Assembly (NCBI GenBank): GCA_958295855.1 | Contig: OY282383.1 | Location: forward strand, 183,178-247,177 | Source: an uncultured Poribacteria bacterium | Lineage (GTDB): Bacteria > Poribacteria > WGA-4E > WGA-3G | DNA: 64,000 bases | Reading direction: 5' to 3' | Shown here: piece by piece, positions 1 to 64,000 of the stretch | How the letters are laid out: each line of letters starts with the position of its first letter | Numbering within the stretch: the first letter of the stretch is position 1 | Made by a program: the position numbers and the translations under genes | The notes under the pieces: model-generated | What the model saw: the letters and a program-made list of their open reading frames with translations, nothing else | Told to the model about the DNA's origin: nothing | The model's database searches: none

Positions 1-80
1 AAAAATGCCGACCCCGCGAGGCCCCAAAATCCGCGTAATCCGTGTAATCCGCGTAAATCCGCGATTCAGACGAGAAGTTG
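1..80. repeat. Direct repeat copy A (about 75 bp; AAAAATGCCGACCCCGCGAGG...CCGCGTAATCCGTGTAATCCGCGTAAATCCGCGATTCAGACGA), left flank of the Rpn gene
   Basis: Near-identical copy at 1372-1450; shorter CCGCGTAATCCGCGATTCAGAC units recur at 1451-1530 and 3564-3604. Confidence 0.8.
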
Positions 81-81
81 G

Positions 82-110
82 TTGACATGACCGGCCATTC
101 TTGTTATACT
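82..110 (+). promoter_or_regulatory. Sigma70-type promoter: TTGACA (82-87), 17-bp spacer, TATACT (105-110)
   Basis: Consensus -35 and near-consensus -10 with ideal spacing, about 45 nt upstream of the Rpn ATG at 158. Confidence 0.6.
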
Positions 111-157
111 ATTTGTCTATGACAAAAAATCTACCAAACAAAGGAGATAACAAACAG

Positions 158-1243
158 ATGACTATAGAAACCGATGCGCGCGACCTGCTGCATTTTCTGA
201 CTGTGTCGGTTGAACACTTCCCAGACAGGAGTGCGCGCAAGTTGCTAGAAAATAAGGAAAACGTGCGGGGGTTGCTACAAATCCTCGCCGGGGACCTCGC
301 CGGGCAGATAGATTTTAGCCGGCTTGTGTCCCTGAACCGGAGTTTTATCCCGGACATGCTGCGGGAACAGGAGTCGGATCTCGTTTTTCAGGTGCCGTTT
401 ACCAGTCGTGCAGGCACCGATGATGAAGTACTGATCTATATCCTGATTGAACACCAATCGACGGTAGACCCGCTGATGGATTTCCGTGTGTTGTTTTACA
501 TGGTGCTGATTTGGGATGCACAACGCAGAGAGTGGGATCGGGACGATGTGCCGCGCGGTAAGCGTAAGTTACGTCCGATTCTGCCGATAGTCTTTTACAC
601 CGGGGAGCGGCGTTGGGAGCTCCCGCTGTCTCTGGATACGATGATGGACATTCCGGAGGAGCTGTCGCGGTTTGTTCCCCGATTTGACACACTGTTTCTG
701 AACGTCAAGGGGACGGATGCATCGGTGCTCACCGAAAACGATCATCCGTTTGGGTGGTTGATGACGGTTCTTCAAAAGGAGGGTGCTTCGCCTGAGACGC
801 TCAAGCGCGCGTTAATAGAGGCGATGGTGCACTTAGATTCGCTGGATGCGGCGCAAGCAGGTCAAAGGCGCGAGGCCATCCTGTATCTGCTGTCGCTGAT
901 ATTGTATCGTCGTCCGACAGCCGAGCACCAAGAACTTGTGAGGGTTGTAGACCGGCATACGCCGGACATGGAGGTAGAAACTATGGCGCAGTCGATGGCA
1001 GAGGTGCTGATAGAGCGTGGCATGGCACGCGGCATTGCGCAAGGTAAAGCAGAAGGGGAGACAGCGGCCAAACAGATGGCCCTCCTCAAACTGCTGCGGT
1101 TCCGTTTTGATCCCATTCCGCAGGCACTGACCCACCAGATTCGTTCAATCCGAAGCCTCGCCTTGCTTGATGCGCTCTTTGAACAAGTACTCGCTGCACA
1201 GACGCTTGAGGACATTAACTGGCAAAATCACAACGAAGGGTAG
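158..1243 (+). CDS. Rpn-family recombination-promoting nuclease / putative transposase (Transposase_31, PDDEXK_7-like)
   Basis: ORF 101..1243. Start moved to the ATG at 158 (AAGGAG upstream) because the ORF start at 101 overlaps the promoter. The Rpn/YhgA-like assignment rests on overall similarity of the conserved N-terminal block (about the first 150 aa) as recalled from memory. Alternative start at ATG 119. Confidence 0.6.
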   Translation: MTIETDARDLLHFLTVSVEHFPDRSARKLLENKENVRGLLQILAGDLAGQIDFSRLVSLNRSFIPDMLREQESDLVFQVPFTSRAGTDDEVLIYILIEHQSTVDPLMDFRVLFYMVLIWDAQRREWDRDDVPRGKRKLRPILPIVFYTGERRWELPLSLDTMMDIPEELSRFVPRFDTLFLNVKGTDASVLTENDHPFGWLMTVLQKEGASPETLKRALIEAMVHLDSLDAAQAGQRREAILYLLSLILYRRPTAEHQELVRVVDRHTPDMEVETMAQSMAEVLIERGMARGIAQGKAEGETAAKQMALLKLLRFRFDPIPQALTHQIRSIRSLALLDALFEQVLAAQTLEDINWQNHNEG

Positions 1244-1372
1244 GCACAAGGCCTACCCCTACAAAACAACCTTAGTCCCGTAGGGGCGGGGTTTCCCCGC
1301 CCGATTGGGCGAGTAGAGACACATGTCGCCTCGCTGGGGCTAAAGGGTAGGCACAAGGCCTACCCCTACAAA
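1240..1372. repeat. Two copies of the hairpin GGGTAGGCACAAGGCCTACCCCTACAAAA (at 1240-1268 and 1344-1372)
   Basis: Stem GGTAGGC/GCCTACC. Related to the GGGCAGGCACAAGGCACTGCCCCTAC family seen throughout the window. Located just after the Rpn stop codon. Confidence 0.8.
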
Positions 1373-1530
1373 AAATGCTGACCCGCGAGGCACCCCAAAA
1401 TCCGCGTAATCTGTGTAATCCGCGTAAATCCGCGATTCAGACGAAAAAAATCCGCGTACTTCTGTGTAATCCGCGTAAATCCGCGATTCAGAAGAGAAAA
1501 ATCCGCGATAATCCGTGATTCAGATGGGCA
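1372..1530. repeat. Direct repeat copy B plus two additional CCGCGTAATCCGCGATTCAGA units, right flank of the Rpn gene
   Basis: Matches positions 1-80 with a few substitutions. Confidence 0.8.
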
Positions 1531-1671
1531 CCCGAACCCGTTCGGGAAACTTTCTCGCACAAATTGTTGGAAAACTAAATAATTCTATCGGTTTTCCCTT
1601 GATAACTTAAAAATTGTTGTTACTTTTTGTCGAAAAATTCGTTAAACCTTTTAAGAGAAAGGAGGCAAACA

Positions 1672-2463
1672 ATGCTCGAACTGACACGGAAAGATATGGA
1701 ATTTTTCAAAACCGAAGGCTACTTGGTGAAACGAAAAGTGCTGGATGCGGAACTGATGGAACGAGCCCGGGCAAGACTGTGGGACAGCGCACCAACAGGA
1801 AGGTGTCGCGAAAATCCCGACACATGGGTGGGGCCCTTCAGACCGGAAGAGGAGAACCATGAAAAGTCAAATCACCGACGAGGCTTTCGATGGAACTTCC
1901 GGGAGCCCGGCGGCGAAGAATGGATGATCCGACTTCTCGCCACCGATCCAAATGTGTGGCACATGGCAGAGCAGCTTTTAGGCACGGGAAATCTTGTGCA
2001 ACCCGACCGTGTGCGCGGCATCTATTGCACCCTACCATACGGGGATGTGCCCAAAAAATCTATCGGGTGCCACGTTGACGCACATCCGTTCCATCTGGGG
2101 GCTGTCGGTTATATCGATGATGTTCCACCGGAAGGAGGCGGCTTTACTGTGTGGCCGGGAAGCCACCAGACCTTCTATTATGACTACCGTTCGCAGTACA
2201 AGAATGAGCCGACACCACAATATGATGTCGACAGGGAACGCATCAGCAGAGGCCCGGGCATTGAATGCTACGGCAATGCAGGTGACGTTGTGTTCTGGCA
2301 TCATCGTATCGGGCACGCTGCCGGGCATAATCACTCATGGCAGATTCGGCAGGCGGTACTGTACGATTTCAGAAAAACGGAGTTGGTGAAAACACAGGAA
2401 GAACCGCCTAACGAAGATATGTGGCAAGATTGGCCGGGGATTAAGGCGTTGGATTACGAGTAA
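1672..2463 (+). CDS. Phytanoyl-CoA dioxygenase (PhyH) family Fe(II)/2-oxoglutarate oxygenase
   Basis: ORF 1627..2463. HxD...H iron-binding pattern (CHVDAHP ... WHHRIGHAAGHN). AAGGAGG precedes the ATG at 1672. Confidence 0.6.
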   Translation: MLELTRKDMEFFKTEGYLVKRKVLDAELMERARARLWDSAPTGRCRENPDTWVGPFRPEEENHEKSNHRRGFRWNFREPGGEEWMIRLLATDPNVWHMAEQLLGTGNLVQPDRVRGIYCTLPYGDVPKKSIGCHVDAHPFHLGAVGYIDDVPPEGGGFTVWPGSHQTFYYDYRSQYKNEPTPQYDVDRERISRGPGIECYGNAGDVVFWHHRIGHAAGHNHSWQIRQAVLYDFRKTELVKTQEEPPNEDMWQDWPGIKALDYE

Positions 2464-2499
2464 TGGTAGGATTTCTCTCTCAACCCAAAAACGGGTGGC

Positions 2500-2560
2500 A
2501 GAGTGGCAGGGTGGCAGCCGCACTCTTCCACCCTTGCCCCCTTCCATTTTTTGTCAAGGC
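2500..2560. terminator. Putative bidirectional terminator (GGGTGGCAG...CCACCC stem followed by a T-run) between convergent genes
   Basis: Inverted repeat followed by CCATTTTTTG; lies between the + strand PhyH gene and the - strand isomerase gene. Confidence 0.35.
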
Positions 2561-2566
2561 TATCTG

Positions 2567-3388
2567 TCATCTTAGCCCCAACTCCTTCAACGTCTCCGCC
2601 ATCATGTCATAAGCAATCTGTGCCTTCTCCATTCGCATGTGCGGAAAGGTTTCCACCGAAATATACTTATCGTAGCCGCTCTTCCCTAAACTCGCTGCAA
2701 AGGTTCGGAAATCCAATTCATCACCCTCCTCGCCGGGAATCAGAAACGTGCTATATGGATACATACCCCTCACGCCTTTCACGTGGCAGTGCGCGGTGAG
2801 CGGTCCCAGCTTTTCAGTGACTTCGGCGATGTCCTCACCGAGGTGATAGAAATTGGTGATGTCGTTGAGCGCTTTGAGGGCATGGGATGCCACGTGCGCA
2901 ATTAGCAGTGTGACCTTCGACGGCGCGTCAATCGTCGTTGCCTCGTGGTTGTGGATGTTCATCGTAATGCCAAGTGCCTCAGCACGGCGGCAGAGCGGCT
3001 TTAGCACGTCAACGAGGAGTCGCCAGGCGAACGCGTCGCCATTGTCGCCACCATAGCCGGTGAGGAAGTTAACTCCGTGTGCACCGAGCGCAACTGCGAC
3101 ATCCTGAAGGAGGGCGTAGTGGTCCATCGCGCCCTGTTTGTCCTCCAGTGCCAATTGATACAAGCCTTTTCCGGTAAACGGATTAATCACGGAGACCTTT
3201 AATCCGTGGTCGGCTGTCCTGGCTTTGACCTCTTTGAGCAGGCTGTCCGTAACTTCGCCGGAGGGGATGTGGGCTTCGGGACCGCACATCATCTCAATTG
3301 CGTCGTAGCCGGCTTCGGAGAGAAGGGTGATAACTTCGTGTAGGCGGAGATCTTTCATCCCGCCAGCGTGATAAGAGATGCCGATCAT
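2567..3388 (-). CDS. Sugar phosphate isomerase/epimerase (xylose-isomerase-like TIM barrel)
   Basis: 273-aa ORF with family-typical His/Glu/Asp metal-ligand pattern. Confidence 0.55.
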   Translation of the reverse strand: MIGISYHAGGMKDLRLHEVITLLSEAGYDAIEMMCGPEAHIPSGEVTDSLLKEVKARTADHGLKVSVINPFTGKGLYQLALEDKQGAMDHYALLQDVAVALGAHGVNFLTGYGGDNGDAFAWRLLVDVLKPLCRRAEALGITMNIHNHEATTIDAPSKVTLLIAHVASHALKALNDITNFYHLGEDIAEVTEKLGPLTAHCHVKGVRGMYPYSTFLIPGEEGDELDFRTFAASLGKSGYDKYISVETFPHMRMEKAQIAYDMMAETLKELGLR

Positions 3389-3563
3389 TGGGGGTGTCTC
3401 CTTTCATTGCGTTGCGTGGCTATAAACATTTCGCCCCTAACGGGGCTAAAGATGTGAACTTGCTAAACAAAGGCGTGCTTACAAGCAGAAGTCGGCGCGC
3501 TTGACTCAGCATAAATAATTGCTAAGGCTATCAGAACAGTTGCCAATGCCTAAGACGCTCTTC

Positions 3564-3604
3564 TCCGCGTAATCCGCGTAATCCGCGTAATCCGCGATTC
3601 AGAC
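3564..3604. repeat. CCGCGTAATCCGCG (x3) ATTCAGAC repeat, same family as the Rpn-flanking repeats
   Basis: Direct sequence match to positions 30-76 and 1396-1530. Confidence 0.8.
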
Positions 3605-3610
3605 AATAGA

Positions 3611-3642
3611 GGTCACGGCACACGGAGTGTGCCTACTACCTT
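3611..3642. repeat. Hairpin module (GGTCACGGCACACGGAGTGTGCCTACTAC) overlapping the 3' end of the RM gene
   Basis: Same family as 14592-14702 and 47276-47392. In the gene's frame it encodes VVGTLRVP plus the stop codon. Confidence 0.8.
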
Positions 3643-6600
3643 AGGTAACCCTTCAATAACCTTCACCGTCTCTAAACTGACTGTGATTACCTGGCCAAGC
3701 AAACGGAGGATATACTCCCCATCATCATCGCGATTTGGGTCGTTGAGGATGCCGCTCCGTTTGTCTATTTTGACGCGGTACCCATCCACTACCCACTCCA
3801 ACGCTGAGCGGTTTCCTAACCGATACGCAAACACCTCCGCAGGGATGCCCGCTAATGTGAGGAAGTCGTTGTATTTCAACTGCGTTTTGTCTTTGGAGAG
3901 TTTCATTCTCTCTACCCGCCAATCTACCTGCATACCCGGCGTTTCAATCGGCTCGAGTTTGTCATATTCGGGCTGTGTCTCATAGTTGACGTGCAAATCT
4001 GCGAGCTGCGCCCCTGCCACCGCAAACGCCCAGAAGTCTTCGGCGAAGGGGATATGCGGTAAATCGCGCTTGAGATTTTCCTGATACCGCTCGCGATAGT
4101 CAGGATGGTGCAGGAGTCCGTAAGTATAGTGGAAGATGTCCCACTTGCTGATAGTGTTGTCTTGGTAGTGCGTGCGGAACTGCGCCAATGCCCACTCGGT
4201 GATGTTTTCTTGTCGGTTTGTGCCATCCTCATTGTAGGTGTAGAAAGGGAAGCATTGAGCACCACAACCTGGGCCTACAACATGACTATCTGTTAATTGG
4301 TTGCTCATAAGAATCATGAAAGGTTTTTCAGATCCTTTATCCGTTAGACAAATCACTTGATTTTCCGTTTCTGTCTCAGGTGTAGGAAAGATGGAGGGAA
4401 ACACATATACGCATTCGTTCATCATTCTATGAAAGTATAGGTGCGATTTTGTAAACGGGCGATAGAGTGAAAATCGCACATTTTCAGTTGAGAATTTAGC
4501 CAGTTTGCCCTGTCTCAAGTTTGACTTCAGGCTTCGGGTCCACTTGAGCTTCGTATCATCAATTTCTATAAAATCATTGACGTTGATGTTTCTGTCACTT
4601 CGTCGCTCCCATTTAGACACTTGCCCATTGTAAGTTTCCATCATCGCTTGCATATTTTCGGTAAGCGCCTTGAAATTAAAATTGTAAGTCCACGTGTCGC
4701 GATTCGTTATCACACCGAGGCTATAGGTTTTAAAAAGCGTTCCCTCCACATCCCCTTTGCTCGCCTTCGCCGCTTTGCTTCCTATCGGGATAAAGGTGTC
4801 AAAGTCGGAGTGAAGCCCTTCGGTGAGCCACGTATACCTTTTATCGGGTATCAACTCTTGCCACGCTACATCGCCTAAGTGCTGCTTTTCTTCCAAAAAC
4901 GCAAACGTCCGTTCTTTACTCCACACCGTCGTTTCACCGTTATAGAGAATTCGCACAGGCTGCCCTCGGTGCGGGTTTGATTTGACGAGGAGATTGATGC
5001 TCACCCCAACCTGAATCCCAAACACGTTGGAGTCCCCAGGCTGCCCTTTGCGGATGTTCCCACCTAAATCCAGAATATAGAGCGTGTCAAACTCATCGGC
5101 GAGATGGCGCCGCATGCCATCAAACGATCTTCCATCAATAAAACTGTGATTAGTGATAAAAACGATAATCCCTTCCGCTCCTAACTTATCCGTTGCCCAG
5201 CGGATTGCCTTGACGTACGGGTCATAAAGCGAATTTTTCAGTTGCGCGCTGGATGCTGCAGCGTACGTCGCGCGGACCCGCGCATCAACCGCCTCGTGCT
5301 GCCGATTCTTGTTGTTATCGTTTTCGTTTTTCTGTCCAGCATTGTAGGGCGGATTGCCAATGATAACAGTCATCGGTGTCGCTTTCTGCTCCTCAACCCG
5401 CTGTGTGTTTTCGGGCGTGAAATAGGCAAACTCCCCGGTTTCGTGCGGTGCATCCATCAGACCGAAGGTATCAAAAGTATCCACGAAGCAGATATGCGGG
5501 AACGGCTCGTAGGTGCCGGTTCTCTCAAAATAGGCGTGTTCAATGTTGAGACTGGCGATGTAGTAAGGGAGCAGCATCACTTCATTGCAGTGCAGTTCCT
5601 CGCGATATTTCTGCGGCAACCTTCTGCCCTGAATGTCTTGCATCAGGCGCACGATGAAGTTGCCAGTGCCGACGAACGGATCGATGATGTGCACACCCGT
5701 ATCTGATAGCGAACGCCCGAATTCTGTTTTGAGGAGATGCTCAACACTGTTCACCATGAAGTCCACAATCGGTTGTGGCGTATAGACGATGCCGTGTGTA
5801 TCTGCAACATCAGCGGAAAATCCCTGAAAGAACTGCTCGTAGACGGTGTTAAGGAAATGCTGTTTCTGTGAGTAGTCAGTGAGGGTCGCGGCGGTTTTCT
5901 CAATCGCAACGTAGAACGGATTCAAGGGACGGAGGAACTCGGAACGACTCAGGGAGCGGTGCGTGAGGATACGGATAACCTTCTCAATTTCAACGGCGAT
6001 GATGTTCCTGTTCGTAAAATCGGGATTGTCAAAGATGGTGCGAAAAATCCGCTCGGTGAGTAGGTGTTGGATGAGCATCTCCTCTACCTCTGCCGCAGTG
6101 AGGTTTGGGTTAATGGCCGCTTGGCACTGCCGATGGAAATTCGCAAACGCCTCCCGAAACGGGGGGTTATCTCGCCGCTCGCTTTGGATGCGCTTCGCGA
6201 CACCACGCCCAAGCACCGGCACTTTTTCTTTAAATTCTTCCACCGCTGCGTACCAATCGGCGATGTTTTCTTCCTGATACCCAAAGAAGGTGTCCAGCAG
6301 ATGGATAAGATTTTCCGGTTCGCTCACGTCTACATCAAGGCGGAGGGTGCCGTTTTGATAGAGGAGGGCATGGGTGGGCGATTGAATGATGATATTTTTG
6401 AACGGGTACCCGGCTTCCGATTTCTTCTGTGCTTCGGTGGGGAGAGCGTCTTGTGTATCTTTCGCTTCCCAATGTCCGTGTGGCAAGCCGAACGCATCGA
6501 CGACTTCGCCATCTAACCGGATGCGTCTGTTCTGTTTTGTGTGGCGTGTCTTTTCGCACACGAGAATGAGGTCTACCTGTCTGCAATAGTGTTGGAGGAG

Positions 6601-6720
6601 GTTTTGGAATGCGGTTCGGACAGCGCCTTCATGTTCTGCCCCGATTTTTGTGTATGCATCGAGTTCTGCGTAGTAGTTTTTGATTGGCTTGTGTGTCGGT
6701 TTGATGTTGAGTGCTGGCAT
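3613..6720 (-). CDS. Single-polypeptide Type IIL/IIG restriction-modification enzyme (MmeI-like): N-terminal PD-(D/E)xK nuclease plus gamma-class N6-adenine DNA methyltransferase
   Basis: 1035-aa ORF. D...EAK motif near the N-terminus, FxGxG motif I (DPFVGTGNF) preceding NPPY (GNPPYN), long C-terminal region consistent with a target-recognition domain. Confidence 0.6.
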   Translation of the reverse strand: MPALNIKPTHKPIKNYYAELDAYTKIGAEHEGAVRTAFQNLLQHYCRQVDLILVCEKTRHTKQNRRIRLDGEVVDAFGLPHGHWEAKDTQDALPTEAQKKSEAGYPFKNIIIQSPTHALLYQNGTLRLDVDVSEPENLIHLLDTFFGYQEENIADWYAAVEEFKEKVPVLGRGVAKRIQSERRDNPPFREAFANFHRQCQAAINPNLTAAEVEEMLIQHLLTERIFRTIFDNPDFTNRNIIAVEIEKVIRILTHRSLSRSEFLRPLNPFYVAIEKTAATLTDYSQKQHFLNTVYEQFFQGFSADVADTHGIVYTPQPIVDFMVNSVEHLLKTEFGRSLSDTGVHIIDPFVGTGNFIVRLMQDIQGRRLPQKYREELHCNEVMLLPYYIASLNIEHAYFERTGTYEPFPHICFVDTFDTFGLMDAPHETGEFAYFTPENTQRVEEQKATPMTVIIGNPPYNAGQKNENDNNKNRQHEAVDARVRATYAAASSAQLKNSLYDPYVKAIRWATDKLGAEGIIVFITNHSFIDGRSFDGMRRHLADEFDTLYILDLGGNIRKGQPGDSNVFGIQVGVSINLLVKSNPHRGQPVRILYNGETTVWSKERTFAFLEEKQHLGDVAWQELIPDKRYTWLTEGLHSDFDTFIPIGSKAAKASKGDVEGTLFKTYSLGVITNRDTWTYNFNFKALTENMQAMMETYNGQVSKWERRSDRNINVNDFIEIDDTKLKWTRSLKSNLRQGKLAKFSTENVRFSLYRPFTKSHLYFHRMMNECVYVFPSIFPTPETETENQVICLTDKGSEKPFMILMSNQLTDSHVVGPGCGAQCFPFYTYNEDGTNRQENITEWALAQFRTHYQDNTISKWDIFHYTYGLLHHPDYRERYQENLKRDLPHIPFAEDFWAFAVAGAQLADLHVNYETQPEYDKLEPIETPGMQVDWRVERMKLSKDKTQLKYNDFLTLAGIPAEVFAYRLGNRSALEWVVDGYRVKIDKRSGILNDPNRDDDGEYILRLLGQVITVSLETVKVIEGLPKVVGTLRVP

Positions 6721-6923
6721 AGTGTTTTCTCCGTGTGTTGTCGGTGATTGAATTTAGATAACGCGAATTATACACGGATTAGGGAAGAATTGCAAGGGAA
6801 AAATTCGTAGTTGCAAACTAAATATTTCTGTGGATTTTAGATAGAAATTATGTTATAATTTTTACTGAGGTCAACCGATTACCGAAAATTAAACACCCGT
6901 ATACACGAGAGGGAACCATTTGA

Positions 6924-7865
6924 ATGAAACAGATAAAGATTCCCGGAGTCAGTCAAGGGATTTCACAACTGATTCTGGGGAGCATGATGTATTCACCTGT
7001 GCGATTTGACTACAGCACGGAAATGCTTGACGCATTTTTTGATGCGGGCGGGAATGCCTTCGACACCGCGCATGGCTACGGCGGCGGTGCTAGTGAAATG
7101 CTAATCGGGCTTTGGATGCGCCAACGCGGTAACCGAGACGAGGTGTTTCTGATAGATAAAGGAGGACACCCACAGGGACGCGTCCCGCGCCCGCGCATTT
7201 CGCCTGAAGAACTAAAACGCGACCTCGATGAGAGCCTCATCCGGCTCAACACCGATTACATTGACCTTTATATGCTCCATCGAGACGACCCGGGCATCCC
7301 GGTGGGCACGATTATAGATTACTTGAACCAAGAGATAGGGGCGGGACGCATCCGCGCTATTGCTGCCTCTAACTGGGAACCGCAACGCATCATTGATGCC
7401 AATGCTTACGCTGCGGCACGCGAATTAAACGGATTTGTTGCTTGTAGCAATAACATTAGTTTGGCTGTACCCATGGAACCGATGTGGGGCGGGTGTGTGT
7501 GCGTTGACGATGCGGCACGCCGCTGGCATAAAGAGAGCCAATTTCCGTTGATGCCCTGGTCGTCTCAAGCACGCGGTTTCTTCAGCGGCGCGTTTACACC
7601 GGAGAACCGGGAGAACCAGGATATGGTGCGCGTCTATTACAACGACGACAACTTTGAACGGCTTGCCCGCGCAACAGAATTGGGCTCCAAATACGGCTAT
7701 TCCGCAATTCAGGTCTCGCTTGCTTATGCGTTGAATCTTCCCTTTCCGATTTTTCCAATTGTTGGCCCGGCAACCTTAGCGGAGCTGGACTCTTCCCTGG
7801 GCGCGGTGGCACTTGCGCTCTCTGATGATGAAATGGAGTGGCTGAACCTCGAGACCGAATTGTAA
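6924..7865 (+). CDS. Aldo/keto reductase family oxidoreductase
   Basis: 313-aa ORF with AKR-typical DTAHGYGGGASE and later family motifs. Confidence 0.65.
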   Translation: MKQIKIPGVSQGISQLILGSMMYSPVRFDYSTEMLDAFFDAGGNAFDTAHGYGGGASEMLIGLWMRQRGNRDEVFLIDKGGHPQGRVPRPRISPEELKRDLDESLIRLNTDYIDLYMLHRDDPGIPVGTIIDYLNQEIGAGRIRAIAASNWEPQRIIDANAYAAARELNGFVACSNNISLAVPMEPMWGGCVCVDDAARRWHKESQFPLMPWSSQARGFFSGAFTPENRENQDMVRVYYNDDNFERLARATELGSKYGYSAIQVSLAYALNLPFPIFPIVGPATLAELDSSLGAVALALSDDEMEWLNLETEL

Positions 7866-7978
7866 GGGTGGAGCCCCGTCTCCGCTCGCTCAGCGTTGCG
7901 TCCGAAGTCTCCAACGAGATTTCCACTGTATTTTAGACTTGGCCTGCAACCAAACACACAGCAAGGAGTGCTAGAAGA

Positions 7979-9067
7979 ATGAAAAACCGAATCTTTTACG
8001 CAATACTTATCCTTCAATTGCTTTTTCTCCCCAGCGTATATAATGTCTTTGCGCAAGAGAGCTGAGGTGCCTGAAGCAATCCCGCTATCCCTAGTGGTGG
8101 GATGGGTGAAGTCAGGTTGGCTTCAGAGGAAAACAAGAAATTTCAGGCAGATTTCAGTATGATGCGCTCGTTCGATGCACAAGGCGGACACTTAGAGACA
8201 AAAGGGATTTCCCCGGAAGGAGCCGTGATAGACGTGCCACTGCATCGACACCATGTCACGCTCAATATTTTTCGCGTTGATGTCGGGTTAAAGTATCACC
8301 TCAGGCCTCGGTGGAGGCTGGAAGCGAATGTATCCTACGAGACCAAAACCCAAGAGGCAACGATTGAGGAGATTAAGCAGGTCTCGCCCGCGCAGCGGGA
8401 AGCAATTTTGCATAATCAGAATAATCATCACCGAAGCGAAACCTACACTGGGCCCACAGATATGAATGTTTTGCTGGGGCATCAGGTGCAAGGGCTATTC
8501 AGGGAAAACGACTTTTTATTAGGGCGCATCGGGACAACAATTCCGCTTGGCAAAACCGAAGAAGATCCGTGGAAGTTAGGAGATGCAGGACTTGAGCATC
8601 TTCATATCCAGTTCGGCACCGGCACCTTTAACCCCATCGCAGATGTGCGTTATAGCCTGCCCGTTTACGGTGGGGTGGCAGCAGATGTGAGCCTCCGCGG
8701 GAAGTTACCCTTCTATGAAAACAGCAAAACCTATCGCGGTTCTCGGGAGGTTACCTATACAGCGGGGCTGAATTATCGCTTGAATGCCTGGCTTTCGTTG
8801 CGAACAAGCTACCTTGGATTTTATCAATCTTATGCATATTGGGCAGGGGAACGCGACATCAATACCGGACTCCGTTTCAGCATGGCATCGGTGGGGGCAT
8901 CCGTTGTGACTCCATACAACATCCCGCTGTCTATTACGTTTGTGCTGCCGTTGCAACAGGAGACGCTCTACGATGACAGCAACGCTTTTGTAGATGACAG
9001 ATATGAGGAAAGCGATGCCTTTGAACTCGGTCCCTTGGTATCGCTAACGGTCTCGTATCCATTTTAA
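7979..9067 (+). pseudogene. Possible disrupted gene: a 28-codon signal-peptide ORF (MKNRIFYAILILQLLFLPSVYNVFAQES) is in the same frame as the downstream 321-aa ORF but separated from it by two in-frame TGA codons (8063-8065 and 8072-8074)
   Basis: Frame arithmetic on the sequence. TGA is used as a genuine stop elsewhere in the window, for example the permease stop at 12456-12458. Confidence 0.4.
8102..9067 (+). CDS. Hypothetical secreted or outer-membrane-like protein (C-terminal ...VSYPF); lacks its own signal peptide as called
   Basis: 321-aa ORF with beta-rich composition and a C-terminal aromatic residue. The signal peptide lies upstream beyond two stop codons. Confidence 0.4.
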   Translation: MGEVRLASEENKKFQADFSMMRSFDAQGGHLETKGISPEGAVIDVPLHRHHVTLNIFRVDVGLKYHLRPRWRLEANVSYETKTQEATIEEIKQVSPAQREAILHNQNNHHRSETYTGPTDMNVLLGHQVQGLFRENDFLLGRIGTTIPLGKTEEDPWKLGDAGLEHLHIQFGTGTFNPIADVRYSLPVYGGVAADVSLRGKLPFYENSKTYRGSREVTYTAGLNYRLNAWLSLRTSYLGFYQSYAYWAGERDINTGLRFSMASVGASVVTPYNIPLSITFVLPLQQETLYDDSNAFVDDRYEESDAFELGPLVSLTVSYPF

Positions 9068-9125
9068 GATGAAGGATGTGCGCCTGTCCCATGCGCGATG
9101 AATTGCGCTACAAGGAGGATGCCAA

Positions 9126-11342
9126 GTGCTTTATAGAAAATTGCTGAAGATGTCCGACAAATCTTACGACTACAGGGCTCCTGCTTTTGGCCACAGAAAA
9201 CGGGGAACTGAATGGCACTACAGGCACCCCCTATACGGCTCGGCTGTTTTCCTAACCCTGTTCGCATTTTTTATCGGATGTGGCGTGCCGAATAATCCCT
9301 ATCCGAAATCTGAACAGAACAAGCAAATCTACTACAGTACGTTTGATGAAGAGCCGAAGCACTTTGACCCGGCGGTGGCTTACAGTTCGGACGAATACAA
9401 TTTCATCCAGCAAATTTATGAGCCGCCTGTGCAATACCATTACCTGAAAAGGCCCTACGAACTGATTCCATTGACAGCGGAGGCGGTGCCGCAACCGCTT
9501 TATTTAGATGCCAGCGGGCTAAAATTGCCGCCAGATACCCCGGCTGAATCGGTGGCACGCGCTATTTATGACATCCGCATCCGCCCAGGAATTATGTATC
9601 AGCCACATCCCTGTTTCGCGAAGACAGAAGACGGTGAGTGGCGTTACCGCAATTTGATAAAAGCAGACGTGAAGGGTTTTACCGAGATTAAAGATTTCGA
9701 GATGACAGGCACTCGCGAGCTCATCGCCGCGGATTATGTCTACCAAATCAAGCGCATGGCAGACCCAAATGTCTCCTGCCCTATTTTCAGTACGCTAAAG
9801 AATTATATCCTTGGCATGGAGACGTATTCCGCTGCGCTTGCGAAGGGACAAGAGGATGCCCCTTTTCCCGGTGTTGAAGTCGTAGACCGGTACACCTATC
9901 GGGTTATCCTCAAGGAGAAGTATCCGCAGTTTGTCTATTGGTTAGCGATGCCGTTCTTTTCACCAATGCCTCAGGAGGCCATTGATTTTTACAAGCAACC
10001 CGTGCTGAAGGAGCGGAACATCGTAATTGATAGGTTTCCGGTGGGAACAGGGCCCTATCGGATAGAGACGCTCGCCCCTAACAAAGAGATAGTTCTCGTC
10101 AAGAATGAGAATTTTCGGATAGAACGTTATCCATCAAGTGGGGAATCGGGGGATAGAGAAGCCGGGCTTTTGGCGGATGCGTGGGAAATCATTCCGTTTG
10201 TTCCCAAAGCGGTTTACAAATTAGAAAAAGAGTACATTCCGCGCTGGAATAAGTTCTTGCAAGGCTACTACGATACCTCCGGTATCTCCTCAGATACATT
10301 TGACAGTGCTATCACCTTCAGCGATGCAGGGGATGCGTCAGCAAGCGAGGCGTTGAAAGCGAAAAGTATCGTGCTGCGCACCAGCGTCAGCCCAACAACG
10401 GTTTACCTCGCATTCAATATGCTGGACGATACCGTCGGTGGTTACACGGAAGCGAAACAGAAACTCCGACAAGCAATTTCCATCGTGTTAGATTACGAAG
10501 AGTACATTGAAATTTTTCTCAATGGACGTGGCGTTGCTTCACAGAGTCCTATTCCGCCAGGCATCTTCGGCTACGAGGAAGGCGAAGTCGGCATGAACCC
10601 TTATGTGTATCACTGGCATGCAGCCACCAGCCGTCCAATTCGCAAATCCGTTGACACCGCGCGGCGCCTCCTCGCTGAAGCCGGTTACCCCGGTGGGCAA
10701 GATAGCAAGGGCAACCCACTCATCCTCCATTTTGACAACGCATGGACGTCGGCAGGGGCCACTTCAATCTTAACATGGATACGCAATAGGTTAGATGAGC
10801 TCGGCATCACGATGCAAAGCCGGACTACCGATTACAATCGTTTTCGCGACAAAGTGAAGAACGCGAACTTCCAAATAATCTCGTGGGGGTGGCACGCCGA
10901 CTACCCCGATGCGGAAAATTTCTTGTTCCTTCTCTATGGCCCAAATAGCAGGGCAACACATGGTGGGGAAAACACTGCCAACTACGATAATCCGGCCTAC
11001 AACCGCCTGTTTGAAAAAATCAAAAATATGGAAAATTCGCCAGAGCGGTTGACACTCATTCGCGAGATGAAAGACATCTTACAACGAGATGCACCGTGGG
11101 TTTTTACCTATCACCCTGTCTCTTTTGGCCTGGCGCATGAGTGGGTGAAAAACAGCAAACCGCGCGGCTTGGGCGGGGGTACTTTGAAATATCTCCGTAT
11201 TGATGCCAGCGAACGGGTGCAAAGTCGTCAGGCGTGGAATCAGCCTGTCATCTGGCCCATTTGGGCATGCGTGGGGTTTCTGATTCTCGGCACGATTCCC
11301 GCGGTTATCACAATTTGGAAACGAGAACGAGGCACCGGCTAG
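9126..11342 (+). CDS. ABC transporter substrate-binding protein, family 5 (oligopeptide/dipeptide-type), lipoprotein with C-terminal membrane helix
   Basis: 738-aa ORF. Lipobox FFIGCG, SBP_bac_5-like core, followed by a permease gene. Confidence 0.6.
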   Translation: MLYRKLLKMSDKSYDYRAPAFGHRKRGTEWHYRHPLYGSAVFLTLFAFFIGCGVPNNPYPKSEQNKQIYYSTFDEEPKHFDPAVAYSSDEYNFIQQIYEPPVQYHYLKRPYELIPLTAEAVPQPLYLDASGLKLPPDTPAESVARAIYDIRIRPGIMYQPHPCFAKTEDGEWRYRNLIKADVKGFTEIKDFEMTGTRELIAADYVYQIKRMADPNVSCPIFSTLKNYILGMETYSAALAKGQEDAPFPGVEVVDRYTYRVILKEKYPQFVYWLAMPFFSPMPQEAIDFYKQPVLKERNIVIDRFPVGTGPYRIETLAPNKEIVLVKNENFRIERYPSSGESGDREAGLLADAWEIIPFVPKAVYKLEKEYIPRWNKFLQGYYDTSGISSDTFDSAITFSDAGDASASEALKAKSIVLRTSVSPTTVYLAFNMLDDTVGGYTEAKQKLRQAISIVLDYEEYIEIFLNGRGVASQSPIPPGIFGYEEGEVGMNPYVYHWHAATSRPIRKSVDTARRLLAEAGYPGGQDSKGNPLILHFDNAWTSAGATSILTWIRNRLDELGITMQSRTTDYNRFRDKVKNANFQIISWGWHADYPDAENFLFLLYGPNSRATHGGENTANYDNPAYNRLFEKIKNMENSPERLTLIREMKDILQRDAPWVFTYHPVSFGLAHEWVKNSKPRGLGGGTLKYLRIDASERVQSRQAWNQPVIWPIWACVGFLILGTIPAVITIWKRERGTG

Positions 11343-11477
11343 GGCGCGGTAGTACGATGTCCATCTCGAAGTAGCCACCACTTAAAAACAGCGGCAGGCG
11401 GCGGAGTGCCGCCCTGACAAGCAGCTGGAAGGTGTTTGCCACTATTTTCAATAGTGGTGAAAATCACTGGGAAAAAA

Positions 11478-12458
11478 ATGCTTACCTACATTATCCGACG
11501 AATCTTTTACGCTATCCCAATTTTAATCGGCGTGAACCTGATAGTCTTTTTTCTGTTCTTTGTTGTGAATTCGCCAGACCAGATGGCGCGCACTATCCTC
11601 GGAGAGAAGAATATCACACAAGAAGATGTAGACAATTGGAAGAGACAGAACGGCTATCACCTGCCGCTATTCCTCAATCAGGAAGAATCTGGCGGCGCGC
11701 GCTTTACACAGACCACTTTTTTCCAGAAATCTGTCAGGCTCTTTCTCTTTGATTTTGGTACATCAGATGCCAACAACATTGACATCACTTCCCAAATTTC
11801 GCAACGGATGTGGGCAAGTTTCGCAATTGCATTGCCGACGTTTCTCATCGGCCTCTTGGTAAATATTACCATCTCAATGATTGTCGCTTACTACCGTGCC
11901 ACCTACGTAGATTTTTGGGGGACAATCGTCGCTGTCATTATCATGTCCATCTCCCAGCTCTTCTATATTATCGGTGGGCAGTGGGTGTTCGGAAAAATGT
12001 TGCGTCTCTTCCCGATTTCCGGGTACGATTCCGGTGCCAACATGCTGAAATTCGTGATTCTGCCGGTAATCATCGGTATCCTGAGTGGCATCGGCGGCGG
12101 TATCCGCTTTTATCGGACGATATTTCTGGAAGAGGTCAATCGTGACTATGTGCGAACGGCGCGCGCGAAAGGATTAAGCGAAACGGTTGTTCTTTTTAAG
12201 CACGCACTGAAAAATGCGATGATTCCGATTCTGACAAACGTGGTGCTGGCCATTCCGTTCCTCTTTATGGGCAGTTTGGTTATGGAAGCCTTCTTCGCCA
12301 TTCCGGGGCTGGGTGGGTTCATGATTGACGCAATTCAGGCACAAGATTTCGCCATTGTGCGGAGCATGGTCTACCTCGGATCGGTGCTGTACATTATCGG
12401 CTTTCTGTTGACAGATATTAGCTACACCTTAGTCGACCCGCGCATCCGATTTGATTGA
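11478..12458 (+). CDS. ABC transporter permease (OppB/DppB-like)
   Basis: ORF 11436..12458. Start moved to the ATG at 11478 (MLTYIIRRIFYAIP, the typical OppB N-terminus). Multi-TM protein with an EAA-like loop (RTARAKGLSE). Confidence 0.65.
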   Translation: MLTYIIRRIFYAIPILIGVNLIVFFLFFVVNSPDQMARTILGEKNITQEDVDNWKRQNGYHLPLFLNQEESGGARFTQTTFFQKSVRLFLFDFGTSDANNIDITSQISQRMWASFAIALPTFLIGLLVNITISMIVAYYRATYVDFWGTIVAVIIMSISQLFYIIGGQWVFGKMLRLFPISGYDSGANMLKFVILPVIIGILSGIGGGIRFYRTIFLEEVNRDYVRTARAKGLSETVVLFKHALKNAMIPILTNVVLAIPFLFMGSLVMEAFFAIPGLGGFMIDAIQAQDFAIVRSMVYLGSVLYIIGFLLTDISYTLVDPRIRFD

Positions 12459-12548
12459 GTGATACCAGATTAACTGCATTTATAAGCGCGGAGCCCTGTC
12501 TTTGTCTGGAAACCTCCGCATAAAAAAAATAATACAAATTGGGTTAAA

Positions 12549-12986
12549 ATGATCTCAGAAAATAGGACTTTTCAAATTATTCAAGGGCTAATTAGCCTCG
12601 CTTTGGGGAGCATCAGTATTGTATTACTGGTGACACTTCGGCGTTTAGGGTATCCTACGGCTATCTTGTCAACTTTTCTTGTTGTAGGGCTAACCCTGAT
12701 TTTCACAGGCGACTACCTCATCAACCTATTTAAATTGCCAGTAACCCCTCGAAAGCAGGAGATTGCGAGCGATGTTGGCCTGATGGCTTACGGGGTGTTT
12801 TACCTGGGCATTGCGATGTCAAAACTTCTACAGCCACACTGGATAACCGGTGGATTTCCGCTGTTCTTTCAACCGATTTGGGTACGGCGAGGCTTAGCGG
12901 GGGTTGGAATTGTGCTGATTCTGGCGGGTGCTTACGGCATTTATCAATTACAAAACGGACAATTGCCAGAAAAACCGTCAGAATAA
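12549..12986 (+). CDS. Hypothetical small integral membrane protein (4 predicted TM segments)
   Basis: 145-aa hydrophobic ORF. Confidence 0.4.
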   Translation: MISENRTFQIIQGLISLALGSISIVLLVTLRRLGYPTAILSTFLVVGLTLIFTGDYLINLFKLPVTPRKQEIASDVGLMAYGVFYLGIAMSKLLQPHWITGGFPLFFQPIWVRRGLAGVGIVLILAGAYGIYQLQNGQLPEKPSE

Positions 12987-13028
12987 GCAGGCACGCTATC
13001 CTAAGCGCGCCTACATGAAGCGTGCTGT

Positions 13029-13334
13029 TCAACGTGCAATAATCACTGCATAGCGGAGGGGCGTGTCGCCTACATTCCGGATGCCGTGTAAAACCCGGCA
13101 ATCCACATGGATAGCTTGGTTGTCGGTGAGACGGTGCTTCTGCTCGCCAAAAACGACTTCGCCTTCGCCGGAGAAAACGTAGAAAATTTCCTGTCCATCG
13201 TGCTGATGCGGCGGATGCGCGCGAGTCCCGGGTGCCACCTCCGAGATATGGAGATGGAGCTGCTCGCTGTCTGCCCCCGCTTCAAAAATAAAGCGATCAA
13301 TTCCTTTGATGTCGCTTCTCACGTCTGTTCCCAT
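13029..13334 (-). CDS. Cupin domain protein
   Basis: 101 aa. HPPHQHDGQEIFYVFSGEG cupin motif 1 and HGIRNVG motif 2. Confidence 0.65.
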   Translation of the reverse strand: MGTDVRSDIKGIDRFIFEAGADSEQLHLHISEVAPGTRAHPPHQHDGQEIFYVFSGEGEVVFGEQKHRLTDNQAIHVDCRVLHGIRNVGDTPLRYAVIIAR

Positions 13335-13501
13335 GACAATTCCTCTCTTTTCGTGCTGTGCCCAATCCGAAGACTGGTTCTAAAAATTTTGAGATTGTAA
13401 AATCTAAGCATAAGTGGACACGCTCTTGTAGGCGCGGTTTTTAACATGCAGCGTTAATTCCTAATTATAATGTAGCGTGCCTGTCGAAAATTGTCAAGTT
13501 G

Positions 13502-13530
13502 TTGACTCAAAATCGAGATTTTGCTATACT
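13502..13530 (+). promoter_or_regulatory. Sigma70-type promoter: TTGACT, 17-bp spacer, TATACT
   Basis: Near-consensus hexamers with ideal spacing, about 165 nt upstream of the aquaporin ATG. The long leader contains repeat modules. Confidence 0.5.
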
Positions 13531-13694
13531 TTTGCCGATACGGGCTTAGGGCTATTTAGTTTTCAGTTTTTTGTTGCATCTACGGAATAAGTCGGGATTC
13601 GGACATCCCTCCTACGGGAGAACTAAATGCCCTATATGGACTTGCAAGTTATGTCCTTGATAGGCTAACATTTTCAAATTCAAGGGGGAGTTTC

Positions 13695-14363
13695 ATGAAT
13701 ACGAAGAACTTAGTTGCTGAATTTATCGGCACCTTCGCGCTCATTTTTATTGGTGCAGGCGCGTTGGCACTCACGCAGGCAAATTTAGTGGGTGTCGCAC
13801 TTGCCCACGGCTTAGTTATTGTGACGTTTGCGTATGCTTATGGCCACATTTCCGGCACGCATATCAACCCGGCTGTGACACTTGGACTCCTGATAGCGGG
13901 AGAGATCCAAATCGCCGCAGCTGTAGGGTATTGGATTGCTCAGTTTATTGGCGGAATTTTGGGGGCAGTGGTACTCAATGCAGTGCTACCGAATGCGGGC
14001 GACCTCGGTGTGACAATTTTAACAACGGAGGCTAATGGCGGGCCCTTCACGGTGACTGCCACGCAAGGGCTCATCGTCGAAATCGTGCTCACCTTTTTCC
14101 TCGTCAATACGATTTTCAATACGGCTGTAAGCGGAAAAGCGGGGAATTTTGCGGGGCTCGCCATTGGACTAACTTTGGTGCTTTGCATTCTCATGGGCGG
14201 TCCGTTGACACGTGCTTCCCTCAATCCTGCGCGGACGTTGGGCCCTGCGATTGTCAGCGGCAATTACGCGGATATCTGGCTATATTTCGTGGGTCCGTTT
14301 GTGGGAGGGGCGCTCGCCGCGCTGCTCTATATTGGCGTTTTGAAAGAGAAAGAAGCAGATTAG
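13695..14363 (+). CDS. Aquaporin / MIP-family channel (AqpZ/GlpF-like)
   Basis: Two NPA boxes (HINPAVTLG and SLNPARTLG). 222 aa. AAGGGGGAG SD. Confidence 0.85.
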   Translation: MNTKNLVAEFIGTFALIFIGAGALALTQANLVGVALAHGLVIVTFAYAYGHISGTHINPAVTLGLLIAGEIQIAAAVGYWIAQFIGGILGAVVLNAVLPNAGDLGVTILTTEANGGPFTVTATQGLIVEIVLTFFLVNTIFNTAVSGKAGNFAGLAIGLTLVLCILMGGPLTRASLNPARTLGPAIVSGNYADIWLYFVGPFVGGALAALLYIGVLKEKEAD

Positions 14364-14591
14364 TGCATGGGCGGGCATCCGTTCCTTGGGGGCATTTAGG
14401 GGGCGTTCCGGCCCTGCTGCGGGAAATCGTAGCGGGAGGTCGCCGTGCGTCGCCAGCGGATGTGGGCGGACATGAGGGCGCGCCGTTAGAATGCACGTCG
14501 CATTTGGGCGAATTACGCCGCAAAACCGCGTCTACAAGAAGAGATAAAGGCAGAAAAAAGAGAGGCTGGTGCGGTAAGGCACCAGCCCTTT

Positions 14592-14702
14592 CTCTGTCTG
14601 CTAACGGCACGCGGAGCGTGCCTGCTACTTTGTCTGCTAACGGCACGGCGGAGCGTGCCTGCTACTTTGTCTGCTAACGGCACGGCGGAGCGTGCCTGCT
14701 AC
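14592..14702. repeat. Three tandem copies of the hairpin module TGTCTGCTAACGGCACG(G)CGGAGCGTGCCTGCTACTT
   Basis: Stem GGCACGC/GCGTGCC with loop GGA. Lies between convergent genes and is terminator-like. Confidence 0.8.
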
Positions 14703-14722
14703 TTTGTCCGCCCCGAAGCCGA

Positions 14723-15175
14723 TTAAGCGTTGACGCGGATCGGAATTTCCGTAGGCTTGGCTTCTTCCGCTTTCGGAATGTCAAGCGTCAGAACACCATC
14801 TTTGAACTCGGCTTTGATATCATCCGCCTTGACTGTCGGCGGGAGCGTAAATGCCCGTTGGAACCTTCCATAGGGGCGTTCGACTCGGCGGTAGTTTTTG
14901 CTGTCGTCCACCTGTTCCTGACGCTTTTCGCCTTTGAGCGTCAAGCGGTTCTCTTTTACGGAGACCTGGATATCGTCCTGAGTGACACCCGGGAGTTCGG
15001 CGCGAACTTCAAAACTATCGTCCGTTTCAGCAATATCAACGGAGGGGGACCAGTTGTGTTCGCCTGCTACGGTTCGCATGCCCTGATAGACAAATGGGTG
15101 CTGGAAAATTCGCCAGGGTCTGTTGTGAAGTTTGAACAGATTTGCTGCCGGTCGACGTAAGGTTACATAAGTCAT
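14723..15175 (-). CDS. Hsp20/alpha-crystallin family small heat-shock protein
   Basis: 150 aa with an alpha-crystallin domain (SVDIAETDDSFEVRAELPGV...). Confidence 0.85.
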   Translation of the reverse strand: MTYVTLRRPAANLFKLHNRPWRIFQHPFVYQGMRTVAGEHNWSPSVDIAETDDSFEVRAELPGVTQDDIQVSVKENRLTLKGEKRQEQVDDSKNYRRVERPYGRFQRAFTLPPTVKADDIKAEFKDGVLTLDIPKAEEAKPTEIPIRVNA

Positions 15176-15336
15176 TTTGGATTCTCCTTTTTGTATTCTG
15201 TTTTCTGTCCGCTCGTCGCGGTGGTTTGATGACGAGTGGTGTAACTATCCTACCGTGATACTGGTGGGGCCAGCCCCGTGTGCTATCCTTTCGCTTGCAA
15301 CAGCCAGCAGACGGGGCTGATTCCGAGGTACCTTGG

Positions 15337-15789
15337 TTAAGATTTCACCGTAATCGGGATGTGCGTCTGTTTTGCCTCTTCTGCTTTGGGAATTGTCACC
15401 CTTAAGACACCATCGCCGAATTTTGCTGTGATAGCCGTGGATTCAACGTTCCGTGGCAAGGTGAATGTCCTTTGGAAGCTACCATACCGCCGTTCGACGC
15501 GGTGGTAGTTTTTGTCCTCAGTTTCTGCTTCCTGTCTTTTTTCGCCCTTGATTGTCAGCACGTTGTCGATTACTGAAACATGGACATCGCTTTCCGTAAC
15601 ACCGGGGAGTTCTGCGCGAACTTCAAAACTATTGTCCGTTTCAGAAATATCAACGGAAGGCCTCCAAGGGGTGTCACCGGCATCAGTTCTGCCTTCTCGA
15701 GACTCAAACAGGTCTTCAAAAGTACGTCCCATTTCGGAGTGAAGGTTGAACAGGTTACCGATGGGGCTGCGTGTGGTTAAGAATGCCAT
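15337..15789 (-). CDS. Hsp20/alpha-crystallin family small heat-shock protein (tandem paralog)
   Basis: 150 aa, highly similar to the adjacent gene at 14723..15175. Confidence 0.85.
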   Translation of the reverse strand: MAFLTTRSPIGNLFNLHSEMGRTFEDLFESREGRTDAGDTPWRPSVDISETDNSFEVRAELPGVTESDVHVSVIDNVLTIKGEKRQEAETEDKNYHRVERRYGSFQRTFTLPRNVESTAITAKFGDGVLRVTIPKAEEAKQTHIPITVKS

Positions 15790-15819
15790 TTTTATTCTCC
15801 TTTTGGATTTTGTTATGTT

Positions 15820-16100
15820 AATAACACTATGTGCAAGTTCTATGCCAACTTCTTAAGGTGCAAGCAAATAAGGCTATTAACCCCCGCTTTGCGGGGGCAA
15901 ATACCACAGATGCTCGCGATTTATTAACATATAAGCAAGTTCTGTGCCAAACCAGTACAGGTTGTGGGCAAACACTGCGGCCCTGCCTGTACTGGTTGTA
16001 CTGGTGATAGGCAGGCACTGCGGAAACCCTGCCTGTCCGTGTACAGGTGATGGGCAGGCACTACGGCACCCCTGCCGTTTTTGGCACAAGCGTGCCACTA
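15820..16100. repeat. Repeat-rich region upstream of the Hsp20 pair: two copies of a 25-bp motif (A[CT]A[CT][AT]A[GT]TGCAAGTTCT[AG]TGCCAA), a palindromic element, and tandem GGCAGGCACTGCGG...CCTGCC units
   Basis: Direct reading of the sequence; possible regulatory region. Confidence 0.5.
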
Positions 16101-16150
16101 TGGAGTGGTGGGGATGTCAAAAAGACACACCGAGAGGGAGGAAGGGAGAG

Positions 16151-16801
16151 CTACCGGGACAAGTTTTCATGGATGCGGGCGCGGATACCAGCGGCAAGCG
16201 TGTGCAATGCAACCGGATTTTCGTCCTGAAACGGGATAACCAGGTCAGCGTACTTTTTGCAAGGTTCCGTGTAAACGGGAAAGTTGGGTAGCACATCTCG
16301 CCGGTACCAGTTGATTGCCCATTCCAGGTCGCCGCCGCGTTGCGCGACATCGCGGAGCATCCGTCGCAGTACCCGTTCATGCGCATCTACATCAAGGAAC
16401 AGCTTAATATCCATCAAGTCTCGCAAGGGTTCGCTCCAGAAGATGAGGTGGCCTTCCACAATAACGATGTCGCTCGGTTGCACGCACGAATTTTCGTCAG
16501 CGCGCTGCGCTGCACGTGTACCGGGGGTAGGTATTTTAATAGCCTCGCGCGCCCGGAGTTTCTCAATGTCTGTGATGAGAGCATCCCATAGTACTACATC
16601 CGGGTGATTAGCGGTGATGACGCGCTCCCGCTCTGCTGGTGAATATTCTGCCCAGTCGCGAAAATAGGAGTCTTGGTTTAGCACGACCGGCGCGAACTCA
16701 GCGAGTTGTTCTGCCAAAGCACTTGCAAACGTCGTTTTCCCAGAGGCGGAACCGCCCATAATCCCAACAGTGATAGGGGTGAAACGCTCATTTTTATTCA
16801 T
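16151..16801 (-). CDS. udk: Uridine kinase (uridine/cytidine kinase family)
   Basis: ORF 16151..16882. Start moved to MNKNERF (AAAGGAGAAAAAATG). P-loop GGSASGKTT and Udk-like downstream motifs. Confidence 0.65.
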   Translation of the reverse strand: MNKNERFTPITVGIMGGSASGKTTFASALAEQLAEFAPVVLNQDSYFRDWAEYSPAERERVITANHPDVVLWDALITDIEKLRAREAIKIPTPGTRAAQRADENSCVQPSDIVIVEGHLIFWSEPLRDLMDIKLFLDVDAHERVLRRMLRDVAQRGGDLEWAINWYRRDVLPNFPVYTEPCKKYADLVIPFQDENPVALHTLAAGIRARIHENLSR

Positions 16802-17047
16802 TTTTTCTCCTTTCCTTCCCATTTGATGCAGGAACCTGAACCGATACGTCCCAAATGAAAACCAGAGTGTCCCTAGGGACATCTTTCCATGCTTTAGTCC
16901 CGTAGGGCCAATATCTGTCTAGAAACCGAATGCTTTAGTCCCATAGAACGGAGCAACGAATGAGCATTTTGATTAAGAATACGGGCGGGCACTTCGGCCT
17001 CGCCCGTATAGTTCAGTTGTATGACACTGCAATCCACTCCCGACAGT

Positions 17048-19504
17048 TCATCGGACGAAGAGGAAGGCACGCGATGAAATGAGTGCCCATAGCAAATCCT
17101 CGCATCCTGCGCGGCGCCTCGGGCTCTCCGCAAGATACGCTTCGGCAGTTTCAATCTCCTCGTCTGATGGGAACCGACTCAACGTAGTGAGGTACAGCAC
17201 CCTAATTAATTCCTGGTTGTCCAGTTTCGCCTCTATCAAACGGGTAAGCATCCCTTCGCCGCTTTTCAACTTTTTATGGACATAAGGGGCGTTAATCATG
17301 TGGAGTGCTTGGGCGAGCGTCGGTTCAAGTGTCGGTTCTAAATCGCCGAGGAATTCCCTATCGGAACGTCCGTACAAGGCCAAGAAGCGTGAGCTCACTG
17401 GCAGCGGCAGTTGAACAGACCGGGTGCCGAGCGGGTAACGCCCATATTTTTCTTGGGTACCTGTAACATCGTTTAGGACATCCAGCAACACCTGCGCGAC
17501 CATGGGACGCGGATAGAATCGCGAGAAAAACCGGTCATCCAACTGATTTGTCTCATTCGGTACTGCGGAGAGTTGGTAGGTACGCGAATTGAGAATCTGT
17601 TTAATCAGGTGTTTGGTATCAAACCCACTTTGGACAAAATCGTCTGCCAACGCCTCCAAGAGTCCTTCAACACTCGGTGGGGTTGTCGCCCGCATATCGT
17701 CAACCGGGTCAACGATGCCTCTGCCAAAATAGTGGCTCCATAGCCGGTTCACAGTTGCTTTCGCGAAGTAGGGGTTCGTCGAGGAGGTCATCCAGTCCGC
17801 CAGCAGTTGTAGTACATCTCCCTGATAATTCGCAGAAAGCGTTTCACCGCCGAGGAAGGTTGGTAAGGCCACCTCACCACGGTTTCCCTGTACGGATTGG
17901 TTGATAACGCGGCCAGTGGGATCGTAGTAGACAACCTGCTCGTTGTAGAGTTCGCCGGGTCGGGTACCTACTTTTCCTGTGAAGGCGGCAAAGTTCCAAT
18001 AATCATCAGTTGTCCATCTGTCAAAAGGATGTTTATGGCATCTGGCGCAACTGAGACGGATGCCCAGGAACACCTGTGCAGTTGTTTCAGCTCTGCCTGC
18101 GGGTTGTTGCTCAATTCGGTAGTAGTTTGCCGGTCCGTGCTGATAGGTGCTGCCTCTTGCGGCTATGAGTTCTCGGACAACCTCGTCGTAAGGTCTGTTT
18201 CGTGCGGCAGCGTCCCACACCCATTCGTGAAAGAGAGTTGCGCCGCGTTCTCCGAAAGCACCGTTCCCCAATGCACGGGGGTGGATGCGTAACATATCCG
18301 CTAATTTGAGCGTGCGCAAGTCTACCCATTCTGGTGTCTCAAGGAGCATATCGATGAGGTTTGCGCGTTTGTCGGGATGCGTATCGGCAAGGAATGCTTT
18401 CACCTCATCAACTGTCGGGAGCCTCCCGACAGTATCCAGATAGACTCTGCGAATAAACGTGGCATCGGTTGACAGGGCAGAGGGGCTCACATTCAACTTT
18501 TTCAGTTTCGCCAGGACGAATTCATCAATAAAGTTGTTGGTTACAAATTCTTGTAAGGGCGGATTTTCATATTCGTCTGCCCGCGGAATTGTCACGAAAG
18601 ATGCTGTAACAACGCCTAAGAATCGTGCAATAACCGCTGTGCCGCCCCATCGCACGCTTGTCACTTCACCTGTCTCAGAGACCTCCGCCACAGGTGTATC
18701 TTTGGATTCATAAACAGTCTGCGCGGTTACATCTTCAACGGCCCCGTCGGTAAAATAGGCGAGTACTTTGAGTTGTTGAGTTTCCCCCACATCAGACAGG
18801 ACAAACGTCTCTGGCTGGACTTCAAGTTTCATAAGCCGCGGTTCGTCTTCGGAGAAGGGGGCCCCTGCTTCAATCCAGCGAAGAATGGTTAATGCCTCCT
18901 CCGAATTGGGTTCAAACCGCAATCCGCCTTCATGCGGCACCTGCGCGGTGGGTTTGAGGAGAAAAAGGCTCTGATCCGGTTCAAGCAGGTTAATCCTTCT
19001 GCCGCGGTTATGATGGACAATCGGTTCATAATCTGATTCCGGATTTAATGTCAGCAAAGAGAGATTCAATCCGCCTTGGCCACCGAATTTTCCGTGGCAC
19101 ATGCCAGCGGAGCACCCCTGTTTATCAAGAATAGGTGCAATGTCTTTGAGGAAGCGCGGCGGCCCACCCGTTTCCGAGGAAGATGTAGGGCCGGTGCCTG
19201 CTTCGCCGATTCCCGCATCTGCTATCGGGGCCGGCCCGCCCTTTTCCTGCCTGTCCGCTGATGTGCCGGTTATGTTCGCCTGTGCGGCGAGCGTTATCGC
19301 AAACAAAAACAAAATCACGCTATGAATTAGTGGCCCGCCCACCCGTTTCCGAACTCGGTGCTGAGCTATGGGTTTGTTTGTAGCTGGTGCTTTTCGCGCA
19401 ACTGCCACAAACCGATGGCTGACGGTTGGCGTATGGGGGTTCCAAACCTGTCCCGTAATGCCACTCGATGTTCCGATTAAGTTCTTTGCAGTTAAGTTTT
19501 TCAT
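17048..19504 (-). CDS. DUF1549/DUF1553 (PSD1-type) domain protein, secreted or membrane-anchored
   Basis: 818 aa. Characteristic CARCHKHPFD motif and DUF1553-like C-terminus. Its ATG overlaps the lon stop (ATGA). Confidence 0.6.
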   Translation of the reverse strand: MKNLTAKNLIGTSSGITGQVWNPHTPTVSHRFVAVARKAPATNKPIAQHRVRKRVGGPLIHSVILFLFAITLAAQANITGTSADRQEKGGPAPIADAGIGEAGTGPTSSSETGGPPRFLKDIAPILDKQGCSAGMCHGKFGGQGGLNLSLLTLNPESDYEPIVHHNRGRRINLLEPDQSLFLLKPTAQVPHEGGLRFEPNSEEALTILRWIEAGAPFSEDEPRLMKLEVQPETFVLSDVGETQQLKVLAYFTDGAVEDVTAQTVYESKDTPVAEVSETGEVTSVRWGGTAVIARFLGVVTASFVTIPRADEYENPPLQEFVTNNFIDEFVLAKLKKLNVSPSALSTDATFIRRVYLDTVGRLPTVDEVKAFLADTHPDKRANLIDMLLETPEWVDLRTLKLADMLRIHPRALGNGAFGERGATLFHEWVWDAAARNRPYDEVVRELIAARGSTYQHGPANYYRIEQQPAGRAETTAQVFLGIRLSCARCHKHPFDRWTTDDYWNFAAFTGKVGTRPGELYNEQVVYYDPTGRVINQSVQGNRGEVALPTFLGGETLSANYQGDVLQLLADWMTSSTNPYFAKATVNRLWSHYFGRGIVDPVDDMRATTPPSVEGLLEALADDFVQSGFDTKHLIKQILNSRTYQLSAVPNETNQLDDRFFSRFYPRPMVAQVLLDVLNDVTGTQEKYGRYPLGTRSVQLPLPVSSRFLALYGRSDREFLGDLEPTLEPTLAQALHMINAPYVHKKLKSGEGMLTRLIEAKLDNQELIRVLYLTTLSRFPSDEEIETAEAYLAESPRRRAGCEDLLWALISSRAFLFVR

Positions 19505-21900
19505 GAGAATACCTCCGTAAACACTTCAGTGACGTGTTCAACAAACAGAAACTCAACCCCGGCTTGAATATCTTCGGGGACTTCCACAAAATGTTTTTTG
19601 TTGCCTTGCGGCACAATGACTTTCTTGATACCAGCCTGTTTGGCAGCAAGAATCTTTTCCTTCACACCGCCAATAGGTAACACCCGGCCTCTGAGGGTTA
19701 GCTCACCTGTCATAGCGATTTCCGGGCTAATCCGTTTATGTGTTGCGATAGAAGCGAGGGCAGTTGCAATGGTAATGCCTGCTGAGGGCCCGTCTTTCGG
19801 AATTGCACCCGCAGGGACATGGATATGAATGTCGCTCTCCAACACATCGGGATCGAATTTGAGCGCGCTTGCCTGGGATTTGACATAACTGAGCGCAGTC
19901 TGTGCGGATTCCTGCATGACATTGCCGATCTGCCCGGTGACTTGAAGCCGCGTCCGGATATCTGTTCTCTTCGTAGCGGTTGCCTCAACGAAAAGGATTT
20001 CACCCCCCGCCGGTGTGACAGATATCCCCGTTGCGACACCGATGTCGGCTTTGCGCCCTGCGATTTCGGAATGGAATTTGACAGGGCCCAAATAAGTCGG
20101 AATGTTTTTCGCCTCAATGGCTGTCGCGTCGGTGTGCCCTTCGGCAACGCGCCGCGCCACTTTTCGGCAAATCGTTCCCAACTCGCGTTCCAAATTCCGG
20201 ACACCTGCTTCACGGGTATACTCCGTAATCACCCGGTCAACCGCTGCATCTTCAATGGCAATCTGTTCTGTTGTAAGGCCGTTTGCTGACAACTGCCGCG
20301 GGATAAGATACTGTTTCGCGATAATCTGTTTCTCGTTGGCGGTGTAACCGGGGAGTTCTATCGTCTCCATACGGTCGCGCAATGGCGGCGGAATCGTGTC
20401 AAGCTGATTCGCTGTCGTGATAAACATCACCTTCGCGAGATCGAAAGGGACATCAATGTAGTTATCCGTGAACGAGTGGTTCTGCTCCGGATCAAGGACT
20501 TCTAACAATGCAGATGCCGGGTCTCCGCGAAAATCTGTGCCGAGTTTGTCAATCTCATCAAGCATAAAAACGGGATTGTTCGATTCGGCTTGTCGTAACC
20601 CTTTAATAATTTGCCCCGGCATGGAGCCGATGTACGTCCGTCGGTGCCCGCGGATTTCTGCTTCATCGTGCATGCCGCCTAATGAGATGCGGACAAATTT
20701 TCTATCTATGGCACGCGCAATGGATTTCCCAAGCGAGGTCTTCCCAACGCCGGGCGGCCCGACAAAGCAGAAGATTGGCCCTTTCATATCCGCTTTAAGC
20801 ATACGCACTGCTAAATGCTCCAAAATTCGCTCTTTTATCTTTATCAAGTCGTAATGGTCTGCATCAAGCACTTCTTGCGCCACGGTGAGGTCCAAAGCAT
20901 CCTCAGTACTCACACACCAAGGGAGGTTCATCAGCCAATCCAGGTAAGTTCGGGACACAGTGGATTCCGGGGAGAAAGACTGCATTCTAGAGAGGCGTTT
21001 GAGTTCTTTTTCCGCAGTCTGCTTCGCTTTATCAGGCATCTCCACCTTTTGTAGCTGTTCCCGCAGTTCCTCAATTTCCAGCGTGATGTCTTCTGCTTCG
21101 CCGAGTTCCGTTTGAATGGCTTTGAGTTGCTCGCGTAGAAAGTATTCGCGTTGCCCTTTGTTAATAACAGCTTGGGCATTGTTTTGGATGCGACTCTCCA
21201 ATTCGTGGAGGTCGAGTTCCTTTGCGAGGATAATGGCGAGTGTATTCAACCGTTTTTGGATAGACACAGTTTCTAAAATTAACTGTTTATCGCTCGGCTT
21301 TAGATGCAAAACGGCGGCGATGTAGTCGGCTTGTCGGCCCGGTTCATCAATGTTTCTCGTTAAGCCGGCGTATTCCTCTTGGTAGCGCGATGACATCTGA
21401 ACAATTCGCTGAAACATTTCATCGTTGCTACGCACAAGTGCTTCCAGTTCCAAATCCAATCCTACGTCCTGTCTGCCCTTTCCAAGGAGATGGAGTTCGC
21501 GCTCATCGCTATCGATGACCTTTACACGAGCCTTAATAAAAGGTTCGGTGTGCAAAATTTCCTCAATTTCTACCCGTTCCCTGCCATGCGCGAGGAATAA
21601 CACGTCTTCATCATCTTTTTTGCAGCGCAGGATATGAACCAAGCTCCCGACTGGGCTGAAATCATCCTGCGTAATGTCTTTGATACTCTCAGCCGCACTA
21701 TCCATTTTGGGTCGAAAGATACAGAGTCCTCTTTCACCATCCATCGCCTCATTGACGGCAGCAATCGCCATCTTTCCAGAGAGTGCAACATGGTGCGGTG
21801 GAAATGGTGGTACCGGCGGCATATATGGAAAAACGACGACATCATCCAACGGGAGGACCGGGAGTTCTTGTGTCAGTTCATCTTCTGTGTTTTCATTCAT
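19501..21900 (-). CDS. lon: ATP-dependent protease Lon (La)
   Basis: 799 aa. Lon N-domain, AAA+ Walker A (GPPGVGKTS), and C-terminal Ser-Lys protease domain (PKDGPSAG). Confidence 0.9.
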   Translation of the reverse strand: MNENTEDELTQELPVLPLDDVVVFPYMPPVPPFPPHHVALSGKMAIAAVNEAMDGERGLCIFRPKMDSAAESIKDITQDDFSPVGSLVHILRCKKDDEDVLFLAHGRERVEIEEILHTEPFIKARVKVIDSDERELHLLGKGRQDVGLDLELEALVRSNDEMFQRIVQMSSRYQEEYAGLTRNIDEPGRQADYIAAVLHLKPSDKQLILETVSIQKRLNTLAIILAKELDLHELESRIQNNAQAVINKGQREYFLREQLKAIQTELGEAEDITLEIEELREQLQKVEMPDKAKQTAEKELKRLSRMQSFSPESTVSRTYLDWLMNLPWCVSTEDALDLTVAQEVLDADHYDLIKIKERILEHLAVRMLKADMKGPIFCFVGPPGVGKTSLGKSIARAIDRKFVRISLGGMHDEAEIRGHRRTYIGSMPGQIIKGLRQAESNNPVFMLDEIDKLGTDFRGDPASALLEVLDPEQNHSFTDNYIDVPFDLAKVMFITTANQLDTIPPPLRDRMETIELPGYTANEKQIIAKQYLIPRQLSANGLTTEQIAIEDAAVDRVITEYTREAGVRNLERELGTICRKVARRVAEGHTDATAIEAKNIPTYLGPVKFHSEIAGRKADIGVATGISVTPAGGEILFVEATATKRTDIRTRLQVTGQIGNVMQESAQTALSYVKSQASALKFDPDVLESDIHIHVPAGAIPKDGPSAGITIATALASIATHKRISPEIAMTGELTLRGRVLPIGGVKEKILAAKQAGIKKVIVPQGNKKHFVEVPEDIQAGVEFLFVEHVTEVFTEVFS

Positions 21901-22049
21901 TTTACTTACTCCTTTGGGAGGAAACAGGGCTCCTCCCCTACGTGTTCAACGGGGTGATGAGGAGAACTAGAACACACATCAAAGATGCGTGTTGCATTCC
22001 GCTCGGGGTTACAAACTCCGCCTACCTCTTCCCGCCCGCCCTTTCCTTA

Positions 22050-23978
22050 TCAGGGCCAGAATTGATAGAGTGTCGTGTTCGCCAGGATGCTACTAATGCT
22101 CCACAGACTTCCGCATAAATAGTCACCCAGCGCGAGCCCTAAAAACAGCGGCACAGCCTGCCTGTAAGCTTTGAGGCCGCCTTGGTGCAACACAAGTGCC
22201 TTGGCTATCCACGCTACAAACAGACAACTCCAGAGATTGGACATCCCCCAGCTGTTCGCCATGGCATATCCAAGGGGGTGCAAGGGCCACCATAAAAACC
22301 GGGTTCGCAGAAACATCAGCCCCATTGCGACAGCACTTCCGCCGCCGATAAAGGCAAGCGCAGGGACATCGGTTTCTTGCGGATAATTCAACCAATTTTC
22401 GAGCTGCCGGTAAACGCCCCTGCCAAATCCTAATGCCCAAGGGCCATAATAGCCTGTTTCGGCACCATGCCGGTAATAACTATCTAACAGCAACCAGAAG
22501 ACGACGACCGCCCCCACTACCGTTGCGATTAAAATGGCGGCTGCTGTGTGGCGCGGGTTTATTTGCCGGCGCTCTGAAATTTTTAACGCTTCCAGTTCCT
22601 GCGGCATAGGATGCGCGCGATATGCCCGGTTAAAAAACATGTACAGTGAAAACACCGCTTTCGTACGAGTGTTCAGACGCTGAGAGCCAAACGCTGTCAC
22701 TATAAGCCCGTGCGGGTCGACTCGGTGTAAATCATGCACCAAAAATCCCAATTCTGCGCGAAACCGAGCAATCATCGTAGCCAGCAGGAAGTAAATGCCG
22801 AAAAAGAAGGGAATCACCCACAACGACATTCCTGCCTTATACGAGAACAATGTCAAAAACAGCAGGCCACCCACAATACCGAGAAAGGCAATGTGATAAG
22901 GCATCGGTTCGCGCTGCATCTCCGGTTGAGGTCTTCCGCGGAATCCATCTGAGATACCCGCAAAAATCTGTCGGACATGTGTTCTGCCGACCCAGGCAGC
23001 AGTGCCGAGGAGTACCATATACGCGCCGAAGCTTTGCGCGTCCGCATAAGGAAACCCCGGTAGATTCCGCATGCCGAAAACACTACCTGCCATGAGTTCC
23101 AGTTTGTACAGCCAATAGAATGCCCAACATGAGAAGAGCAGATCGAGCGGGATAAGAAAACTAATCCCAATCGCAAACGGATAAAACGAGAGGCGCACGC
23201 CACCCATCGCGTTCCAGGGCCGTCCCGTAAAATACTGATGAATATTTTGCCGTTTGACGGGTAGGTAAGGCACCGCCGGATAAATGGAGTTAAGCAAATT
23301 CAGGAGGCTAATCCCTGCGGCAATGCCGAAACCCAACCACATCAACTTGTTTCTGAAAAAGTCTGTACGTGCCCCAGTCATCGCGAGCGGCAGCTGAATA
23401 ATCGGATATGTAAGCCGTTCACGCTCGGTCCATTGGACCCTGAGCAATGTGTTGATGCACAACATAACAAACATCAACACGAGAATAAAAGCAGTCCACC
23501 AGATGACAGGCACTGCCCATGCCATTAAATGGGCTTTTCGGTAAAGGCTTGATTGCCCCTCATAGTAGCCCGACAAGACACCCGAATCTTGAACTGTCAG
23601 CCATGTCGGGAGTTCTTTCCAAAAAAGTTGTTGCCATTCGTTCTCCGAGGTTGCAAACCGAAACGGATGTCCAAGTATCGTGACTAAAATCTCCATCATA
23701 TCGTGCGAACACAATGAGGAGACAATGCACAACATCACATAGATTGTGAGCAACTCCGCGGGCGTAAGGCTCAGCTTCGTCGACATTTTGCGCAACACCG
23801 CACTCAGCACCATCAGCCAAAAGATGATGAAAATGACATTGGACAGCGGATGGATAAGCGTGGGATGTGTATAGCGGACTACCTCTAATTGGATAATCCA
23901 GAAAACGTTCACCGGAATCAGAATCAGCGCAATGACATAAGCTTTAGGCGTGAGGCCGGGTTCAAAATTGTTTGTCAT
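22050..23978 (-). CDS. Large polytopic integral membrane protein of unknown function (more than 12 predicted TM segments)
   Basis: 642-aa highly hydrophobic ORF. Confidence 0.4.
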   Translation of the reverse strand: MTNNFEPGLTPKAYVIALILIPVNVFWIIQLEVVRYTHPTLIHPLSNVIFIIFWLMVLSAVLRKMSTKLSLTPAELLTIYVMLCIVSSLCSHDMMEILVTILGHPFRFATSENEWQQLFWKELPTWLTVQDSGVLSGYYEGQSSLYRKAHLMAWAVPVIWWTAFILVLMFVMLCINTLLRVQWTERERLTYPIIQLPLAMTGARTDFFRNKLMWLGFGIAAGISLLNLLNSIYPAVPYLPVKRQNIHQYFTGRPWNAMGGVRLSFYPFAIGISFLIPLDLLFSCWAFYWLYKLELMAGSVFGMRNLPGFPYADAQSFGAYMVLLGTAAWVGRTHVRQIFAGISDGFRGRPQPEMQREPMPYHIAFLGIVGGLLFLTLFSYKAGMSLWVIPFFFGIYFLLATMIARFRAELGFLVHDLHRVDPHGLIVTAFGSQRLNTRTKAVFSLYMFFNRAYRAHPMPQELEALKISERRQINPRHTAAAILIATVVGAVVVFWLLLDSYYRHGAETGYYGPWALGFGRGVYRQLENWLNYPQETDVPALAFIGGGSAVAMGLMFLRTRFLWWPLHPLGYAMANSWGMSNLWSCLFVAWIAKALVLHQGGLKAYRQAVPLFLGLALGDYLCGSLWSISSILANTTLYQFWP

Positions 23979-24028
23979 ATTTCGTAACTTGGCTTCCCGC
24001 CCGCCTTTCCCGCAACTATACGAAAAGA

Positions 24029-25354
24029 TCAGATTGTCCCTTTAATCCACCCGCGTTCTGCTTCAATCAACACCTCCGTTTTGAGTTTTGCGCACCGTTT
24101 CTTATAGTCTAGCAAAGCCTCTGTCGCCGCCTCTCCTGTGAGAACGCTCGGCTGATGTACAGTGTAGCTTGCAGCTTTGCCATCTTGCGCCGAGGCGTTA
24201 GGGGCATCTGTCAAGATCGGAATCAACTCAATTGATGTCAGAATTCTGTCCTCAAACGTTACCTTGGGCATGACTATGCGCGAATGCTGTTTATGATATG
24301 TATCATAGATGAAATCGGCGAGGCTGTAAACTATCGGTTTGCCCTGATACAGTTCAATGCCGCCAAGGGTATGAAGTTGTTGACACAACACCAGATCTGC
24401 GCCTGCATCAATCAATGCGTGTGCAAAAATCCGTTGTCGCCCGATTGATTCCTCTAATTGCGTTGGCGCGTGGTTTCCAGGTGCATCCTTGCCCCAGTGT
24501 AGCCAGACAATCACCAATTCTGCCCTTTGCCGTGCCTGCGTTACTGCATCCACCATTTGGCTATAAACCGCGTAGGCGAGCGGATCTGCTGTGTAGCGCG
24601 CAAATTCATTCACGCGATAATACGCTAACAACGCCACCTCGACAGTGGAAGCAGAATCCGTTCCGACATGGACCGGCACCCACGCAGGAAGCTGTGCAGC
24701 TTCTGCAGTTATACCCGCGCCTATCGGTTTGACGTTATACCATTCCAATTCGGTGATTGTATCTTCTAACGCCTCAAGGCCAAAGTCCATTATGTGCGGG
24801 GTGGCTAAGGATACAGCATCAAACCCTGCATTTGCGAGGGCCCTTGCCAACCCCGGTGCCGCCCGAAAGGGGTGCTCAATGCCGTATCGCGGCTCCCCCC
24901 GCTCCGAGATACTCGTGTTTAGCGAAGCAGTGGCAACATCTGCCGACTGAATCAGGGCAGCAGTTCCCTCAAAAAACACACCGGCCCCCTCACTTTCAAT
25001 GAGCGGTGTCATGCGGCTCCCGATGGTAATATCACCGACAGCAATAACGGAGAGCTCACTTGCCGCAACCGTCAAAATGGTTATGCATAACAAACCGCAC
25101 GTCGCTATAAACACTTGCAAACTGCGCAAGAAACCAAAGATTGGATGACTGGCAGTAGGAGCGATCTCCGAATCGCGATGGAGCCATTTGCTGCGCTTTT
25201 TCCATCCTTTCCGCCTTCCATGCTTCCAGCCAAGTCCTCTGGCAACAGAAGCACACGAACTTGCTTCCCGCCCACCCGTTTCCGATCTTGTATGCGAAAC
25301 GTTTATAAACGAAGAGTTCTCATAGAAAAATGGTAGAATTTGGCTGATTTTCAT
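24029..25354 (-). CDS. CapA/PgsA-family metallophosphoesterase-like protein (poly-gamma-glutamate synthesis family)
   Basis: 441 aa with a CapA-like core (VAVGDITIG..., WLHWGKD..., LVLCQQLH). The N-terminal extension contains the CCCGCCCACCCGTTTCCG repeat. Its ATG overlaps the upstream gene's stop (ATGA). Confidence 0.5.
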   Translation of the reverse strand: MKISQILPFFYENSSFINVSHTRSETGGREASSCASVARGLGWKHGRRKGWKKRSKWLHRDSEIAPTASHPIFGFLRSLQVFIATCGLLCITILTVAASELSVIAVGDITIGSRMTPLIESEGAGVFFEGTAALIQSADVATASLNTSISERGEPRYGIEHPFRAAPGLARALANAGFDAVSLATPHIMDFGLEALEDTITELEWYNVKPIGAGITAEAAQLPAWVPVHVGTDSASTVEVALLAYYRVNEFARYTADPLAYAVYSQMVDAVTQARQRAELVIVWLHWGKDAPGNHAPTQLEESIGRQRIFAHALIDAGADLVLCQQLHTLGGIELYQGKPIVYSLADFIYDTYHKQHSRIVMPKVTFEDRILTSIELIPILTDAPNASAQDGKAASYTVHQPSVLTGEAATEALLDYKKRCAKLKTEVLIEAERGWIKGTI

Positions 25355-25983
25355 TCTTCTGGTGCCTCTAAGACCTCATCCAGGTCGATGTCCGCCTCGA
25401 ATTCATTAAATAGGCTTTCCTCTTTCAATTTCATCCCGAGCGTAATGAGTGCCTCAGATAAGGTTAGCCTATCGACCTTCGCGGTTTCAAGAGTTTCGGT
25501 TTCAGAAGTCAAGTCTGCTCGCAGCGACTCATGGTTCCGGCGTGTCTGTTCTTGAAGGAGCTTCGCCTCGCTACTGAGCCGGTCGATTTGTGCCTGAAAG
25601 TCGCGGGCGAAGTCATTTATTAGCGTTGACAGTTTCTGCAGATCTGCCTCGCCTCGCCCCACGAATCCATCAAGTTGGGTATCCACTCGGATATCGACCA
25701 GGCTTTCGATTTCGTCTGGTAGCTTGCGAATCTCGGCTTTAACGCCCTCGATTTCGTCGGTGAGCCGTCTCTCAATATTAGCAAGTCTTTCGTCAAACTG
25801 CTGTCGCGTGTCTTCCAACTCCTTGCTTAGCGTTCGCAACCGCTTGTTGTAGATACGGATGTACCTTCCGATTACACTTGCTTCCAACTCCTGTTGTCGG
25901 GGTTCTGGTTTATCTCTCTCTGCAATCTCACGCTCGTCGGTGTCGACCGGTGTTTGCATGTGTGTGTCAATCTTTAATGGCAT
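25351..25983 (-). CDS. Hypothetical coiled-coil protein
   Basis: 210 aa, acidic, with heptad-like composition. Confidence 0.4.
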   Translation of the reverse strand: MPLKIDTHMQTPVDTDEREIAERDKPEPRQQELEASVIGRYIRIYNKRLRTLSKELEDTRQQFDERLANIERRLTDEIEGVKAEIRKLPDEIESLVDIRVDTQLDGFVGRGEADLQKLSTLINDFARDFQAQIDRLSSEAKLLQEQTRRNHESLRADLTSETETLETAKVDRLTLSEALITLGMKLKEESLFNEFEADIDLDEVLEAPEE

Positions 25984-26030
25984 CAGTCTCTCCTAAATTT
26001 TTGCAAACGTTGCTATTATTTATCAACAAC

Positions 26031-27116
26031 CTAAGGATAATTGTAGACATTTTCAGACTCTGTGGTGAAGGTATTTACCCCGCTTTGCGGGGCAGATACC
26101 ACCTCATCAGGACTCTGGTTGGCATCCGGTTGTTCGCCCCTCTCACGGTTCGCATTAAATTCGCGCAAAATACAGTTGACAATCTCCTCAGTATACGCTT
26201 GCGCGTCTACATTGTGCTGATTTGCCTCCCAGGCCATCCTCGCTGCTGCCTCGAAGTACTCTGCATGCTTATAGGCATCTAAGATGTCTGTGCCTCGTGA
26301 AAATGTTCCGTGCCCGACCCAATAGAGAATATAGCGCTCTGGGCTGCCGCCATTCTGAAAAAGCCGTAGACTCTCATAAGATAATTCGGGAATACCCGGT
26401 GCCCGCTCTTGCACAAACCCGATGCCGCTAGACGCATCGTATATAATCGGGGTTTCGGGTTCATACCCTCTGAGAAAATTATAAAACAGGTCGGGATGTC
26501 CATGCTCTGTTCGAGAGATTAGGTTCAAGAACTTCGGCTGCAGATGGACAAGTGCATTAAACCCGTGTGGCTCTAGCTGTTCAAAAATGAGCAGGTAGTG
26601 GAACATCTCACTCGTTGGAACGGGTGGTGCAACGCCGTTTGCATGTCGATTCAAAACAGACTGCTCCGGTGTGCCGAAACGCATCCGATAATGCATACCG
26701 TCCGGTTCAACCTCAATGAGCGTTAAATTGAGCGCAGGATGCTCACTCCCAATCATGTCCAAACGCGAACCCGATTTTGTCAGCAGGACGTGTCTCCCGG
26801 CCAGCTCTTTAACGACAATCTGTGGTGGTAATTGGTAACGTGGCGACTCATCATAAGGGATGAGGCATGGGTTCTCAACTGTTTCCGTTAAAACGGCGCC
26901 CATATTGCCAGCAGTTGCCCACAAATATTCGTGAGCGTGTGCATGTGCACCGACCCAGCCCATCTGCCCTATCAAGGTACCACATTCACTGTCAGGTGAA
27001 ATAGGGCGCAGGTCGGGATGATAGCCCCTCTCACGCCAGCGTTCGTAACGATAACTCTGGGGCGGGGGTGCTGTTAACGCATTTATCAAATATGGATTGG
27101 CTAATGTTAAATGCAC
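26031..27116 (-). CDS. Class II aldolase/adducin-like protein (tentative)
   Basis: 361 aa. HAHAHE and GHGTF motifs reminiscent of class II aldolases. The C-terminal tail is encoded by a palindromic element. Confidence 0.35.
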   Translation of the reverse strand: MHLTLANPYLINALTAPPPQSYRYERWRERGYHPDLRPISPDSECGTLIGQMGWVGAHAHAHEYLWATAGNMGAVLTETVENPCLIPYDESPRYQLPPQIVVKELAGRHVLLTKSGSRLDMIGSEHPALNLTLIEVEPDGMHYRMRFGTPEQSVLNRHANGVAPPVPTSEMFHYLLIFEQLEPHGFNALVHLQPKFLNLISRTEHGHPDLFYNFLRGYEPETPIIYDASSGIGFVQERAPGIPELSYESLRLFQNGGSPERYILYWVGHGTFSRGTDILDAYKHAEYFEAAARMAWEANQHNVDAQAYTEEIVNCILREFNANRERGEQPDANQSPDEVVSAPQSGVNTFTTESENVYNYP

Positions 27117-27176
27117 TCGCTGTTCTATTCCTCGCTTAAGATACTCTATATCTTAACTATACCATGTTTACCAGAA

Positions 27177-27790
27177 GATAGCAAGCTTTTCGTCATTCCT
27201 TGCGGAGTAATCAGGTTGCAAGACGCATCGCGCAATGCACTGTAGATCTCGTCGGAGGTTTCTGATGCCTTAATTGTTTGTAGGGGCAGTGCCTTGTGCC
27301 TGCCCTTCCCCTCCGAATCGCAACACTTTTACAAAAAAGTTGAATATTCCGCTGACATGTGGTAAAATTCGTATTTTCGTCATTCCTTGCGGAGAATTCA
27401 GGTCGCAAGACGCATCTGGCAATGCACTGTAGATCTCGTCGGAGGTTTCTGATGCCTTAATTGTTTGTAGGGGCAGTGCCTTGTGCCTGCCCTTCCCCTC
27501 CGAATCGCAACACTCTTACAAAAAAGTCGAATATTCCGCTGACATGTGGTAAAATTCGCCTTTTCGTCATTCCTTGCGGAGTAATCAGGTTGCAAGACGC
27601 ATCTGGCGCTGCACTGTAGCTCTCGTCGGAGGTTTCTGATGCCTTAATTGTTTGTAGGGGCAGTGCCTTGTGCCTGCCCTTCCCCTCCGAATCGCAACAC
27701 TTTTACAAAAAAGTTGAATATTCCGCTGACATGTGGTAAAATTTGCGGCGTAATGGCATTAACCCCCTGCAAAGCAGGGGCAAATACCCT
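27177..27790 (+). repeat. Three tandem copies of a composite unit of about 184 bp, then a palindromic element
   Basis: Tandem periodicity starting at about 27177, 27361 and 27545. Module order: TTTTCGTCATTCCTTGCGGAGTAATCAG; CTGTAGATCTCGTCGGAGGTTTC; GGGCAGTGCCTTGTGCCTGCCC; promoter-like TTGAATATTCCGCTGACATGTGGTAAAAT. Confidence 0.9.
27714..27742 (+). promoter_or_regulatory. Promoter-like element TTGAAT, 17-bp spacer, TGgTAAAAT (extended -10); promoter-proximal copy of three
   Basis: Identical elements at about 27346-27374 and 27530-27558. Oriented toward fumC. Confidence 0.5.
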
Positions 27791-27831
27791 AAAAAAAATT
27801 CCGAAAAATGAAAGGAACAGACAGACATACA

Positions 27832-29217
27832 ATGCGAACTGAAACAGATAGCATGGGCAGCCTCCAGGTCCCAGCCGACCGGTACTGGGGCGCACAGACA
27901 CAACGCGCCCTCCAAAATTTTAGAATCGGCGATGAACGTCTGCCACGCGCGGCGATATGGGCACTCGGCACTGTGAAACAGGCAGTCGCGCACGTGAATG
28001 CGGACCTCGGTTTGCTTGAACCTCGGCTTGCGGATGCAATCAGCACTGCAGCACAGGAGGTTATTGATGGCACATTGGATGACCATTTTCCGCTCCGAAT
28101 TTGGCAGACAGGCAGCGGAACACAGACAAATATGAACGTGAATGAAGTCATTGCAAATCGGGCAATTGAGCAACTGGGTGGCGAAATGGGCAGCAAGCAT
28201 CCCATCCACCCCAACGACCACGTCAATAAGTCTCAATCAACAAACGACGTTTTTCCGACAGCTATCCATTTGGCGCTCTTAAAGCAGATTCGGGAGTTTA
28301 TGTTGCCGCGCCTTAGCGCACTACGAGATGCGTTTGCAGAGAAGGCATCCGCCTTCGAGGAAATTGTTAAGATCGGGCGAACGCATCTGATGGATGCAAC
28401 ACCGCTCACGCTTGGACAGGAGTTCAGCGCCTATACACAACAACTTACTCATGCAGAGACGCGCATAACCGATTCCCTCCCACACCTCTCTGAGCTTCCA
28501 ATTGGCGGCACGGCTGTCGGGACAGGATTAAATACGCATCCAGACTATACGGCGCGCGTGGTGGCGAGGCTGGCGGAGATGACCGGATATCCACTCCAGC
28601 GTGCCTCAAACGCGTTTGAAGCACTTGCATGCAGGGATGCCGTGGTGAGTGCGAGTGGCGCGTTGAAGACGCTGGCGGTTGGCCTGTTTAAGATAGCAAA
28701 CGACATCCGGTGGCTCGCCTCGGGGCCGCGGTGTGGACTGGGTGAGTTGCAGTTGCCTGAGATGGAACCAGGAAGCTCAATTATGCCGGGGAAGGTGAAT
28801 CCAACACAGTGTGAGGCTGTGACAATGGTGTGTGCACAGGTGCTCGGGAACGACACGACGCTGACGTTTGCAGGTGCCAACGGGGCGTTGCAACTGAATG
28901 TGTTTATGCCTGTGATTGCGTATAACGCTTTGCAATCCATACAACTTCTCGGTGACGCGTGCGAATCATTCCGCAAAAACTGTGTGGAAGGCATCGTGCC
29001 GAACAAGGAAGCGATTGGGCAGCACCTCTCGGAATCGCTGATGCTCGTTACGGCGTTAACACCGCATATTGGCTACGATAGGGCAGCAAAGGTAGCACAA
29101 TACGCGCATGAGCAGGGCTGCACGCTCCGCGAAGCTGCTATTGCCCTGGAGGTATTAACGGCAGAGGCGTTTGATGAATTTGTCGTGCCGGGGGACATGA
29201 CGAAGCCGAATCTATAA
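27832..29217 (+). CDS. fumC: Class II fumarate hydratase
   Basis: ORF 27808..29217. Start set at [27 protein letters not shown] by alignment to the canonical FumC N-terminus. [16 protein letters not shown] signature. Confidence 0.9.
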
Positions 29218-29396
29218 TTGGTTGCAGGCTGTCGACATACTGCCCATCAGCCCCCCGCACCCCGACACAGGCAACAATGAAAAATTTTTTGTCGTGCCGG
29301 GGGACATGACGAAGCCGAATCTATAATTGGTTGCAGGCTGTCGACATACTGCCCATCAGCCCCCCGCACCCCGACACAGGCAACAATGAAAAATTT
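29181..29396 (+). repeat. Tandem duplication of about 108 bp spanning the fumC stop codon
   Basis: The segment 29181-29289 is repeated almost exactly at 29290-29396. The first copy includes the last 12 codons of fumC. Confidence 0.85.
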
Positions 29397-29399
29397 ACT

Positions 29400-29752
29400 G
29401 ATTTTTCATTTAGGGTAATGCCCCGCAAAGCGGGGAATCACCCTGTCACCTGTGTTGCGACGTGCATTCAGATGTAACCTTAGCCCCAGCGGGGCGACAT
29501 GTGTATAGCCGCGCATGCCGACCCTCCTCCTTAGCCCCAGCGGGGCGACAGGTGCTAAGGGTGCATAAGAAACCTCCGACGACATCTACTGTAGCGGCAG
29601 TGCCTTGTGCCTGCCCATCTACATCGTCAGAACACTCCTGCCAATGGTATTTGCCCCTGCTTTGCAGGGGTTTCATACCAAGTTGTGAATGGCCAATGAA
29701 CAACTTTTTTATTTCTTACTTATGCTGATTACTCCGCAAGGAAAGACAAAAA
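29400..29752. repeat. Mosaic of intergenic repeat modules (palindromic element, GCCCCAGCGGGGC hairpin x2, GGCAGTGCCTTGTGCCTGCC, CTCCGCAAGGAAAGACAAAAA)
   Basis: Module families recur across the window. Confidence 0.8.
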
Positions 29753-32700
29753 TTAGTCATCATCGTCACTTGCGGTATCAAGCGGTTGTCCCTGATAGGC
29801 AACTTCTATGTTCTGGAAGTCGGAGAAGCCGCTTCCCGCTGGGATAAGCCTACCGAGGATGACGTTTTCTTTTAGCCCGAAGAGCCTGTCGGTTTGACCG
29901 CTCACTGCCGCGTCTGTGAGCACTTTGGTCGTCTGCTGGAAGGAGGCCGCTGAGATAAAACTATCTGTGCTCAAGGAGGCTTTGCTGATGCTCTGGAGTA
30001 TGGGTTCTCCTGTGGCGGGTGTGCCGCCTGCGGTGTCGATGGCACTGTTTTGACGCTGGAACTTGTCGCGGGCGACTTCTTCGTTCGGGTAGAAGGCTGT
30101 ATCGCCGGACTCGGTGACGCGTATCTTTGTCAGCATCTGCCGGACGATGGCTTCGATATGCTTGTCGTTGATGACTCTTGCACCGTAGACTTTCTGGACT
30201 TCATCGACAAGGTATGCCCACACGGCTTCTTCGCCTTCGACGGGTACGCCGTTTATGAGGGTACGCCCGATTCTTAAAATATCGTGCGGGTTGAGGAATC
30301 CATCTGTGAGCGGTTGGCCTGCATCTACCCAGTCGCCTTCGGTGACTCGCCGTTTTTCATCAGGGATGGCATAGACTCTGCTGGTATGCCCTTCATCTAT
30401 GATGCGGTATGTGGGTACGCCTGCCTTGGTGCCTACGGCTTGTACGTGTCCCTCAATTTCGGCGATTTCTGCGGCATTTTCTCGCTTGGGACGCCGGGCT
30501 TCAAACAGTTCTGTGACGCGGGGTATGCCTGCTACGATGTCTCGGTTCGCGGTTTTCTCATGCAGTTCTGCGAGGGTGTCTTCTGCATCAATGCTATCCC
30601 CTTCTTCGACGGAGAAGGAGTAACCGAGAGGTATGAGATGCGGCACGTAAGCACCCTGACTGTTCACGATTTCGATATGCATGCGCATGTCGAGCTCGGC
30701 TGTTTCAAAGCCGGCGTATTGTGCAAAAGTTGTCTTGTATGCTTCTTCAGTCAATACCTCGCCGACGGTATGCCCACAATTGGGATGGAAGACATCCGTG
30801 ACGGTGTAGGTTTTCCGCTGGTTCTCCTTCTGTAGCTTGCGGTATTCCTTTTCGCCTAGAATGTGCCCAGGGTCGAACTGAGGGACAGAGGAATCTGTCC
30901 TTTCGTCCCGGGTGACCTGATTGACGCGTTCGACATCAAACGCTTTGTACTGCCGCTGGTATGATCGGTATTCCTTTTCAGTTAACTCGGTTCCGACTTC
31001 CAACTGCAGGTCGGGGTGATGTACACTAACGACGACATATAGACTCGTGAATTTTCCCGAAATTTCGGGATCTTCTTTACGCAACGACTTATACTGGGCT
31101 TCGCTTAAGCGCTGTCGCGATTCGGAGATCGCTCCTACCTCCTCGTAGTAGCGTTGCACTTCAAACCCCTTGTACTGTCGGCGGTGTGCGCTTGACGCTT
31201 TTTGTGTCAACAATTCACCAGGCTGTAGCGGGCACTCGGGGTGATTGACAGCAGTCACGTGATAGAGTCGTTCCGCCTCAAAGGGTCCCATTGTATTAAC
31301 AGCGGAGGAGGCTGTGATACCTGGGAAAGTGGCTCTGAACTGTTTCTCCTCACCATCGCTGAGCAAGTCACCTGGTTTGAGGGTGCAGTCCGGATGATGC
31401 ACATGGATGACGCGGTGCTTCAACTTTTGAACATTGAACCCAGGAAACCGCTTGTGTTCCTTACGTGCCGCGTCTGTTGTTAGCACGTCGCCGACCTTGA
31501 GGGGGAACTCGGGGTGATAGACTGCGGTGACAACATGCTTCGGGGCATCCAATTCTTTAACCTGAAACGCCCGATACTTTAGACGGGCCTCCTCGTAGGC
31601 GCGTTCGGTTAATTCTCTTCCAATCTGATACTCGGCTGGATCCAGCCCCGAGTTTGCGTCTCCTGTTATCTCAGTATGCATAACGTAGACAGGCTTTGAC
31701 TCCAAGTCAAAGGGGGTAAGCCACGAGGCGATGTCTGAAGCCGACACTTCCTCTCCAACCTCATAAGGGAAGTCTGCCCGAGTGCGCTCGGTTATGCGGT
31801 AGACACGTTCGAAGTGAGAATCCCGGGCGGAGTGGGTATGTTCCCCGCTTTGCGGGGAGAAGGGTTTTGCCCTGCTTTGCAGGGAATTACCCTCTTCACC
31901 CTTTTCAGACTCGCCTCCCTGGGTCGCGCCGACTGAGGCAAGTTCTGTCTCTGTAAAGAGCTGCCCTGTCTCTGAATCTCGGGAAAGCCATTCACCATCA
32001 AACCCTGTGTGCATCTTGGCCTTCAACTCATCTGCTTTTTCGAGTGTGAGCAGCTCCCTCGGTGTAACAGCAATGTCGGGGTGAAGCACTTGCGTCACAC
32101 GGTATTTCTGCGTTACAAAGCGGCCGAAGCCGTATTGCTTCCGGGCCTTGTCATATTGTGCCTGTGACAGCCGGGCGCCTTCCTGAAGGTGGCAGGCATG
32201 CTCCGATACAGCTGCCTCACTTAACTTTTCAACATGTTGAAAAAACGTCTCTTCAATCTCAGGCTCAAGTGAATCAATCTCACTGACGAGGGTTTCACTT
32301 GGTTGACGTACATTGCCGTATTTTTCTGTAAATTGTCGATACTCATCAGAGCTGCTGAACTTTTGGTGGCCTTCTCCGGGTTGTTCCGCATGGCAACCAA
32401 TGCAGAGTGCCGCCAGGTCCCTGGGTTCGTTATGCTTCGTTCCCCGCCGATGGTGGACATGGAGAAACTGTTTATCATCCTTAAGGGCTACACCACACTG
32501 CTCGCACTGCCAACCGGCCCTATCACGATATTTCTCTGAGAGAAACTTCCAAGCGTCTGATGAATAATCAAAATGCTGTCCGAGAACGCTATAACCGTTA
32601 TTTACTTTAGCACGCTCCGATACAGCAGTTACCTCATACTGCCAGGTCTCGGTCTCAAAGCCTTTATAACGTTGTGCGTTTTCAGTGTACTGCTTCTCAC

Positions 32701-35700
32701 TCAACAACTCACCTGGGAGCAATGGGCACTCAGGGTGGTTAACCTGGGTGACCTTGTAAGCAGGTGCATCAAGCTTTGCGCTAGAGGGATGAACCCCCTG
32801 CTTTGCAGCGGCAGACTGACCGATTGTGTTCATCATATCTACTTTGTTGTCGGTTTCCCATGCAGAAGATGGACTGTCGGAGCCGATGGCTATCCAGAGA
32901 TTTCCTTCTTGGCGCACTGTGCTGCCGGGGCGGAAATCGCGGAACCGCACGGTTCCCTTAACTTTCGCAAGAACTTTGCGCTGGCGCGCTTCTGAAATGG
33001 CCTCAACAGCCCCACCGGTGTGGAACGTCCGCATCGTTAGCTGCGTGCCGGGTTCACCAATGGATTGTGCAGCGATGATACCGATGGCTTCGCCGACATT
33101 GACAAGATTGTTGGTCGTCAAATCAATGCCGTAGCACTTTGAACAGACACCTTCGTCGGCTTGACAGGTGAGTACGGAACGCACTTTTACGACTTTGATG
33201 CGCGCGGCCTCAATCTGTGTGGCTTCTTCCTCGGATATCAATTGCTCGCTGGCTTTAAGCACTTGGCCTGTATCTGGGTGGATGATGTCTTCGGCGGCGG
33301 TTCGCCCTCTGATTTTAAATGCAAGGCTGCCGCCTTCAGTTGTAAACTTCTGAATGCTGTTCAGTGTCTTGCAATCTTCAGTGGTAACGCGGACATCTTG
33401 GGCAACATCTACTAACTTCCGGGTTAGATACCCGGATGCGGCGGTTTTCATTGCGGTATCTACTAAGCCTTTGCGCGAGCCGTAGGTGGAGTTGAAATAG
33501 TCTAACACATCTAAGCCTTCGCGATAGGAGGCGGTTATCGGTGTAGAGAGAATGTTGTTGCTCTGATCGGATTTCAAGCCGACAATTGCACTAATTTGCA
33601 TAAATGGGTTCTTCCGCGCGCGCGCTCCACTATCCGCCATAATATGCACTGGACTGAAACCTTTGACGGTTTCAGCGCCTATCTCTACGCCATCAGCATC
33701 TACGTTTGGATGAATCTTACGCGAGTCGCCGCGTTCAACGAGTGATGTCTCTAATTCGGGTAAGGCGGAGAACATCCTTTTCTCAACCTGTTCAATCGCT
33801 TCGAGCCAGATGCGAATTCGCTCATTCTCTAACTCGCCTGTGTCTGTAGCAGAGGTTGTCGCAAGGAGGTTATCCACTTCGGACTGGGCTTTGCTCACTA
33901 AAGCATCCCGGTTGTCGGGCCTGAGGTAATCTGTTATGCAGGGCGATATGCCGCTCAGGGTTGCATAGTGGAAGGCAAGTTTTTGGATTTCCTCAAGCAT
34001 GTTGACTGTAACACGCGTTCCTAATTCGTTGAAACAGTCGTAGACTATCTTGGATAACTCGCGTCCGCTGGCTTCGGCGTTGAAAAAAGGCACCTGCTGC
34101 CGGGAATGCTCGTCTATCCACGCATCCTCGGACGAACTTCCTTTGATTTTCTTGAGTTTATCTGGCAGTACTTCGTTGAAAATAACTCTGCCTACTGTCG
34201 TGAGTATGGGGCTGGCTGTGGCACGCGGCCTGCTACTTTCGTGCTTGCTACTTTCCCCAAAAAAGAGTTGGAGGCTATCGTGTAGTTTGAGTTGGCCGGC
34301 TGCGTGCGCGGCGATAACTTCTTCTGTATTTGAATAGCGACGGTGGTACCAAGGTTTTTGGCGGAGCTCATCCAGTCGCGATTCGGAGATGGCTCCTACC
34401 GATTGCGCGATAAACTCATGCAACAACTTTGCATCCTCAGCATGTCCCGGCAGTTCCTTCGTCAGGAAACTCGGCCCTAGCACCATGTCAAGCTCCGGTA
34501 CTGCAATTGGACCGCCGTGGGATGGCTTGAGGATATTATGACTGCTGAGCATTAGCAGCTTTGCCTCTGCCTGTGCCTCTACTGTGAGTGGCACATGCAC
34601 TGCCATCTGGTCGCCGTCAAAATCGGCGTTGAATGCCTTACACACAAGGGGAGGTATCCGTATCGATTTGCCTTCTACTAACACTGGCAGAAATGCCTGA
34701 ATGCCAAGCCGATGCAACGTGGGTGGGCGATTCAGTAACACGGGATGGTCGGCTATGACTTCCTCTAAGACTTCCCAGACAGGTGAATTGGACTCCACAT
34801 GCTCGGCGATGTGCTTCGCACGTTTTATCGTCTGCGTATAGTTATACGCTTGCAGCCTCTCGATAATAAATGGCTTGAACAATTCTACGGCCATTCGCTT
34901 GGGCAAACCGCATTGGTGGAGTCCCAGTTCGGGGCCGACGACGATGACGCTTCGCCCAGAGTAATCGACGCGTTTTCCGAGCAGATTCTGACGGAAGCGC
35001 CCGACTTTGCCTTTGAGGATATCGGAGAGTGACTTGAGCGGTCGGTTGCCAGGGCCGGCAACACGCCTGCCGTGCCGCCCGTTGTCAAAGAAGGCATCAA
35101 CGGCTTCTTGTAACATCCGTTTTTCGTTGCGCAAAATGACTTCGGGGGAACGGAGCTGTATTAACTTACGCAGCCGGTTGTTACGATTGATGACGCGGCG
35201 ATACAGATCGTTCAAGTCGCTTGTGGCAAAACGCCCGCCTTCGAGGGAAACAAGGGGCCGTAAGTCCGGGGGAATGACGGGTATCACATCCATAATCATC
35301 CACTCGGGGCGCTGTTCAGATGCGGCAAAGTCAGACAACTGTTTGAGCTGTTTGGATATCTTGAGCTTTTTCTGATGGCTTGTTGTTTCCGAAAGCAGTT
35401 CGGTGAGTTTCTCTTTCTCTGCCTGCAGGTCGATGCTGTTCAGAATCTCAGAAATGACTTCGGCGCCAGTCCCTGCGCGAAATTGACCGGGGTACTGGTG
35501 TTTCGCTTGCTCGTATTCTAATTCTGTTAGGACCTGACGCGGCTGCAGCGGACAGTCCGGGTCGCTGACGGATACAACAACAAAGGCTTCAAAATAGATG
35601 ATGCGTTCTACTTGGCGTGAGGAGAGATTACAAAAGGTGCCGATTCGTGACGGTATGCCTTTGAAGAACCAGATGTGGGAAACTGGGGCGGCGAGCTGGA

Positions 35701-36058
35701 TATAACCGAGGCGCTGCCTGCGTACGCGCTGCTGCGTTACCTCAACTCCACACCGGTCGCATATCACTCCCTTGTGCTTTATCCGTTTATATTTCCCACA
35801 ACTACACTCAAAGTCTTTTTGCGGGCCGAAGATGGCTTCGCAGAATAGCCCTTCCGGTTCTGGCCGGAGGGAGCGATAATTAATGGTTTCTGCCTTCCTC
35901 ACTTCGCCGCAGTTACACCTTCCCATCTCCGGACAGATAAAGGGTTCTCTTGTGGATTGGGATGTGCTACGACGCTTACAACAGGTTTGCTTGGCTAATG
36001 CTTTTATCTCCTGGGGTGAGGCTATTTTTATCGAAATACTGTCAAACGCTGTTTTCAT
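29753..36058 (-). CDS. rpoC: DNA-directed RNA polymerase subunit beta' with a very large trigger-loop insertion (SI3-like, about 800 aa) containing SBHM-type repeats, an HNH motif and in-frame repeat elements
   Basis: 2101 aa. Canonical beta' blocks: NADFDGDQM and MRTFHTGGA, then an insertion, then GIPRVTELFEARRP. RBS AGGAA within the upstream repeat. Confidence 0.95.
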   Translation of the reverse strand: MKTAFDSISIKIASPQEIKALAKQTCCKRRSTSQSTREPFICPEMGRCNCGEVRKAETINYRSLRPEPEGLFCEAIFGPQKDFECSCGKYKRIKHKGVICDRCGVEVTQQRVRRQRLGYIQLAAPVSHIWFFKGIPSRIGTFCNLSSRQVERIIYFEAFVVVSVSDPDCPLQPRQVLTELEYEQAKHQYPGQFRAGTGAEVISEILNSIDLQAEKEKLTELLSETTSHQKKLKISKQLKQLSDFAASEQRPEWMIMDVIPVIPPDLRPLVSLEGGRFATSDLNDLYRRVINRNNRLRKLIQLRSPEVILRNEKRMLQEAVDAFFDNGRHGRRVAGPGNRPLKSLSDILKGKVGRFRQNLLGKRVDYSGRSVIVVGPELGLHQCGLPKRMAVELFKPFIIERLQAYNYTQTIKRAKHIAEHVESNSPVWEVLEEVIADHPVLLNRPPTLHRLGIQAFLPVLVEGKSIRIPPLVCKAFNADFDGDQMAVHVPLTVEAQAEAKLLMLSSHNILKPSHGGPIAVPELDMVLGPSFLTKELPGHAEDAKLLHEFIAQSVGAISESRLDELRQKPWYHRRYSNTEEVIAAHAAGQLKLHDSLQLFFGESSKHESSRPRATASPILTTVGRVIFNEVLPDKLKKIKGSSSEDAWIDEHSRQQVPFFNAEASGRELSKIVYDCFNELGTRVTVNMLEEIQKLAFHYATLSGISPCITDYLRPDNRDALVSKAQSEVDNLLATTSATDTGELENERIRIWLEAIEQVEKRMFSALPELETSLVERGDSRKIHPNVDADGVEIGAETVKGFSPVHIMADSGARARKNPFMQISAIVGLKSDQSNNILSTPITASYREGLDVLDYFNSTYGSRKGLVDTAMKTAASGYLTRKLVDVAQDVRVTTEDCKTLNSIQKFTTEGGSLAFKIRGRTAAEDIIHPDTGQVLKASEQLISEEEATQIEAARIKVVKVRSVLTCQADEGVCSKCYGIDLTTNNLVNVGEAIGIIAAQSIGEPGTQLTMRTFHTGGAVEAISEARQRKVLAKVKGTVRFRDFRPGSTVRQEGNLWIAIGSDSPSSAWETDNKVDMMNTIGQSAAAKQGVHPSSAKLDAPAYKVTQVNHPECPLLPGELLSEKQYTENAQRYKGFETETWQYEVTAVSERAKVNNGYSVLGQHFDYSSDAWKFLSEKYRDRAGWQCEQCGVALKDDKQFLHVHHRRGTKHNEPRDLAALCIGCHAEQPGEGHQKFSSSDEYRQFTEKYGNVRQPSETLVSEIDSLEPEIEETFFQHVEKLSEAAVSEHACHLQEGARLSQAQYDKARKQYGFGRFVTQKYRVTQVLHPDIAVTPRELLTLEKADELKAKMHTGFDGEWLSRDSETGQLFTETELASVGATQGGESEKGEEGNSLQSRAKPFSPQSGEHTHSARDSHFERVYRITERTRADFPYEVGEEVSASDIASWLTPFDLESKPVYVMHTEITGDANSGLDPAEYQIGRELTERAYEEARLKYRAFQVKELDAPKHVVTAVYHPEFPLKVGDVLTTDAARKEHKRFPGFNVQKLKHRVIHVHHPDCTLKPGDLLSDGEEKQFRATFPGITASSAVNTMGPFEAERLYHVTAVNHPECPLQPGELLTQKASSAHRRQYKGFEVQRYYEEVGAISESRQRLSEAQYKSLRKEDPEISGKFTSLYVVVSVHHPDLQLEVGTELTEKEYRSYQRQYKAFDVERVNQVTRDERTDSSVPQFDPGHILGEKEYRKLQKENQRKTYTVTDVFHPNCGHTVGEVLTEEAYKTTFAQYAGFETAELDMRMHIEIVNSQGAYVPHLIPLGYSFSVEEGDSIDAEDTLAELHEKTANRDIVAGIPRVTELFEARRPKRENAAEIAEIEGHVQAVGTKAGVPTYRIIDEGHTSRVYAIPDEKRRVTEGDWVDAGQPLTDGFLNPHDILRIGRTLINGVPVEGEEAVWAYLVDEVQKVYGARVINDKHIEAIVRQMLTKIRVTESGDTAFYPNEEVARDKFQRQNSAIDTAGGTPATGEPILQSISKASLSTDSFISAASFQQTTKVLTDAAVSGQTDRLFGLKENVILGRLIPAGSGFSDFQNIEVAYQGQPLDTASDDDD
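32380..32515 (-). other. HNH nuclease motif embedded in the rpoC trigger-loop insertion
   Basis: Motif: CEQCG, then LHVHHRRG, then N, then LCIGCH, spaced as in HNH domains. No intein splice-block signatures nearby. Confidence 0.6.
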
Positions 36059-36462
36059 ATTTTCGCTATTCCTTGCGGTGTAATCAGGTTGTAAGGTTCA
36101 TCGAGGGTTACACTGTAGATCTCGCTGGAGGTTTTCGCTATTCCTTGCGGAGTAATCAGGTTTTCGCTATTCCTTGCGGTGTAATCAGGTTGTAAGGTTC
36201 ATCGAGGGTTACACTGTAGATCTCGCTGGAGGTTTTCGCTAAAAGGGTTCGAAGGTGCCAAGAATTTTGACACCTTGTTCCTGTCTGTAATTTGCGGAGA
36301 ATTCAGCATGGGCAGGCACAAGGCACTGCCCCTACAGATACAAGCCTTGCATCAAAAACCTCCGACGAGATCTCTAATGCGATGACAACTACATAATGCC
36401 AATGGTATTTGCCCCTGCTTTGCAGGGGTTTTATACCAATTCGAGTTCTCCGCAAGGAATGA
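36059..36462. repeat. rpoB-rpoC intergenic mosaic: two copies of TTTTCGCTATTCCTTGCGGTGTAATCAGGTTGTAAGGTTCATCGAGGGTTACACTGTAGATCTCGCTGGAGG, plus GGGCAGGCACAAGGCACTGCCCCTACAG and a palindromic element
   Basis: Direct reading of the sequence. Provides the rpoC SD and the rpoB stop codon. Confidence 0.85.
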
Positions 36463-39400
36463 CTAAAGGTCTGAGTCGCGATTGAGTGTCACGTTCAGAC
36501 CAAGGCTCTGGAGTTCTCGCACGAGCACGTTAAACGATTCGGGCGTGCCGGGCGGGTTTGGGTTCAGCCCCTTAACTATGGATTCATAGATTTCCGATCT
36601 GCCTGCCACGTCGTCCGATTTGAGGGTGAGCATCTCCTGGAGCGTATGCGCAGCGCCATAGGCTTCAAGTGCCCACACTTCCATTTCACCGAGTCGCTGG
36701 CCGCCATGTTGCGCCTTACCGCCCAGAGGTTGCTGGGTGACAAGCGAGTAAGGGCCTGTGGAGCGCGCATGCATCTTGTCTGCTACAAGATGGTTCAGTT
36801 TAAGGAAATAGACGTAGCCGACTGTGACTTCTTGGGCAAAGGGTTCACCTGTCCTGCCATCATAAAGTACGCTTTTCCCTGTCTTTTTACTGCGTTCGGG
36901 GAGGTTCGTTTTTCCGAGCAGTTCAAAGATTTCAGTCTCTGTTGCTCCGTCAAATACGGGGGATTCTGCGCGTATGCCTAATGCGTGGCACGCCCATCCG
37001 AGGTGAATTTCTAAGATTTGCGCGACATTCATTCGTGATGGGACGCCTAAGGGGTTCAGCACGATTTCAACGGGTGTGCCATCTGGCATATAGGGCATAT
37101 CTTCAGCTGGCAGGATTTTTGCCACAACGCCTTTATTGCCATAACGGCCTGCCATTTTATCGCCAACGGAAATGGGACGTTTACTCGCGATATAAACTTT
37201 GACGCGTTTGATAACACCGGGTTTGAGTTCATCTCCCATCTCCAATTGCTTGAGGGCGCGTTCTTTCTCCTCTGTGTAGGCGGCTATCCTGCCTTGCGCC
37301 ATCTCCTCAACGCGGCGAATGTGTTCCATTGCGGCAGCATCCGTTACGCAAACGGATGATAACGCTATGCCAGGTGTGTCTAATAGCTCAGCTGTCACTG
37401 TGTCACCCGCAGCAAACGACGTTGGGGCAGCACTTTGTTCGGAATTCCCGCCCTGCCCCTTTGCCTCTTCACTGCTTTGCTTCCCGCCCGGTTTCCCATC
37501 ATGGGCAACCAGGAGGATAGCCTCCGCGTTGGTATGTTCCCCACTTTGCTTCCCGCCCTGCCCCTTTGCCTCTTCACCCTTTTCCCCATCGTGCCTAACC
37601 TGTGCCACTACAGGCAATGCAAGTTCACAACCAAGGAGCATGTTGCGTATTTCTTCGTCCTTCCGGTGGCGTATGGATGCGATGTGCGTCCTCCACGTCT
37701 CCTCGCTCTGCTTACGTTTGGATTCATAGCGCAATTCTTCAATTCTTGATGCGCCTGTTTCCGAACGTGTCCAGCCGCCGCGGCGTTGCAATCCATCTGG
37801 CTTTCGGGAAAACACTTTGACATCAATTACTATGCCTTCAACGCCGGGGCGGATGTAGGTGGAGGCATCGCGGACATCTCGTGCTTTTTCGCCGAAGATG
37901 GCGTGCAGCAGTTTTTCTTCGGGGCCATACTCACTTTCGCCTTTGGGCGTAATTTTTCCCACGAGGATACTGCCGGCACTGACAACACTGCCAACGCGGA
38001 TGATGCCTTCCTCATCAAGCTGCAAAAGGCGTTGCTCGCTCATGTTCGGAATGTCGCGCGTTATCTCCTCTGGGCCCACCTTCGTTTCGCGTGCCTCTAC
38101 TTCGACTTCTTCAATATGAATAGAGGTAAAGGTGTCCTTGCGGATGAGGGTTTCACTAATGAGGATAGAGTCCTCATAGTTGTGCCCGCCCCAGGGCATA
38201 TAGGCGCACAAGATATTTCTGCCGAGGGCGAGTTCACCTCCGTCGGTGGATGTGCCGTCGGCAATAACATCGCCTGCTTGCACTTTATCGCCTACAGAAA
38301 CGATTGGATGCTGGTGGATACAGGTGCCACTGTTACTGCGCTTGAAAGTCTGGAGTTTGTACTGGTCGTATCCCATTTCGCTAAATCCATGCTCGCCGGT
38401 GTCGGTATGCAGCACTTCGCCGGTGTGTATGAGGATTTCGTCAGCGGAGATACTTGCGACGGTGCCGCTGCGGATGGCGGTTCGGAGGGCTCCGGAGTCC
38501 AGTGCGGCGCGGGTTTCCATGCCTGTAGCTACAAGAGGGGCTTCCGGACGGATGAGGGGGACGGCTTGGCGTTGGTGGTTGGCTCCCATCAATGCGCGGT
38601 TCGCGTCTTCGTGCTCGAGGAACGGAACAAGGGAGGCAGAAACGCCAACTATCTGTTGCGGCGCGATGCCAACATAGTCAATTTCAGTGGATTTCGTTTC
38701 TTTGAATTCTATGACGTCGCCCTCTTTGGCATCGTTCCAGCGTCGCATGGCACGGACAGAATAGCCATGGCGGTTTTTCTTTCCTGCTTTATGGAAAGCA
38801 TCTGCGGATGCAATGGTACAGCCCAGCTCTGCATCTGCAGTCAAATACTCAATCCGGTCAGTGAGCTTACCCTCAACAATGACTTGATAGGGCGTTTCCA
38901 AGAACCCGTAGCGATTGACGCGTGCGAATGTAGCGAGCGATACAATCAGCCCGATTGAGGGCCCTTCTGGGGTTTCAAGCGGACATACACGCCCGAAATG
39001 CGTTTCGTGAACGTCGCGGACAGCTGCGGTTGCCCTGTCGCGATGTAGTCCGCCGGGCCCGATTGCGGAGATGCGGCGTTTGTGCGTCAACTCATCCAGG
39101 GGATTGATTTGTTGCATAAACTGCGAGAGTTGGTTAGAGCCAAAAAACTCACGGAGTGCCATCATGAGTGGTTTGGGGTTCACCAATGCGCCGGGTGTTG
39201 CTTTGGCGCGGTCCTTGAGGATATCGACAGCACTGAGGCGTTCGCGTGTCGTTCTACGGATTTGGAATAATCCCATTCTGAATTGGTTTTCTAGCAGTTC
39301 CCCGATAACTCTGACGCGCCGATTTTCGAGATTGTCCTGGTCGTCCTTGGGTACAAGTTTGTTCTGCACCTGTATGAGGTATGCCAGTGTTGCGGTGATA

Positions 39401-41013
39401 TCCTCTCCGGTGCGGCGGAGTGTGCGGACGCTTTCGTCTGGCATTGTCCATTTCCCCTGCGTGCGTGCTGCGGTATATCCATCAAGCGTGCGGGGTGTTC
39501 CGTCGGGTACCTCTCCATAAATAGGTAGTTCTCCCAATTTCTGATTGAGTTTGTATCTGCCGACAACGCCGAGGTCGTAGCGTTGTGGGTCGAAGAGTAG
39601 CCAATCGAGTTGTCGTTGTGCATTCTCTAGGGTAGCGGAATCCCCCGGTCTGAGGGTTCGGAAGATCTCCAGTCGTGCGGCGTCGCCTAGGGTATGCTGG
39701 GAGGCGTATTCAGATTCCCGGTCTTTTTCAAGGGTGTTGCGTAAAAATCGGATACGTTGGCAATCCTCTGGATGGAGGACGGTGAGTGCTTGGATGCCGG
39801 CTTCGGTGAGGCGGTCCAACTCAGTCTGGGTGAGTAGGGTATTGGCTGTGATGAGGCATTCACCAGTGTCGGGTGAAATGACTGGTTCAGCACAGACGCG
39901 CTCGACCTGGTTCTGAATATCCGTGGGTTGCAGGGGTGTAGCCGTAAACATTGCGTCTCCGTCATGGTAACCGTATCTGGCTCTCGCTTCTAGGTATTCG
40001 GCTTGGGTTAAGATTTGCCCGGGAGTCAACTCACATCCGGAGTTTTGAATAGCCAGGATGCGGTGGAGAGGTTCGGTCTGAAAGCCCTTGGATTTTCTGC
40101 GGGAGCTTGCGCGTTCTTTCTCGGTTATAATTTGTCCCTGCTCCAAGGGGCAGTCTGCGTCTGTGACTTCGGTAACGCGATGGCATTTTTCGGTGTCAAT
40201 CCCGTTATATTGCTTGCGTGCGTGCCTCAGTTCAGTGCTCGTTAGCAGTTGCCCGGGCGTGAGGGGACATTTGGCAAGGGAGACTTCTGTGACGCGCCAG
40301 CCTTGAAGTACGAGGCGTTCGGTTTTGGCATAAAGTTTCAAGATGTCGGCATCAGTTTCCCAGCCGAGGGCGCGGAGGAGTACGGTTGCTGGGAGTTTCT
40401 TGCGCTTGTCCATGCGGACATAGATTTGCTCCTTGGTATCCACCTCAAACTCTACCCATGCGCCGCGGTAAGGGATAATTTGTGCTGTGGGGCTTCGTTC
40501 GGTTGTCAAAGCTTTGTCTTTGGCACTCTCGAGGAAGATAACGCCCGGTGAGCGATGCAACTGACTGACTATGACTCTTTCGCTGCCATTAATAATAAAA
40601 CTTCCGCTCTCCGTCATCAATGGGACTTCTCCGAGATAGACGTCGGATTCTCGGATATCGACGACGTGGGGTTCGGTTGCATCCGGGTCTGCCTCGCGTA
40701 TGACGAGCATGACGCGTGCAGTAAGGGATACCTGATAACTCATCCCGCGTGCGACGCATTCTTGTAAGGTATATTTCGGCGTACCCAGGGAGTAGTGGAC
40801 AAATTCAAGGGTGTTGACTTCTGAGAAGTCCCGGATAGGGAACACCTCACGAAAAACGGCTTCAAGCCCATAATTTTCGCGTTTTTGGCCCTTGGTGGGT
40901 TCGACATGTCGCTGTAAGAAGTCTGCATAAGCTCGCTGTTGGGTTTCTATAAGATTCGGAAGCGGGGTTTGAACCTGTGTTTTGGCAAAAGAGATCCTGG
41001 GTTGTTTGTTCAC
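36463..41013 (-). CDS. rpoB: DNA-directed RNA polymerase subunit beta with lineage-specific insertions (BBM2/SBHM-like repeats in the N-terminal third; low-complexity tandem repeat in the SI2 region)
   Basis: ORF 36463..41166. Start moved to the GTG at 41011-41013 (AAGGAGA 7 nt upstream) because the ORF's upstream extension runs through a repeat element. Canonical beta blocks present, for example GDKMAGRYGNKGVVAKI. Confidence 0.9.
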   Translation of the reverse strand: MNKQPRISFAKTQVQTPLPNLIETQQRAYADFLQRHVEPTKGQKRENYGLEAVFREVFPIRDFSEVNTLEFVHYSLGTPKYTLQECVARGMSYQVSLTARVMLVIREADPDATEPHVVDIRESDVYLGEVPLMTESGSFIINGSERVIVSQLHRSPGVIFLESAKDKALTTERSPTAQIIPYRGAWVEFEVDTKEQIYVRMDKRKKLPATVLLRALGWETDADILKLYAKTERLVLQGWRVTEVSLAKCPLTPGQLLTSTELRHARKQYNGIDTEKCHRVTEVTDADCPLEQGQIITEKERASSRRKSKGFQTEPLHRILAIQNSGCELTPGQILTQAEYLEARARYGYHDGDAMFTATPLQPTDIQNQVERVCAEPVISPDTGECLITANTLLTQTELDRLTEAGIQALTVLHPEDCQRIRFLRNTLEKDRESEYASQHTLGDAARLEIFRTLRPGDSATLENAQRQLDWLLFDPQRYDLGVVGRYKLNQKLGELPIYGEVPDGTPRTLDGYTAARTQGKWTMPDESVRTLRRTGEDITATLAYLIQVQNKLVPKDDQDNLENRRVRVIGELLENQFRMGLFQIRRTTRERLSAVDILKDRAKATPGALVNPKPLMMALREFFGSNQLSQFMQQINPLDELTHKRRISAIGPGGLHRDRATAAVRDVHETHFGRVCPLETPEGPSIGLIVSLATFARVNRYGFLETPYQVIVEGKLTDRIEYLTADAELGCTIASADAFHKAGKKNRHGYSVRAMRRWNDAKEGDVIEFKETKSTEIDYVGIAPQQIVGVSASLVPFLEHEDANRALMGANHQRQAVPLIRPEAPLVATGMETRAALDSGALRTAIRSGTVASISADEILIHTGEVLHTDTGEHGFSEMGYDQYKLQTFKRSNSGTCIHQHPIVSVGDKVQAGDVIADGTSTDGGELALGRNILCAYMPWGGHNYEDSILISETLIRKDTFTSIHIEEVEVEARETKVGPEEITRDIPNMSEQRLLQLDEEGIIRVGSVVSAGSILVGKITPKGESEYGPEEKLLHAIFGEKARDVRDASTYIRPGVEGIVIDVKVFSRKPDGLQRRGGWTRSETGASRIEELRYESKRKQSEETWRTHIASIRHRKDEEIRNMLLGCELALPVVAQVRHDGEKGEEAKGQGGKQSGEHTNAEAILLVAHDGKPGGKQSSEEAKGQGGNSEQSAAPTSFAAGDTVTAELLDTPGIALSSVCVTDAAAMEHIRRVEEMAQGRIAAYTEEKERALKQLEMGDELKPGVIKRVKVYIASKRPISVGDKMAGRYGNKGVVAKILPAEDMPYMPDGTPVEIVLNPLGVPSRMNVAQILEIHLGWACHALGIRAESPVFDGATETEIFELLGKTNLPERSKKTGKSVLYDGRTGEPFAQEVTVGYVYFLKLNHLVADKMHARSTGPYSLVTQQPLGGKAQHGGQRLGEMEVWALEAYGAAHTLQEMLTLKSDDVAGRSEIYESIVKGLNPNPPGTPESFNVLVRELQSLGLNVTLNRDSDL

Positions 41014-41039
41014 TTGATGCGGTCTCCTTTTGGTACCGG

Positions 41040-41739
41040 ACTCTGGTGGTGGGCAGGCACAAGGCACTGCCCGTACGGCGCAATGAAATCCCGAGAATAA
41101 AAAAGTTGTTTGCTTTTCGCGCACAACTTGGCTTGCAAGCTTCGCCAAAAAGTGGTGGGCAGGCACAAGGCACTGCCCCTACGGACGCGCCGCCTTTTAA
41201 CCTATTGGCAATAGCATAACAGAATATTATACACTATAATTAGGGGAAAGTCAAGAAAAAATGCATTTTTGTTATTCCTTGCGGAGTAATCAGCATAAGT
41301 AAGAAATAAAAAAGTTGTTCATAAAAATTCACAACTTGGTATGAAACCCCTGCAAAGCAGGGGCAAATACCATTGGCAAGACACATCCAGCAATGCACTG
41401 TAGCTCTCGTTGGAGGTTTCTTATGCAACCTTTCGGGCCAATGGCTGCCCGCCCACCCGTTTCCGTATTGTGGCTAAAAAAGGGGGTGCTTGTTTTTGAC
41501 GTTAATCAAGCTAGGGCATTTAGTTTTCAGTAGTTTTGAGTAAGGGGCGTGGTTGGGTGAGGATTAAGAATTTTCGTCTATGCCTAGTATTTTGATTGGA
41601 TTATGTGGTGTTAATGGCATTGGAGCTCTCGTCGGAGGTTTTGGTCTATGTCTAGTATAATGTGGTATAAAGGTTGACACACCACGTTAACTTGGTATAC
41701 TGTATTAAGGTACGGAAACCCCGTGCTACGGGAGACAAA
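41040..41739. repeat. Repeat-dense intergenic region (GGGCAGGCACAAGGCACTGCCC x2, palindromic element, CCCGCCCACCCGTTTCCG, GGGCATTTAGTTTTCAG, and others)
   Basis: Module families shared with other intergenic regions. Confidence 0.8.
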
Positions 41740-42270
41740 ATGGGAACAATTACAGTACCAGCACCTGTCAAAGCTATCATCGGTGTGTTGACAGGGGACG
41801 CGCTTCTTCTGCCAACTGTCTATCAGGAATTGACAGCTCAGCTCGGGCACATTGACTTCACGAGTGAACTTTTGCCTTTCACCAGCACAACCTATTATGA
41901 AGCTGAGATGGGACGAGGGCTCCAACGGCAGTTTATTAGCTTTGAAAGGCTCATCGATGCAGGGACATTGGCAGAGATGAAACTGTTTACAAATCAGGTG
42001 GAGCAGGCGTTTGCAGAAGAGAAAACCTCGCGACGGCGCGTCAATTTAGATGCAGGTTATGTGTGCTCAGCGAAGTTGGTACTCGCCTCAACGAAAGATC
42101 ACGCGCACCGTATCTACCTCCGCGCCGGTATCTATGCGGAAATGACGCTCCGATTCTATCGCAAAACCTTCCAACCGTGGGAATGGAGTTATCCTGACTA
42201 CCGTTCCCCGGACTACATCGCTATTTTTAATCACATTCGCACAATCTATAGGGAGCAACTCAACGCATGA
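41740..42270 (+). CDS. Hypothetical protein (possibly DUF4416-like)
   Basis: ORF 41674..42270. Start moved to MGTITVPAP (AAAATG). The stop overlaps the next gene's ATG (ATGA). Confidence 0.35.
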   Translation: MGTITVPAPVKAIIGVLTGDALLLPTVYQELTAQLGHIDFTSELLPFTSTTYYEAEMGRGLQRQFISFERLIDAGTLAEMKLFTNQVEQAFAEEKTSRRRVNLDAGYVCSAKLVLASTKDHAHRIYLRAGIYAEMTLRFYRKTFQPWEWSYPDYRSPDYIAIFNHIRTIYREQLNA

Positions 42271-43574
42271 ACAGATATTATGAGAGAAACCTCACCGCTA
42301 GTCCCAGTGACTCGGCTGGAAGACAAGAAGGGTGGAAGAAGGGAAAAAACACCGCCCCCCAACCTTACTGTCTTCCATACTGTCTGCCATTTTTCCAATC
42401 TTCAAAAATACTAGTCTGTTGCATCATTTGTGCTTTTTGGTTAGTGGTATTTACCCCTGCTTTGCAGGGGCAGATACCCGGTCAAGGTTTTGCCGGGGCG
42501 CAATCGACTGAGTCACCCCGAGCGCGGGCGCGCGAGCTCGGCATCTATATCGGGAGCCTTCCTACCGGTGAGTACAACGCAATCACCGACGTGCCCGGGG
42601 TCAAAGTAGGACACGTCACCCTGAAGCAGGGGGAGTCAATTCGCACTGGTGTCACCGCTATCCTTCCGCGCGATGATATTTGGGAAGCGCGTCTGTTTGG
42701 CGCAGCACATACCATTCATGGCAACGGTGAAGCCACCGGCATCGCCCGAATTAATCAAGCCGGGTGGATTGAGTCCCCGATTTTGTTGACAAATACCCTG
42801 AGTGTCGGGGCTGTTCACGATGGTGTTGTCCGGTACATTGTCAAGCGGTATCCGGACAATAACATTGTGCTGCCGATTGTGGCAGAGTGTTACGATGGCG
42901 GCTTGAACGACATCAGCGGGCTCCATGTAACTGCACAGCATGCCATTGAATCCATTGAGAACGCCACCTCCGGTAAGGTAGCAGAGGGCAGTGTAGGCGG
43001 CGGTACAGGTATGCGATGCTACGGGTTCAAAGCCGGTATCGGTACTGCCTCGCGGGTACTCCCACCAAACAGGGGCGGATGGAAAGTCGGGGTACTCGTC
43101 AACGCAAACGGCGGACGACGACATCAGTTACGCATTGATGGCGTGCCGGTGGGTAAGGTACTTGATGATGCCCAGCAGAACCCAGGCAGGGACGGCTCGT
43201 TTATCATCGTTATCGCGACGAACGCGCCGTTAACGCATCGGCAGTTGAAACAGCTGGCGATGCGTGCAACGCACGGCCTCGCCCGCACAGGCACACCAAG
43301 CACAGATGGCAGTGGTGAGTTCGTTATCGCGTTTTCTACCGCCAATATTTTTCCACGCGGCACAGAAACAGGTACCTTTCACATCCAGATGGTAGTCAAC
43401 TCACGCTTGAATTCTCTCTTTCAAGCTGTCATTGAGGCAACAGAGGAGGCTATTGTGAATTCAATGACGATGGCAACCACAACCACTGGCCGCAACGGCA
43501 GAACAATGCACGCGATTCCATTGGATGGGTTGCAACAGGTGATGCAGCAGTTTTCGTCATTCCTTGCGGAGTAA
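42267..43574 (+). CDS. Peptidase family S58 / P1 (DmpA-like L-aminopeptidase / D-Ala esterase-amidase family)
   Basis: 435 aa with a DmpA/ArgJ-like fold signature. A palindromic element sits inside the N-terminal hydrophobic region. The C-terminal FSSFLAE* is encoded by a repeat module. Confidence 0.55.
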   Translation: MNRYYERNLTASPSDSAGRQEGWKKGKNTAPQPYCLPYCLPFFQSSKILVCCIICAFWLVVFTPALQGQIPGQGFAGAQSTESPRARARELGIYIGSLPTGEYNAITDVPGVKVGHVTLKQGESIRTGVTAILPRDDIWEARLFGAAHTIHGNGEATGIARINQAGWIESPILLTNTLSVGAVHDGVVRYIVKRYPDNNIVLPIVAECYDGGLNDISGLHVTAQHAIESIENATSGKVAEGSVGGGTGMRCYGFKAGIGTASRVLPPNRGGWKVGVLVNANGGRRHQLRIDGVPVGKVLDDAQQNPGRDGSFIIVIATNAPLTHRQLKQLAMRATHGLARTGTPSTDGSGEFVIAFSTANIFPRGTETGTFHIQMVVNSRLNSLFQAVIEATEEAIVNSMTMATTTTGRNGRTMHAIPLDGLQQVMQQFSSFLAE

Positions 43575-43826
43575 TCAGCATGGGTATGAAACCCCTGCTT
43601 TGCAGGGGCAAATACCATTGGCAGGATAGTTCTGACGGGCAGGCACAAGGCACTGCCCCTACAGTAGATCTCGTCGGAGGTTTCTGATGCAAGTTTTTTA
43701 ATGCTTAATTAGCAGGGAACACACTACAACTCATGTCGGAGGTTTCTGACGCAATGTTCGTAGGGGTGGTGCCTTGTGCCTACCCACATACTGGAGTATA
43801 TCGCGATTCGGACATCGCTCCTACGT
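43555..43826. repeat. Intergenic mosaic (TTTTCGTCATTCCTTGCGGAGTAATCAG, palindromic element, GGGCAGGCACAAGGCACTGCCCCTACAG x2, GATTCGGACATCGCTCCTACG)
   Basis: Module families shared across the window. Confidence 0.85.
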
Positions 43827-45953
43827 CTACCTCTGTCCGCCGGGGGCAAGTGCCGCCGGTACCACCTCATGATGTGAAAACTCAAGCGTGAACGCCCCGC
43901 GCCCCTGCGTCATTGAGCGGAGCTGGGTTGTATATTGGAACGTTTTTGCTAACGGGATAAAAGCACTGACAAAGTTGAACGCACCTTGCGTACCGCTTTC
44001 GTTAATCTGGGCGCGGCGTGCATTCAGGTCGCCGATAACCTTTCCGACGTGTTCATCTGGTGCCGTGATATGTATCCGCATAATCGGTTCAAGGAGCAGG
44101 GGTTTCGCCGTTCTGACCGCGTTTTCAAAGGCGAGCACAGCCGCCGCCTCAAAGGCGACTTCTGAGGAATCTGTTGAATGACAGGAACCACCGGTGAGCG
44201 TTACCTTGATGTCTTGCAGTGGGTATCCGATGAGCGCACCGCTTCCCATCGCACCTTTGAGCGCGTTCTGAATGGCAGGAATGTATTGCCGTGGAATCTG
44301 CGTCTCATCCGTCTCATCCGCAAACTGAAACCCGCCGTCTCGTTCCAATGGGGCAACAGTGAGTACCACATCGCCATAAATGCCTTCCTCATCTGTTTTA
44401 TGGATGTGTGTGCCTCGCGCTTCAGCAGGCGTGCTGATAGTCTCCCGATATGCCACCTGTAGTTTGCTCACGCGCGCGTTCACACCAAACTCGCGGCGCA
44501 TCCGGTCGGTGAGAATTTCTAGGTGGAGTTCGCCCATCCCAGAGATAATCCGTTGCCCCGTCTCTTTATCAATACCGACGGTGAACGTCGGGTCTTCGTC
44601 CATTAATTTTTGGAGTGTCTCCTCCAGTGTGTCTGCATCACTGGCGCGTTCAGGTTCAATTGCGATGGAGATAACGGGCTGTGGAAAAGTGATGGATTCT
44701 AACAGGATAGGATGCTTCGCATCTGCCAATGTATCGCCTGTTTTCGTATCCCGAAGCCCGACGAGGGCAACGATGTCTCCTGCGTAAGCGGCATCACAAA
44801 CCGCCTCTTTGTTGGCATGCATCTGTAGAATGCGGTTCACCCGCTCCCGTTTGCCGGAACCGACGTTATAGATGACTTCCCCACGTTTCAGGGTGCCTGA
44901 ATAGATACGGCAATAGACCAGTTTGTCCACAGTGGGGTGGCTTGCGACTTTAAAGGCTAACGCTGCAAACGGGGCAGTATCATCTGAGTAGCGGGTGGTA
45001 TTTGCCCCCGCTTTGCGGGGCAGATTCTTGGTGGCTTTATTGTGGCTGGAGGTTGTTCTCACAGAAGAGGTATTTGGCACTTCACCTTCAATTGGGGGTA
45101 GGTCGACAGGCGAAGGCAGAAAATCAATGATTGCATCAAGCAGGGGTTGAACGCCCCGATTTTTGAGGGAACTTCCGCATAATACAGGGACTAACGTTCC
45201 CTTCAAAGTAGCAGTACGAATGCCTGCCACTAACTCGGCGGAGGTTATCTCCTGGCCCTCCAAGTATTTTTCAAGCAACGCGTCCTCTTCAACAACGACG
45301 CTCTCAAAAAGGGTTTCTCGGGCGAGTGCCACTTCGGCGTGAAACTCATGTGGAATTTCGGATTCTTGATAGGTCTGCCCGAGGTTTGCCGCATCCCAAT
45401 GCATCGCCTTCTGTCTTACCAGGTCAACAACCCCTGCGAAATCGGTTCCCTCACCAATTGGCAATTGGAGGGGCACCGGATTGGTGCCGAGTCGCTCCTT
45501 CATCATCTCAAGCACGCGAACGAAATTGGCACCGACCCTATCCATCTTATTGACGAAGATGATGCGCGGTACATCGTAGCGTTCAGCTTGATGCCAGACA
45601 GTTTCTGACTGTGGCTCCACACCGCCAACAGCACAAAAAAGTGCAACAGCACCATCTAACACGCGCAAGGAACGTTCCACTTCTACTGTGAAATCGACAT
45701 GGCCGGGCGTATCAATCAGGTGAATCGCGTGTTCTCTCCAGAAACAGGTTGTTGCGGCGGCGGTAATCGTCACCCCGCGTTCTCGTTCTTGCGCCATCCA
45801 ATCCATTTCTGCAGTGCCGTCATCTACTGCACCAATCTTATGCTTTTTGCCAGTATAGAAGAGAATTCGTTCGGTTGTGGTTGTTTTGCCTGCATCGATG
45901 TGCGCTGTAATACCGATGTTGCGCACGTTTTCAATAGAATATTCGCGTGCCAT
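43827..45953 (-). CDS. fusA: Elongation factor G (fusA-type; could be a paralog, as no rpsL/rpsG precede it)
   Basis: 708 aa with canonical G-domain motifs: [21 protein letters not shown]. Carries an in-frame insertion from a palindromic element in the G' region. Confidence 0.9.
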
Positions 45954-46097
45954 TTTTTTGTCATTCCATTAATTGGGTTTCTGCTCCGATTTTTCCGTTG
46001 TCAAAATCGGGTTTCTTACTCATTGTAGTGTGTTCCCTGCTAATTAAGCATTAAAAAACTTGCAATTGAAAATAGTGGCAAACATCGGAGCGCGCGC
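45954..46097. repeat. Intergenic repeat modules (GGAATGACAAAAAAA SD-bearing module, CATGCGGAAAAATCGGAGCAGAAACC-like, GTTCCCTGCTAATTAAG, CCACTATTTTCAATAGTGG-like)
   Basis: Shared with 50200-50550 and 57360-57775. Confidence 0.75.
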
Positions 46098-47102
46098 CTA
46101 TGGGTCGTTATGCCATTGCAGCACAACACCCAGTAAGTTGGGATTCCACGCCATGAGCAGTTGATATGCCTTGGGTGCGTCGTGCCCGGCCACTCGATGG
46201 CTTATCAACGGGGTAACCGTAAAGCGTTTCTGTGCGATGAGCGATAACATCAATAGACTGTCCTCTTCAAGCGTCCAGAAATTCGGTGAGGACTCTTGGC
46301 GAGGCCGAATCGAATTGTGGGCACCATAGAGAATCAGTCCTTTTTTATGCACATCGCGATAGAAGTTAACGTTCGGTGTCTCACCACGCGTACTTGCCAA
46401 CAGCACCACCCGAGCTCCCCAACCTGCCACATCTAAGGCAGTGCTAATCGCCTCGGGGTGGCCTGTTGCCTCAATGACAACTGTGGGGCCTTTGCCTTTG
46501 GTAGCGTCACCTAACTGTTCGGCGAAATTAGCATCTTCAGGGTTTAGCGTGCAGTCTGCTCCAATGCTTTTAGAGATGTCGAGGCGACAATCGGTCAGAT
46601 CTGCCGCAATGACAGGCAGTGCCCCGCTCAGCTGCGAGAGTTGCAGCGCAAGCAAGCCGATAAGTCCCTGCCCTAAAACTAATGTTGCCTCTCCCAATTC
46701 AATTTGTGCCTTGCGTACACCTTGTAATGCAATCGCGCCGAGGTTAAAAAAGACAGCTTCTTCGGCTGGTACATCCGGCGAATCCACCTTTAGTAGCCGA
46801 TTGGGGGACGTTACAAAGTGACTGGTATGTCCTTGTGTTGAGGCGACACGCTCGCCTATCTCACATTCAGTCACATGCTTTCCGACTGCTATTACCTTGC
46901 CGATGTTGCTGTAACCTGGGCGCGATGGATACCTACCTCGCGCATTGGGAAGCCCTAATAAAAATGCGCGTTCTGTGCCCGGGCTGATGAGTGTGCATTC
47001 GGTCGCGACAAGCACCTCGTCATCCGAGATCGACGGTACTTCAAACGTTTCAACCTCAACTTTGGCACGACTCGGCCAAACAACCCGTTGTCCTTTCATC
47101 AC
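46098..47102 (-). CDS. Zinc-binding alcohol dehydrogenase family (MDR superfamily) oxidoreductase
   Basis: 334 aa. GLIGL Rossmann motif and an N-terminal GroES-like domain. Confidence 0.6.
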   Translation of the reverse strand: MMKGQRVVWPSRAKVEVETFEVPSISDDEVLVATECTLISPGTERAFLLGLPNARGRYPSRPGYSNIGKVIAVGKHVTECEIGERVASTQGHTSHFVTSPNRLLKVDSPDVPAEEAVFFNLGAIALQGVRKAQIELGEATLVLGQGLIGLLALQLSQLSGALPVIAADLTDCRLDISKSIGADCTLNPEDANFAEQLGDATKGKGPTVVIEATGHPEAISTALDVAGWGARVVLLASTRGETPNVNFYRDVHKKGLILYGAHNSIRPRQESSPNFWTLEEDSLLMLSLIAQKRFTVTPLISHRVAGHDAPKAYQLLMAWNPNLLGVVLQWHNDP

Positions 47103-47275
47103 TCTTCGGACTGGCGACTCCTGCCTTTAGGTAGAAGAGGAAAGTCCGCCTCCTGTTAAATTCCCTTTTCAGCATGTGGTATTTAACTCTGCAAAGCAGG
47201 AGCAGATACCCTGTGCCGTTTTTGGGGAGTATACTACAAAAACAACTATCCTTCAAGCCCTAAATTGTACAAACG

Positions 47276-47392
47276 GGTCACGGCACGCGGAGGGCTCCTA
47301 CGACTTTGGTCACGGCACGCGGAGCGTGCCTACTACTTTGTGCCTACTACTTTTGGTCACGGCACGCGGAGCGTGCCTACTACTGTTTCCAT
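47276..47392. repeat. Tandem hairpin modules (GGTCACGGCACGCGGAGCGTGCCTACTACT x3, one degenerate) overlapping the 3' end of the DUF1156 gene
   Basis: Same family as 3611-3642 and 14592-14702. Encodes VVGTLRVP plus the stop codon. Confidence 0.85.
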
Positions 47393-50164
47393 CTGCTGTG
47401 GGGCACCCATCGCGGCAGAGATATACGGCCACTCTGTCACGAGGTTGTTGTACGCCGCAGCACTCGACGCATCGCCACGCACCTCATAGTACGCATACAA
47501 GACGCGCGCCAAACGTTTCGCAGACTCCGAATCGCGCATCGCACGCGCAACACCAGCACAGCCCAAAATACCACCGCTGTGCTCTACGCCCGATAAATGC
47601 CACATCATCCGCAGACACCCCTCCCACGCTGTCATCTCTTTTCGATTTTCACGCTCAGCGTATTCTTCCGCTCGCAACAGCCGAACCTTGCCGCGTGACG
47701 CGATGAGCACTCTGTCGTGCAGCGCGGCGATGTCTACATCCTTCGCTTTTGAAAGCCCCTCTGCATCCCCGAAGTTGCCCGCCATGTAGCCGTGCTGCTG
47801 CAACCACGTCAAACAGAACTGACTCTCCGCATCCAGTTCGCCTGTCTCTTTTTCATGATAGGCGGTGATTTCGTTGTTGATGTGCATGAGTGCCTCGCGG
47901 ATTGGCACAATCTCACCGCTGATTCGCATCACTTTGCTATAGCGGGAGTAGACCTCCATGCCGGGGCCGATGGCGGCTTGTGCTAAATCGACCGGCCTGA
48001 TGTTTGTGATGCGGGTGAGTCTGTCAAGTGCGGGTGGCATCTCTTTTTTCAGTGCTTGTAGAAATTCGTTGCGGGTTATGGTGGGGGCATCCTCAGGGCG
48101 CGGCCGACACACTAACACAACAGAGGATGCCAGCGCGTTTTTAGTCGCCTTAAGAGCTGTTGGCCGCTCTGTCCGCATTGGCCAGGTGCCGGTTACCTGA
48201 AAACCAGCGTTGACGATTGCCGTGAGCATCGTCTCCCAGCCGGTGGAGGTTTTTCCATCCTGTTCCTCTTCCTGCTGTTTGTAGGCGTAGAAAATGGATG
48301 TGGGAAATACATCTGTGCAGTGTTGTCGCATTTGCAGCAATGCCTTGCCGAGCAATTCCTCAAAGTGTTGTGTAGGATCTTTAAATCGAGGACTCGCGGT
48401 TATCTCCTCATCCTTTGGAGTCATCATGCCGGCAAACAGTTCGGTATAGGTATCGCGCAGAAGGGGTCTCAGCCAGACATAGAAGAACTCGGACAAATCT
48501 GCATAGCCGATATTATCGTAGTAGGGCGGATCTGTAATAAAAACAGGCATATCCTGAGCATGCGGCGTAGTACATACATCCGCCTGATACGCTTCACCAG
48601 TGTTCGCTGAGGTAGGGAACCTCTCAACAACCCTTGCAATCCATGCTATCTGCGCCAGCCAGTTTTGCGTTGAAGTTGAGAACGGATTTGCTTCAGCAAA
48701 ATCCCACATCATTGAGATTTTTTGCATGCCGAAAACTGGCATAATACTATTCCCCCCGGTGTCCCATATAGCGAAACTGGAACCACTCTCAGCGGTCCGG
48801 TCAATGGCAAAGGCAAGGTAAGTACAAACAGTTGAGGCGTATTCGGATTCTCCTCCATCTTGCAGGATAAGATTACGGACTTCTCCCAGAAGGTCTTTGA
48901 AAGTAGTGAGAGCCGTTAACTGACGTTCTGTGAAAAGTTGATGCCACTCTGTAAACCCATAATTCTGTATAGCAAAACCTAACGCTCGATGCGGCAGTTT
49001 ACCCCTAGGTTTCCACGTAGGTTGAACAGACTGGGCAGTGTGGATATGCGTATTCGCGGGAGGCACGAATATTTTGGGTTTACCGTCTGCGACTATCGCT
49101 GTCATTACCGCTCCCATCTTTCCTGCTTTCGCTTGTTCTCGGACATAAGGCAACTTGACAGCACTCCCGCACGCAAAGCAGTAGGCACCTGTTCGGCTGA
49201 CTGTAGGCTTCGGCACGCCTTCATTATCGGTTTGCACGACCCATGAAATCGTGTTGGATTCCCGGTCAACAACCGGCTTTGTCCAATGCTCATTACCTTT
49301 CTTTCTTGAGAGTTGGAAGGTTTTCATCAGCGGCATCTGGAGTCCACACGCAGGATTGATACACGGCACTGTGCGCGCCCAGATCCATGCCACAACCGTG
49401 GCAGTTTGCCCTGTGGGCAATTCCACGGGTGGATAGAGATGTCCGATGCGTTTGTGTGCTGCCGCGCGCATCCACGCCCCGTAGTAACGGATGTCGGATG
49501 CCAAGCCTGCGGTGCCTTTCCATGGCACACGCGTTTTCCTTTTACCTGTGCCGGTGAACATTCCCATCGGATCGGCATCAGGATGGACCGGTTTCTGGTT
49601 GTGAAACGTCGGGGGTAATTCAATCATCGCCTTGTTGAGCAGGACAGGCAGCGGATTTAGATCGGAGGCGCGGGCACGTAATCCCAGGCGTTGTGCCTCA
49701 AGCGGGATGGAGCCGCCCCCACAAAACGGATCATAGATTGCGGGGCAGTGGTCGCGGAGGTATTGTAGCACTGCATCGGGATTGTTTTCAAACCGCTGGC
49801 GACAATCCGTTAGGTCTTCGGCGTTGTTGCGTGCGACAGAGATGGCGATTTCACGGCGTGCCTCTGCCAAGAGGTTTTCATCGGTGCTATTTTTCCAGAG
49901 CACGAGTCTCCGGAGGAGGTGATGGAGTCGGTTTCGTTCTGCGTTCTGCTCGGGTTCGGTTGGGAATTCGTCTATGCATTCGGAGGGGTCGTCCACCATG
50001 CTGGCGAAGATAACGGCGCGGCATGCAGCGAGGGGACGACGCGCCCACCACTTGTGCAGTGTTGAGGGGTGTCCATGCGTCAGCGAAGCGTCTTTTGCAG
50101 ACTCTTGGTTGATATCTTGGAGGGGTATATTGACCTCAATGAGTTTTTTGCGGTAAGTCGTCAT
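47357..50164 (-). CDS. DUF1156-domain DNA methyltransferase (putative N6-adenine / N4-cytosine, DPPY motif); orphan, with no DUF499/DUF3780 partners nearby
   Basis: 935 aa. N-terminal HKWWARRPLAA motif typical of DUF1156. FITDPPYYDNIGYADLSEFF catalytic motif. Confidence 0.6.
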   Translation of the reverse strand: MTTYRKKLIEVNIPLQDINQESAKDASLTHGHPSTLHKWWARRPLAACRAVIFASMVDDPSECIDEFPTEPEQNAERNRLHHLLRRLVLWKNSTDENLLAEARREIAISVARNNAEDLTDCRQRFENNPDAVLQYLRDHCPAIYDPFCGGGSIPLEAQRLGLRARASDLNPLPVLLNKAMIELPPTFHNQKPVHPDADPMGMFTGTGKRKTRVPWKGTAGLASDIRYYGAWMRAAAHKRIGHLYPPVELPTGQTATVVAWIWARTVPCINPACGLQMPLMKTFQLSRKKGNEHWTKPVVDRESNTISWVVQTDNEGVPKPTVSRTGAYCFACGSAVKLPYVREQAKAGKMGAVMTAIVADGKPKIFVPPANTHIHTAQSVQPTWKPRGKLPHRALGFAIQNYGFTEWHQLFTERQLTALTTFKDLLGEVRNLILQDGGESEYASTVCTYLAFAIDRTAESGSSFAIWDTGGNSIMPVFGMQKISMMWDFAEANPFSTSTQNWLAQIAWIARVVERFPTSANTGEAYQADVCTTPHAQDMPVFITDPPYYDNIGYADLSEFFYVWLRPLLRDTYTELFAGMMTPKDEEITASPRFKDPTQHFEELLGKALLQMRQHCTDVFPTSIFYAYKQQEEEQDGKTSTGWETMLTAIVNAGFQVTGTWPMRTERPTALKATKNALASSVVLVCRPRPEDAPTITRNEFLQALKKEMPPALDRLTRITNIRPVDLAQAAIGPGMEVYSRYSKVMRISGEIVPIREALMHINNEITAYHEKETGELDAESQFCLTWLQQHGYMAGNFGDAEGLSKAKDVDIAALHDRVLIASRGKVRLLRAEEYAERENRKEMTAWEGCLRMMWHLSGVEHSGGILGCAGVARAMRDSESAKRLARVLYAYYEVRGDASSAAAYNNLVTEWPYISAAMGAPQQMETVVGTLRVP

Positions 50165-50551
50165 AGTGCTTTCTGCGCGCCCCTGAAGCCGGGCGGAGAC
50201 AGGGCTCCGCCCTTACAATTCAAAGCCATTTGATATGCGCCTGCGCGGGCAGGGCGGACCGCATCAGATGCGCCTGGTTTGTGCTCCGCGCAGAGTAATC
50301 AGGAAGTTTAACCACTATTGAAAATAGTGGCAAACGTCAGGATAGTTCTGACGGGCAGGCACAAGGCACTGTTTCCCCTACAGAGTAGATGTCGTTAGAA
50401 GTTTCTTATGCAACCTTAATTAGCAGGGAGTACTCTAGAACTAATAAGAAACCCGATTTTGAACCGGGTATCCGCCCCTGCTTTGCAGGGGTAAATACCT
50501 CATGCGGAAAAATCGGAGCAGAAACCGAATTGATGAAAGACTGCTTGTTAA
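50165..50551. repeat. Intergenic mosaic (CCACTATTGAAAATAGTGG hairpin, GGGCAGGCACAAGGCACTG, CCTTAATTAGCAGGGAG, palindromic element, CATGCGGAAAAATCGGAGCAGAAACCG)
   Basis: Module families shared with 46000-46090 and 57360-57480. Confidence 0.8.
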
Positions 50552-52159
50552 CTACCGGTCTGATGGGTTCAGATTTAAGGTAATGTAACCAGCGCCTTGT
50601 CGGTTTGGCGATTTGACATAAAGGAGCACCCGCTTTTCGTTGTTCGCTTGAACTTGGCGAGCAATCTTCAAATACGTATCAAGATCTTTAATGGTTTCGT
50701 ATTCCATCTCTTGAATGAGCACCCCGGGTTTGATGCCTTTTTCCTCAGCATCGCTACCGCTTGCAACCCATGTGACGATAACCCCTTTTTCATCTGGCGA
50801 GTACCCGTAACGCTCAGCAGACGCGGGAGTCAGGTTTTGGACGCGAAGCCCGGCAAATGCTTGTAGTTCATCAAGTTCTTTCTCCCCTTCTTTAAGCCGC
50901 TTATGAGCATCTCCGGCTCCTTGTACCTGTGCATTGAGTTTTGCAATAACCTCTTCAGTCCGTTTGCCCAACTTCACAGTCAACCGTTTTTCTTCATTAG
51001 CCTCCCGTAGCACTTTCACCTCAACAGATTTACCCACTTCTGTTGCGCCCACAGCATGTATCAGATGATCGGCGTCCCGAATGACTTCGCCAGCAAATTC
51101 AACAATAACATCCGAACGTTGAATACCGGCTTTGTCTGCAGGACTATCTTTGCTAACGCCACTAACAAGGGCACCGCGAGGCGTGTCAAAGTTCAATTTT
51201 TCTGCCAAATCAGCATCAACTGTTTTCATGGTGATGCCGAGCCAACCGCGTTCAACTTTGCCATGTTTAATAAGTTGTGGCAAAACCTGTTGTGCCATTT
51301 TACTTGGAACAGCAAAACCGATGCCGATATTCCCGGTAGTGAATCCACCGGTGGCAATTAAGGTATTAATACCAACCAATTCGCCACGAATGTTAATCAG
51401 CGCGCCGCCGCTGTTTCCTCGATTGATGGGTGCATCTGTTTGTATGAAATTACCGTACTGAATACTGCTAAATCCTGAGCGCCCTTTCGCACTCACAATG
51501 CCGCGCGTTACGGTTTGAGAAAAGTTAAGTGGGGTTCCGATTGCAATCACCCATTCTCCCACTTTAAGGGCATCCGAATCGCCGAACGGAAGTGCCTGAA
51601 GCCCTTCGGCTTCAATTTTGAGAAGTGCCAGATCTGCGCCACTGACACCAGTCCCGGCAGCATCGCGCCCGACTAACTCAGCGTTATATTCTCGACCATT
51701 GGCTAGGATGACTTTAACTTCATCGGTCCCCTCAATGACATGGTTATTCGTCAAAATATAACCGTCGTCACTCACAATCACCCCGGAACCTATTCCTTCG
51801 GCATCCTCTTCATAGTCGCGTGGTGGGTTCCTTTCAAAAAAGTGTCTGAAAAAATCTTCTTCCTCGGGCGACATCCGTCTTCTCTGTGAGCTCCAAACGT
51901 TATTTCGTTTTGTTTTCGTCTTAATTTGCACGACCGAGGGGCGCGTTTGCGCTACCAGATTAATAAACGCCTGATTCGCGCGTGCCAAATACTGAAAATC
52001 GTCTGACTTTTGGAATGTCTCGTTAGTTTGACCGATTGCAGTTTGAAGCGTGAATTCCTCTGCATCGCGGTTCATGAGGAGTCCCGCTACAACAATGAGC
52101 CCTGCGCAAAGCAAAAGTATGCCCACAGGTTTCCGAAGTGTCGCTCTAAATCTGAACAT
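50552..52159 (-). CDS. HtrA/DegP-family periplasmic serine protease with two PDZ domains
   Basis: 535 aa. Trypsin-like catalytic motifs: TNNHV, D, GNSGGAL. Confidence 0.85.
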   Translation of the reverse strand: MFRFRATLRKPVGILLLCAGLIVVAGLLMNRDAEEFTLQTAIGQTNETFQKSDDFQYLARANQAFINLVAQTRPSVVQIKTKTKRNNVWSSQRRRMSPEEEDFFRHFFERNPPRDYEEDAEGIGSGVIVSDDGYILTNNHVIEGTDEVKVILANGREYNAELVGRDAAGTGVSGADLALLKIEAEGLQALPFGDSDALKVGEWVIAIGTPLNFSQTVTRGIVSAKGRSGFSSIQYGNFIQTDAPINRGNSGGALINIRGELVGINTLIATGGFTTGNIGIGFAVPSKMAQQVLPQLIKHGKVERGWLGITMKTVDADLAEKLNFDTPRGALVSGVSKDSPADKAGIQRSDVIVEFAGEVIRDADHLIHAVGATEVGKSVEVKVLREANEEKRLTVKLGKRTEEVIAKLNAQVQGAGDAHKRLKEGEKELDELQAFAGLRVQNLTPASAERYGYSPDEKGVIVTWVASGSDAEEKGIKPGVLIQEMEYETIKDLDTYLKIARQVQANNEKRVLLYVKSPNRQGAGYITLNLNPSDR

Positions 52160-52360
52160 GAGTTAAAACCTCCAATTTGATTTGGCATCCCGAATGGATG
52201 CTTTTTAAGTTTTGGGTGTTCGCGCCTAAAAACACCCCGGTTTCGGGCTGTGAATAGACCGAAACCCTCTTCATTTTTTTAGTTTGGTGCTTACGCTCTA
52301 AAAACACACCTGTTAGCAAATAAAGTTGCAAAAAAATGCATTGGGTTTGAAAATAGCATT

Positions 52361-52708
52361 TCACTGGCCACGCGAAATCCGGTCTACGTGCTCACGAACA
52401 ACAGGTTCTGGACACGACCGAATGAAGAACCATGCTCCCGGGACAAGAATCACAACGCATCCCACGACAATATCGTCAATGCGCCCGAAAATAGGGAGAA
52501 AGTCAAAATCAAGTGGATTCACGAAGTAGGCGATAGCAAAGGCAACAGCGACGAGTTCTGCAAGGACAAGAATCGCCTTCCGGTAGATAGGCACGCGTTC
52601 GTCCCCGAACAGCCGCCACGTCAGCCTAACGAAGTTTGGAAAATGGAGAAAGATGCGTAAAAAGCGGAAGGCACCCCGCCCTTTGCCACCGAATAAAAAA
52701 GAATTCAT
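52361..52708 (-). CDS. DUF1232 (YkvA-like) membrane protein
   Basis: 115 aa; LDFDFLPIFGRIDDIVVG matches the family's conserved DxIPD...DD segment. Confidence 0.5.
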   Translation of the reverse strand: MNSFLFGGKGRGAFRFLRIFLHFPNFVRLTWRLFGDERVPIYRKAILVLAELVAVAFAIAYFVNPLDFDFLPIFGRIDDIVVGCVVILVPGAWFFIRSCPEPVVREHVDRISRGQ

Positions 52709-52892
52709 AGTAGTTTTATTTTACCAAAAATTCGATTTATGTGCAAATCAATTTTCAGATTTTGTGAAGCCTATTCAGTGTTCGGGGAGAACCGAATGCC
52801 TCTGGTAGAATTTTCGCTTGACATTTCCTGTTTTTCTGCATATACTATACTGCAAAGAATACCAAACGAAGGAAAAGTAATCAGGAGAAATT

Positions 52893-53657
52893 ATGGCTAC
52901 ACAACTTGCAGCACAACTGTACACCGTTAGGGAATTCACCAAAACGGAGGCGGGCATTGCCGAAAGTCTAAAAAAGGTTAGACAGCTCGGTTACGAGGCT
53001 GTCCAATGTTCTGCCCTCGGCCCCATTTCGCCAGCGGCACTGAAAAACCTCGTTGATAGTGAAGGCATCACTATATGTGCTACGCATACCGACTACGCAC
53101 GGATGCGCGATGAACCACAAGCCGTTATTGACGAACATCAATTGTGGGGATGCCAGCACGCCGCAATCGGCGGCATCCCCGGCGAATACCGCAGCGCTGA
53201 AGGGTTCGCGACGTTTGCGAAGGAAGCCTCTGAAGTCGCAGCACGCCTTGCTGAAGGGGGCGTAACTTTTTCCTATCACAACCATAGCTTTGAATTGGAA
53301 CGCTTTAACGGACGCACCGGGTTGGAGATTTTATATGCGGAAAGCGATGCGAACTATTTTAAGAGCGAACTAGACACTTATTGGATCCAGCACGGTGGCG
53401 GAGATGCGGCGGATTGGATTCGCAGACTAAAGGGGCGCGCGCAGATCATCCATTTCAAAGATATGGCGATGCGGGGCTCCACCCAGCGCTTTGCTGAAGT
53501 CGGTGAAGGCAACCTCAATTGGCCAGCGATCTTGGATGCTTGTCTATATGCCGGGGTTGAATGGTATATCGTTGAGCAGGATAGCTGCTATGAACGCGAC
53601 CCGTTTGAGAGTTTAGGCATCAGCCTCAGGAATCTTCAAGCGATGGGACTTTCATAG
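52893..53657 (+). CDS. Sugar phosphate isomerase/epimerase (xylose-isomerase-like TIM barrel)
   Basis: 254 aa. AAGGAAAAG SD. Family-typical metal-ligand pattern. Confidence 0.55.
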   Translation: MATQLAAQLYTVREFTKTEAGIAESLKKVRQLGYEAVQCSALGPISPAALKNLVDSEGITICATHTDYARMRDEPQAVIDEHQLWGCQHAAIGGIPGEYRSAEGFATFAKEASEVAARLAEGGVTFSYHNHSFELERFNGRTGLEILYAESDANYFKSELDTYWIQHGGGDAADWIRRLKGRAQIIHFKDMAMRGSTQRFAEVGEGNLNWPAILDACLYAGVEWYIVEQDSCYERDPFESLGISLRNLQAMGLS

Positions 53658-53826
53658 CGCAGCACCTGAAAGGGCAAGATAATCTGGCAGCAACTACCAT
53701 GTCGTCATTCTGCCAGATTTTTTCACGACGTGTTGCGTCCTGAATTCAACAGCGGCAGCCATCAGCGATTTTTATTTGACATTCACCTAAATTTGTGATA
53801 CAATTAACAAAAATTGATGTTGTTAA

Positions 53827-53900
53827 CGGGGCGTGGCGCAGCCCGGAAGCGCGCTTGAATGGGGTTCAAGAGGTCGCTGGTTCGAATCCAGTCGCCCCGA
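53827..53900 (+). tRNA. tRNA-Pro (anticodon GGG)
   Basis: 74-nt cloverleaf. Acceptor stem CGGGGCG/CGCCCCG with C1:G72 (typical of tRNA-Pro). D-stem GCGC/GCGC. Anticodon stem CTTGA/TCAAG with loop ATGGGGT. T-arm GCTGG-TTCGAAT-CCAGT. Discriminator A. Confidence 0.85.
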
Positions 53901-54070
53901 TTTCTGAAATGTAAGAGCAGATTTTCATATCTGCCGTTGCCGGCATGCCGGCTAAAAAATGTGAGAAATAAAAAAATTGCAAAGGTATTTACCCCTGTTT
54001 ATAGGGGCAGATACCCCATTTGGCCATTCACAACTTAGTGAAAATAGACAGAAAAAAGGCAGTTGCGGTA

Positions 54071-55393
54071 GTGGATAAATCTTGTATCAATGTGGGCATC
54101 TTAGGGTGGGGTACGGTTGGCACCGGTGTTTCCAAAATCCTGGTGAATCAGAATGCGCTCATCGCTAGAAACAGCGGCACCCAGTTATGCCTAAAAAAAA
54201 TAGTGAAGCGGACGCTTCCCGCGTCGCGCCCAGGGATTGAACTCCCCACGGACTGTTTGACTACCAGCCCCGCTGACGTGGTTGACAATCCGGACATCGA
54301 TATTGTCGTTGAGCTCATCGGCGGCATCTCGGATGCGCGAGCGTTCATCAGACGTGCTATCCAAAATGGCAAGCATGTTGTGACAGCAAATAAGGCACTG
54401 CTGGCTGAACACGGTGTCGAACTTTTTCAATTGGCTGCACAGCACCAAGTCAGTCTGAATTTTGAAGCCAGCACAGCAGGCGGCATCCCGATTATCAAAA
54501 CGCTACAAGAGAGTTTTGCCGCAAACCAGATTCATTCCCTCTACGGTATTGTCAACGGCACCTGTAACTACATCTTGAGCGAAATGCATGAACACGCTGT
54601 GGATTTTTCAGCAGTGCTTAAAGCCGCGCAAGACAAAGGTTACGCTGAAGCAGATCCAACGCTTGATGTTGAAGGAATTGATGCTGCCCAAAAACTGATT
54701 CTTCTTATCGCCCTTGCCTATCAGAGTAATATCTCACTCGATCAGTTCCATGTCGAAGGCATCACAAACATTACCCAAAAAGAGATACAATATGCACGCG
54801 AACTCGGATATGTCATCAAACTGCTCGCTATCGCGAAGCTAACTGATGAACACCGTGTGGAAGCCCGCGTGCATCCGACGCTTTTGCCGGAGCGAAGCCT
54901 CCTTGCGAACGTCGGTGGTGCGTTTAATGCTGTCTGCGTCATCGGCGATGCCGTCGGGCCAACGCTCTTTTATGGGCAGGGTGCAGGTGAAATGCCTACC
55001 GCCAGCGCAGTTGTCGCGGATATCATTGATGCAGCAAAATCTGTACAACAGGGCGTGAGCACACCGATTTCCCAAGCCTGGCTTGCAGATTCACAGACTG
55101 AAGTTGCTGTCTGTCCTATTGACGACATCGACACGCGTTACTATCTCCGTTTTGTAGTTGTTGACCGGCCGGGTGTCCTGGCAAAAATCGGCGGTATCTT
55201 GGGAAACTGCGAAATTAGTATTGCCTCGGTTATCCAAAAGGAACCGCACGGCACCGATACGGTTTCACTCGTTATGCTTACGCACAAGGCGCGTGAGAAG
55301 AATATGAAAACCGCACTCGCGCAAATTTACACCCTTGAAGACGTTAAAGGCGACGCGCAGCTCATCAGGATTGAAGAAGAAGTCGCTTTTTGA
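54071..55393 (+). CDS. hom: Homoserine dehydrogenase with C-terminal ACT domain
   Basis: ORF 54020..55393 (TTG start) runs through a palindromic repeat. A GTG at 54071 is more plausible as the start but uncertain. NAD-binding GILGWGTVGTGV, and the ACT domain at the C-terminus. Confidence 0.8.
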   Translation: MDKSCINVGILGWGTVGTGVSKILVNQNALIARNSGTQLCLKKIVKRTLPASRPGIELPTDCLTTSPADVVDNPDIDIVVELIGGISDARAFIRRAIQNGKHVVTANKALLAEHGVELFQLAAQHQVSLNFEASTAGGIPIIKTLQESFAANQIHSLYGIVNGTCNYILSEMHEHAVDFSAVLKAAQDKGYAEADPTLDVEGIDAAQKLILLIALAYQSNISLDQFHVEGITNITQKEIQYARELGYVIKLLAIAKLTDEHRVEARVHPTLLPERSLLANVGGAFNAVCVIGDAVGPTLFYGQGAGEMPTASAVVADIIDAAKSVQQGVSTPISQAWLADSQTEVAVCPIDDIDTRYYLRFVVVDRPGVLAKIGGILGNCEISIASVIQKEPHGTDTVSLVMLTHKAREKNMKTALAQIYTLEDVKGDAQLIRIEEEVAF

Positions 55394-55432
55394 AGTGGTT
55401 AATGCCACACCTCTCCATAAAGGTGAATAGAA

Positions 55433-55999
55433 ATGAGGGAAGGCATAAAAGATACGTTGGTGTTCAACGTGAAAGACCTTCAATACGAGGACTCCAAGGT
55501 TTACAAAGCACTCGTGCCACCCAGCGGGCTAGATGTTACTTTTGATGAGGTGGAGTTTATTCATCCCCTCTCATGCACCGTTCACTTACTTCGCCAAGGG
55601 TGCGACAATGTTTATGTCACAGCGGAGATAGTTTCGGCTATTTCCGTGGCGTGTCGCCGATGCCTTAACCCGTTTGAGTCTGGGATTACTACCACGCTTG
55701 AAGTGTTATTTTGCCACAGTAATGAATCGCAAGAACCTGCATCGGAGCTGGTTGAAGGAGAAGAGCGATACTACGATGGGGACACCTTCGATCTTTCAGA
55801 AGATGTACAGCAGGCTCTTGTGCTTGAAATACCGACGTGGCCGCTATGTTCCGAAGCGTGCCAAGGTTTATGTCCTCAGTGCGGAACCGAACTTAATGAG
55901 GGGGCATGTCTCTGTGAGCTAACCGATGAATCGCAGCAGCGCGTCTCCAACCCATTCTCTGTGCTTTCAGAGATGCTACCTGAAGAGAACAAGACTTAG
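55433..55999 (+). CDS. yceD: YceD/DUF177-family protein (large-subunit rRNA accumulation protein)
   Basis: 188 aa with a C-terminal CxxC...CxC cluster. Conserved position upstream of rpmF. Confidence 0.7.
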   Translation: MREGIKDTLVFNVKDLQYEDSKVYKALVPPSGLDVTFDEVEFIHPLSCTVHLLRQGCDNVYVTAEIVSAISVACRRCLNPFESGITTTLEVLFCHSNESQEPASELVEGEERYYDGDTFDLSEDVQQALVLEIPTWPLCSEACQGLCPQCGTELNEGACLCELTDESQQRVSNPFSVLSEMLPEENKT

Positions 56000-56092
56000 T
56001 TGTCAGTGCGGGAGGAGTTTGTAACTCCGATGCGAAGTAGCAGCACCACAAACTGAAAAGATAACCAATAACCATTTCCCAAGGAGGCCTCC

Positions 56093-56272
56093 ATGGCACA
56101 TCCGAAACGGAGAACATCAAAATCGAAAAAAAGAATGCGGAGAAGCCATCATGCGCTCCACGACAAAGCTGTTAACGTTTGTTCACATTGCGGGGAAAAT
56201 CGGATTTCCCACCGTGTTTGTCCGCAATGTGGGTATTACAACGGAACACCTGTGCTAAAAACCGCGGAATAG
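56093..56272 (+). CDS. rpmF: 50S ribosomal protein L32
   Basis: 59 aa: MAHPKRRTSKSKKRMRRSHHALH...CSHCG...CPQCGYY (CxxC...CxxC zinc ribbon). AAGGAGG SD 5 nt upstream. Not in the ORF track because it is under 60 aa. Confidence 0.85.
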   Translation: MAHPKRRTSKSKKRMRRSHHALHDKAVNVCSHCGENRISHRVCPQCGYYNGTPVLKTAE

Positions 56273-56330
56273 GTATCTGCCCCTGTAAGCAGGGATATTC
56301 CTCACGAGCAAAACACTTTGAGAGAAACAC

Positions 56331-57359
56331 ATGAAATCAAGAACCGATAGCCGCGCGCAAGCCGCACAAAAACCTCGATATGCAGCCATTATAGGGACAG
56401 GAGCTTACCTCCCTGAAAGGGTTGTCACCAATTTCGATCTCGAGAAAATGGTGGATACCAGCGACGAATGGATTCGTCAACGCACAGGCATTGCTGAACG
56501 GCGCATCGCGGATGACGATGTCGCCACCTCAGACCTCAGTGTCCATGCTGCCCGATGGGCTATTAAAAACGCGCAAATCGATCCGATTGACATTGACATG
56601 ATTCTCGTCGCGACTGTTACACCCGATACCTTTTTCCCATCAACGGCTTGCTATGTCCAGAAAGGCATCGGTGCAAAGAACGCATCTGCAATGGATATAT
56701 CAGCCGCATGCGCCGGCTTCCTTTATGGCCTTGATTTAGCGGATGGCTTGATTAAATCCGGACGGTACGATACTATCTTGGTTGTCGGGGGCGAAGTTTT
56801 TAACAATATTGTTGACTGGAAAGATAGGAATACATGTGTTCTCTTCGGAGATGGCGCAGGTGCTGCTGTTGTACAAGCCACCGAAGAACCAAAAGGGATT
56901 CTCGCTTCTTACATCGGTTCTGATGGGGATTATGCTGACATTAACCTACTCGGCATCCCTGCTGGCGGTTCCAGAATGCCACTGACAGCAGAAGGAATCG
57001 ACCAGAAACTGGACAAAATTCAGATGAATGGGCGGGAAGTCTTCAAGCTCGGTGTCCGGCTAATGCCTGAAGCCGCACAGCGGGTACTGCGCCAAGCAAA
57101 CGTCCATATTGACGACATTGATTTGTTAATACCCCATCAAGCGAATTTGCGCATCATCGAAGCCGTAGGCGACAGGCTTGGGGTGCCGCGTGAGAAGGTG
57201 TACGTTAACGTTGACAAATACGGCAATACCTCCGCAGCAACAGTGATCATCGCACTAGACGAAGCAATTCGCGAGGGACGCGCCACACCGGGAGACCTCA
57301 TTCTGCTCGTAACTTTCGGCGCAGGCCTGACATGGGGAAGCACACTCTTGCGTCTTTAA
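56331..57359 (+). CDS. fabH: 3-oxoacyl-ACP synthase III
   Basis: 342 aa. Active-site Cys context AACAGF. His/Asn region GNTSAAT. Confidence 0.9.
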   Translation: MKSRTDSRAQAAQKPRYAAIIGTGAYLPERVVTNFDLEKMVDTSDEWIRQRTGIAERRIADDDVATSDLSVHAARWAIKNAQIDPIDIDMILVATVTPDTFFPSTACYVQKGIGAKNASAMDISAACAGFLYGLDLADGLIKSGRYDTILVVGGEVFNNIVDWKDRNTCVLFGDGAGAAVVQATEEPKGILASYIGSDGDYADINLLGIPAGGSRMPLTAEGIDQKLDKIQMNGREVFKLGVRLMPEAAQRVLRQANVHIDDIDLLIPHQANLRIIEAVGDRLGVPREKVYVNVDKYGNTSAATVIIALDEAIREGRATPGDLILLVTFGAGLTWGSTLLRL

Positions 57360-57775
57360 CAATTCGGTTTCCGCTCCGATTTTTCCGCATGAGGTATTAA
57401 CCCCTGCAAAGCAGGGGCGGATACCCGGTTCAAAATCGGGTTTCCGGCAAGTTTGTAGCGTGTTCCCTGCTAATTAAGGTTGCATAAGAAACCTCGGACG
57501 AGAGCTACTGTAGCGGCAGTGCCTTGTGCCTGCCCATCTACATCGTCAGAACACTCCTGCAACCTGATTACTCCGCAAGGAATAACAAAAAGACGAGATC
57601 TGCCACAACGTCACAACAACGAATAATTAAGCGTTAAAATACTTGCATAAGAAACCTCCGACGAGAGCTACTGTAGCGGCAGTGCCTTGTGCCTGCCCAT
57701 CTACATCGTCAGAACACTCCTGCAACCTGATTACTCTGCAAGGAATGACAAAAAACTCTGCAAGGAATGACAAAA
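57360..57775. repeat. Intergenic mosaic between fabH and fabD, including two copies of GAAACCTC(C/G)GACGAGAGCTACTGTAGCGGCAGTGCCTTGTGCCTGCCCATCTACATCGTCAGAACACTCCTGCAACCTGATTACTC(C/T)GCAAGGAAT(A/G)ACAAAAA
   Basis: Duplicate unit of about 110 bp at 57478-57590 and 57645-57758. The last copy supplies the fabD SD (AAGGAATGACAAAAATG). Confidence 0.85.
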
Positions 57776-58756
57776 ATGCAACACGCCTTTATTTTTCCAG
57801 GACAAGGTTCGCAAAAAGTTGGCATGGGCGCTGAATTGGCACGAACCTATCCAATTGCCGAGGACGTTTTTGATGAGGCAGAGACAGTTTTAGGCAGACC
57901 ACTACGGCAGCTCTGTTTCCACGGCCCTGAGGCAGAACTAAAGCGGACAGAAAACACGCAACTTGCCATTTTGGCCTGTAGTGTTGCAACGTTGCGGGTG
58001 TTAGCACAATTAGGGGTTGTGCCGAAAGTAGTTGCAGGGCACAGTTTGGGAGAGTACTCCGCGCTCGTGGCGGCCGGTGTCCTTGAATTTGCCGATGCAT
58101 TGCAGTTAGTGTGCGCACGCGCACACTTCATGGCAGAAGCCGGTGCCAATGGTATAAACCCCTGTTTACAGGGGCAAATACCACCGCAGAACGGCACCAT
58201 GGCAGCAATCCTCGGCATGGAAACGGAACAACTCCAAAATCTTTGTGAGAAAGCTAATGGTGTTGTTAACATCGCCAATTACAACTGCCCCGGGCAATTG
58301 GTAATTTCCGGAGAAGTTGATGCTGTCAACCATGTTATTGCGCTCGCCAAGGGTGAAATCGGCGCAAGACGCTGTCGCACTTTGCCCGTAAGTGGCGCGT
58401 TTCACTCACCGTTGATGGCACCTGCACAACAAAAGTTCGGCGAGGCACTGAATGCAGTGACGTTGCATCCGCCTCAAGTCGCTATCGCGATGAACGTAAC
58501 AGGCGAGTTTGCCACAGATGCAGATAATATCCGAAGCCTCTTGTTTCAACAGATAACGCAACCCGTTCAGTGGGAGAAATCTCTGCACACTATGGCGAAG
58601 GCCGGCATCTCACATTTTGTGGAGGTTGGCCCGGGGAAAGTCTTGTGTGGCTTAGTGAACCGGACGCTCCGTGGCAGCAGTACCGCACATATTGAAGATA
58701 TCGACAGTCTTGAGGTTTTTCGTCATTCCTTGCGGAGTAATCAGGACGCAAGATAG
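57776..58756 (+). CDS. fabD: Malonyl-CoA:ACP transacylase
   Basis: ORF 57767..58756. Start set at MQHAFIFPGQGSQ. GHSLGEYSA active site. In-frame palindromic element at 58151-58182. The last 12 codons come from a repeat module. Confidence 0.9.
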   Translation: MQHAFIFPGQGSQKVGMGAELARTYPIAEDVFDEAETVLGRPLRQLCFHGPEAELKRTENTQLAILACSVATLRVLAQLGVVPKVVAGHSLGEYSALVAAGVLEFADALQLVCARAHFMAEAGANGINPCLQGQIPPQNGTMAAILGMETEQLQNLCEKANGVVNIANYNCPGQLVISGEVDAVNHVIALAKGEIGARRCRTLPVSGAFHSPLMAPAQQKFGEALNAVTLHPPQVAIAMNVTGEFATDADNIRSLLFQQITQPVQWEKSLHTMAKAGISHFVEVGPGKVLCGLVNRTLRGSSTAHIEDIDSLEVFRHSLRSNQDAR

Positions 58757-59075
58757 CTCCCACAATACACTGTAGATCTCGTCGGAGGTTTTCGTCATTC
58801 CTTGCGGAGTAATCAGCATGGGTATGAAACCCCTGCTTTGCAGGGGCAAATACCATTGGCAAGATAGTTCTCACAATACACTGTAGATCTCGTCGGAGGT
58901 TTTCGTCATTCCTTGCGGAGTAATCAGCATGGGTATGAAACCCCTGCTTTGCAGGGGCAAATACCATTGGCAAGATAGTTCTCACAATACACGGTAAATC
59001 TCGTCGGAGGTTTTCGTCATTCCTTGCATGAGAAATCTCCGACGAGATCTGCCACAACGTCACAACTACAACCTT
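58717..59075. repeat. Tandem composite repeats of about 113 bp (TTTTCGTCATTCCTTGCGGAGTAATCAGCATGGGTATGAAACCCCTGCTTTGCAGGGGCAAATACCATTGGCAAGATAGTTCTCACAATACACTGTAGATCTCGTCGGAGG), two full copies plus partials
   Basis: Unit starts at 58717, 58789, 58902 and 59015. Confidence 0.9.
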
Positions 59076-59108
59076 AGAACTAGGCAATGACAAAAGATTA
59101 GGAACGAC

Positions 59109-59846
59109 ATGCTAATAGGAAAAACAGCAATTGTTACAGGTGCGTCGCGCGGCATCGGTGCCGAGATCGCTCGCAAACTTTGTGAGGCCGGTGCAAACGT
59201 TGCTCTCTGTTCGCGTTCCGCCGAGGCGGTTGCACAAATCGCCGATATGTTGCAGAGTGAAGGCCACACCGCTATCCATCAGGCTGCCGATATCTCTCAA
59301 AAAGCAGATGTTGAAGCCTTTATCAAGATGGTGCTTGACCGGTTTTCACAGCTCGACATCCTTGTAAATAACGCTGGTATTACCCGCGATACCTTGCTCA
59401 TGCGCCTCAAAGATGCGGACTGGGATACTGTACTACAGACAAATCTCACAGGCACTATGTATTGCACCCGTGCAGTACTTCGCCCGATGATACGTCAGAA
59501 AAGCGGACGAATTATCAATATTTCGTCAGTGGTTGGCATCGTGGGAAACGCAGGACAAGCGAATTACGCCGCCGCGAAAGCGGGTATCATCGGATTGACA
59601 AAAGCCACCGCGAAAGAGGTTGGCGCGCGCGGCATTACCGTGAACGCTATTGCTCCCGGCTTTATTACCACCGATATGACAGCACAAATACCGGAACAGA
59701 ATCAGAAACAACTGCTTGAACTGATTCCATTACGCGAATTTGGCCGCCCAGAAGATGTGGCAGACGCTGTCTGCTTTTTGGCATCTGATGCCGCACGTTA
59801 CATCACCGGCCAAACCCTCCAGGTTGATGGGGGCATGGTGATGTAG
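59109..59846 (+). CDS. fabG: 3-oxoacyl-ACP reductase
   Basis: 245 aa. TGASRGIG NAD(P)-binding motif. YxxxK catalytic motif. Confidence 0.9.
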   Translation: MLIGKTAIVTGASRGIGAEIARKLCEAGANVALCSRSAEAVAQIADMLQSEGHTAIHQAADISQKADVEAFIKMVLDRFSQLDILVNNAGITRDTLLMRLKDADWDTVLQTNLTGTMYCTRAVLRPMIRQKSGRIINISSVVGIVGNAGQANYAAAKAGIIGLTKATAKEVGARGITVNAIAPGFITTDMTAQIPEQNQKQLLELIPLREFGRPEDVADAVCFLASDAARYITGQTLQVDGGMVM

Positions 59847-59944
59847 TGGTATCTGCCCCTATAAACAGGGGTAAATACCTTTACTGATATAGCCCTAAAT
59901 CCTGCCTGTAAAAGGCAGACAAAGAGGAGATCAAATAACCGATT

Positions 59945-60181
59945 ATGGAAACCACAAACCAAGAACGCCTTACTGAAATTATTGCACAACAACTCGGTGT
60001 TGATGCAGATAACGTAACCCCAGATGCCTCCTTTATGGAAGACCTGGGAGCAGATTCACTTGATACCGTTGAACTGGTTATGGCACTTGAAGAGGAATTC
60101 GATCTCGAAATCCCCGACAGCGATGCTGAGAAAATTCAGACTGTTCAAGATGCCCTCAACTACCTAGACGAACACGTGTAG
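59945..60181 (+). CDS. acpP: Acyl carrier protein
   Basis: 78 aa. [20 protein letters not shown] phosphopantetheine-attachment motif. Confidence 0.95.
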
Positions 60182-60322
60182 CGTCACATTTGACGTATGG
60201 GCAGTGCCACAGTTGCCAATAACCCAACGAAGTTGGGCTATTGCCTTGTGCCTGCCCGCAACTGAACTGGCAATTGCCCCTGCTTTGCAGGGGTTAATAC
60301 CACTAAAAAAAGGATCCGTCTC

Positions 60323-61564
60323 GTGGAGCGTGTAGTTATTACAGGAATCGGCGTTCTCAACGCCATTGGCAACTCGAAAGACGAATTTTGGGAGGCACTT
60401 GCCATCGGTAAAAACGGAATCGGACCTTTAACCCATTTTGATGCCACCGATCATCGCACCCAAATCGCAGGTGAGGTTAAGAATTTTCAACCGGAAAAGT
60501 ACCTGGATAGGAAAGCTACGTCCCGGTACCCGCTTTTCATTCAGTATGCCCTTGTCGCAGCAATCATGGCGTTTGAAGACGCAGAGCTGGAGCTGTCCAA
60601 GGTGAACCCTTACCGTGCGGGAGTCCAAATCGGTTCAGGGATCGGCGGCATCGGTGTCCTTGAAGACAACGCAAAAATCCTCGCTGAAAAGGGGGCCAAA
60701 CGCGTTAGCCCATTTCTTGTGCCGTACATGATCATTAATATGGCAGCGGGCCTGGTCTCCATCCATTTTAATCTCAAAGGACCCAATTCTGCGTCCGTCA
60801 CCGCATGTGCAAGCGCGAACCATTCTATGGGTGATTCGTTTCGCATGATTCAACGCGGTGAAGTAGATGTCATGTTTACTGGCGGTACAGAATCGGCGAT
60901 TACGCCTTTAGCTTTCGCGGGATTCGGTTCCATGCGGGCGATGTCCGCGCGAAACCATGAACCTGAACGCGCCTCGCGCCCCTTCAACAAGGACAGAGAC
61001 GGATTTGTCATGGGCGAAGGGGCGGGAATATTAATCCTGGAATCGCTATCGCATGCTAAAAAGCGGGGTGCCCATATCTATGCCGAAATAATCGGTTATG
61101 GTATGACTTCAGATGCTCACGATATGGTGAGCCCGCCTGAAAACGGTGAAGGCGCCGCGAAAGCGATGGAATTCGCACTCCGAGATGCTGGATTGCCCTT
61201 AGATGCCGTCGATTATATCAATGCTCACGGTACCTCTACCCCAATTGGCGATGTCGCGGAAACCAACGCCATTAAAACCCTTTTCGGCGAGCACGCTTAC
61301 AACATTCCGGTAAGTTCTACTAAATCTATGGTTGGACATCTGCTCGGCGCAGCGGGCTCCGTTGAACTCATTGCCTGCTTAGGCGGAATGGCGAAGGGCT
61401 ATCTGCCACCTACTATCAACTATGACATGCCAGATGAAGCCTGCGACCTGGATTATGTCCCGAACGAAAGCCGCGAGGCAAAGATTGACATCGCGCTCTC
61501 CAATGCGTTCGGATTCGGAGGACACAACACCTCTATCGCCATCCGCAAATTTTCAGGCCTGTAG
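60323..61564 (+). CDS. fabF: 3-oxoacyl-ACP synthase II
   Basis: 413 aa KAS-II. Active-site Cys (ACASANHS), HGTST and GHLLGAAG motifs. Confidence 0.9.
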
Positions 61565-61704
61565 GAGCCATCTCCGAGTGGCATTTAGCCCCTGCAAAGC
61601 AGGAGTATTATCCTTATCGCGACTTAGGATGACATCCATAATCAAGGCCCACTAATTGTTATCTCTGGAAACCTCGGTGGTGATGCCAAACCATTGGAGA
61701 CTCT

Positions 61705-62244
61705 ATGCCTTTAGCATACATCGGCTTCGGAAGCAACATCGGCGACAAACAGAAGTACATTCATAACGCCATCAGGGCCTTATCAAAAGTGGAGGGAATC
61801 GACCTGCAAAAGATTTCCTCCCTCTACAAAACCGACCCCGTAGGATATGAGGCGCAAGCACAATTTCTGAACGGTGTTGCTGCAATTCAAACCTGCCTTC
61901 CTCCACTCCCATTGTTACACACCCTGAAAAACATAGAAACCGAAGTGGGCAGACAACACCGCACCCGTTGGGGCCCAAGAGAGATCGACCTGGATGTGCT
62001 GATGTATGGGGATGTGTGTCTCCGTACGCCTCAGCTCGTTATTCCTCACCCACAGATGCACCTTCGCGGTTTTGTGCTGGTCCCGCTCGCCGACATCGCA
62101 CCGGATGTTGTGCATCCTGTTTTTCAAGAAACCATTTCGTCATTGCTTAGCTCCAGCAGTTTCCGCAGTAGTTGTAACGCAGTGGAAAAAGAGCAGAAAC
62201 CATTGGAACTAGGCATGGACAAAAAAACGAGATCTTCAACGTAG
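61705..62244 (+). CDS. folK: 2-amino-4-hydroxy-6-hydroxymethyldihydropteridine pyrophosphokinase (HPPK), with a C-terminal extension of about 30 aa partly encoded by a repeat copy
   Basis: HPPK motifs: [37 protein letters not shown]. The tail ...[11 protein letters not shown] is read from a CTAGGCATGGACAAAAA repeat copy. Confidence 0.8.
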
Positions 62245-62280
62245 TGTAGGGGTAGGGTTTCCTTGTGCCTACCCTTAACA

Positions 62281-62318
62281 CTACAGAACGCAGTCAACGC
62301 GCTAGGCATGGACAAAAA
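62281..62318. repeat. 38-bp element CTACAGAACGCAGTCAACGCGCTAGGCATGGACAAAAA (left, direct orientation)
   Basis: Partial copies at 62208-62244 and 62598-62637. An inverted copy at 63189-63226. Confidence 0.85.
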
Positions 62319-62342
62319 TGGAGGGCAATACGCTGAAAAAAC

Positions 62343-62371
62343 TTGCAATCTCCACTTCTATGTGGTATAAT
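62343..62371 (+). promoter_or_regulatory. Near-consensus sigma70 promoter: TTGCAA, 17-bp spacer, TGgTATAAT (extended -10)
   Basis: Reads into a 270-nt leader upstream of the Uma2 gene that contains only tiny ORFs. Confidence 0.5.
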
Positions 62372-62643
62372 TTACAACAAAGAGCAATGTTTTTTCCACG
62401 GGTCCCAACTATATGAAGCCGGTAAATATGGTTTTTCTAATCTCCATGAAGAGCACCGGAGTTACAAATAAAGGAGCCGCGTGAGTCCTGAATCAACAAG
62501 ACTTCGTAAGAGTTTTGTAGTACACGCTCAAAAATACGCTTGATACATAGACAAAAAATCAGGAATCTCCGACGAGATTAAAAATGCCATTACCACTACA
62601 TAACGCAGTCAACGCACTAGGCATAGACAAAAAACTCGCTAAG

Positions 62644-63153
62644 ATGACGGTAGAAGAATTCCTTGAAAGCGGCTTAGAGGGATATGAATACGTGAAAGGA
62701 GAATTAGTGCCGATGCCGCCTACCTCATTAGAACACGGGGATATTAGTCTAAACCTCCTTTTGCCTTTAGGTTCATATTGTCGTGAAAATCAACTCGGGC
62801 GTGTCTATAGCTCAGATACAGGCTTCCGAGTCGGCGAACGGGTACTGATGCCAGACATAGCTTTCATCTCAACAGACCGGCTTCCGACTGACCGGAGCAA
62901 AGCTTCCCCGGTTCCCCCAGACCTCGCCGTTGAGGTAGTTTCTCGGACAGATGCATTGCACAGTGTTGAGGAAAAAGCATTTGCCTACCTAGAGGCAGGC
63001 ACACAACTCGTATGGGTGCTTAAGCCACGGTCAAAAACAGTGACGGTGTATCGTTCGGAAACAGACATCACGCTGCTCACACGAAATGACACTCTCACCG
63101 GTGAGAATGTCATCAAAGGGTTTTCTTGTCGGGTAGCCGAAATTTTCCAATAA
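62644..63153 (+). CDS. Uma2-family (DUF820) PD-(D/E)xK endonuclease
   Basis: ORF 62584..63153. Its first 20 codons lie in a repeat copy, so the start is set at MTVEEFLESG. Family hallmarks: PDIAFIS...PDLAVEVVS...K. Confidence 0.6.
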   Translation: MTVEEFLESGLEGYEYVKGELVPMPPTSLEHGDISLNLLLPLGSYCRENQLGRVYSSDTGFRVGERVLMPDIAFISTDRLPTDRSKASPVPPDLAVEVVSRTDALHSVEEKAFAYLEAGTQLVWVLKPRSKTVTVYRSETDITLLTRNDTLTGENVIKGFSCRVAEIFQ

Positions 63154-63188
63154 TAGCAACCTTGCAAGCGTGCCAAAAAAATAGCGTG

Positions 63189-63226
63189 TTTTTGTCCATG
63201 CCTAGTGCGTTGCCTGCGTTCTGTAG
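63189..63226. repeat. Inverted copy of the 38-bp element (TTTTTGTCCATGCCTAGTGCGTTGCCTGCGTTCTGTAG)
   Basis: Reverse complement of 62281-62318 with 3 mismatches; together the two copies bracket the Uma2 gene. Confidence 0.85.
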
Positions 63227-63347
63227 TCTTAACCGCGTTGAAGATCTCGTCGGAGTGTTTTTACGCATTCGCTAATTATTTAACAACAACTTACTCATTT
63301 TCAAGTTTTCAATGCGTGCTGACTTTCTCCTAATTAATGGAAAAAAC

Positions 63348-64000
63348 ATGAACATCCACGAATACCAAGCCAAAGCAATTCTAAAATCTTACGGGGTGAA
63401 CACGGGCCCAGGCAACGTCGCTGAAACGCCTGAGCAAGCGGAAGCGGTTGCAAAGCAGCTTCATTGTGCCCAATACGTCGTCAAGGCACAGATTCACGCT
63501 GGCGGGCGCGGAAAGGGCGGCGGCATCAAACTCGCCAAGAACATCGCCGAAGTTAGACAACACGCGGAAGCTATCCTCGGCATGCAGTTGGTAACACCCC
63601 AAACCGGCCCCGAAGGAAAACGTGTCCGGAAAGTATTCATCACCGAAGCCGCTGAACTTGAGAAAGAGTTCTACCTCGCCATTCTGCTGGATCGGGAGAC
63701 CTCAAAACTCACTTTAATAGGAAGTGCCGAGGGGGGTGTCAACATTGAGGAGGTTGCAGCCCGAACCCCCGAAAAGATTATTAGGTTGCAGATTGATTCC
63801 GACTTCGGTTTGGTGCCATTTCAAGCAAGACAATTCGCGTATAGATTGATAACCTCTGCGCTATATCACGAAGTCATCCCCAAAGCCACCGAGCTCATTC
63901 TATCACTTTACGCTGCCTTTACCGCATGCGATTGCTCGTTAGTAGAGATTAACCCATTGGCAATTGTCAAGACAGATGATGGACTGGACATCGCCGCAAT
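63348..64000 (+). CDS. sucC: Succinate--CoA ligase (ADP-forming) subunit beta, 5' partial (continues past the window end)
   Basis: MNIHEYQAKAILKSYGV...AQIHAGGRGKGGG, the ATP-grasp N-terminus typical of SucC. Confidence 0.85.
   Translation, partial: MNIHEYQAKAILKSYGVNTGPGNVAETPEQAEAVAKQLHCAQYVVKAQIHAGGRGKGGGIKLAKNIAEVRQHAEAILGMQLVTPQTGPEGKRVRKVFITEAAELEKEFYLAILLDRETSKLTLIGSAEGGVNIEEVAARTPEKIIRLQIDSDFGLVPFQARQFAYRLITSALYHEVIPKATELILSLYAAFTACDCSLVEINPLAIVKTDDGLDIAA

Follow-up and report, generated by a model that had tools for sequence, protein, structure and literature searches.

In a Poribacteria-clade sponge symbiont, the gene for an S58 (DmpA-like) peptidase runs into a short repeat that returns at several other genes of the same 64-kb stretch of DNA (hereafter the window). 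This raises the question of what kind of element ends the gene. According to the original prediction it is a dedicated gene-end cassette, a mobile element that targets 3′ ends and stop codons and truncates or extends open reading frames (ORFs) with stops of its own. Here, we argue that the repeat, called module A, is probably the 5′-terminal 28 nt of a lineage-specific, non-coding and non-autonomous mosaic repeat that colonises gene boundaries of both kinds.

Module A at the stops and starts of genes

Module A, TTTTCGTCATTCCTTGCGGAGTAATCAG, lies at 43551-43578 on the forward strand. The span first given for it, 43548-43578, contains the module but begins too early, taking in three native bases (CAG). 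If up to 3 mismatches are allowed, the 28-nt module occurs 14 times in the window (0.00 expected from shuffles), and its 16-nt core 16 times (0.67 expected). Four of these 16 copies are located at stop codons in sense orientation, two at start codons in antisense and eight within tandem or clustered arrays; the other two, both array-terminal, are found in divergent 5′ regions, at distances of 70 and 252 nt from a start codon. Relative to ORFs, module A is found at termini only, never internally. Six of the eight array-terminal A ends overlap a CDS boundary or come within 1 nt of one (four stops in sense, two starts in antisense). Uniform placement would produce such an association with a probability of about 1.5e-5, or about 2e-6 if the three exact abutments are considered. 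The census covers a small sample of approximately 100 kb, namely the window and 36 kb of a sister genome (L003/L008). Boundary copies in the sister are mostly antisense and at starts (fabD, proS, and sucD), with three of the four boundary sites at start codons.

What had been read at the four named stop codons holds. The S58 ORF (42267-43574) closes with TTT TCG TCA TTC CTT GCG GAG TAA, or FSSFLAE*, so that the first 24 nt of the copy at 43551..43578 (+) form the last seven codons and the TAA stop of the gene; orthologs end in ...QQYGR*, the window protein in ...QQFSSFLAE*. The fabD ORF, which ends at 58756, uses another frame of the copy at 58717 and reads FRHSLRSNQDAR*, a tail encoded by the first A and the start of the B segment behind it. 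Instead of the native DTLEKISVGADTDLPV or ...TDEYGE, FabD carries the module-derived VFRHSLRSNQDAR*. The rpoB stop (TAG, 36463-36465, reverse strand) indeed falls within a variant copy, CTTTAGTCATTCCTTGCGGAG, which belongs to a mutated module A, CTTTAGTCATTCCTTGCGGAGAACTCGA, at 36441..36468 (−), and it exists because that copy carries a TCG to TAG change. RpoB is thereby altered from ...NRDSDSTADKMPPEPN to ...NRDSDL, with about 11 native residues gone. At rpoC the copy at 29725-29752 (−) follows the stop codon (29753-29755) at a distance of 0 nt, and the native C-terminus ...DDD(D)* is kept; a protein search with the RpoC C-terminus, in which the closest relatives were absent and the best match had 62% identity, found the acidic ...DDD* end conserved. 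The comparison of C-termini with orthologs that had been proposed as a check thus finds the native end replaced or truncated in three of the four genes, RpoC being the exception. The replaced residues are outside the Pfam domains (S58 domain, residues 104-413 of 435; FabD domain, 8-303 of 329).

The module was also predicted to carry stop codons in several frames. It has one, a TAA in one of the three sense frames; the stops that close the other two come from the B segment next to the module, at codons 13-26. That all three frames close in a stretch of 80 nt is how random sequence behaves.

In antisense the module abuts start codons as well, at rpoC (36058) and fabD (57776), which had gone unremarked. 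The first A of the array at 36060..36242 stops 1 nt short of the rpoC start and replaces the native ribosome-binding site, turning the native leader CGCAAGGAGCGAAGTAATA-ATG into CGCAAGGAATAGCGAAAAT-ATG with the register kept. At fabD, the last A of the array at 57486..57776 overlaps the start; the native ATG is overwritten, and the module brings an AAGGA placed 9 nt ahead of the ATG at 57776, together with an in-frame ATG at 57767. Antisense copies sit as tightly at the sucD and proS starts of the sister genome, where the sucD leader reads ACAAGGAATGACAAAAAT-ATG, compared to GGCAAGGACTGAGAATTT-ATG in a TARA relative. Antisense copies thus put GCAAGGA-N9-11-ATG in place of the native ribosome-binding site. 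The array between fabD and fabG comes to within 13 nt of the fabG ATG, where it meets the native ribosome-binding site.

A cassette dedicated to gene ends would account for the four sense copies at or across stop codons, the three replaced C-termini and a boundary association far above the uniform-placement null. However, 12 of the 16 copies are away from stops, copies occur in divergent 5′ regions too (27187-27588, 41266), and the antisense copies at starts comprise two in the window besides the three sister sites. Moreover, the module stop serves a single frame, the rpoB stop required an additional mutation, and at the junctions native sequence is replaced, unlike in a simple targeted insertion. 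Since copies at starts and inside arrays equal or outnumber those at stops in the roughly 100 kb covered, the counts already speak against such a cassette, and we regard this reading as very improbable.

The A-B unit and its nested hairpins

Module A had been taken for the element itself, but it makes up only the 5′ edge of an A-B unit, a larger, non-palindromic repeat of about 72-82 nt with the layout TTTTCGTCATTCCTTGCGGAGTAATCAG - about 24 variable nt - CACTGTAGATCTCGTCGGAGGTTT(CTGATGC). B follows A in every case, and the further segments H, I, and P are nested at identical internal points. The recurrent order A-(I)-(H)-B1-(P)-B2 is found at 29565-29752, 41266-41426, 43551-43690, 57486-57776, and 58717-59032, and tandem units repeat every 72, 111, or 187 nt. 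Ordered hairpin repeats joined by conserved linker motifs, the mosaic feature of BIMEs, are therefore present.

Much of the convergent spacer between the S58 gene and fusA is filled by one composite (43551..43690, +) of A, an H hairpin (43582-43620), B1, P in reverse orientation (~43637-43662), and B2 (43660-43690). The fab genes hold two arrays: 3′ of fabD (58717..59032, +) an A-B of 72 nt is followed by two 111-nt A-H-B units and then a truncated A, and antisense to fabH and fabD (57486..57776, −) there are two A-B1-P-B2 composites and one truncated A. Around rpoB, an A′-H-B composite (36350-36468, −) has the mutated A (36441..36468) as its first part, and an array of A-B, A, and A-B (36060..36242, +) is antisense to rpoC and rpoB. 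In this rpoB-rpoC array CGTC has become CGCT in all A copies and in B2, a concerted and array-specific change. The copy 3′ of the rpoC stop is the start of an A - I - H - B1 - P - B2 composite (29565..29752, −). The divergent region upstream of fumC (27187..27743, +) contains three tandem 187-nt units, in each of which an A-B and a P hairpin (GTAGGGGCAGTGCCTTGTGCCTGCCC) are accompanied by a promoter-like TTGAAT-N17-TAAAAT. A further divergent region, between rpoB and a DUF4416 gene, has an A - I - H - B composite (41266..41426, +) with no CDS adjoining it and the rpoB start about 250 nt off. A degenerate A-B-P copy between a DUF1156 gene and htrA (50285..50411, +) looks older.

P is a GTAG-tagged REP, in which GTAG is followed by GGGCAG, a 10-nt loop and CTGCCC. 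At least seven perfect copies were found, and a compensatory GGGTAG/CTACCC variant exists. It shows both the imperfect palindrome (20-40 bp, with a stem of 6-13 bp plus a loop) and the GTAG tag of REPs. Neither module A nor the A-B unit forms such a palindrome: A contains CGTC but no stem, and in B2, which terminates in GGAGG-N6-ATG, CTGTAG comes before a weak stem (ATCTC/GAGGT) whose loop contains CGTC. A search with lenient criteria for hairpins tagged with GTAG gave no excess (46, versus 36-59 in shuffles), and the meaningful hairpins are only the perfect, repeated ones of the P type and the GGCACGC type.

Several element classes were considered and either rejected or found unsupported. A structured RNA or Rfam family finds no support in the fold z-scores of the A-B unit (+0.5 sense, −0.3 antisense), in covariation, which is nearly absent (a compensatory change in 1 of 13 predicted pairs, within two weak stems of 6-7 bp only), or in searches of Rfam 15, where a tRNA was the sole match at the gathering score in the whole window and the fabD arrays gave chance-level miRNA matches. 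An intrinsic terminator was rejected as well; there are no terminator-like sites in 57340-59120, that is no GC-rich hairpin with a T-run in the fabD arrays, and module A has no hairpin. A MITE would be expected to have terminal inverted repeats and target-site duplications. The 5′ end (TTTTCGTCATTCC...) and the reverse complement of the 3′ end (GCATCAGAAACCTCCGACGAG) show no complementarity, and no target-site duplication was found at the S58, rpoB, and fabD junctions, where native sequence is replaced, nor was a clean empty site of a single A-B unit. A retro-element, suggested by the oligo-A run at the 3′ end of the antisense strand, is unsupported, no reverse transcriptase having been seen, and a DGR-like origin does not fit differences between copies that are not adenine-specific.

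Relatives with and without the repeat

The module is absent from the syntenic loci of relatives with about 84-85% nucleotide identity (L004-L007), and their spacers are short. Between the S58 gene and fusA the spacer has 252 nt in the window, 294 nt in the sister genome, and 37 nt in other relatives (L004, L006). Corresponding values are 404, 222, and 120-122 nt for rpoB-rpoC, 416, 490, and 31-100 nt for fabH-fabD, and 352, 259, and 77-141 nt for fabD-fabG.

The sister genome, 88-99% identical to the window at the nucleotide level over aligned blocks, differs in module content at matching sites. At its rpoB stop and rpoC start A is missing, the copy at the end of its S58 gene breaks off directly after the TAA, and an additional 80-nt H+I block is inserted precisely at an A/B junction. 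Module-derived FabD tails also vary in length among lineages (FRHSLR*, FRHSLRRNQHK*, FRHSLRSNQDAR*). The junction at the fabD stop is identical in the window, L008, L009, and P0122; it is thus common to three other lineages, and the insertion is therefore old. A module copy before proS is present in both L008 and L011. The H hairpin can enter coding sequence: it encodes VFTPALQGQIPG in the N-terminus of the S58 peptidase, and in RpoC it encodes PQSGEHT; relatives lack both peptides.

Scans of wider collections added little. An exact scan for the module in a collection of genome contigs, in which the source genome is not included, returned two single chance matches, in Flavobacteriales and Saprospiraceae MAGs. 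No match to the exact module or to a degenerate pattern (window, L008, and L009 variants) was obtained in the metagenome-contig collection, outside of which the variant-bearing JGI contig L009 evidently lies, and none to A and B2 in the viral-contig collection. The translated antisense array found three matches among 1.84 billion representative proteins, two from the contig of the window itself and one unrelated, a type of search that is too insensitive to map the distribution of the family.

A 28-nt repeat that recurs with regular spacing has a superficial likeness to a CRISPR array, and an assembly or chimera error might produce arrays too. However, the supposed spacers are themselves repeated, and no cas genes or domains were found in the window proteins scanned, which rules out a CRISPR array. 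An assembly error is refuted by independent assemblies with the same architecture, an ENA long-read contig (L003/L008), a JGI contig (L009), and a Logan contig (L010), and between the arrays lie essential genes that are intact. The chance that the repeat is an artefact or a CRISPR-like locus is negligible.

A further question is whether the repeat is a selected cis-regulatory adaptor that spread adaptively, serving in antisense as a portable 5′ UTR with a ribosome-binding site and in sense as a 3′ mRNA element, much like Neisseria REP2 or Correia elements, or REPs near stop codons. GCAAGGA at 9-11 nt before the ATG, in the register of native ribosome-binding sites, would agree with this, as would the promoter-like sites of the 187-nt units, the GGAGG-N6-ATG at the end of B2, and the persistence of the fabD-stop and proS-start copies over lineages about 15% apart. 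Yet the tail lengths vary by lineage, in line with a lack of constraint, window and sister differ in their content at the same sites, many copies are array-internal and far from gene ends, a signal of RNA structure was not found, and close relatives manage the same genes without the module. An adaptor under selection is accordingly possible but unlikely.

Spread of the repeat and known repeat systems

Under the explanation we prefer, a mosaic repeat at both kinds of boundary, the family would have expanded strongly in this lineage, its A-B unit tandemising readily. Repeats would have overwritten very short native spacers and reached slightly into the dispensable ends of flanking genes, with selection as a filter that leaves only copies compatible with gene function. 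A sense copy 3′ of a gene would add a handful of junk codons with a stop close behind (TAA in frame 1, otherwise TAG from B, and at rpoB a TAG by mutation). The end of an antisense copy 5′ of a gene reads GCAAGGAATGAC(A/G)AAAA, a Shine-Dalgarno-like AAGGA with an A-rich spacer and even an ATG, and so could replace the displaced ribosome-binding site. The link to gene ends would then be a link to boundaries, brought about by insertion or recombination into tiny spacers and subsequent selection, with no dedicated stop-codon cassette involved.

Spread of the repeat was presumably selfish or neutral, and the antisense module probably functions as a ribosome-binding site, to judge from its motif and spacing. 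The junctions may, as a guess, have formed by microhomology at A/T runs or GCAAGGA. Mobilisation by a REP-associated tyrosine transposase (RAYT) is possible, as is plain recombination with slippage; no Y1 or other transposase of a relevant family is among the window proteins scanned. The exact abutment at 0-1 nt hints at something beyond selection alone, a junction preference, and the long-lived copies at the fabD stop and before proS could be functional instead of neutral.

These exact abutments, together with the concerted CGTC-to-CGCT change in A and B2, would also fit a reading of A-B as an actively targeted mobile element of gene boundaries, a two-faced adaptor integrating precisely at start and stop codons. 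It might use a single-strand mechanism of the Y1/RAYT type acting on CGTC/GTAG, or pairing with ribosome-binding-site or A/T-run sequences. Such an element, with a stop and tail one way and a ribosome-binding site and ATG the other, would gain cost-free entry to essential operons (rpoBC, fab). We consider this improbable.

Among known systems, REP/BIME repeats, GTAG- and CGTC-tagged REPs included, are also high-copy, intergenic, arranged in mosaics or clusters and placed a few bp from 3′ ends; their termini can give a stop codon, and some copies are inside ORFs (Di Nocera et al., 2013). In GTAG REPs the terminus often contributes a TAG stop; REPs are placed at less than 20 bp from the 3′ ends of genes and can also be intragenic (PMC3733652). 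Lengthening of genes by repeats, at the 3′ or the 5′ end, likewise has precedent. The nested P is a textbook example of a GTAG-tagged REP. In contrast, A and the A-B backbone are non-palindromic, A has no clear tag-plus-stem, and the stop is the internal TAA of a linker-like module, not the GTAG tag. MIRUs, in the account of Supply et al. (1997) given in PMC3184786, are direct repeats of 40-100 bp, tandem in operon spacers and with ends overlapping the flanking genes. The 72- and 111-nt units in fabH-fabD-fabG and rpoB-rpoC resemble them, as does the overlap of the fabD-fabG array with the end of fabD. The likeness is one of architecture and has limits: no ORF of the unit spans the distance from the stop of the preceding gene to the start of the following one, the sense frames close within 26 codons, and both orientations and nested hairpin repeats occur.

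The antisense module at rpoC, fabD, sucD, and proS would parallel the repeat-borne ribosome-binding site of Neisseria REP2/Correia elements; at the sequence level, AAGGA stands 9-11 nt before the ATG at rpoC, fabD, and (in the sister) sucD. Here, however, there is no sequence similarity or evidence of co-regulation, and the opposite orientation also ends ORFs. Rickettsia palindromic elements (RPE) share the in-frame tolerance of small repeats within protein genes, seen here for the H hairpin, but module A is restricted to ORF termini. Small dispersed repeats (SDR) of cyanobacteria are 20-30 nt long and nested in larger repeats, with lineage-specific expansions and unexplained mobility. The present family may be comparable in its tiny nested repeats and lineage-specific expansion, and differs in phylum and sequences.

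Repeats that donate stops, tails, or ribosome-binding sites are thus already documented (REP, MIRU, Neisseria REP2, RPE), and the Poribacteria repeat is an undescribed example of a phenomenon documented in other bacteria, which opens no long-standing question. For annotation it means that in this clade several conserved and even essential proteins (RpoB, FabD, S58 peptidase) have ends derived from the repeat, as do the regions where rpoC and fabD start, and that gene callers draw spurious ORFs from the arrays, the 157-aa P0346 being one of them. With it, a candidate phylum made up of uncultivated sponge symbionts joins the bacteria with large mosaic repeat systems of fast turnover, and offers what would be a clear natural case of one repeat that provides a stop in one orientation and a putative ribosome-binding site in the other.

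The repeat unit and its abundance

The 28-nt module TTTTCGTCATTCCTTGCGGAGTAATCAG (43551-43578) has 14 copies in the 64-kb window at three or fewer mismatches, where dinucleotide-preserving shuffles give an expectation of 0.00; for its 16-nt core GTCATTCCTTGCGGAG the count is 16 and the expectation 0.67. The module (A) is never found alone and always forms the first 28 nt of an A-B unit of 72-82 nt, in which it is followed by B1, ~24 nt of variable sequence, and by B2, CACTGTAGATCTCGTCGGAGGTTT(CTGATGC). Smaller repeats are nested at fixed positions in this unit: the H hairpin (GGTATGAAACCCCTGCTTTGCAGGGGCAAATACC), with or without the 45-nt block I, is placed at the A/B1 junction, and the P hairpin within B. 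P reads GTAG+GGGCAG-loop-CTGCCC and is also present as a compensatory GGGTAG/CTACCC variant, and thus matches the published definition of GTAG-tagged REPs (PMC3733652). A-B itself lacks terminal inverted repeats, a terminator-like shape and any match in Rfam; its fold is not significant (z = +0.5 sense, -0.3 antisense), and compensatory change was seen in just 1 of 13 predicted pairs. The module had been credited with stop codons in several frames, which did not hold: only one sense frame contains a stop, and the other two run on into B before they close at codons 13-26, as is usual for a stretch of 80 nt.

Tandem units recur every 72, 111 or 187 nt and have variants specific to each array, which points to local duplication. 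In the array at 36060-36242, CGTC is changed to CGCT at two separate sites, one in A (TTTTCGCTATTCC) and one in the loop of B2 (ATCTCGCTGGAGG), a hint that one site is copied from the other or that both are recognised alike. The 187-nt units upstream of fumC each contain a promoter-like TTGAAT-N17-(TG)TAAAAT (27340-27368, 27714-27742), of which two of three pass a promoter scan, and repeat-borne promoters as in Correia or REP2 elements are possible. Hairpins of the H type also lie in frame within coding sequence, at 42444-42478 (N-terminus of the S58 peptidase) and at 31835-31884 and 32785-32819 (rpoC), similar to Rickettsia RPEs and intragenic REPs; PQSGEHT is found in variable RpoC loops. 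An ORF at 101-1243 for a YhgA-like 'Transposase_31' (PD-(D/E)XK / Rpn-type; Pfam E = 2e-27) is bracketed by direct repeats of about 70 nt (21-75 and 1375-1440) in which 9-nt units (TCCGCGTAA) stand in tandem alongside GTAG-tagged hairpins, and the 9-nt repeat appears again at 3555-3599.

Module copies at gene stops and starts

Among named homologs, those nearest to the S58 peptidase and FabD come from Candidatus Poribacteria MAGs and Geodia barretti sponge assemblies. Four sources supplied syntenic loci: a sister genome (ENA ERZ19489113, a 5.5-Mb contig; L003 and L008; 88-99% nucleotide identity across aligned blocks) and the Logan (L004 and L005; ~85% identity), TARA (L006, L007 and L011; ~84%) and JGI (L009) lineages. 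The original prediction described the module as ending the S58 and fabD reading frames, enclosing the rpoB stop and directly following the rpoC stop, all of which is correct at sequence level; that native C-termini were replaced is borne out by orthologs for S58, RpoB and FabD, but not for RpoC. The DmpA-family S58 ORF (42267-43574; Peptidase_S58, Pfam E = 2.9e-113) reads its last codons, TTT TCG TCA TTC CTT GCG GAG TAA, directly from the module, and its product ends in ...QQVMQQFSSFLAE in the window and sister, against ...QQ(Y/H)GR or similar in at least 60 orthologs. Relatives have CAGCAG/TACGGACGTTAG and then a 37-nt spacer, the window CAGCAG/TTTTCGTCATT... and then 252 nt of repeats, so that the replaced sequence comprises three native codons, their stop and the greater part of the spacer. 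The rpoB stop (36463-36465, minus strand) lies inside a variant copy (CTTTAGTCATTCC...), with the junction immediately 3' of GACTCAGA(C/T), and RpoB ends in ...NRDSDL in the window, ...NRDSDSTADKMPPEPN in L004 and ...DRDSDSAESKMPRESN in L006. The module TAA is gone from this copy (GGAGAAC), and without its TCG->TAG change the reading frame would extend by ~40 codons.

In fabD, the copy at 58717 is read in another frame than in S58, giving the terminal FRHSLRSNQDAR. FabD ends without module residues in a TARA relative (...LEDTLEKISVGADTDLPV) and in more distant Poribacteria (...TDEYGE), and with module-derived tails in the window (VFRHSLRSNQDAR), the sister (AFRHSLRRNQHK), the JGI lineage (VFRHSLR) and the database protein P0122 (VFLHSLR). 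Since these four switch to module residues at one nucleotide (CTTGAGG/TYTTTCG), the fabD insertion is old; the length of the tail drifts between lineages. The copy at 29725-29752 (minus strand) begins 0 nt past the rpoC stop, and because RpoC retains its native acidic end (...SDDDD vs ...DDD in the clade), the module only abuts that stop. The replaced residues fall outside Pfam domains, and the tails are presumably dispensable. At 29184-29400, a 111-nt tandem duplication takes in the final ~35 nt of fumC with its stop and some sequence beyond, so that the fumC 3' end is present twice. A GTAG-tagged hairpin (GTAGGAGCGATGTCCGAATCGCG; 43827-43870, minus strand) lies 2 nt past the fusA stop, and its family is tandemised in the sister's S58-fusA spacer.

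In antisense, facing the gene downstream, the module has the terminal sequence ...CCGCAAGGAATGAC(A/G)AAAA. The rpoC leader is CGCAAGGAGCGAAGTAATA-ATG in relatives and CGCAAGGAATAGCGAAAAT-ATG in the window, with the AAGGA register unchanged, and that of sucD is GGCAAGGACTGAGAATTT-ATG in TARA vs ACAAGGAATGACAAAAAT-ATG in the sister. The native fabD start ATG ACG CAA CTC is overwritten (window GGA ATG ACA AAA ATG CAA CAC), and translation must, judged from the sequence, begin at a new ATG 9 nt past AAGGA or at the in-frame ATG that the module itself carries. We infer that this Shine-Dalgarno-like end serves as a ribosome-binding site and that flush insertions at start codons are tolerated for this reason; junctions may also form by microhomology at shared GCAAGGA and A-runs.

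The 16 window copies are spread over seven spacers of convergent, unidirectional and divergent type. Eight occupy outer array edges, and six of these touch or overlap a coding-sequence boundary: in sense at the stops of rpoC (0 nt from A), rpoB (-6 nt), S58 (-24 nt) and fabD (-40 nt), and in antisense at the starts of rpoC (+1 nt) and fabD (-1 nt). If copies were placed uniformly in the spacers as they now stand, six contacts in eight would have P ~1.5e-5 and the three exact abutments P ~2e-6. The sister has copies at the fabD start (-1 nt) and stop (-37 nt), the proS start (+10 nt) and, truncated, the sucD start (+1 nt). Together these distances indicate a real bias, as had been proposed, though to both kinds of gene boundary and not to 3' ends. 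A dedicated 3'-end cassette is therefore very unlikely, contradicted as it is by the antisense copies at start codons and by copies internal to arrays. The antisense of the fabD-fabG array (58590-59063, minus strand) is an open frame publicly annotated as a 157-aa protein (P0346); P0347 is a second such ORF from elsewhere in the same genome, and both are spurious, repeat-derived 'hypothetical proteins'.

Turnover among lineages

The region covered amounts to ~100 kb from two module-rich genomes, those of the window and its sister; scans of genome, metagenome and viral contig collections gave no further module copies. Relatives at ~85% identity have no module in a 20-kb syntenic block, and their spacers at compared loci measure 31-141 nt vs 252-416 nt in the window. 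A profile search gave ~20 matches in the window and 1-3 diverged A-B copies, with lineage-specific consensus changes, in L009 and L011. In the sister, A is absent from the rpoB stop and rpoC start, the S58 copy ends immediately past the TAA, an additional 80-nt H+I block sits precisely at an A/B junction, and a conserved promoter that precedes a Uma2 gene has entirely different sequence upstream of it. The family thus has a long history in the clade, with strong expansion in this lineage and continuing turnover. The independence of the assemblies excludes an assembly artefact or a CRISPR array for practical purposes. Two copy sites are long-lived, which leaves room for A-B as a selected regulatory adaptor, a reading we consider unlikely.

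Other insertions differ between the same genomes. A 935-aa DUF1156 (methylase-like) gene between adh and htrA (47357-50164) occurs in the window and also in L003, but not in L004 or L006; its flanks (47166-47384 and 50285-50500) hold clusters of GTAG-tagged hairpins (GTAGTAGGCACGCTCCGCGTGCC) and a degenerate A-B copy, and it looks like a lineage-specific insertion bordered by repeats. Likewise, VFTPALQGQIPG, from the in-frame H-type hairpin of the S58 leader, is shared with L003 and missing from L004 and L006. A ~138-aa in-frame RpoC insertion (32212-32616, minus strand) is window-specific, being found in none of these three contigs; its HNH-like motif CxxC...HVHH...N...CxxCH (Pfam HNH E = 0.067, below threshold) may mark a nuclease domain or homing-endonuclease remnant within an essential gene.

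Origin and significance of the repeats

The repeats probably form a mosaic system of REP/BIME/MIRU type that spreads selfishly or neutrally. Such repeats would have flooded very short spacers, and their junctions would have eaten into dispensable gene termini, after which selection would have removed all arrangements but those where the module provides a nearby stop in sense orientation or, in antisense, a ribosome-binding site. Given the GTAG-REP content, a RAYT is a reasonable candidate for the mobiliser. REP termini that provide TAG stops, and REPs at distances below 20 bp from gene 3' ends, are already documented (PMC3733652); the literature searched contained no description of repeats of the A-B kind in Poribacteria. 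The finding weighs mainly on the annotation of this Poribacteria clade, and it offers a tidy example of one repeat used in two orientations.

Follow-up and report, generated by a model that had tools for sequence, protein, structure and literature searches.

The EF-G gene of a Candidatus Poribacteria genome carries, inside its reading frame, a short palindrome that recurs in the surrounding DNA. This raises the question of how such a segment entered the gene and whether it serves a purpose there. We addressed this question in a stretch of 64,000 nucleotides (the window), whose positions are used throughout. The explanation that we favor, and regard as highly probable, is that positions 44997-45032 represent a partly decayed, lineage-specific REP-like palindrome that was inserted in a loop of EF-G and has been retained as a likely neutral passenger.

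Results

An intact EF-G gene contains 12 additional codons

The host gene (43827-45953, minus strand) is a canonical EF-G (fusA) of 708 aa whose ORF is intact with the insert, as judged from the ORF list, NCBIfam, Pfam and a structure match. Its product scored 917.5 bits against the NCBIfam EF-G equivalog model TIGR00484 (cut-off 659.4), stayed under the cut-offs of the EF-G2 models (NF009377: 466 vs 890) and matched all five Pfam domains (GTP_EFTU, D2, III, IV and C); both the curated cut-off and the full five-domain architecture place it among canonical bacterial EF-Gs. The top solved relative was T. thermophilus EF-G (1dar; E = 6e-228). The gene order ADH, EF-G, S58, DUF4416, rpoB, rpoC is common to the window and the related genomes L001 and L002/L003, and the syntenic EF-G orthologue is this gene in 80 of the 80 Poribacteria species retrieved. 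The EF-G gene lies outside any str operon with rpsL, rpsG and tuf. With the insert in place it remains under purifying selection, dN/dS being 0.14 in the comparison with the sister genome L085, where the insert is already there, and 0.09 in that with L001.

The insert itself is a 36-nt in-frame insertion at 44997-45032 (minus strand; sense strand ACCAAGAATCTGCCCCGCAAAGCGGGGGCAAATACC) that accounts for codons 308-319, or 12 aa. Exactly these 36 nt, equal to 12 codons, were missing at the site in L001 (EF-G 91% identical) and L002/L003 (88%), and DNA alignment revealed a clean empty site in L001 and L002, the closest relatives without the repeat family. We found that L085, whose EF-G is 99% identical, shares the insert with one substitution (T308I); because this genome is an independently assembled 5.5-Mb contig, the insert is not an assembly artefact. 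From the sequence, we infer that the 12 extra residues are made as a translated peptide. The boundaries of the insert are ambiguous because CCACC flanks the copy on both sides, so that its edges can slide about 3 nt either way (44994-45034).

A sequence-only reading of this DNA had proposed that a dispersed palindrome sits in-frame in EF-G, and both the empty sites in relatives and an nhmmer match to the family at 44995-45026 (E = 8e-6) bear this out. It had placed the element at 44995-45030; the element is indeed there, with both ends off by one base, since the string GGTGGTATTTGCCCCCGCTTTGCGGGGCAGATTCTTGG was located at 44994-45031 on the minus strand, within the 708-aa ORF. The same reading had allowed that the loop of repeat-free relatives might match in length and resemble this one in sequence, and for the element-coded part it does not: the 36 nt are absent there.

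The EF-G copy has an intact core and a damaged periphery. Its core hairpin, GCCCCCGC-TTT-GCGGGGC, was identified by an exact 18-mer match at 45004-45021, and its last 15 nt, GGGGCAAATACCACC, are identical to those of the copy in fabD. One side of the outer stem has decayed (AGAAT replaces GGTAT), and the sense-strand hairpin has a folding energy of -12.8 kcal/mol, compared to -19 to -23.7 kcal/mol in well-preserved copies, which makes it the second-weakest sense-strand hairpin among the well-defined copies of the family.

The insertion site is a permissive loop between the G domain and domain II

The element landed in a hypervariable loop of Poribacteria EF-G, delimited by a 120-orthologue alignment and the Pfam limits as residues 291-322 (44988-45083, minus strand), where the G domain meets domain II. 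The insert site lies past Pfam GTP_EFTU (residues 9-281) and ahead of EF-G_D2 (residues 328-411). In the alignment with T. thermophilus EF-G it falls between residues 300 and 301 of that protein, where domain II begins; against this solved structure 21 query residues (301-321) were left unaligned. Pfam and the T. thermophilus alignment thus moved the site away from the G' subdomain, where it had originally been assigned. The segment from PPIEG to SDD is 32 aa long in the window EF-G, and in E. coli EF-G it is 14 aa. The estimate of about 18 extra residues relative to E. coli was right in that the segment is longer, but the element contributes only 12 of the roughly 18, since a long hypervariable loop at this position is a feature of every Poribacteria EF-G. 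In 120 of 120 Poribacteria EF-Gs examined the loop was long and variable in length (total protein 695-724 aa), and no trace of the element was seen in the loop of these 120 proteins.

Other lineages have altered the same loop in other ways: L083 carries a tandem duplication, and L002 a different hairpin-forming insert of 63 nt, which had no further copies in all the DNA retrieved. Taken together, these comparisons identify the EF-G loop where the G domain adjoins domain II as a permissive insertion site. Judged by the variability of the loop, the insert is most likely a tolerated, neutral passenger and no functional module. An AlphaFold2 model of EF-G reached a mean pLDDT of 41, too poor for placing the insert in 3D; its input of 40 Poribacteria sequences, all at least 80% identical, was too shallow, and the model was discarded.

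We also considered whether the long Poribacteria loop generally consists of decayed palindromes. This was unsupported for other lineages, as the hairpin z-scores of loop DNA centred on 0 across 84 loci, with L002 (-3.7) and the window (-2.0) as the only outliers. Among the loci compared, no EF-G loop DNA shared repeats with its own 10-kb flanks.

The insert belongs to a palindromic repeat family

The family to which the EF-G copy belongs has the consensus GGTATNNGCCCC(T/C)GC-TTT-GC(A/G)GGGGCAAATACCACC, about 36 nt long, in which GGTAT is followed by 3-4 bases, CCCC(T/C)GC, TTT or AAA, GC(A/G)GGGG, another 3-4 bases and ATACC(ACC). Allowing up to 3 mismatches, we counted 12 occurrences of its 18-nt core, GCCCCGCAAAGCGGGGGC, in the window, where dinucleotide shuffles predict 0.06. 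A regular expression (regex) recovered 19 copies in the 64 kb and an nhmmer profile 21. The longest stems have 15 bp, and the most stable copy folds at -23.7 kcal/mol. Fourteen of the 21 copies lie in non-coding DNA, which makes up about 16% of the window (about a tenfold enrichment), and many are less than 50 nt from a stop codon. As a short, many-copy palindrome found mainly outside genes and near their ends, the family belongs to the REPs in the broad sense. Neither a GTAG nor a CGTC tag was present in the aligned copies, whose ends are GGTAT and ATACC(ACC). Two other repeat modules in the window begin with GTAG. Rfam returned no family at any copy of the palindrome, and in a terminator scan of 41000-47500 the copies near EF-G were unflagged, with no T-run.

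Most copies are singlets, the exceptions being a pair in rpoC (31843/31870, 27 nt start-to-start) and direct tandem copies at 111-nt spacing. The latter two (58819-58857 and 58930-58968), which lie after fabD, are contained in a composite repeat of 111 nt in tandem (58819-58968). Some copies of this type of larger composite repeat contain the palindrome and others do not, which supports the view that it is an independent unit, probably separate from the composite repeat. Further intergenic copies, found by both regex and nhmmer, are located at 15870-15907, 27752-27790, 29409-29443 and 29643-29682, after fabH (57390-57426), before fabF (60266-60304) and after fabF (61576-61616).

The consensus is stop-free in all six frames, and the reading frame in which it is translated differs between genes. 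This openness is not evidence of adaptation, because chance alone produces it fairly often; by a rough estimate, perhaps a quarter of palindromes of the same size and G+C would show it.

Copies lie within other genes and differ between close relatives

The sequence-only reading had assigned copies in rpoC and fabD to the same family, and both genes do contain them. The rpoC ORF (29753-36058, 2101 aa) has two adjacent copies at 31831-31896 and a degenerate one at 32784-32815, all on the minus strand and detected by regex, nhmmer and folding. In fabD (57767-58756; Pfam Acyl_transf_1), the copy at 58148-58183 (plus strand; nhmmer) is a 36-nt in-frame insertion coding GINPCLQGQIPP, a 12-aa block that is missing from FabD of 15 other Poribacteria species in a comparison at the protein level only. 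A third in-frame case is the S58 peptidase gene (42267-43574), in which 39 nt (about VVFTPALQGQIPG) are inserted at 42443-42481 on the plus strand, with empty sites in L001 and L002. Protein alignment put this insert just past the N-terminal hydrophobic segment, with the N-terminus upstream conserved, and the copy is also present in L085. The ORFs of EF-G, FabD (36 nt) and S58 (39 nt) are all intact and the corresponding sites of relatives are empty, as is characteristic of RPE-type in-frame insertion. Another copy, found by regex and nhmmer, lies near the 3' end of the class II aldolase gene (26031-27116), at 26067-26100 on the minus strand.

Four intergenic copies close to EF-G, all found by nhmmer, are in the window and not in L085: 43581-43619 (between the converging S58 and EF-G genes), 41335-41374 (upstream of rpoB and DUF4416), 36401-36440 (between rpoB and rpoC) and the degenerate copy at 47175-47212. 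The first three are missing in L001 and L002 as well. Because L085 shares the EF-G insert yet is without these four copies, the family has been recently mobile. At 50466-50502 (nhmmer) L085 has another subtype of the palindrome (CCCCCGCTTTGCGGGGG vs CCCTGCAAAGCAGGG in the window).

Beyond these two genomes, we found no matches to the family in L001-L003 or in the loci of 80 other Poribacteria species (1.6 Mb in total). The exact pattern was absent from the genome-contig collection, which does not include the species of the window and where the best EF-G was 82% identical, and the 25-nt consensus had no matches in JGI metagenomes or IMG/VR. A looser gapped pattern retrieved two contigs (L086/L087) of one organism with one look-alike palindrome each, which is uninformative. 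By these sequence comparisons, the repeat family is lineage-specific. Our searches found no repeat-element literature for Poribacteria.

As to the mode of movement, the CCACC that flanks the EF-G copy is a possible 5-nt direct repeat, such as a target-site duplication would leave; none was evident at S58, and the other empty sites were too diverged to show one. A MITE would have terminal inverted repeats, a target-site duplication and a parent IS in the genome. The whole element is one palindrome here, no parent IS was identified, and Pfam scans of the credible ORFs of the 64-kb window found no transposase of the relevant type, including Y1.

Discussion

Origin of the EF-G insert

The observations are consistent with a simple scenario. 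A family of palindromes has dispersed across this Candidatus Poribacteria genome, chiefly in intergenic spacers, and one copy entered EF-G at the hypervariable surface loop that joins the G domain to domain II. Our best guess for the means of mobilisation is a single-stranded hairpin moved in trans by a HUH/Y1 (RAYT-like) transposase that would be encoded elsewhere in the genome. The EF-G copy probably survived because its length is a multiple of three, because it is stop-free in six frames and because the loop tolerates nearly any sequence or length.

A more far-reaching version holds that the palindrome is an undescribed ultra-small mobile element, tagless, RAYT-independent, open in all six frames and currently active in one Poribacteria lineage, that repeatedly colonises surface loops of EF-G, RpoC and FabD; we think this rather unlikely. 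If it were true, then, with the unrelated hairpin insert of L002 taken into account, hairpin insertion would be a process that has repeatedly given this phylum its unusually long loops and oversized housekeeping proteins, and the genome would be a natural system for catching such an element in motion.

The hairpin might instead have been retained in the fusA mRNA or DNA for a function. It could pause translation and so help the G domain and domain II to fold one by one, influence RNase attack or stability, or bind a protein of the nucleoid or gyrase type, as has been suggested for REPs. In favor of this, both carrier genomes have the same, undamaged G+C-rich core stem, the insert sits precisely on the boundary between two domains, and roles in mRNA stabilisation, termination and supercoiling have been put forward for REPs elsewhere (PMC3733652). 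However, with a dS of only 0.03, about 0.3 changes would be expected in 36 nt, so the identity of the stem in the two genomes is uninformative. The decay of the outer stem and the resulting weak hairpin (-12.8 vs about -20 kcal/mol) run counter to the outcome expected if the structure were under selection, and both the closest relatives and 80 other Poribacteria species manage without it. Moreover, the element occupies unrelated positions in FabD, S58, the aldolase and RpoC. We consider a retained function quite improbable.

It is very improbable, in our judgment, that this EF-G is dispensable or degenerating while a second, insertion-free EF-G does the work. Many bacteria do have two EF-G paralogues, and the position of the gene outside a str operon would suit a redundant copy. 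Yet the protein passed the equivalog model by a wide margin and fell short of the EF-G2 models, it is the syntenic orthologue in all 80 species with a dN/dS of 0.09-0.14, and the loop that received the insert is hypervariable throughout the phylum.

Finally, the 12 codons could be ancestral and deleted in the L001/L002 lineage, with the likeness to the family arising secondarily, for example if the family was seeded from the EF-G gene; L001 and L002 are mutually 88% identical in nucleotides and each 84-85% identical to the window, so that one deletion is as parsimonious as one insertion when these four genomes only are counted, but this is extremely improbable given that the segment spans the full unit of a palindromic family with 21 copies and has the same 15-nt end as the FabD copy, that nothing similar occurs in the loop of 80 more distant Poribacteria, that the FabD and S58 insertions of the same type match clean gaps in relatives, and that a protein loop is an unlikely source of a perfect palindrome with a 15-bp stem.

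Relation to known repeat systems

Insertion of a REP-like palindrome as a passenger, the reading that we prefer, has precedents. REPs are palindromes of 20-40 bp that occur in many copies, mostly just downstream of or between genes, while the smaller share, fully contained in the ORFs of known proteins, lengthens these by about 10-30 residues, presumably at loops or linkers (Di Nocera et al. 2013; PMC3733652). The Poribacteria family is likewise short, many-copy and mostly intergenic with few copies inside ORFs, and the 3-bp tail of REPs past the palindrome resembles its ACC tail (PMC3733652). GTAG and CGTC tags mark the REP super-families that are linked and not linked to RAYTs, respectively (PMC3733652), whereas the Poribacteria family is tagless at both ends, belongs to another phylum and has no linked RAYT in the window. 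In the main text of PMC3733652, EF-G, FabD and RpoC are unmentioned as REP hosts.

REPINs, inverted doublets of two REPs with a fixed spacer beside a RAYT gene (Bertels & Rainey 2011; PMC3116915), are similar in that hairpin repeats vary between close relatives and form tandem higher-order arrays, and in the proposed single-stranded intermediate and transposase acting in trans (PMC3116915). In contrast to REPINs, the Poribacteria copies are mostly single near-perfect palindromes, and there is no RAYT in the window.

The Rickettsia palindromic elements or RPEs (Ogata et al. 2000), as summarised in PMC10969869, are elements of about 150 bp with a conserved peptide that sit in-frame in unrelated housekeeping genes, and the shorter RPE-4 and RPE-6 are CGTC-tagged REPs (PMC3733652). 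Going by that summary, RPEs and the Poribacteria element have in common that mobile palindromes are read through in-frame as extra segments compatible with protein function, but the Poribacteria unit is about 36 nt long and its peptides vary by frame, compared to about 100-150 bp and one conserved peptide in RPEs. The sequences are also unrelated, and the Poribacteria host has a large, non-reduced genome of about 5.5 Mb. In-frame palindromic insertion is therefore already established by the RPEs of Rickettsia and by intragenic REPs, and the EF-G case leaves the principle unchanged.

The small dispersed repeats or SDRs of filamentous cyanobacteria, which Elhai et al. reportedly described in 2008 in Genome Research, are said to be 21-27 nt long and restricted to cyanobacteria. 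Like the element described here, they are reportedly tiny palindromic mobile units that are nested in repeats, occasionally lie in genes and have no associated transposase, although their sequence is unrelated to the Poribacteria palindrome.

Implications

What the locus adds is a clear-cut natural case of a mobile hairpin being absorbed, without loss of function, by a translation factor that is both essential and highly conserved, and it draws attention to a repeat family, hitherto undescribed and apparently active not long ago, in an uncultivated phylum. It is also a warning for annotation, as short palindromes can lie inside real genes and repeat arrays yield spurious ORFs. In addition, the permissive loop between the G domain and domain II could serve for tagging or engineering of EF-G.

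A palindrome inserted in-frame near the start of EF-G domain II

The 38-nt string at 44994-45031 lies on the antisense strand of a minus-strand ORF of 708 codons (43827-45953). This ORF encodes canonical EF-G, with 917.5 bits on the NCBIfam model TIGR00484 (cut-off 659.4), scores under the cut-offs of the EF-G2 models, and the full set of EF-G domains in Pfam. Its homologues place the source organism in Candidatus Poribacteria. The core of the palindrome, GCCCCGCAAAGCGGGGGC, is a G+C-rich hairpin. The sequence-only reading had located it in the G' subdomain, and this placement proved wrong. In Pfam, the insert lies past GTP_EFTU (residues 9-281) and ahead of EF-G_D2 (residues 328-411), and alignment with the best solved relative, T. 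thermophilus EF-G, leaves query residues 301-321 unaligned between Thermus residues 300 and 301, at the junction of the G domain and domain II. With the published limits of the Thermus protein, about 158-253 for G' and near 282 for the start of domain II, the site falls in the first hairpin of domain II.

The palindrome belongs to a family that is abundant in the window. We counted 12 occurrences of the core and its near-matches (at most 3 mismatches), where shuffles predict 0.06; a regular expression recovered 19 copies, and an nhmmer profile built from these recovered 21 (E < 1e-3), including the EF-G copy at 44995-45026 (E = 8e-6). The consensus is a near-perfect palindrome of ~36 nt (GGTAT, 3-4 bases, CCCC(T/C)GC, a TTT/AAA loop, GC(A/G)GGGG, 3-4 bases, ATACC), often followed by ACC, and is free of stop codons in all six frames. 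Two stem subtypes are seen, CCCTGC/GCAGGG and CCCCGC/GCGGGG, the latter being that of the EF-G copy, and well-preserved copies fold with energies of -19 to -23.7 kcal/mol. By a tally of gene coordinates, 14 of the 21 copies fall in non-coding sequence, which makes up ~16% of the window, and typically lie right past gene ends; the remaining seven are inside ORFs (EF-G, FabD, the S58 peptidase and a class II aldolase with one each, rpoC with three), and the reading frame of the element varies among its host genes. The palindrome acts as an independent unit: only some copies of a larger composite repeat have it nested inside them.

The insertion site is empty in related genomes

In our alignment of the 120 best homologues, the insert site falls in a loop that is long, basic and variable in length in each Poribacteria EF-G, with protein totals of 695-724 aa across the alignment; none of the loops, the window's aside, resembles the element. 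The EF-G had been described as carrying about 18 more residues than its E. coli counterpart. A long loop is indeed present, but the element supplies just 12 of these ~18 residues, and since every Poribacteria EF-G has such a loop, part of the excess is a trait of the phylum. In P0003, the EF-G of the closest relative without the repeat family (91% identical, 696 aa), the loop stretch has 23 residues versus 35 in the window.

At the nucleotide level we compared L001, the TARA scaffold encoding P0003, and L002/L003, the loci of P0004 (88% identical), in which the gene order is that of the window (ADH, EF-G, S58 peptidase, DUF4416, rpoB, rpoC). In both, the element site is a clean gap, exactly 36 nt long: the window reads AAAG, then CCACC...AAATA, then CCACCCGC, versus AAAGTTGTCCGC in the relatives. 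This exact gap bears out the proposal that a palindrome was inserted in-frame in EF-G. The intergenic copies at 43581, 41335 and 36401 are likewise absent from L001 and L002/L003.

A sister genome brackets the age of the insertion. P0002, an EF-G 99% identical to that of the window, comes from an ENA assembly, in which its gene is on a circular contig of 5.5 Mb (L085). The 36 nt recur there with a single substitution, T308I, which rules out an assembly artefact as the origin of the insert. As the insert is common to the window and L085 and absent in L001, the insertion is younger than the split from L001 (dS 0.44) and older than that from L085 (dS 0.03). Over the 22 kb shared with L085, the window has eight family copies versus four, those at 47175, 43581, 41335 and 36401 being without counterpart in L085. 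At one shared intergenic site (window 50466-50502; L085:5655-5690) the stems are CCCTGC/GCAGGG versus CCCCCGC/GCGGGGG and the loops are opposite, AAA and TTT, reflecting either two hits or replacement of one copy with both arms switching together. These differences indicate that the family was still moving, or being replaced, after the two genomes diverged.

Other genes carry in-frame copies

The element family had also been proposed to occur in rpoC and fabD, and this holds for both. FabD (57767-58756; Pfam Acyl_transf_1) has an in-frame 36-nt copy at 58148-58183, matching the position of a 12-residue block, GINPCLQGQIPP, that is present in the window and in none of 15 other Poribacteria species, whose FabDs were taken from the flanks of EF-G loci; the 15-nt end GGGGCAAATACCACC is identical in the FabD and EF-G copies. 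rpoC (29753-36058) has three copies, at 31831-31896 and 32784-32815. The rpoC ORF encodes 2101 aa in the window, roughly 150 more than in three relatives (1940-1958 aa), one of which is L085 (93% identical). Aligned with L085, the rpoB of the window (36463-41166) has several in-frame blocks, 12-55 nt long, that L085 lacks. In the S58 peptidase gene (42267-43574), an in-frame 39-nt copy (42443-42481) adds about 13 residues immediately past the N-terminal hydrophobic segment; the N-terminus upstream of it is conserved in four of four genomes, L001 and L002 show a 39-nt gap, and L085 has the copy with a 3-nt difference.

The family appears specific to the lineage of the window

The element profile found no copies in L001-L003, nor in 80 loci of 80 other Poribacteria species (1.6 Mb in total). 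Exact patterns had no match in genome, JGI metagenome and viral collections, and no Rfam family matches the element. These negatives suggest that, as far as available data show, the family is specific to the lineage of the window. A looser pattern hit a single look-alike, carried by two JGI metagenome contigs (L086:2488-2520 and L087:1186-1218; GGTATTTTGCCCCGCATTGCGGGGCAAAATACC) that are unrelated to the window, locally identical to each other and otherwise without similarity to it.

Housekeeping genes are known to receive in-frame palindromic insertions from the RPEs of Rickettsia (PMC10969869) and from GTAG- and CGTC-tagged REPs of several phyla; the intragenic copies of the latter were argued to be located in loops or linkers and to be probably neutral (PMC3733652). 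The EF-G case works alike. The element has no tag and is thus outside the tagged REP super-families, and it differs from the RPE families in size, peptide and lineage. In the literature library searched, no paper connects Poribacteria to REP, REPIN, RAYT or MITE elements or reports such an insert in EF-G. With the principle already known, we regard the insertion as a tidy, well-controlled example, of moderate interest for the study of small mobile repeats or for EF-G engineering.

A probable passenger in a permissive loop

Taken together, these comparisons make a passenger the best reading of the EF-G copy: the hairpin-forming repeat would have landed in one of the few places where EF-G sequence and length vary freely, and would have persisted because it kept the frame and brought no stop codon. 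The EF-G gene is still under purifying selection (dN/dS of 0.14 against L085 and 0.09 against L001). One outer-stem arm of the copy has decayed, with AGAAT for GGTAT, leaving a weaker sense-strand hairpin (-12.8 kcal/mol). This decay is consistent with drift, or with mild selection against a strong hairpin in the mRNA; it speaks against selection for structure.

The tolerance of the loop is also shown by two further events. In the L002 lineage, an unrelated, strongly hairpin-forming segment of 63 nt (L002:8127-8189, identical in L003:5229-5291) encodes GRRLWAVGCQLTGDRKPKADC in place of TSSVGTTSG; the surrounding 75-nt stretch folds at -38.6 kcal/mol (z = -3.7), and the segment has no second copy in 19 kb of sequence. 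In the more distant Poribacteria locus L083 (10001-12217), the same loop grew in another way, by a tandem AERLANDEK duplication (AERLANDEKAERLANDEKAERMA).

By analogy with REPs and REPINs (PMC3116915, PMC3733652), the leading candidate for mobilising the element is a Y1/HUH transposase, which would handle the single-stranded hairpin in trans. The 64-kb window contains no gene for such an enzyme, no consistent target duplication was seen at the sites compared with relatives, and the element lacks a GTAG tag.

Other repeats and neighbouring genes

In a second repeat family, GTAGGGGCAGTGCCTTGTGCCTGCCC, GTAG comes first and a short hairpin next, as in a classic GTAG-tagged REP, a resemblance that raises the possibility of a RAYT gene in the genome. 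The eight copies of this family are at 27280-27305, 27467-27492, 27654-27679, 29591-29616, 43760-43785, 57510-57535, 57673-57698 and 60232-60257. A third family, GGTCACGGCACGCGGAGCGTGCCTACTAC (3608-3640, 14597-14721 and 47273-47402, partly as 37-nt tandem arrays), has the reverse complement GTAGTAGGCACGC...GCGTGCC, hence is GTAG-tagged too, and yields spurious ORFs (for example, 47176-47706).

Tandem composite arrays occupy intergenic sequence at 27186-27743 (three units of 187 nt), 58748-59080 (three of 111 nt) and 29179-29396 (two of 109 nt, 100% identical and starting within the 3' end of the fumarase gene); their building blocks are TTTTCGTCATTCCTTGCGGAGTAATCAG and ACTGTAGATCTCGTCGGAGGTTTCTGATGC, which in some cases enclose the palindrome and in others do not.

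A DUF1156 protein of 935 aa (47357-50164), presumably methyltransferase-like, is encoded between the ADH and HtrA genes in the window and L085; in L002/L003 the gene is absent and ADH directly follows HtrA. Because GTAG-tagged repeats border it, this gene may be a small inserted island. Genes for a YhgA-like Transposase_31 protein of the PD-(D/E)XK family (101-1243) and a Type ISP restriction-modification enzyme (3613-6720) are flanked by tandem repeats of the 9-nt AATCCGCGT at 19-62, 1399-1424 and 3562-3596.

Follow-up and report, generated by a model that had tools for sequence, protein, structure and literature searches.

The outward-facing end of a lineage-specific intergenic repeat abuts gene starts in an uncultured Poribacteria bacterium and may serve there as a weak ribosome-binding site

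Results

The window (the whole 64,000-nt stretch of an uncultured Poribacteria genome analysed here) carries rpoB, rpoC, fusA, fabH, fabD, fabG and an S58 peptidase gene, with gene identities taken from Pfam and synteny, and 39% of its intergenic DNA is repeated. The repeats form lineage-specific mosaic blocks between genes, built of units of 72–187 nt in tandem arrays (with periods of 187, 111, 101, 29 and 22 nt in the window), and the outward-facing end of these blocks is a 28-nt module, referred to here as module A (consensus CTGATTACTCCGCAAGGAATGACRAAAA; Table 1). Seventeen copies and one 14-nt fragment were recovered from the window, a density of ~1 copy per 4 kb; the motif had 18 matches at ≤3 mismatches, relative to 0.27 expected, and a degenerate 18-mer derived from it had 15, relative to 0.00 expected. 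The sample comprised ~100 kb from two genomes (that of the window and a sister genome), and 24 aligned copies, which showed the module to be non-palindromic, had a mean column identity of 94% and an invariant GCAAGGAA core (24/24, across all contexts). Further modules of the family include two hairpins and several linker motifs; the fabH–fabD spacer, for example, consists of G, the C hairpin, F, the K-B-E-A unit twice and H. Module E (GTAG-G-GGCAGTGCCTTGTGCCTGCCC) together with hairpin C matches a GC-rich imperfect palindrome with a 5′ GTAG, and the two ends differ in sequence in the 112-nt K-B-E-A unit and in the 111-nt and 187-nt array units. A 157-aa antisense ORF was called on a repeat array.

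Table 1 Module A copies, repeat arrays and associated gene-boundary features in the window.
Feature	Position	Strand	Remarks
187-nt array, 3.0 units	27187–27743	−	One module A each (27187, 27374, 27561)
Module A copy, A-run end abutting rpoC stop	29725–29752	+	Stop TAA 29755–29753 (−)
Module A copy abutting rpoC start, variant ...GGAATAGCGAAAA	36060–36087	−	T, then ATG 36058–36056
Two module A copies in 29-nt tandem, rpoB–rpoC spacer	36129–36191	−	Copies 36132–36159 and 36161–36188
Module A copy containing rpoB stop	36443–36467	+	Forward relative to rpoB; stop TAG 36465–36463 (−)
Module A copy directly 5′ of rpoB promoter-like site	41266–41293	−	Conserved in sister genome
Module A copy containing S58 peptidase stop	43551–43578	−	Stop TAA 43572–43574
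14-nt 3′ fragment of module A (GGAATGACAAAAAA)	45954–45967	−	Abuts fusA ATG 45953–45951
fabH–fabD spacer, 407 nt	57360–57766	+	Nearly all mosaic repeat modules
Internal module A copy, fabH–fabD spacer	57564–57591	+	Away from starts
Full 28-nt module A copy (CTGATTACTCTGCAAGGAATGACAAAAA), fabH–fabD spacer	57727–57754	+	SD-sense; 34.0 bits, E = 5.6 × 10−9
22-nt tandem copy abutting fabD start	57755–57776	+	5′-truncated; matches 3′ part of 28-nt copy perfectly
Second fabD ATG	57776–57778	+	AAGGA 9 nt upstream
Module A copy within fabD 3′ end	58717–58744	−	Translated ..VFRHSLRSNQ..
111-nt tandem array 3′ of fabD-end copy	58748–59027		Module A copies at 58789, 58900, 59011
Native fabG SD, AGGAA	59100–59104	+	4 nt from ATG 59109; conserved in module-free relatives

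To place the blocks in an evolutionary context, we compared spacers among related genomes. Spacers orthologous to the repeat-filled ones are 14–122 nt long in relatives (for fabH–fabD, 31, 100 and 41 nt in L004, L006 and L008, respectively), and tandem copy number differs between the window and the sister genome (2.0 versus 3.0 copies of the 22-nt unit at fabD, and 2.5 versus ~1 copies of the 111-nt unit). In comparisons of the window with six loci (L003 and L088 from the sister genome, and L004, L006, L089 and L090), whole spacers were replaced, with breakpoints within modules, and neither target-site duplications nor a clean empty site were found in these six. No insertion sequence with module ends was found in the window, where the sole transposase-like gene is YhgA-like (101–1243), and no RAYT-type gene was found among 40 window ORFs scanned with Pfam. 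The repeats also enter coding sequence: fabD and EF-G each contain an in-frame 36-nt hairpin module, and the 3′ ends of fabD, the S58 peptidase gene and rpoB lie inside module A, with rpoB gaining five codons, relative to the sister genome, from the copy that contains its stop.

Among the loci searched, module A was found in just two genomes, that of this Poribacteria bacterium and one sister. A sequence model yielded 17 matches in the window, 13 in the sister genome (L003 and L088) and one degenerate match in L006, with no copy in L004, L089–L091 or L008 and zero matches among 79 non-Poribacteria loci. An exact 20-mer had no match in 185,579 GTDB species representatives and two single chance matches in JGI metagenomes, the inspected one of which (L001) is an unrelated coding sequence; a fabD profile scan of GTDB with a generic pattern gave one Poribacteria locus (L008) among the matches listed. 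A plasmid or phage origin was considered, and searches of both were without match. Rfam 15 gave only a tRNA on the whole window, and on positions 57300–59200 just sub-threshold chance matches to microRNA models, so that the module was not assigned to a known RNA family. Translated repeat units had a single match in the protein database, ORF P0241 from the window's own genome, and nothing relevant was found in the literature on Poribacteria repeats or MITEs.

Contacts between module A and genes are made by one end. The A-run end reaches to within 0–1 nt of the fabD, rpoC and fusA ATGs, and it makes the contact in all seven window copies that meet coding sequence (three at starts, and four at stops or in 3′ coding ends); 11 of the 18 copies contact no gene boundary, and two of these 11 non-start copies sit 5′ of promoter-like sites. 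Random placement in intergenic DNA would yield 0.10 start-abutting copies of 19 (P(≥3) = 1.6 × 10−4), and the same null applied to eight independent blocks gives P(≥2) = 7 × 10−4. That the module stands in reverse before starts and forward after stops follows from its position as the outward-facing block end. Of the promoter-like sites, that of rpoB consists of TTGACT (41254–41249), a 17-nt spacer and TATAAT (41231–41226), and the module A copy at 41266–41293 is probably outside the rpoB mRNA because it lies upstream of this site. The last copy of the 187-nt array is 5′ of a promoter-like site at 27184–27156 (minus strand) and is separated by 70 nt from the following start codon; the promoter-like sites of the 187-nt unit are located in a module other than A.

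We next consider the individual gene starts. Upstream of the ATG, module A is the sole sequence for 25 nt or more at rpoC and fabD, and for 14 nt at fusA. Comparisons with native leaders, in which outgroups fix the direction of change, show that it replaced the leaders of all three genes. At rpoC, the window leader (gcAAGGAAtagcgaaaatATG) carries AAGGA at 36074–36070 (minus strand), and its AAGGAA stands at a gap of 11 nt from the ATG, identical to that of the native AAGGAG in L088 (cAAGGAGcgatgtgataATG) and L090 (gcAAGGAGcgaagtaataATG); the native gap is 12 nt in L089. No promoter-like or terminator-like site was found in the rpoB–rpoC spacer, so the rpoC copy is expected to be present in the mRNA. 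The block in this spacer is flanked by inverted module A copies that pair in the predicted RNA fold (z = −6.5), one partner being a copy of the 29-nt tandem and the other the forward-oriented copy that contains the rpoB stop. As for a promoter or terminator within module A itself, none was found at rpoC, and matches at fabD were no better than in shuffled sequence; the fabH–fabD spacer as a whole has no terminator-like site and one weak in-repeat promoter-like match, which likewise did not exceed shuffled sequence.

At fabD, Tandem Repeats Finder (TRF) reports a repeat at 57733–57776 (period 22, 2.0 copies, 100%). The 22-nt copy contains AAGGA (57762–57766) and an in-frame ATG (57767–57769), and it ends on the first base of the ATG at 57776. 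The earliest in-frame ATG of the fabD ORF (57767) thus falls within the module (GGAATGAC), and the sister genome annotation starts fabD there; this ATG is immediately adjacent to AAGGA, with a gap of zero, and a start at 57776 is more likely. Native fabD leaders in three module-free relatives (caccataaaaATG, aaacaaaaacaATG and cagaagaaaATG) have no Shine–Dalgarno (SD) sequence, and the start-proximal copy in the sister genome reads AAGAAA, having lost the GG. SD pairing therefore appears dispensable for at least fabD, where the A-rich tract, and not SD pairing, may be what matters.

The remaining cases are more varied. Native fusA leaders in relatives read AAGGAaaagATG and AAGGAaacagATG; the window fragment contains GGA and no AAGGA, and the module apparently contributes just an A-rich leader with GGA at this gene. 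In the sister genome, sucD is a further start-abutting case (AAGGAATGACAAAAATATG), with AAGGA 10–11 nt from the ATG both there (L003) and in the 84% relative L004, and the sister proS copy has AAGGA 20 nt from the ATG. L004 has A-like leaders at sucD (GGCAAGGACTGAGAA) and proS (TCTCTGCAAAGTAAATTAAAAA), the latter degenerate, with AAAGTAA. The repeat block before fabG stops at ~59096, just 5′ of the native SD.

These results modify a preliminary description of this DNA, in which reverse-orientation copies were placed immediately 5′ of the fabD, fusA, rpoC and (in variant form) fabG starts, with the AAGGAA core 8–10 nt from the ATG. All of the strings that it quoted are present in the window; the rpoC arrangement (minus-strand CACCGCAAGGAATAGCGAAAAT, then ATG) is as described, and the fabD motif is indeed duplicated, as a full 28-nt copy and a perfect 22-nt tandem. 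The fabD ATG that it used, 57776, is abutted by the module, with the qualification that an earlier in-frame ATG lies inside it, and TGGAATGACAAAAAA does precede the fusA ATG, as a 14-nt fragment with TGGAA in place of AAGGAA. The proposed distance fits fabD (9 nt) and falls short of that at rpoC (11 nt), and the fabG string GGCAATGACAAAAGATTAGGAACGAC is not a module variant, its AGGAA being native. For the suggested role as a ribosome-binding site (RBS), the replacement of native leaders and the spacing kept at rpoC speak in favour, and the natively SD-less fabD and the GGA-only fusA speak against.

To assess this role, we compared module A with SD usage elsewhere. SDs in this genome belong to the AAGGAG/AAGGAA type, with gaps of 4–11 nt, and the module AAGGAA, being spaced within this native range, is most likely a working RBS. 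Canonical (A)AGGAG lies 5–10 nt upstream of many window genes (−7 to −11 kcal/mol), and the module AAGGAA makes a 5-bp match to the anti-SD of about −5 (−5.2, for a gap of 8–10 nt) kcal/mol, with the anti-SD sequence assumed; given the many canonical SDs, the module is probably a weaker working RBS. The start-proximal copy is mostly unpaired in predicted folds. Window genes that lack an SD and have A-rich leaders also exist (for example, fumC, 12549 and DUF1232). Together, these comparisons suggest that AAGGAA is most likely a working, rather weak RBS of rpoC, fabD and the sister genome's sucD.

Discussion

The reading that we favour, with a probability of roughly 0.55, is that module A is the terminal module of a lineage-specific repeat that replaced native leaders, likely acts as a weak RBS and was retained beside starts by filtering or exaptation. 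Repeat blocks would have expanded into very short spacers, up to or into the flanking coding sequences, with units duplicating in tandem and recombining. With the A-run end always outward, an upstream gene would meet the module in forward orientation, after or across its stop, and a downstream gene would meet it in reverse, before its start codon. A block reaching a start codon would supplant the gene's own leader and supply AAGGAA, with an A-rich spacer of 9–11 nt between it and the ATG, and this usable SD-like signal would let the repeat persist beside the starts of essential genes, by selective filtering or exaptation; RBS supply would not be the reason for the repeat's existence. We infer both the use of AAGGAA by ribosomes and the manner in which blocks spread. 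At starts, the module resembles a side-effect that is tolerated as repeats spread, not a purpose-built cassette.

A distinctly less probable, though still plausible, account is that the module is a by-product with no SD role, and that initiation is driven by an unstructured A-rich tract (of the ribosomal protein S1 type). This would accommodate the SD-less fabD leaders of the three module-free relatives, the AAGAAA of the sister's proximal fabD copy, the GGA-only fusA fragment, the AAAGTAA of the degenerate A-like proS leader in L004 and the SD-less window genes with A-rich leaders, as well as the observation that the core is equally conserved in copies unable to act as an RBS. It sits less well with rpoC, where a strong native AAGGAG gave way to AAGGAA at the identical gap, with sucD, where AAGGA was kept at 10–11 nt in both L003 and L004, and with the use of SDs by most window genes.

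The preliminary description went further in the other direction, to a gene-start cassette whose initiation and termination signals could standardize the expression of flanking genes; that the module is dedicated to this role and maintained by selection for it is a proposal that we consider unlikely. In its favour are the excess of start-abutting copies relative to random placement, the replacement of the RBSs of essential genes at SD-like spacing, the tandem duplication of the SD-bearing end at four gene starts (periods of 17, 22, 29 and 29 nt) and the presence in L004 of A-like leaders before sucD and proS. However, starts account for just 3 of the 18 window copies and stops for 4, the others being internal or 5′ of promoters, 11 copies touch no gene boundary and the core is invariant regardless of context; orientation is accounted for by geometry. 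Both the canonical SDs of the genome and the native SD of rpoC are stronger than that of the module, the start-proximal fabD copy in the sister genome no longer has the core, AAGGA at the sister's proS is 20 nt from the ATG and the fabG case is native. Nor does the module seem to donate termination signals, as had been proposed: the stops are simply the first in-frame stops reached, at varied positions and in varied frames, and no terminator-like hairpin with a T-run was found.

It is similarly doubtful that module A is a captured native leader, derived from or recombining with an initiation region of the rpoC/sucD type (CTCGCAAGGAG...ATG), such that some start-adjacent copies would be old homologous leaders or gene-conversion products and not insertions. 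The rpoC leaders of L089 and L090 (CCTCGCAAGGAGCGAAG) are in register with CTCCGCAAGGAATGACG of module A, the window variant ATAGCGAAAA has GCGAA in common with the native rpoC leader, the sucD and proS leaders of L004 are A-like and module junctions in close genomes resemble recombination within shared modules. This resemblance of native rpoC leaders to module A also qualifies the favoured reading: the rpoC event could be recombination at shared sequence and not a blind insertion, and part of the module A family could derive from a native leader. However, the common stretch is only ~10 nt, half of it SD, the L088 rpoC leader lacks CGC, the majority of copies are in arrays away from any gene start and model R1 gives native leaders no score at E ≤ 1. 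Least probable of all is a reading of module A as a portable translation-initiation end that propagates itself, with new copies being added at the A-run beside starts: additions were described in this reading as 3′-anchored and often 5′-truncated, citing the lone 14-nt 3′ fragment at fusA, and although ~10 partial copies retain the A-run end, strict 3′ anchoring is countered by the two that lose it (36294–36306 and 50290–50302). If true, it would entail a mobile RBS element, copied by a mechanism for which no bacterial example has been described, and hypervariable leaders in which several SDs act as standby sites, tuning the translation of essential genes such as rpoC, fabD, sucD and proS.

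Among known systems, the closest analogues of module A are Neisseria REP2, mycobacterial MIRUs and the BIME/NIME mosaics, with the Borrelia IR-A/IR-B sequences grouped with REP2 as near systems. As in REP2, the module adjoins ORFs with an RBS and ATG (fabD, rpoC and fusA, and sucD in the sister genome), in a minority of copies and with the qualification that AAGGA is 9–11 nt from the ATG at fabD, rpoC and sucD and that fusA has GGA only; the module's own ATG is in frame at fabD, as in a leader repeat of the REP2 type. However, REP2 is a unit of 120–150 bp with its own promoter and ~25 copies per genome, whereas module A is a denser, 28-nt terminal piece of variable mosaics with no sequence similarity to it, and module A meets stops equally often, a role at gene 3′ ends not reported for REP2. 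MIRUs are short intra-operon repeats at start codons that do little harm to expression and vary among strains in tandem number (PMC12548453), and tandem number at fabD likewise varies between close genomes (two versus the sister's three). The MIRU mechanism couples an internal ORF to the downstream start through a −4 overlap, whereas module A supplies an SD-like motif and occurs in both orientations, not just that of the operon. A coupled ORF was sought and not found: the +1 frame before rpoC stays open over 141 nt and lacks a start codon, no upstream ORF stops at the start of fabD, fusA or proS, and sucD has only MTKI-stop.

BIMEs (in Escherichia coli) and NIMEs (in Neisseria) are recombination-prone intergenic mosaics drawn from a small set of short motifs and hairpins whose order and orientation vary (PMC3184786), and the window blocks resemble them in being mosaics, with one hairpin module preceded by GTAG, as in REPs; unlike these, module A is non-palindromic, the blocks enter coding sequences and reach starts, and there is no sequence similarity. 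In-frame extension or interruption of genes is known from fusions of MITEs and other repeats with ORFs (RUP, ERIC-like elements and Anabaena MITEs) and from Rickettsia palindromic elements (PMC3184786), and the fabD, S58 peptidase and rpoB ends in module A and the hairpin in fabD and EF-G are comparable. Of the classical MITE signatures, terminal inverted repeats gave a mixed picture, with inverted module A copies bounding the rpoB–rpoC block and dissimilar ends on the common units, and no target-site duplication was seen in the six-locus comparison.

Together, these results show, through relatives that lack the module, that a selfish-looking repeat overwrote the native RBSs of rpoC, fusA and fabD in an uncultured phylum, and they illustrate how repeat-derived leaders may originate. 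Gene calling can be misled by such repeats, as with the fabD start within the module and the longest rpoB ORF, which starts in a repeat. In addition, the spacers are hypervariable between genomes with 94–99% protein identity and could serve as Poribacteria strain markers. More broadly, the retention of an SD-like signal at the native distance from the start codon suggests how repeats may colonize compact genomes without killing the host.

Composition and range of the repeat family

Beyond about 27 kb of the window, short modules form a mosaic that makes up the intergenic DNA: module A (a 28-nt end-piece), module B, the hairpin modules C and E and several linker motifs, which build 72–187-nt units that occur singly, inverted or in tandem arrays (187 nt × 3.0, 111 nt × 2.5, 101 nt × 1.8, 29 nt × 2.2 and 22 nt × 2.0), so that 39% of the window's intergenic bases have a repeat elsewhere within it. 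Allowing up to three mismatches, GCAAGGAATGACAAAAA matched 18 times in the window (0.27 expected), and a degenerate 18-mer matched 15 times (0.00 expected). A sequence model of module A recovered 17 copies in the window and 13 in two loci (L003 and L088) of a sister genome (97% identical in FabD, 99% in EF-G and 94% in the RpoC N terminus), a census covering about 100 kb; among other relatives, L006 gave a single degenerate copy, whereas L004, L008, L089, L090 and L091 gave none. The 18-mer was absent from 79 non-Poribacteria loci, the 20-mer core from 185,579 GTDB species representatives, and Rfam, plasmid and phage searches returned no match to the repeat. The window is assigned to Poribacteria, its closest named FabD and EF-G homologues being Candidatus Poribacteria and its best GTDB locus a Poribacteria MAG. 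This distribution of copies indicates that the family is real, young and confined to this lineage.

Module E regularly has GTAG in front (GTAG-G/C-GGCAGTGCCTTGTGCCTGCCC). GTAG before a hairpin is the signature of those REP elements that RAYT transposases mobilise; the window itself contains no RAYT gene. A different repeat vocabulary occupies the window start, where arrays built from a 9-nt unit (TCCGCGTAA) lie on either side of a YhgA-like transposase_31 gene (101-1243) and of two genes beyond, the last array adjoining a Type ISP restriction-modification gene (3613-6720).

Coordinates and sequences of repeat modules and associated features (window positions unless a relative is named)
Feature	Position	Strand	Details
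Module A			consensus CTGATTACTCCGCAAGGAATGACRAAAA; 24 copies, mean column identity 94%; GCAAGGAA invariant
Module B			AAACCTCCGACGAGATCTACAGT
Module C			hairpin, GGTAT..CCCCTGCTTTGCAGGGG..ATACC
Module E			second hairpin, GTAG-GGGCAGTGCCTTGTGCCTGCCC
Module E with GTAG	27285-27305, 36310-36330, 41051-41071, 41157-41177, 43637-43657, 57515-57535, 57678-57698
9-nt arrays	21-76, 1392-1498, 3555-3599
Full module A, fabD leader	57727-57754	+	28 nt
rpoC leader	ATG 36058	-	CACCGCAAGGAATAGCGAAAAT then ATG; 2101-aa ORF
fusA leader	ATG 45953	-	TGGAATGACAAAAAA then ATG; 708-aa ORF
fabG leader	ATG 59109	+	GGCAATGACAAAAGATTAGGAACGAC then ATG
Stop-side copies	29753; 36443-36467; 43551-43578; from 58717		rpoC stop; rpoB stop within; S58-peptidase stop within; last 13 codons of fabD
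Genes running into module A	58717-58756, 43551-43574, 36463-36480		fabD, S58 peptidase, rpoB
Copy 5′ of rpoB promoter-like site	41266		TTGACT-17-TATAAT; arrangement kept in sister genome
Copy 5′ of promoter-like site	27187		TTGCTA-17-TATAGT
fumC-directed promoter-like sites	27340-27368, 27714-27742	+	second 66 nt 5′ of ATG 27808
In-frame hairpin, fabD	58147-58182
In-frame hairpin, EF-G	44993-45028	-
Similar hairpin matches	42434-42482, 31835-31884, 26070-26092		first, S58 peptidase; second, rpoC
A-like leaders in L004	17270-17310 and 18830-18862		proS cattctctgcaaagtaaattaaaaaATG; sucD aaggcAAGGActgagaatttATG

Module A at gene boundaries

All motif strings that the preliminary description quoted at fabD, rpoC, fusA and fabG were found, and Pfam and synteny confirm the identities of RNA polymerase β′ (rpoC), EF-G (fusA), FabG and FabD. 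The fabD leader (57725-57778, plus strand) reads ...CCTGATTACTCTGCAAGGAATGACAAAAA, then ACTCTGCAAGGAATGACAAAA, then ATG, in which a full copy runs directly into a perfect tandem repeat, 22 nt long, of the module's 3′ part (TRF: 57733-57776, period 22, 2.0 copies, 100%). A duplicated module thus precedes the start as described, but the first in-frame ATG, where the mechanical ORF list begins fabD, is at 57767, inside module A (GGAATGAC), in frame with the ATG originally named (57776).

Three of the 18 window copies (17 plus a fusA fragment) lie directly against a start codon, namely those at rpoC and fabD and the fragment itself; four more touch or overlap a stop codon or 3′ coding end, and the remaining 11 are array-internal or elsewhere. 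Module A is the outer terminus of the repeat blocks, because its A-run end (holding AAGGAA and an A-rich tract) faces the gene in all seven boundary copies and the inner CTGATTAC end in none. Reverse copies at starts and forward copies at stops were seen as reported, but this is not evidence of function, because any outer terminus necessarily reads so on either side. Nor do forward copies appear to donate termination: each stop is just whichever in-frame stop comes first, at varied positions and frames, and no intrinsic terminators were predicted. With 19 copies (an upper bound on the real 17 plus one fragment) placed randomly in 10 kb of intergenic DNA, 0.10 would have the A-run end 0–2 nt 5′ of a start codon (P of three or more, 1.6 × 10−4); for eight independent blocks only, P of two or more is 7 × 10−4.

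The Shine-Dalgarno (SD)-bearing end is duplicated in tandem at four gene starts (four junctions, with units of 17, 22, 29 and 29 nt), at fusA there is a single 14-nt fragment of the module's 3′ part, and about ten partial copies retain the A-run end, two being without it. Slippage at A-runs is the simple explanation of this pattern, which 3′-anchored copying or self-targeted insertion might also produce.

Two copies sit 5′ of promoter-like sites and, being upstream of them, are probably outside the next gene's mRNA. Within 41011-41293, a near-consensus rpoB promoter (TTGACT-17-TATAAT, 41254-41226, minus strand) lies directly 3′ of a module A copy, and the rpoB 5′ UTR holds two module E copies; the longest rpoB ORF (minus strand) begins at GTG 41166, inside a repeat hairpin, and the true start is likely GTG 41013-41011 after AAAGGAG, as in the sister genome's annotation. 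Two of the three units of the 187-nt array (27187-27743) have a TG-extended promoter-like site (TTGAAT-17-TAAAAT) toward fumC, suggesting that other modules of the family may carry promoters.

Leaders in relatives and predicted translation signals

The window rpoC leader (...caccgcAAGGAAtagcgaaaatATGAAA) is a derived state, judging from the native leaders in the sister locus L088 (...tttcAAGGAGcgatgtgataATGAAT) and outgroups L090 (...cctcgcAAGGAGcgaagtaataATG) and L089 (identical plus one more A). The rpoB–rpoC spacer is 404 nt in the window versus 222 and about 120 nt in relatives, and the last rpoB codons differ too; despite this wholly different spacer, the module's AAGGA stands at exactly the native 11-nt gap from the ATG. 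Outgroup fusA leaders are gcacaAAGGAaaagATG (14-nt spacer) and gaaaaAAGGAaacagATG, and the window and sister genome have (t/c)GGAATGACAAAAAAATG in common. The fabH–fabD spacer comprises 31 nt in L004, 100 nt in L006, 41 nt in L008 and 407 nt of repeats in the window; fabD leaders end in caccataaaaATG, aaacaaaaacaATG and cagaagaaaATG in these three relatives, none with an SD before fabD. The fabG leader, taken earlier for a variant module copy, has a native SD, since the window sequence gattAGGAAcgacATG is matched in L004 (ttttAGGAAcaacATG) and L006 (tttAGGAAtgatATG), and the repeat block ends just 5′ of it.

In the sister genome, the sucD leader is CTCCGCAAGGAATGACAAAAAACAAGGAATGACAAAAATATG, a 17-nt tandem, and the proS leader is two 29-nt copies then tacgaaaaaaATG, with AAGGA 20 nt from the ATG. 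The sucD AAGGA is retained even in L004 (84% relative). Degenerate module-A-like leaders stand directly at the proS and sucD starts of L004, so that start-adjacent A-like sequences predate the recognisable family.

Many window genes have (A)AGGAG 5–10 nt 5′ of their start. Assuming the usual anti-SD sequence, duplex energies were −7 to −11 kcal/mol at these genes, and −5.2 (fabD, rpoC) and −3.3 (fusA) kcal/mol at the module, resembling the native weak sites of fabG (−4.2) and fabF (−5.6). The rpoB–rpoC spacer had no promoter-like or terminator-like sites; the fabH–fabD spacer had no terminator-like sites, and its weak promoter-like matches did not exceed the shuffled-sequence level. Because the spacers lack terminator-like and convincing promoter-like sites, read-through transcripts should carry module A. 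Fold predictions pair the forward copy at the rpoB stop with an internal copy in reverse orientation (z = −6.5) and leave the start-proximal copy mostly unpaired.

Repeats within and across coding sequences

Some coding sequences contain, in frame, a 36-nt palindromic hairpin module (GGTAT..CCCCTG.TTT.CAGGGG..ATACC) that resembles Rickettsia palindromic elements and lengthens FabD (NGINPCLQGQIP) and EF-G by 12 aa each, close relatives having neither insert; the FabD stem reads PCLQG in the window versus PRFAG in the sister, possibly paired changes preserving the hairpin (the sister being compared at the protein level). Three genes extend into module A on their 3′ side: the module adds about 13 aa to FabD (..VFRHSLRSNQDAR), an insertion that is older because the relatives' proteins P0002 and P0003 share its first part, the S58 peptidase gene has its TAA stop inside the module, and RpoB gains 5 aa with a TAG stop inside a module variant. 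RpoC (29753-36058) has 2101 aa versus 1946 in the sister and 1940–1958 in other relatives (already long for bacteria), with one 11-aa indel in the first 700 residues; the extra 155 aa may come from repeat insertions within the gene. A perfect 109-nt tandem duplication (29179-29396, 2.0 copies, 100% identity) spans the fumC stop codon (29215-29217). The publicly annotated 157-aa protein P0241, antisense over the fabD–fabG repeat array (58590-59093, minus strand), almost certainly reflects a false ORF that the 111-nt (37-codon) repeat generates, because it has no homologue elsewhere among 5.8 billion proteins. A 935-aa DUF1156 gene (47357-50164) separates the ADH and trypsin-PDZ genes in both the window and the sister genome; it has repeats on both flanks, L004 and L090 lack it there, and it resembles an inserted gene.

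Discussion

[quoted passage not shown] MIRUs insert at start codons and couple genes via an internal ORF (PMC12548453); the family shares their variable tandem copy number but not a coupled ORF. Its mosaic build recalls BIMEs and NIMEs, which are mosaic intergenic elements, and it also shares ORF fusions, common among known repeats (PMC3184786). Paired terminal inverted repeats on each unit and target-site duplications, which mark MITEs, were not found, although inverted module A copies bound the rpoB–rpoC block. REP2, Borrelia IR, MIRU, BIME and NIME have no sequence similarity to it, and a literature search found no paper on Poribacteria repeats.

Where the module is the only upstream sequence of essential genes, ribosomes would have to initiate on module-derived RNA. 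The rpoC spacing match and the sucD AAGGA retained in L004 make use of the module AAGGA as an SD likely, so the proposed RBS role at starts holds in part; that the A-rich leader does the work, with no SD role, is a rather improbable alternative. A purpose-built gene-start cassette is very unlikely: most copies lie away from starts, the core stays invariant whatever the context, the sister's start-proximal fabD copy has lost GG (AAGAAA), the L004 proS A-like leader is degenerate (AAAGTAA), native fabD has no SD, and the native rpoC SD is stronger than the module site. Equally doubtful is that module A descends from a native leader of the rpoC/sucD type or has recombined with one, despite CCTCGCAAGGAGCGAAG in the outgroups, which is in register with the module. 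We favour, at a probability of roughly 0.55, the reading that the RBS-like end of module A would let the repeat persist against start codons, its copies there being selection-filtered or exapted.
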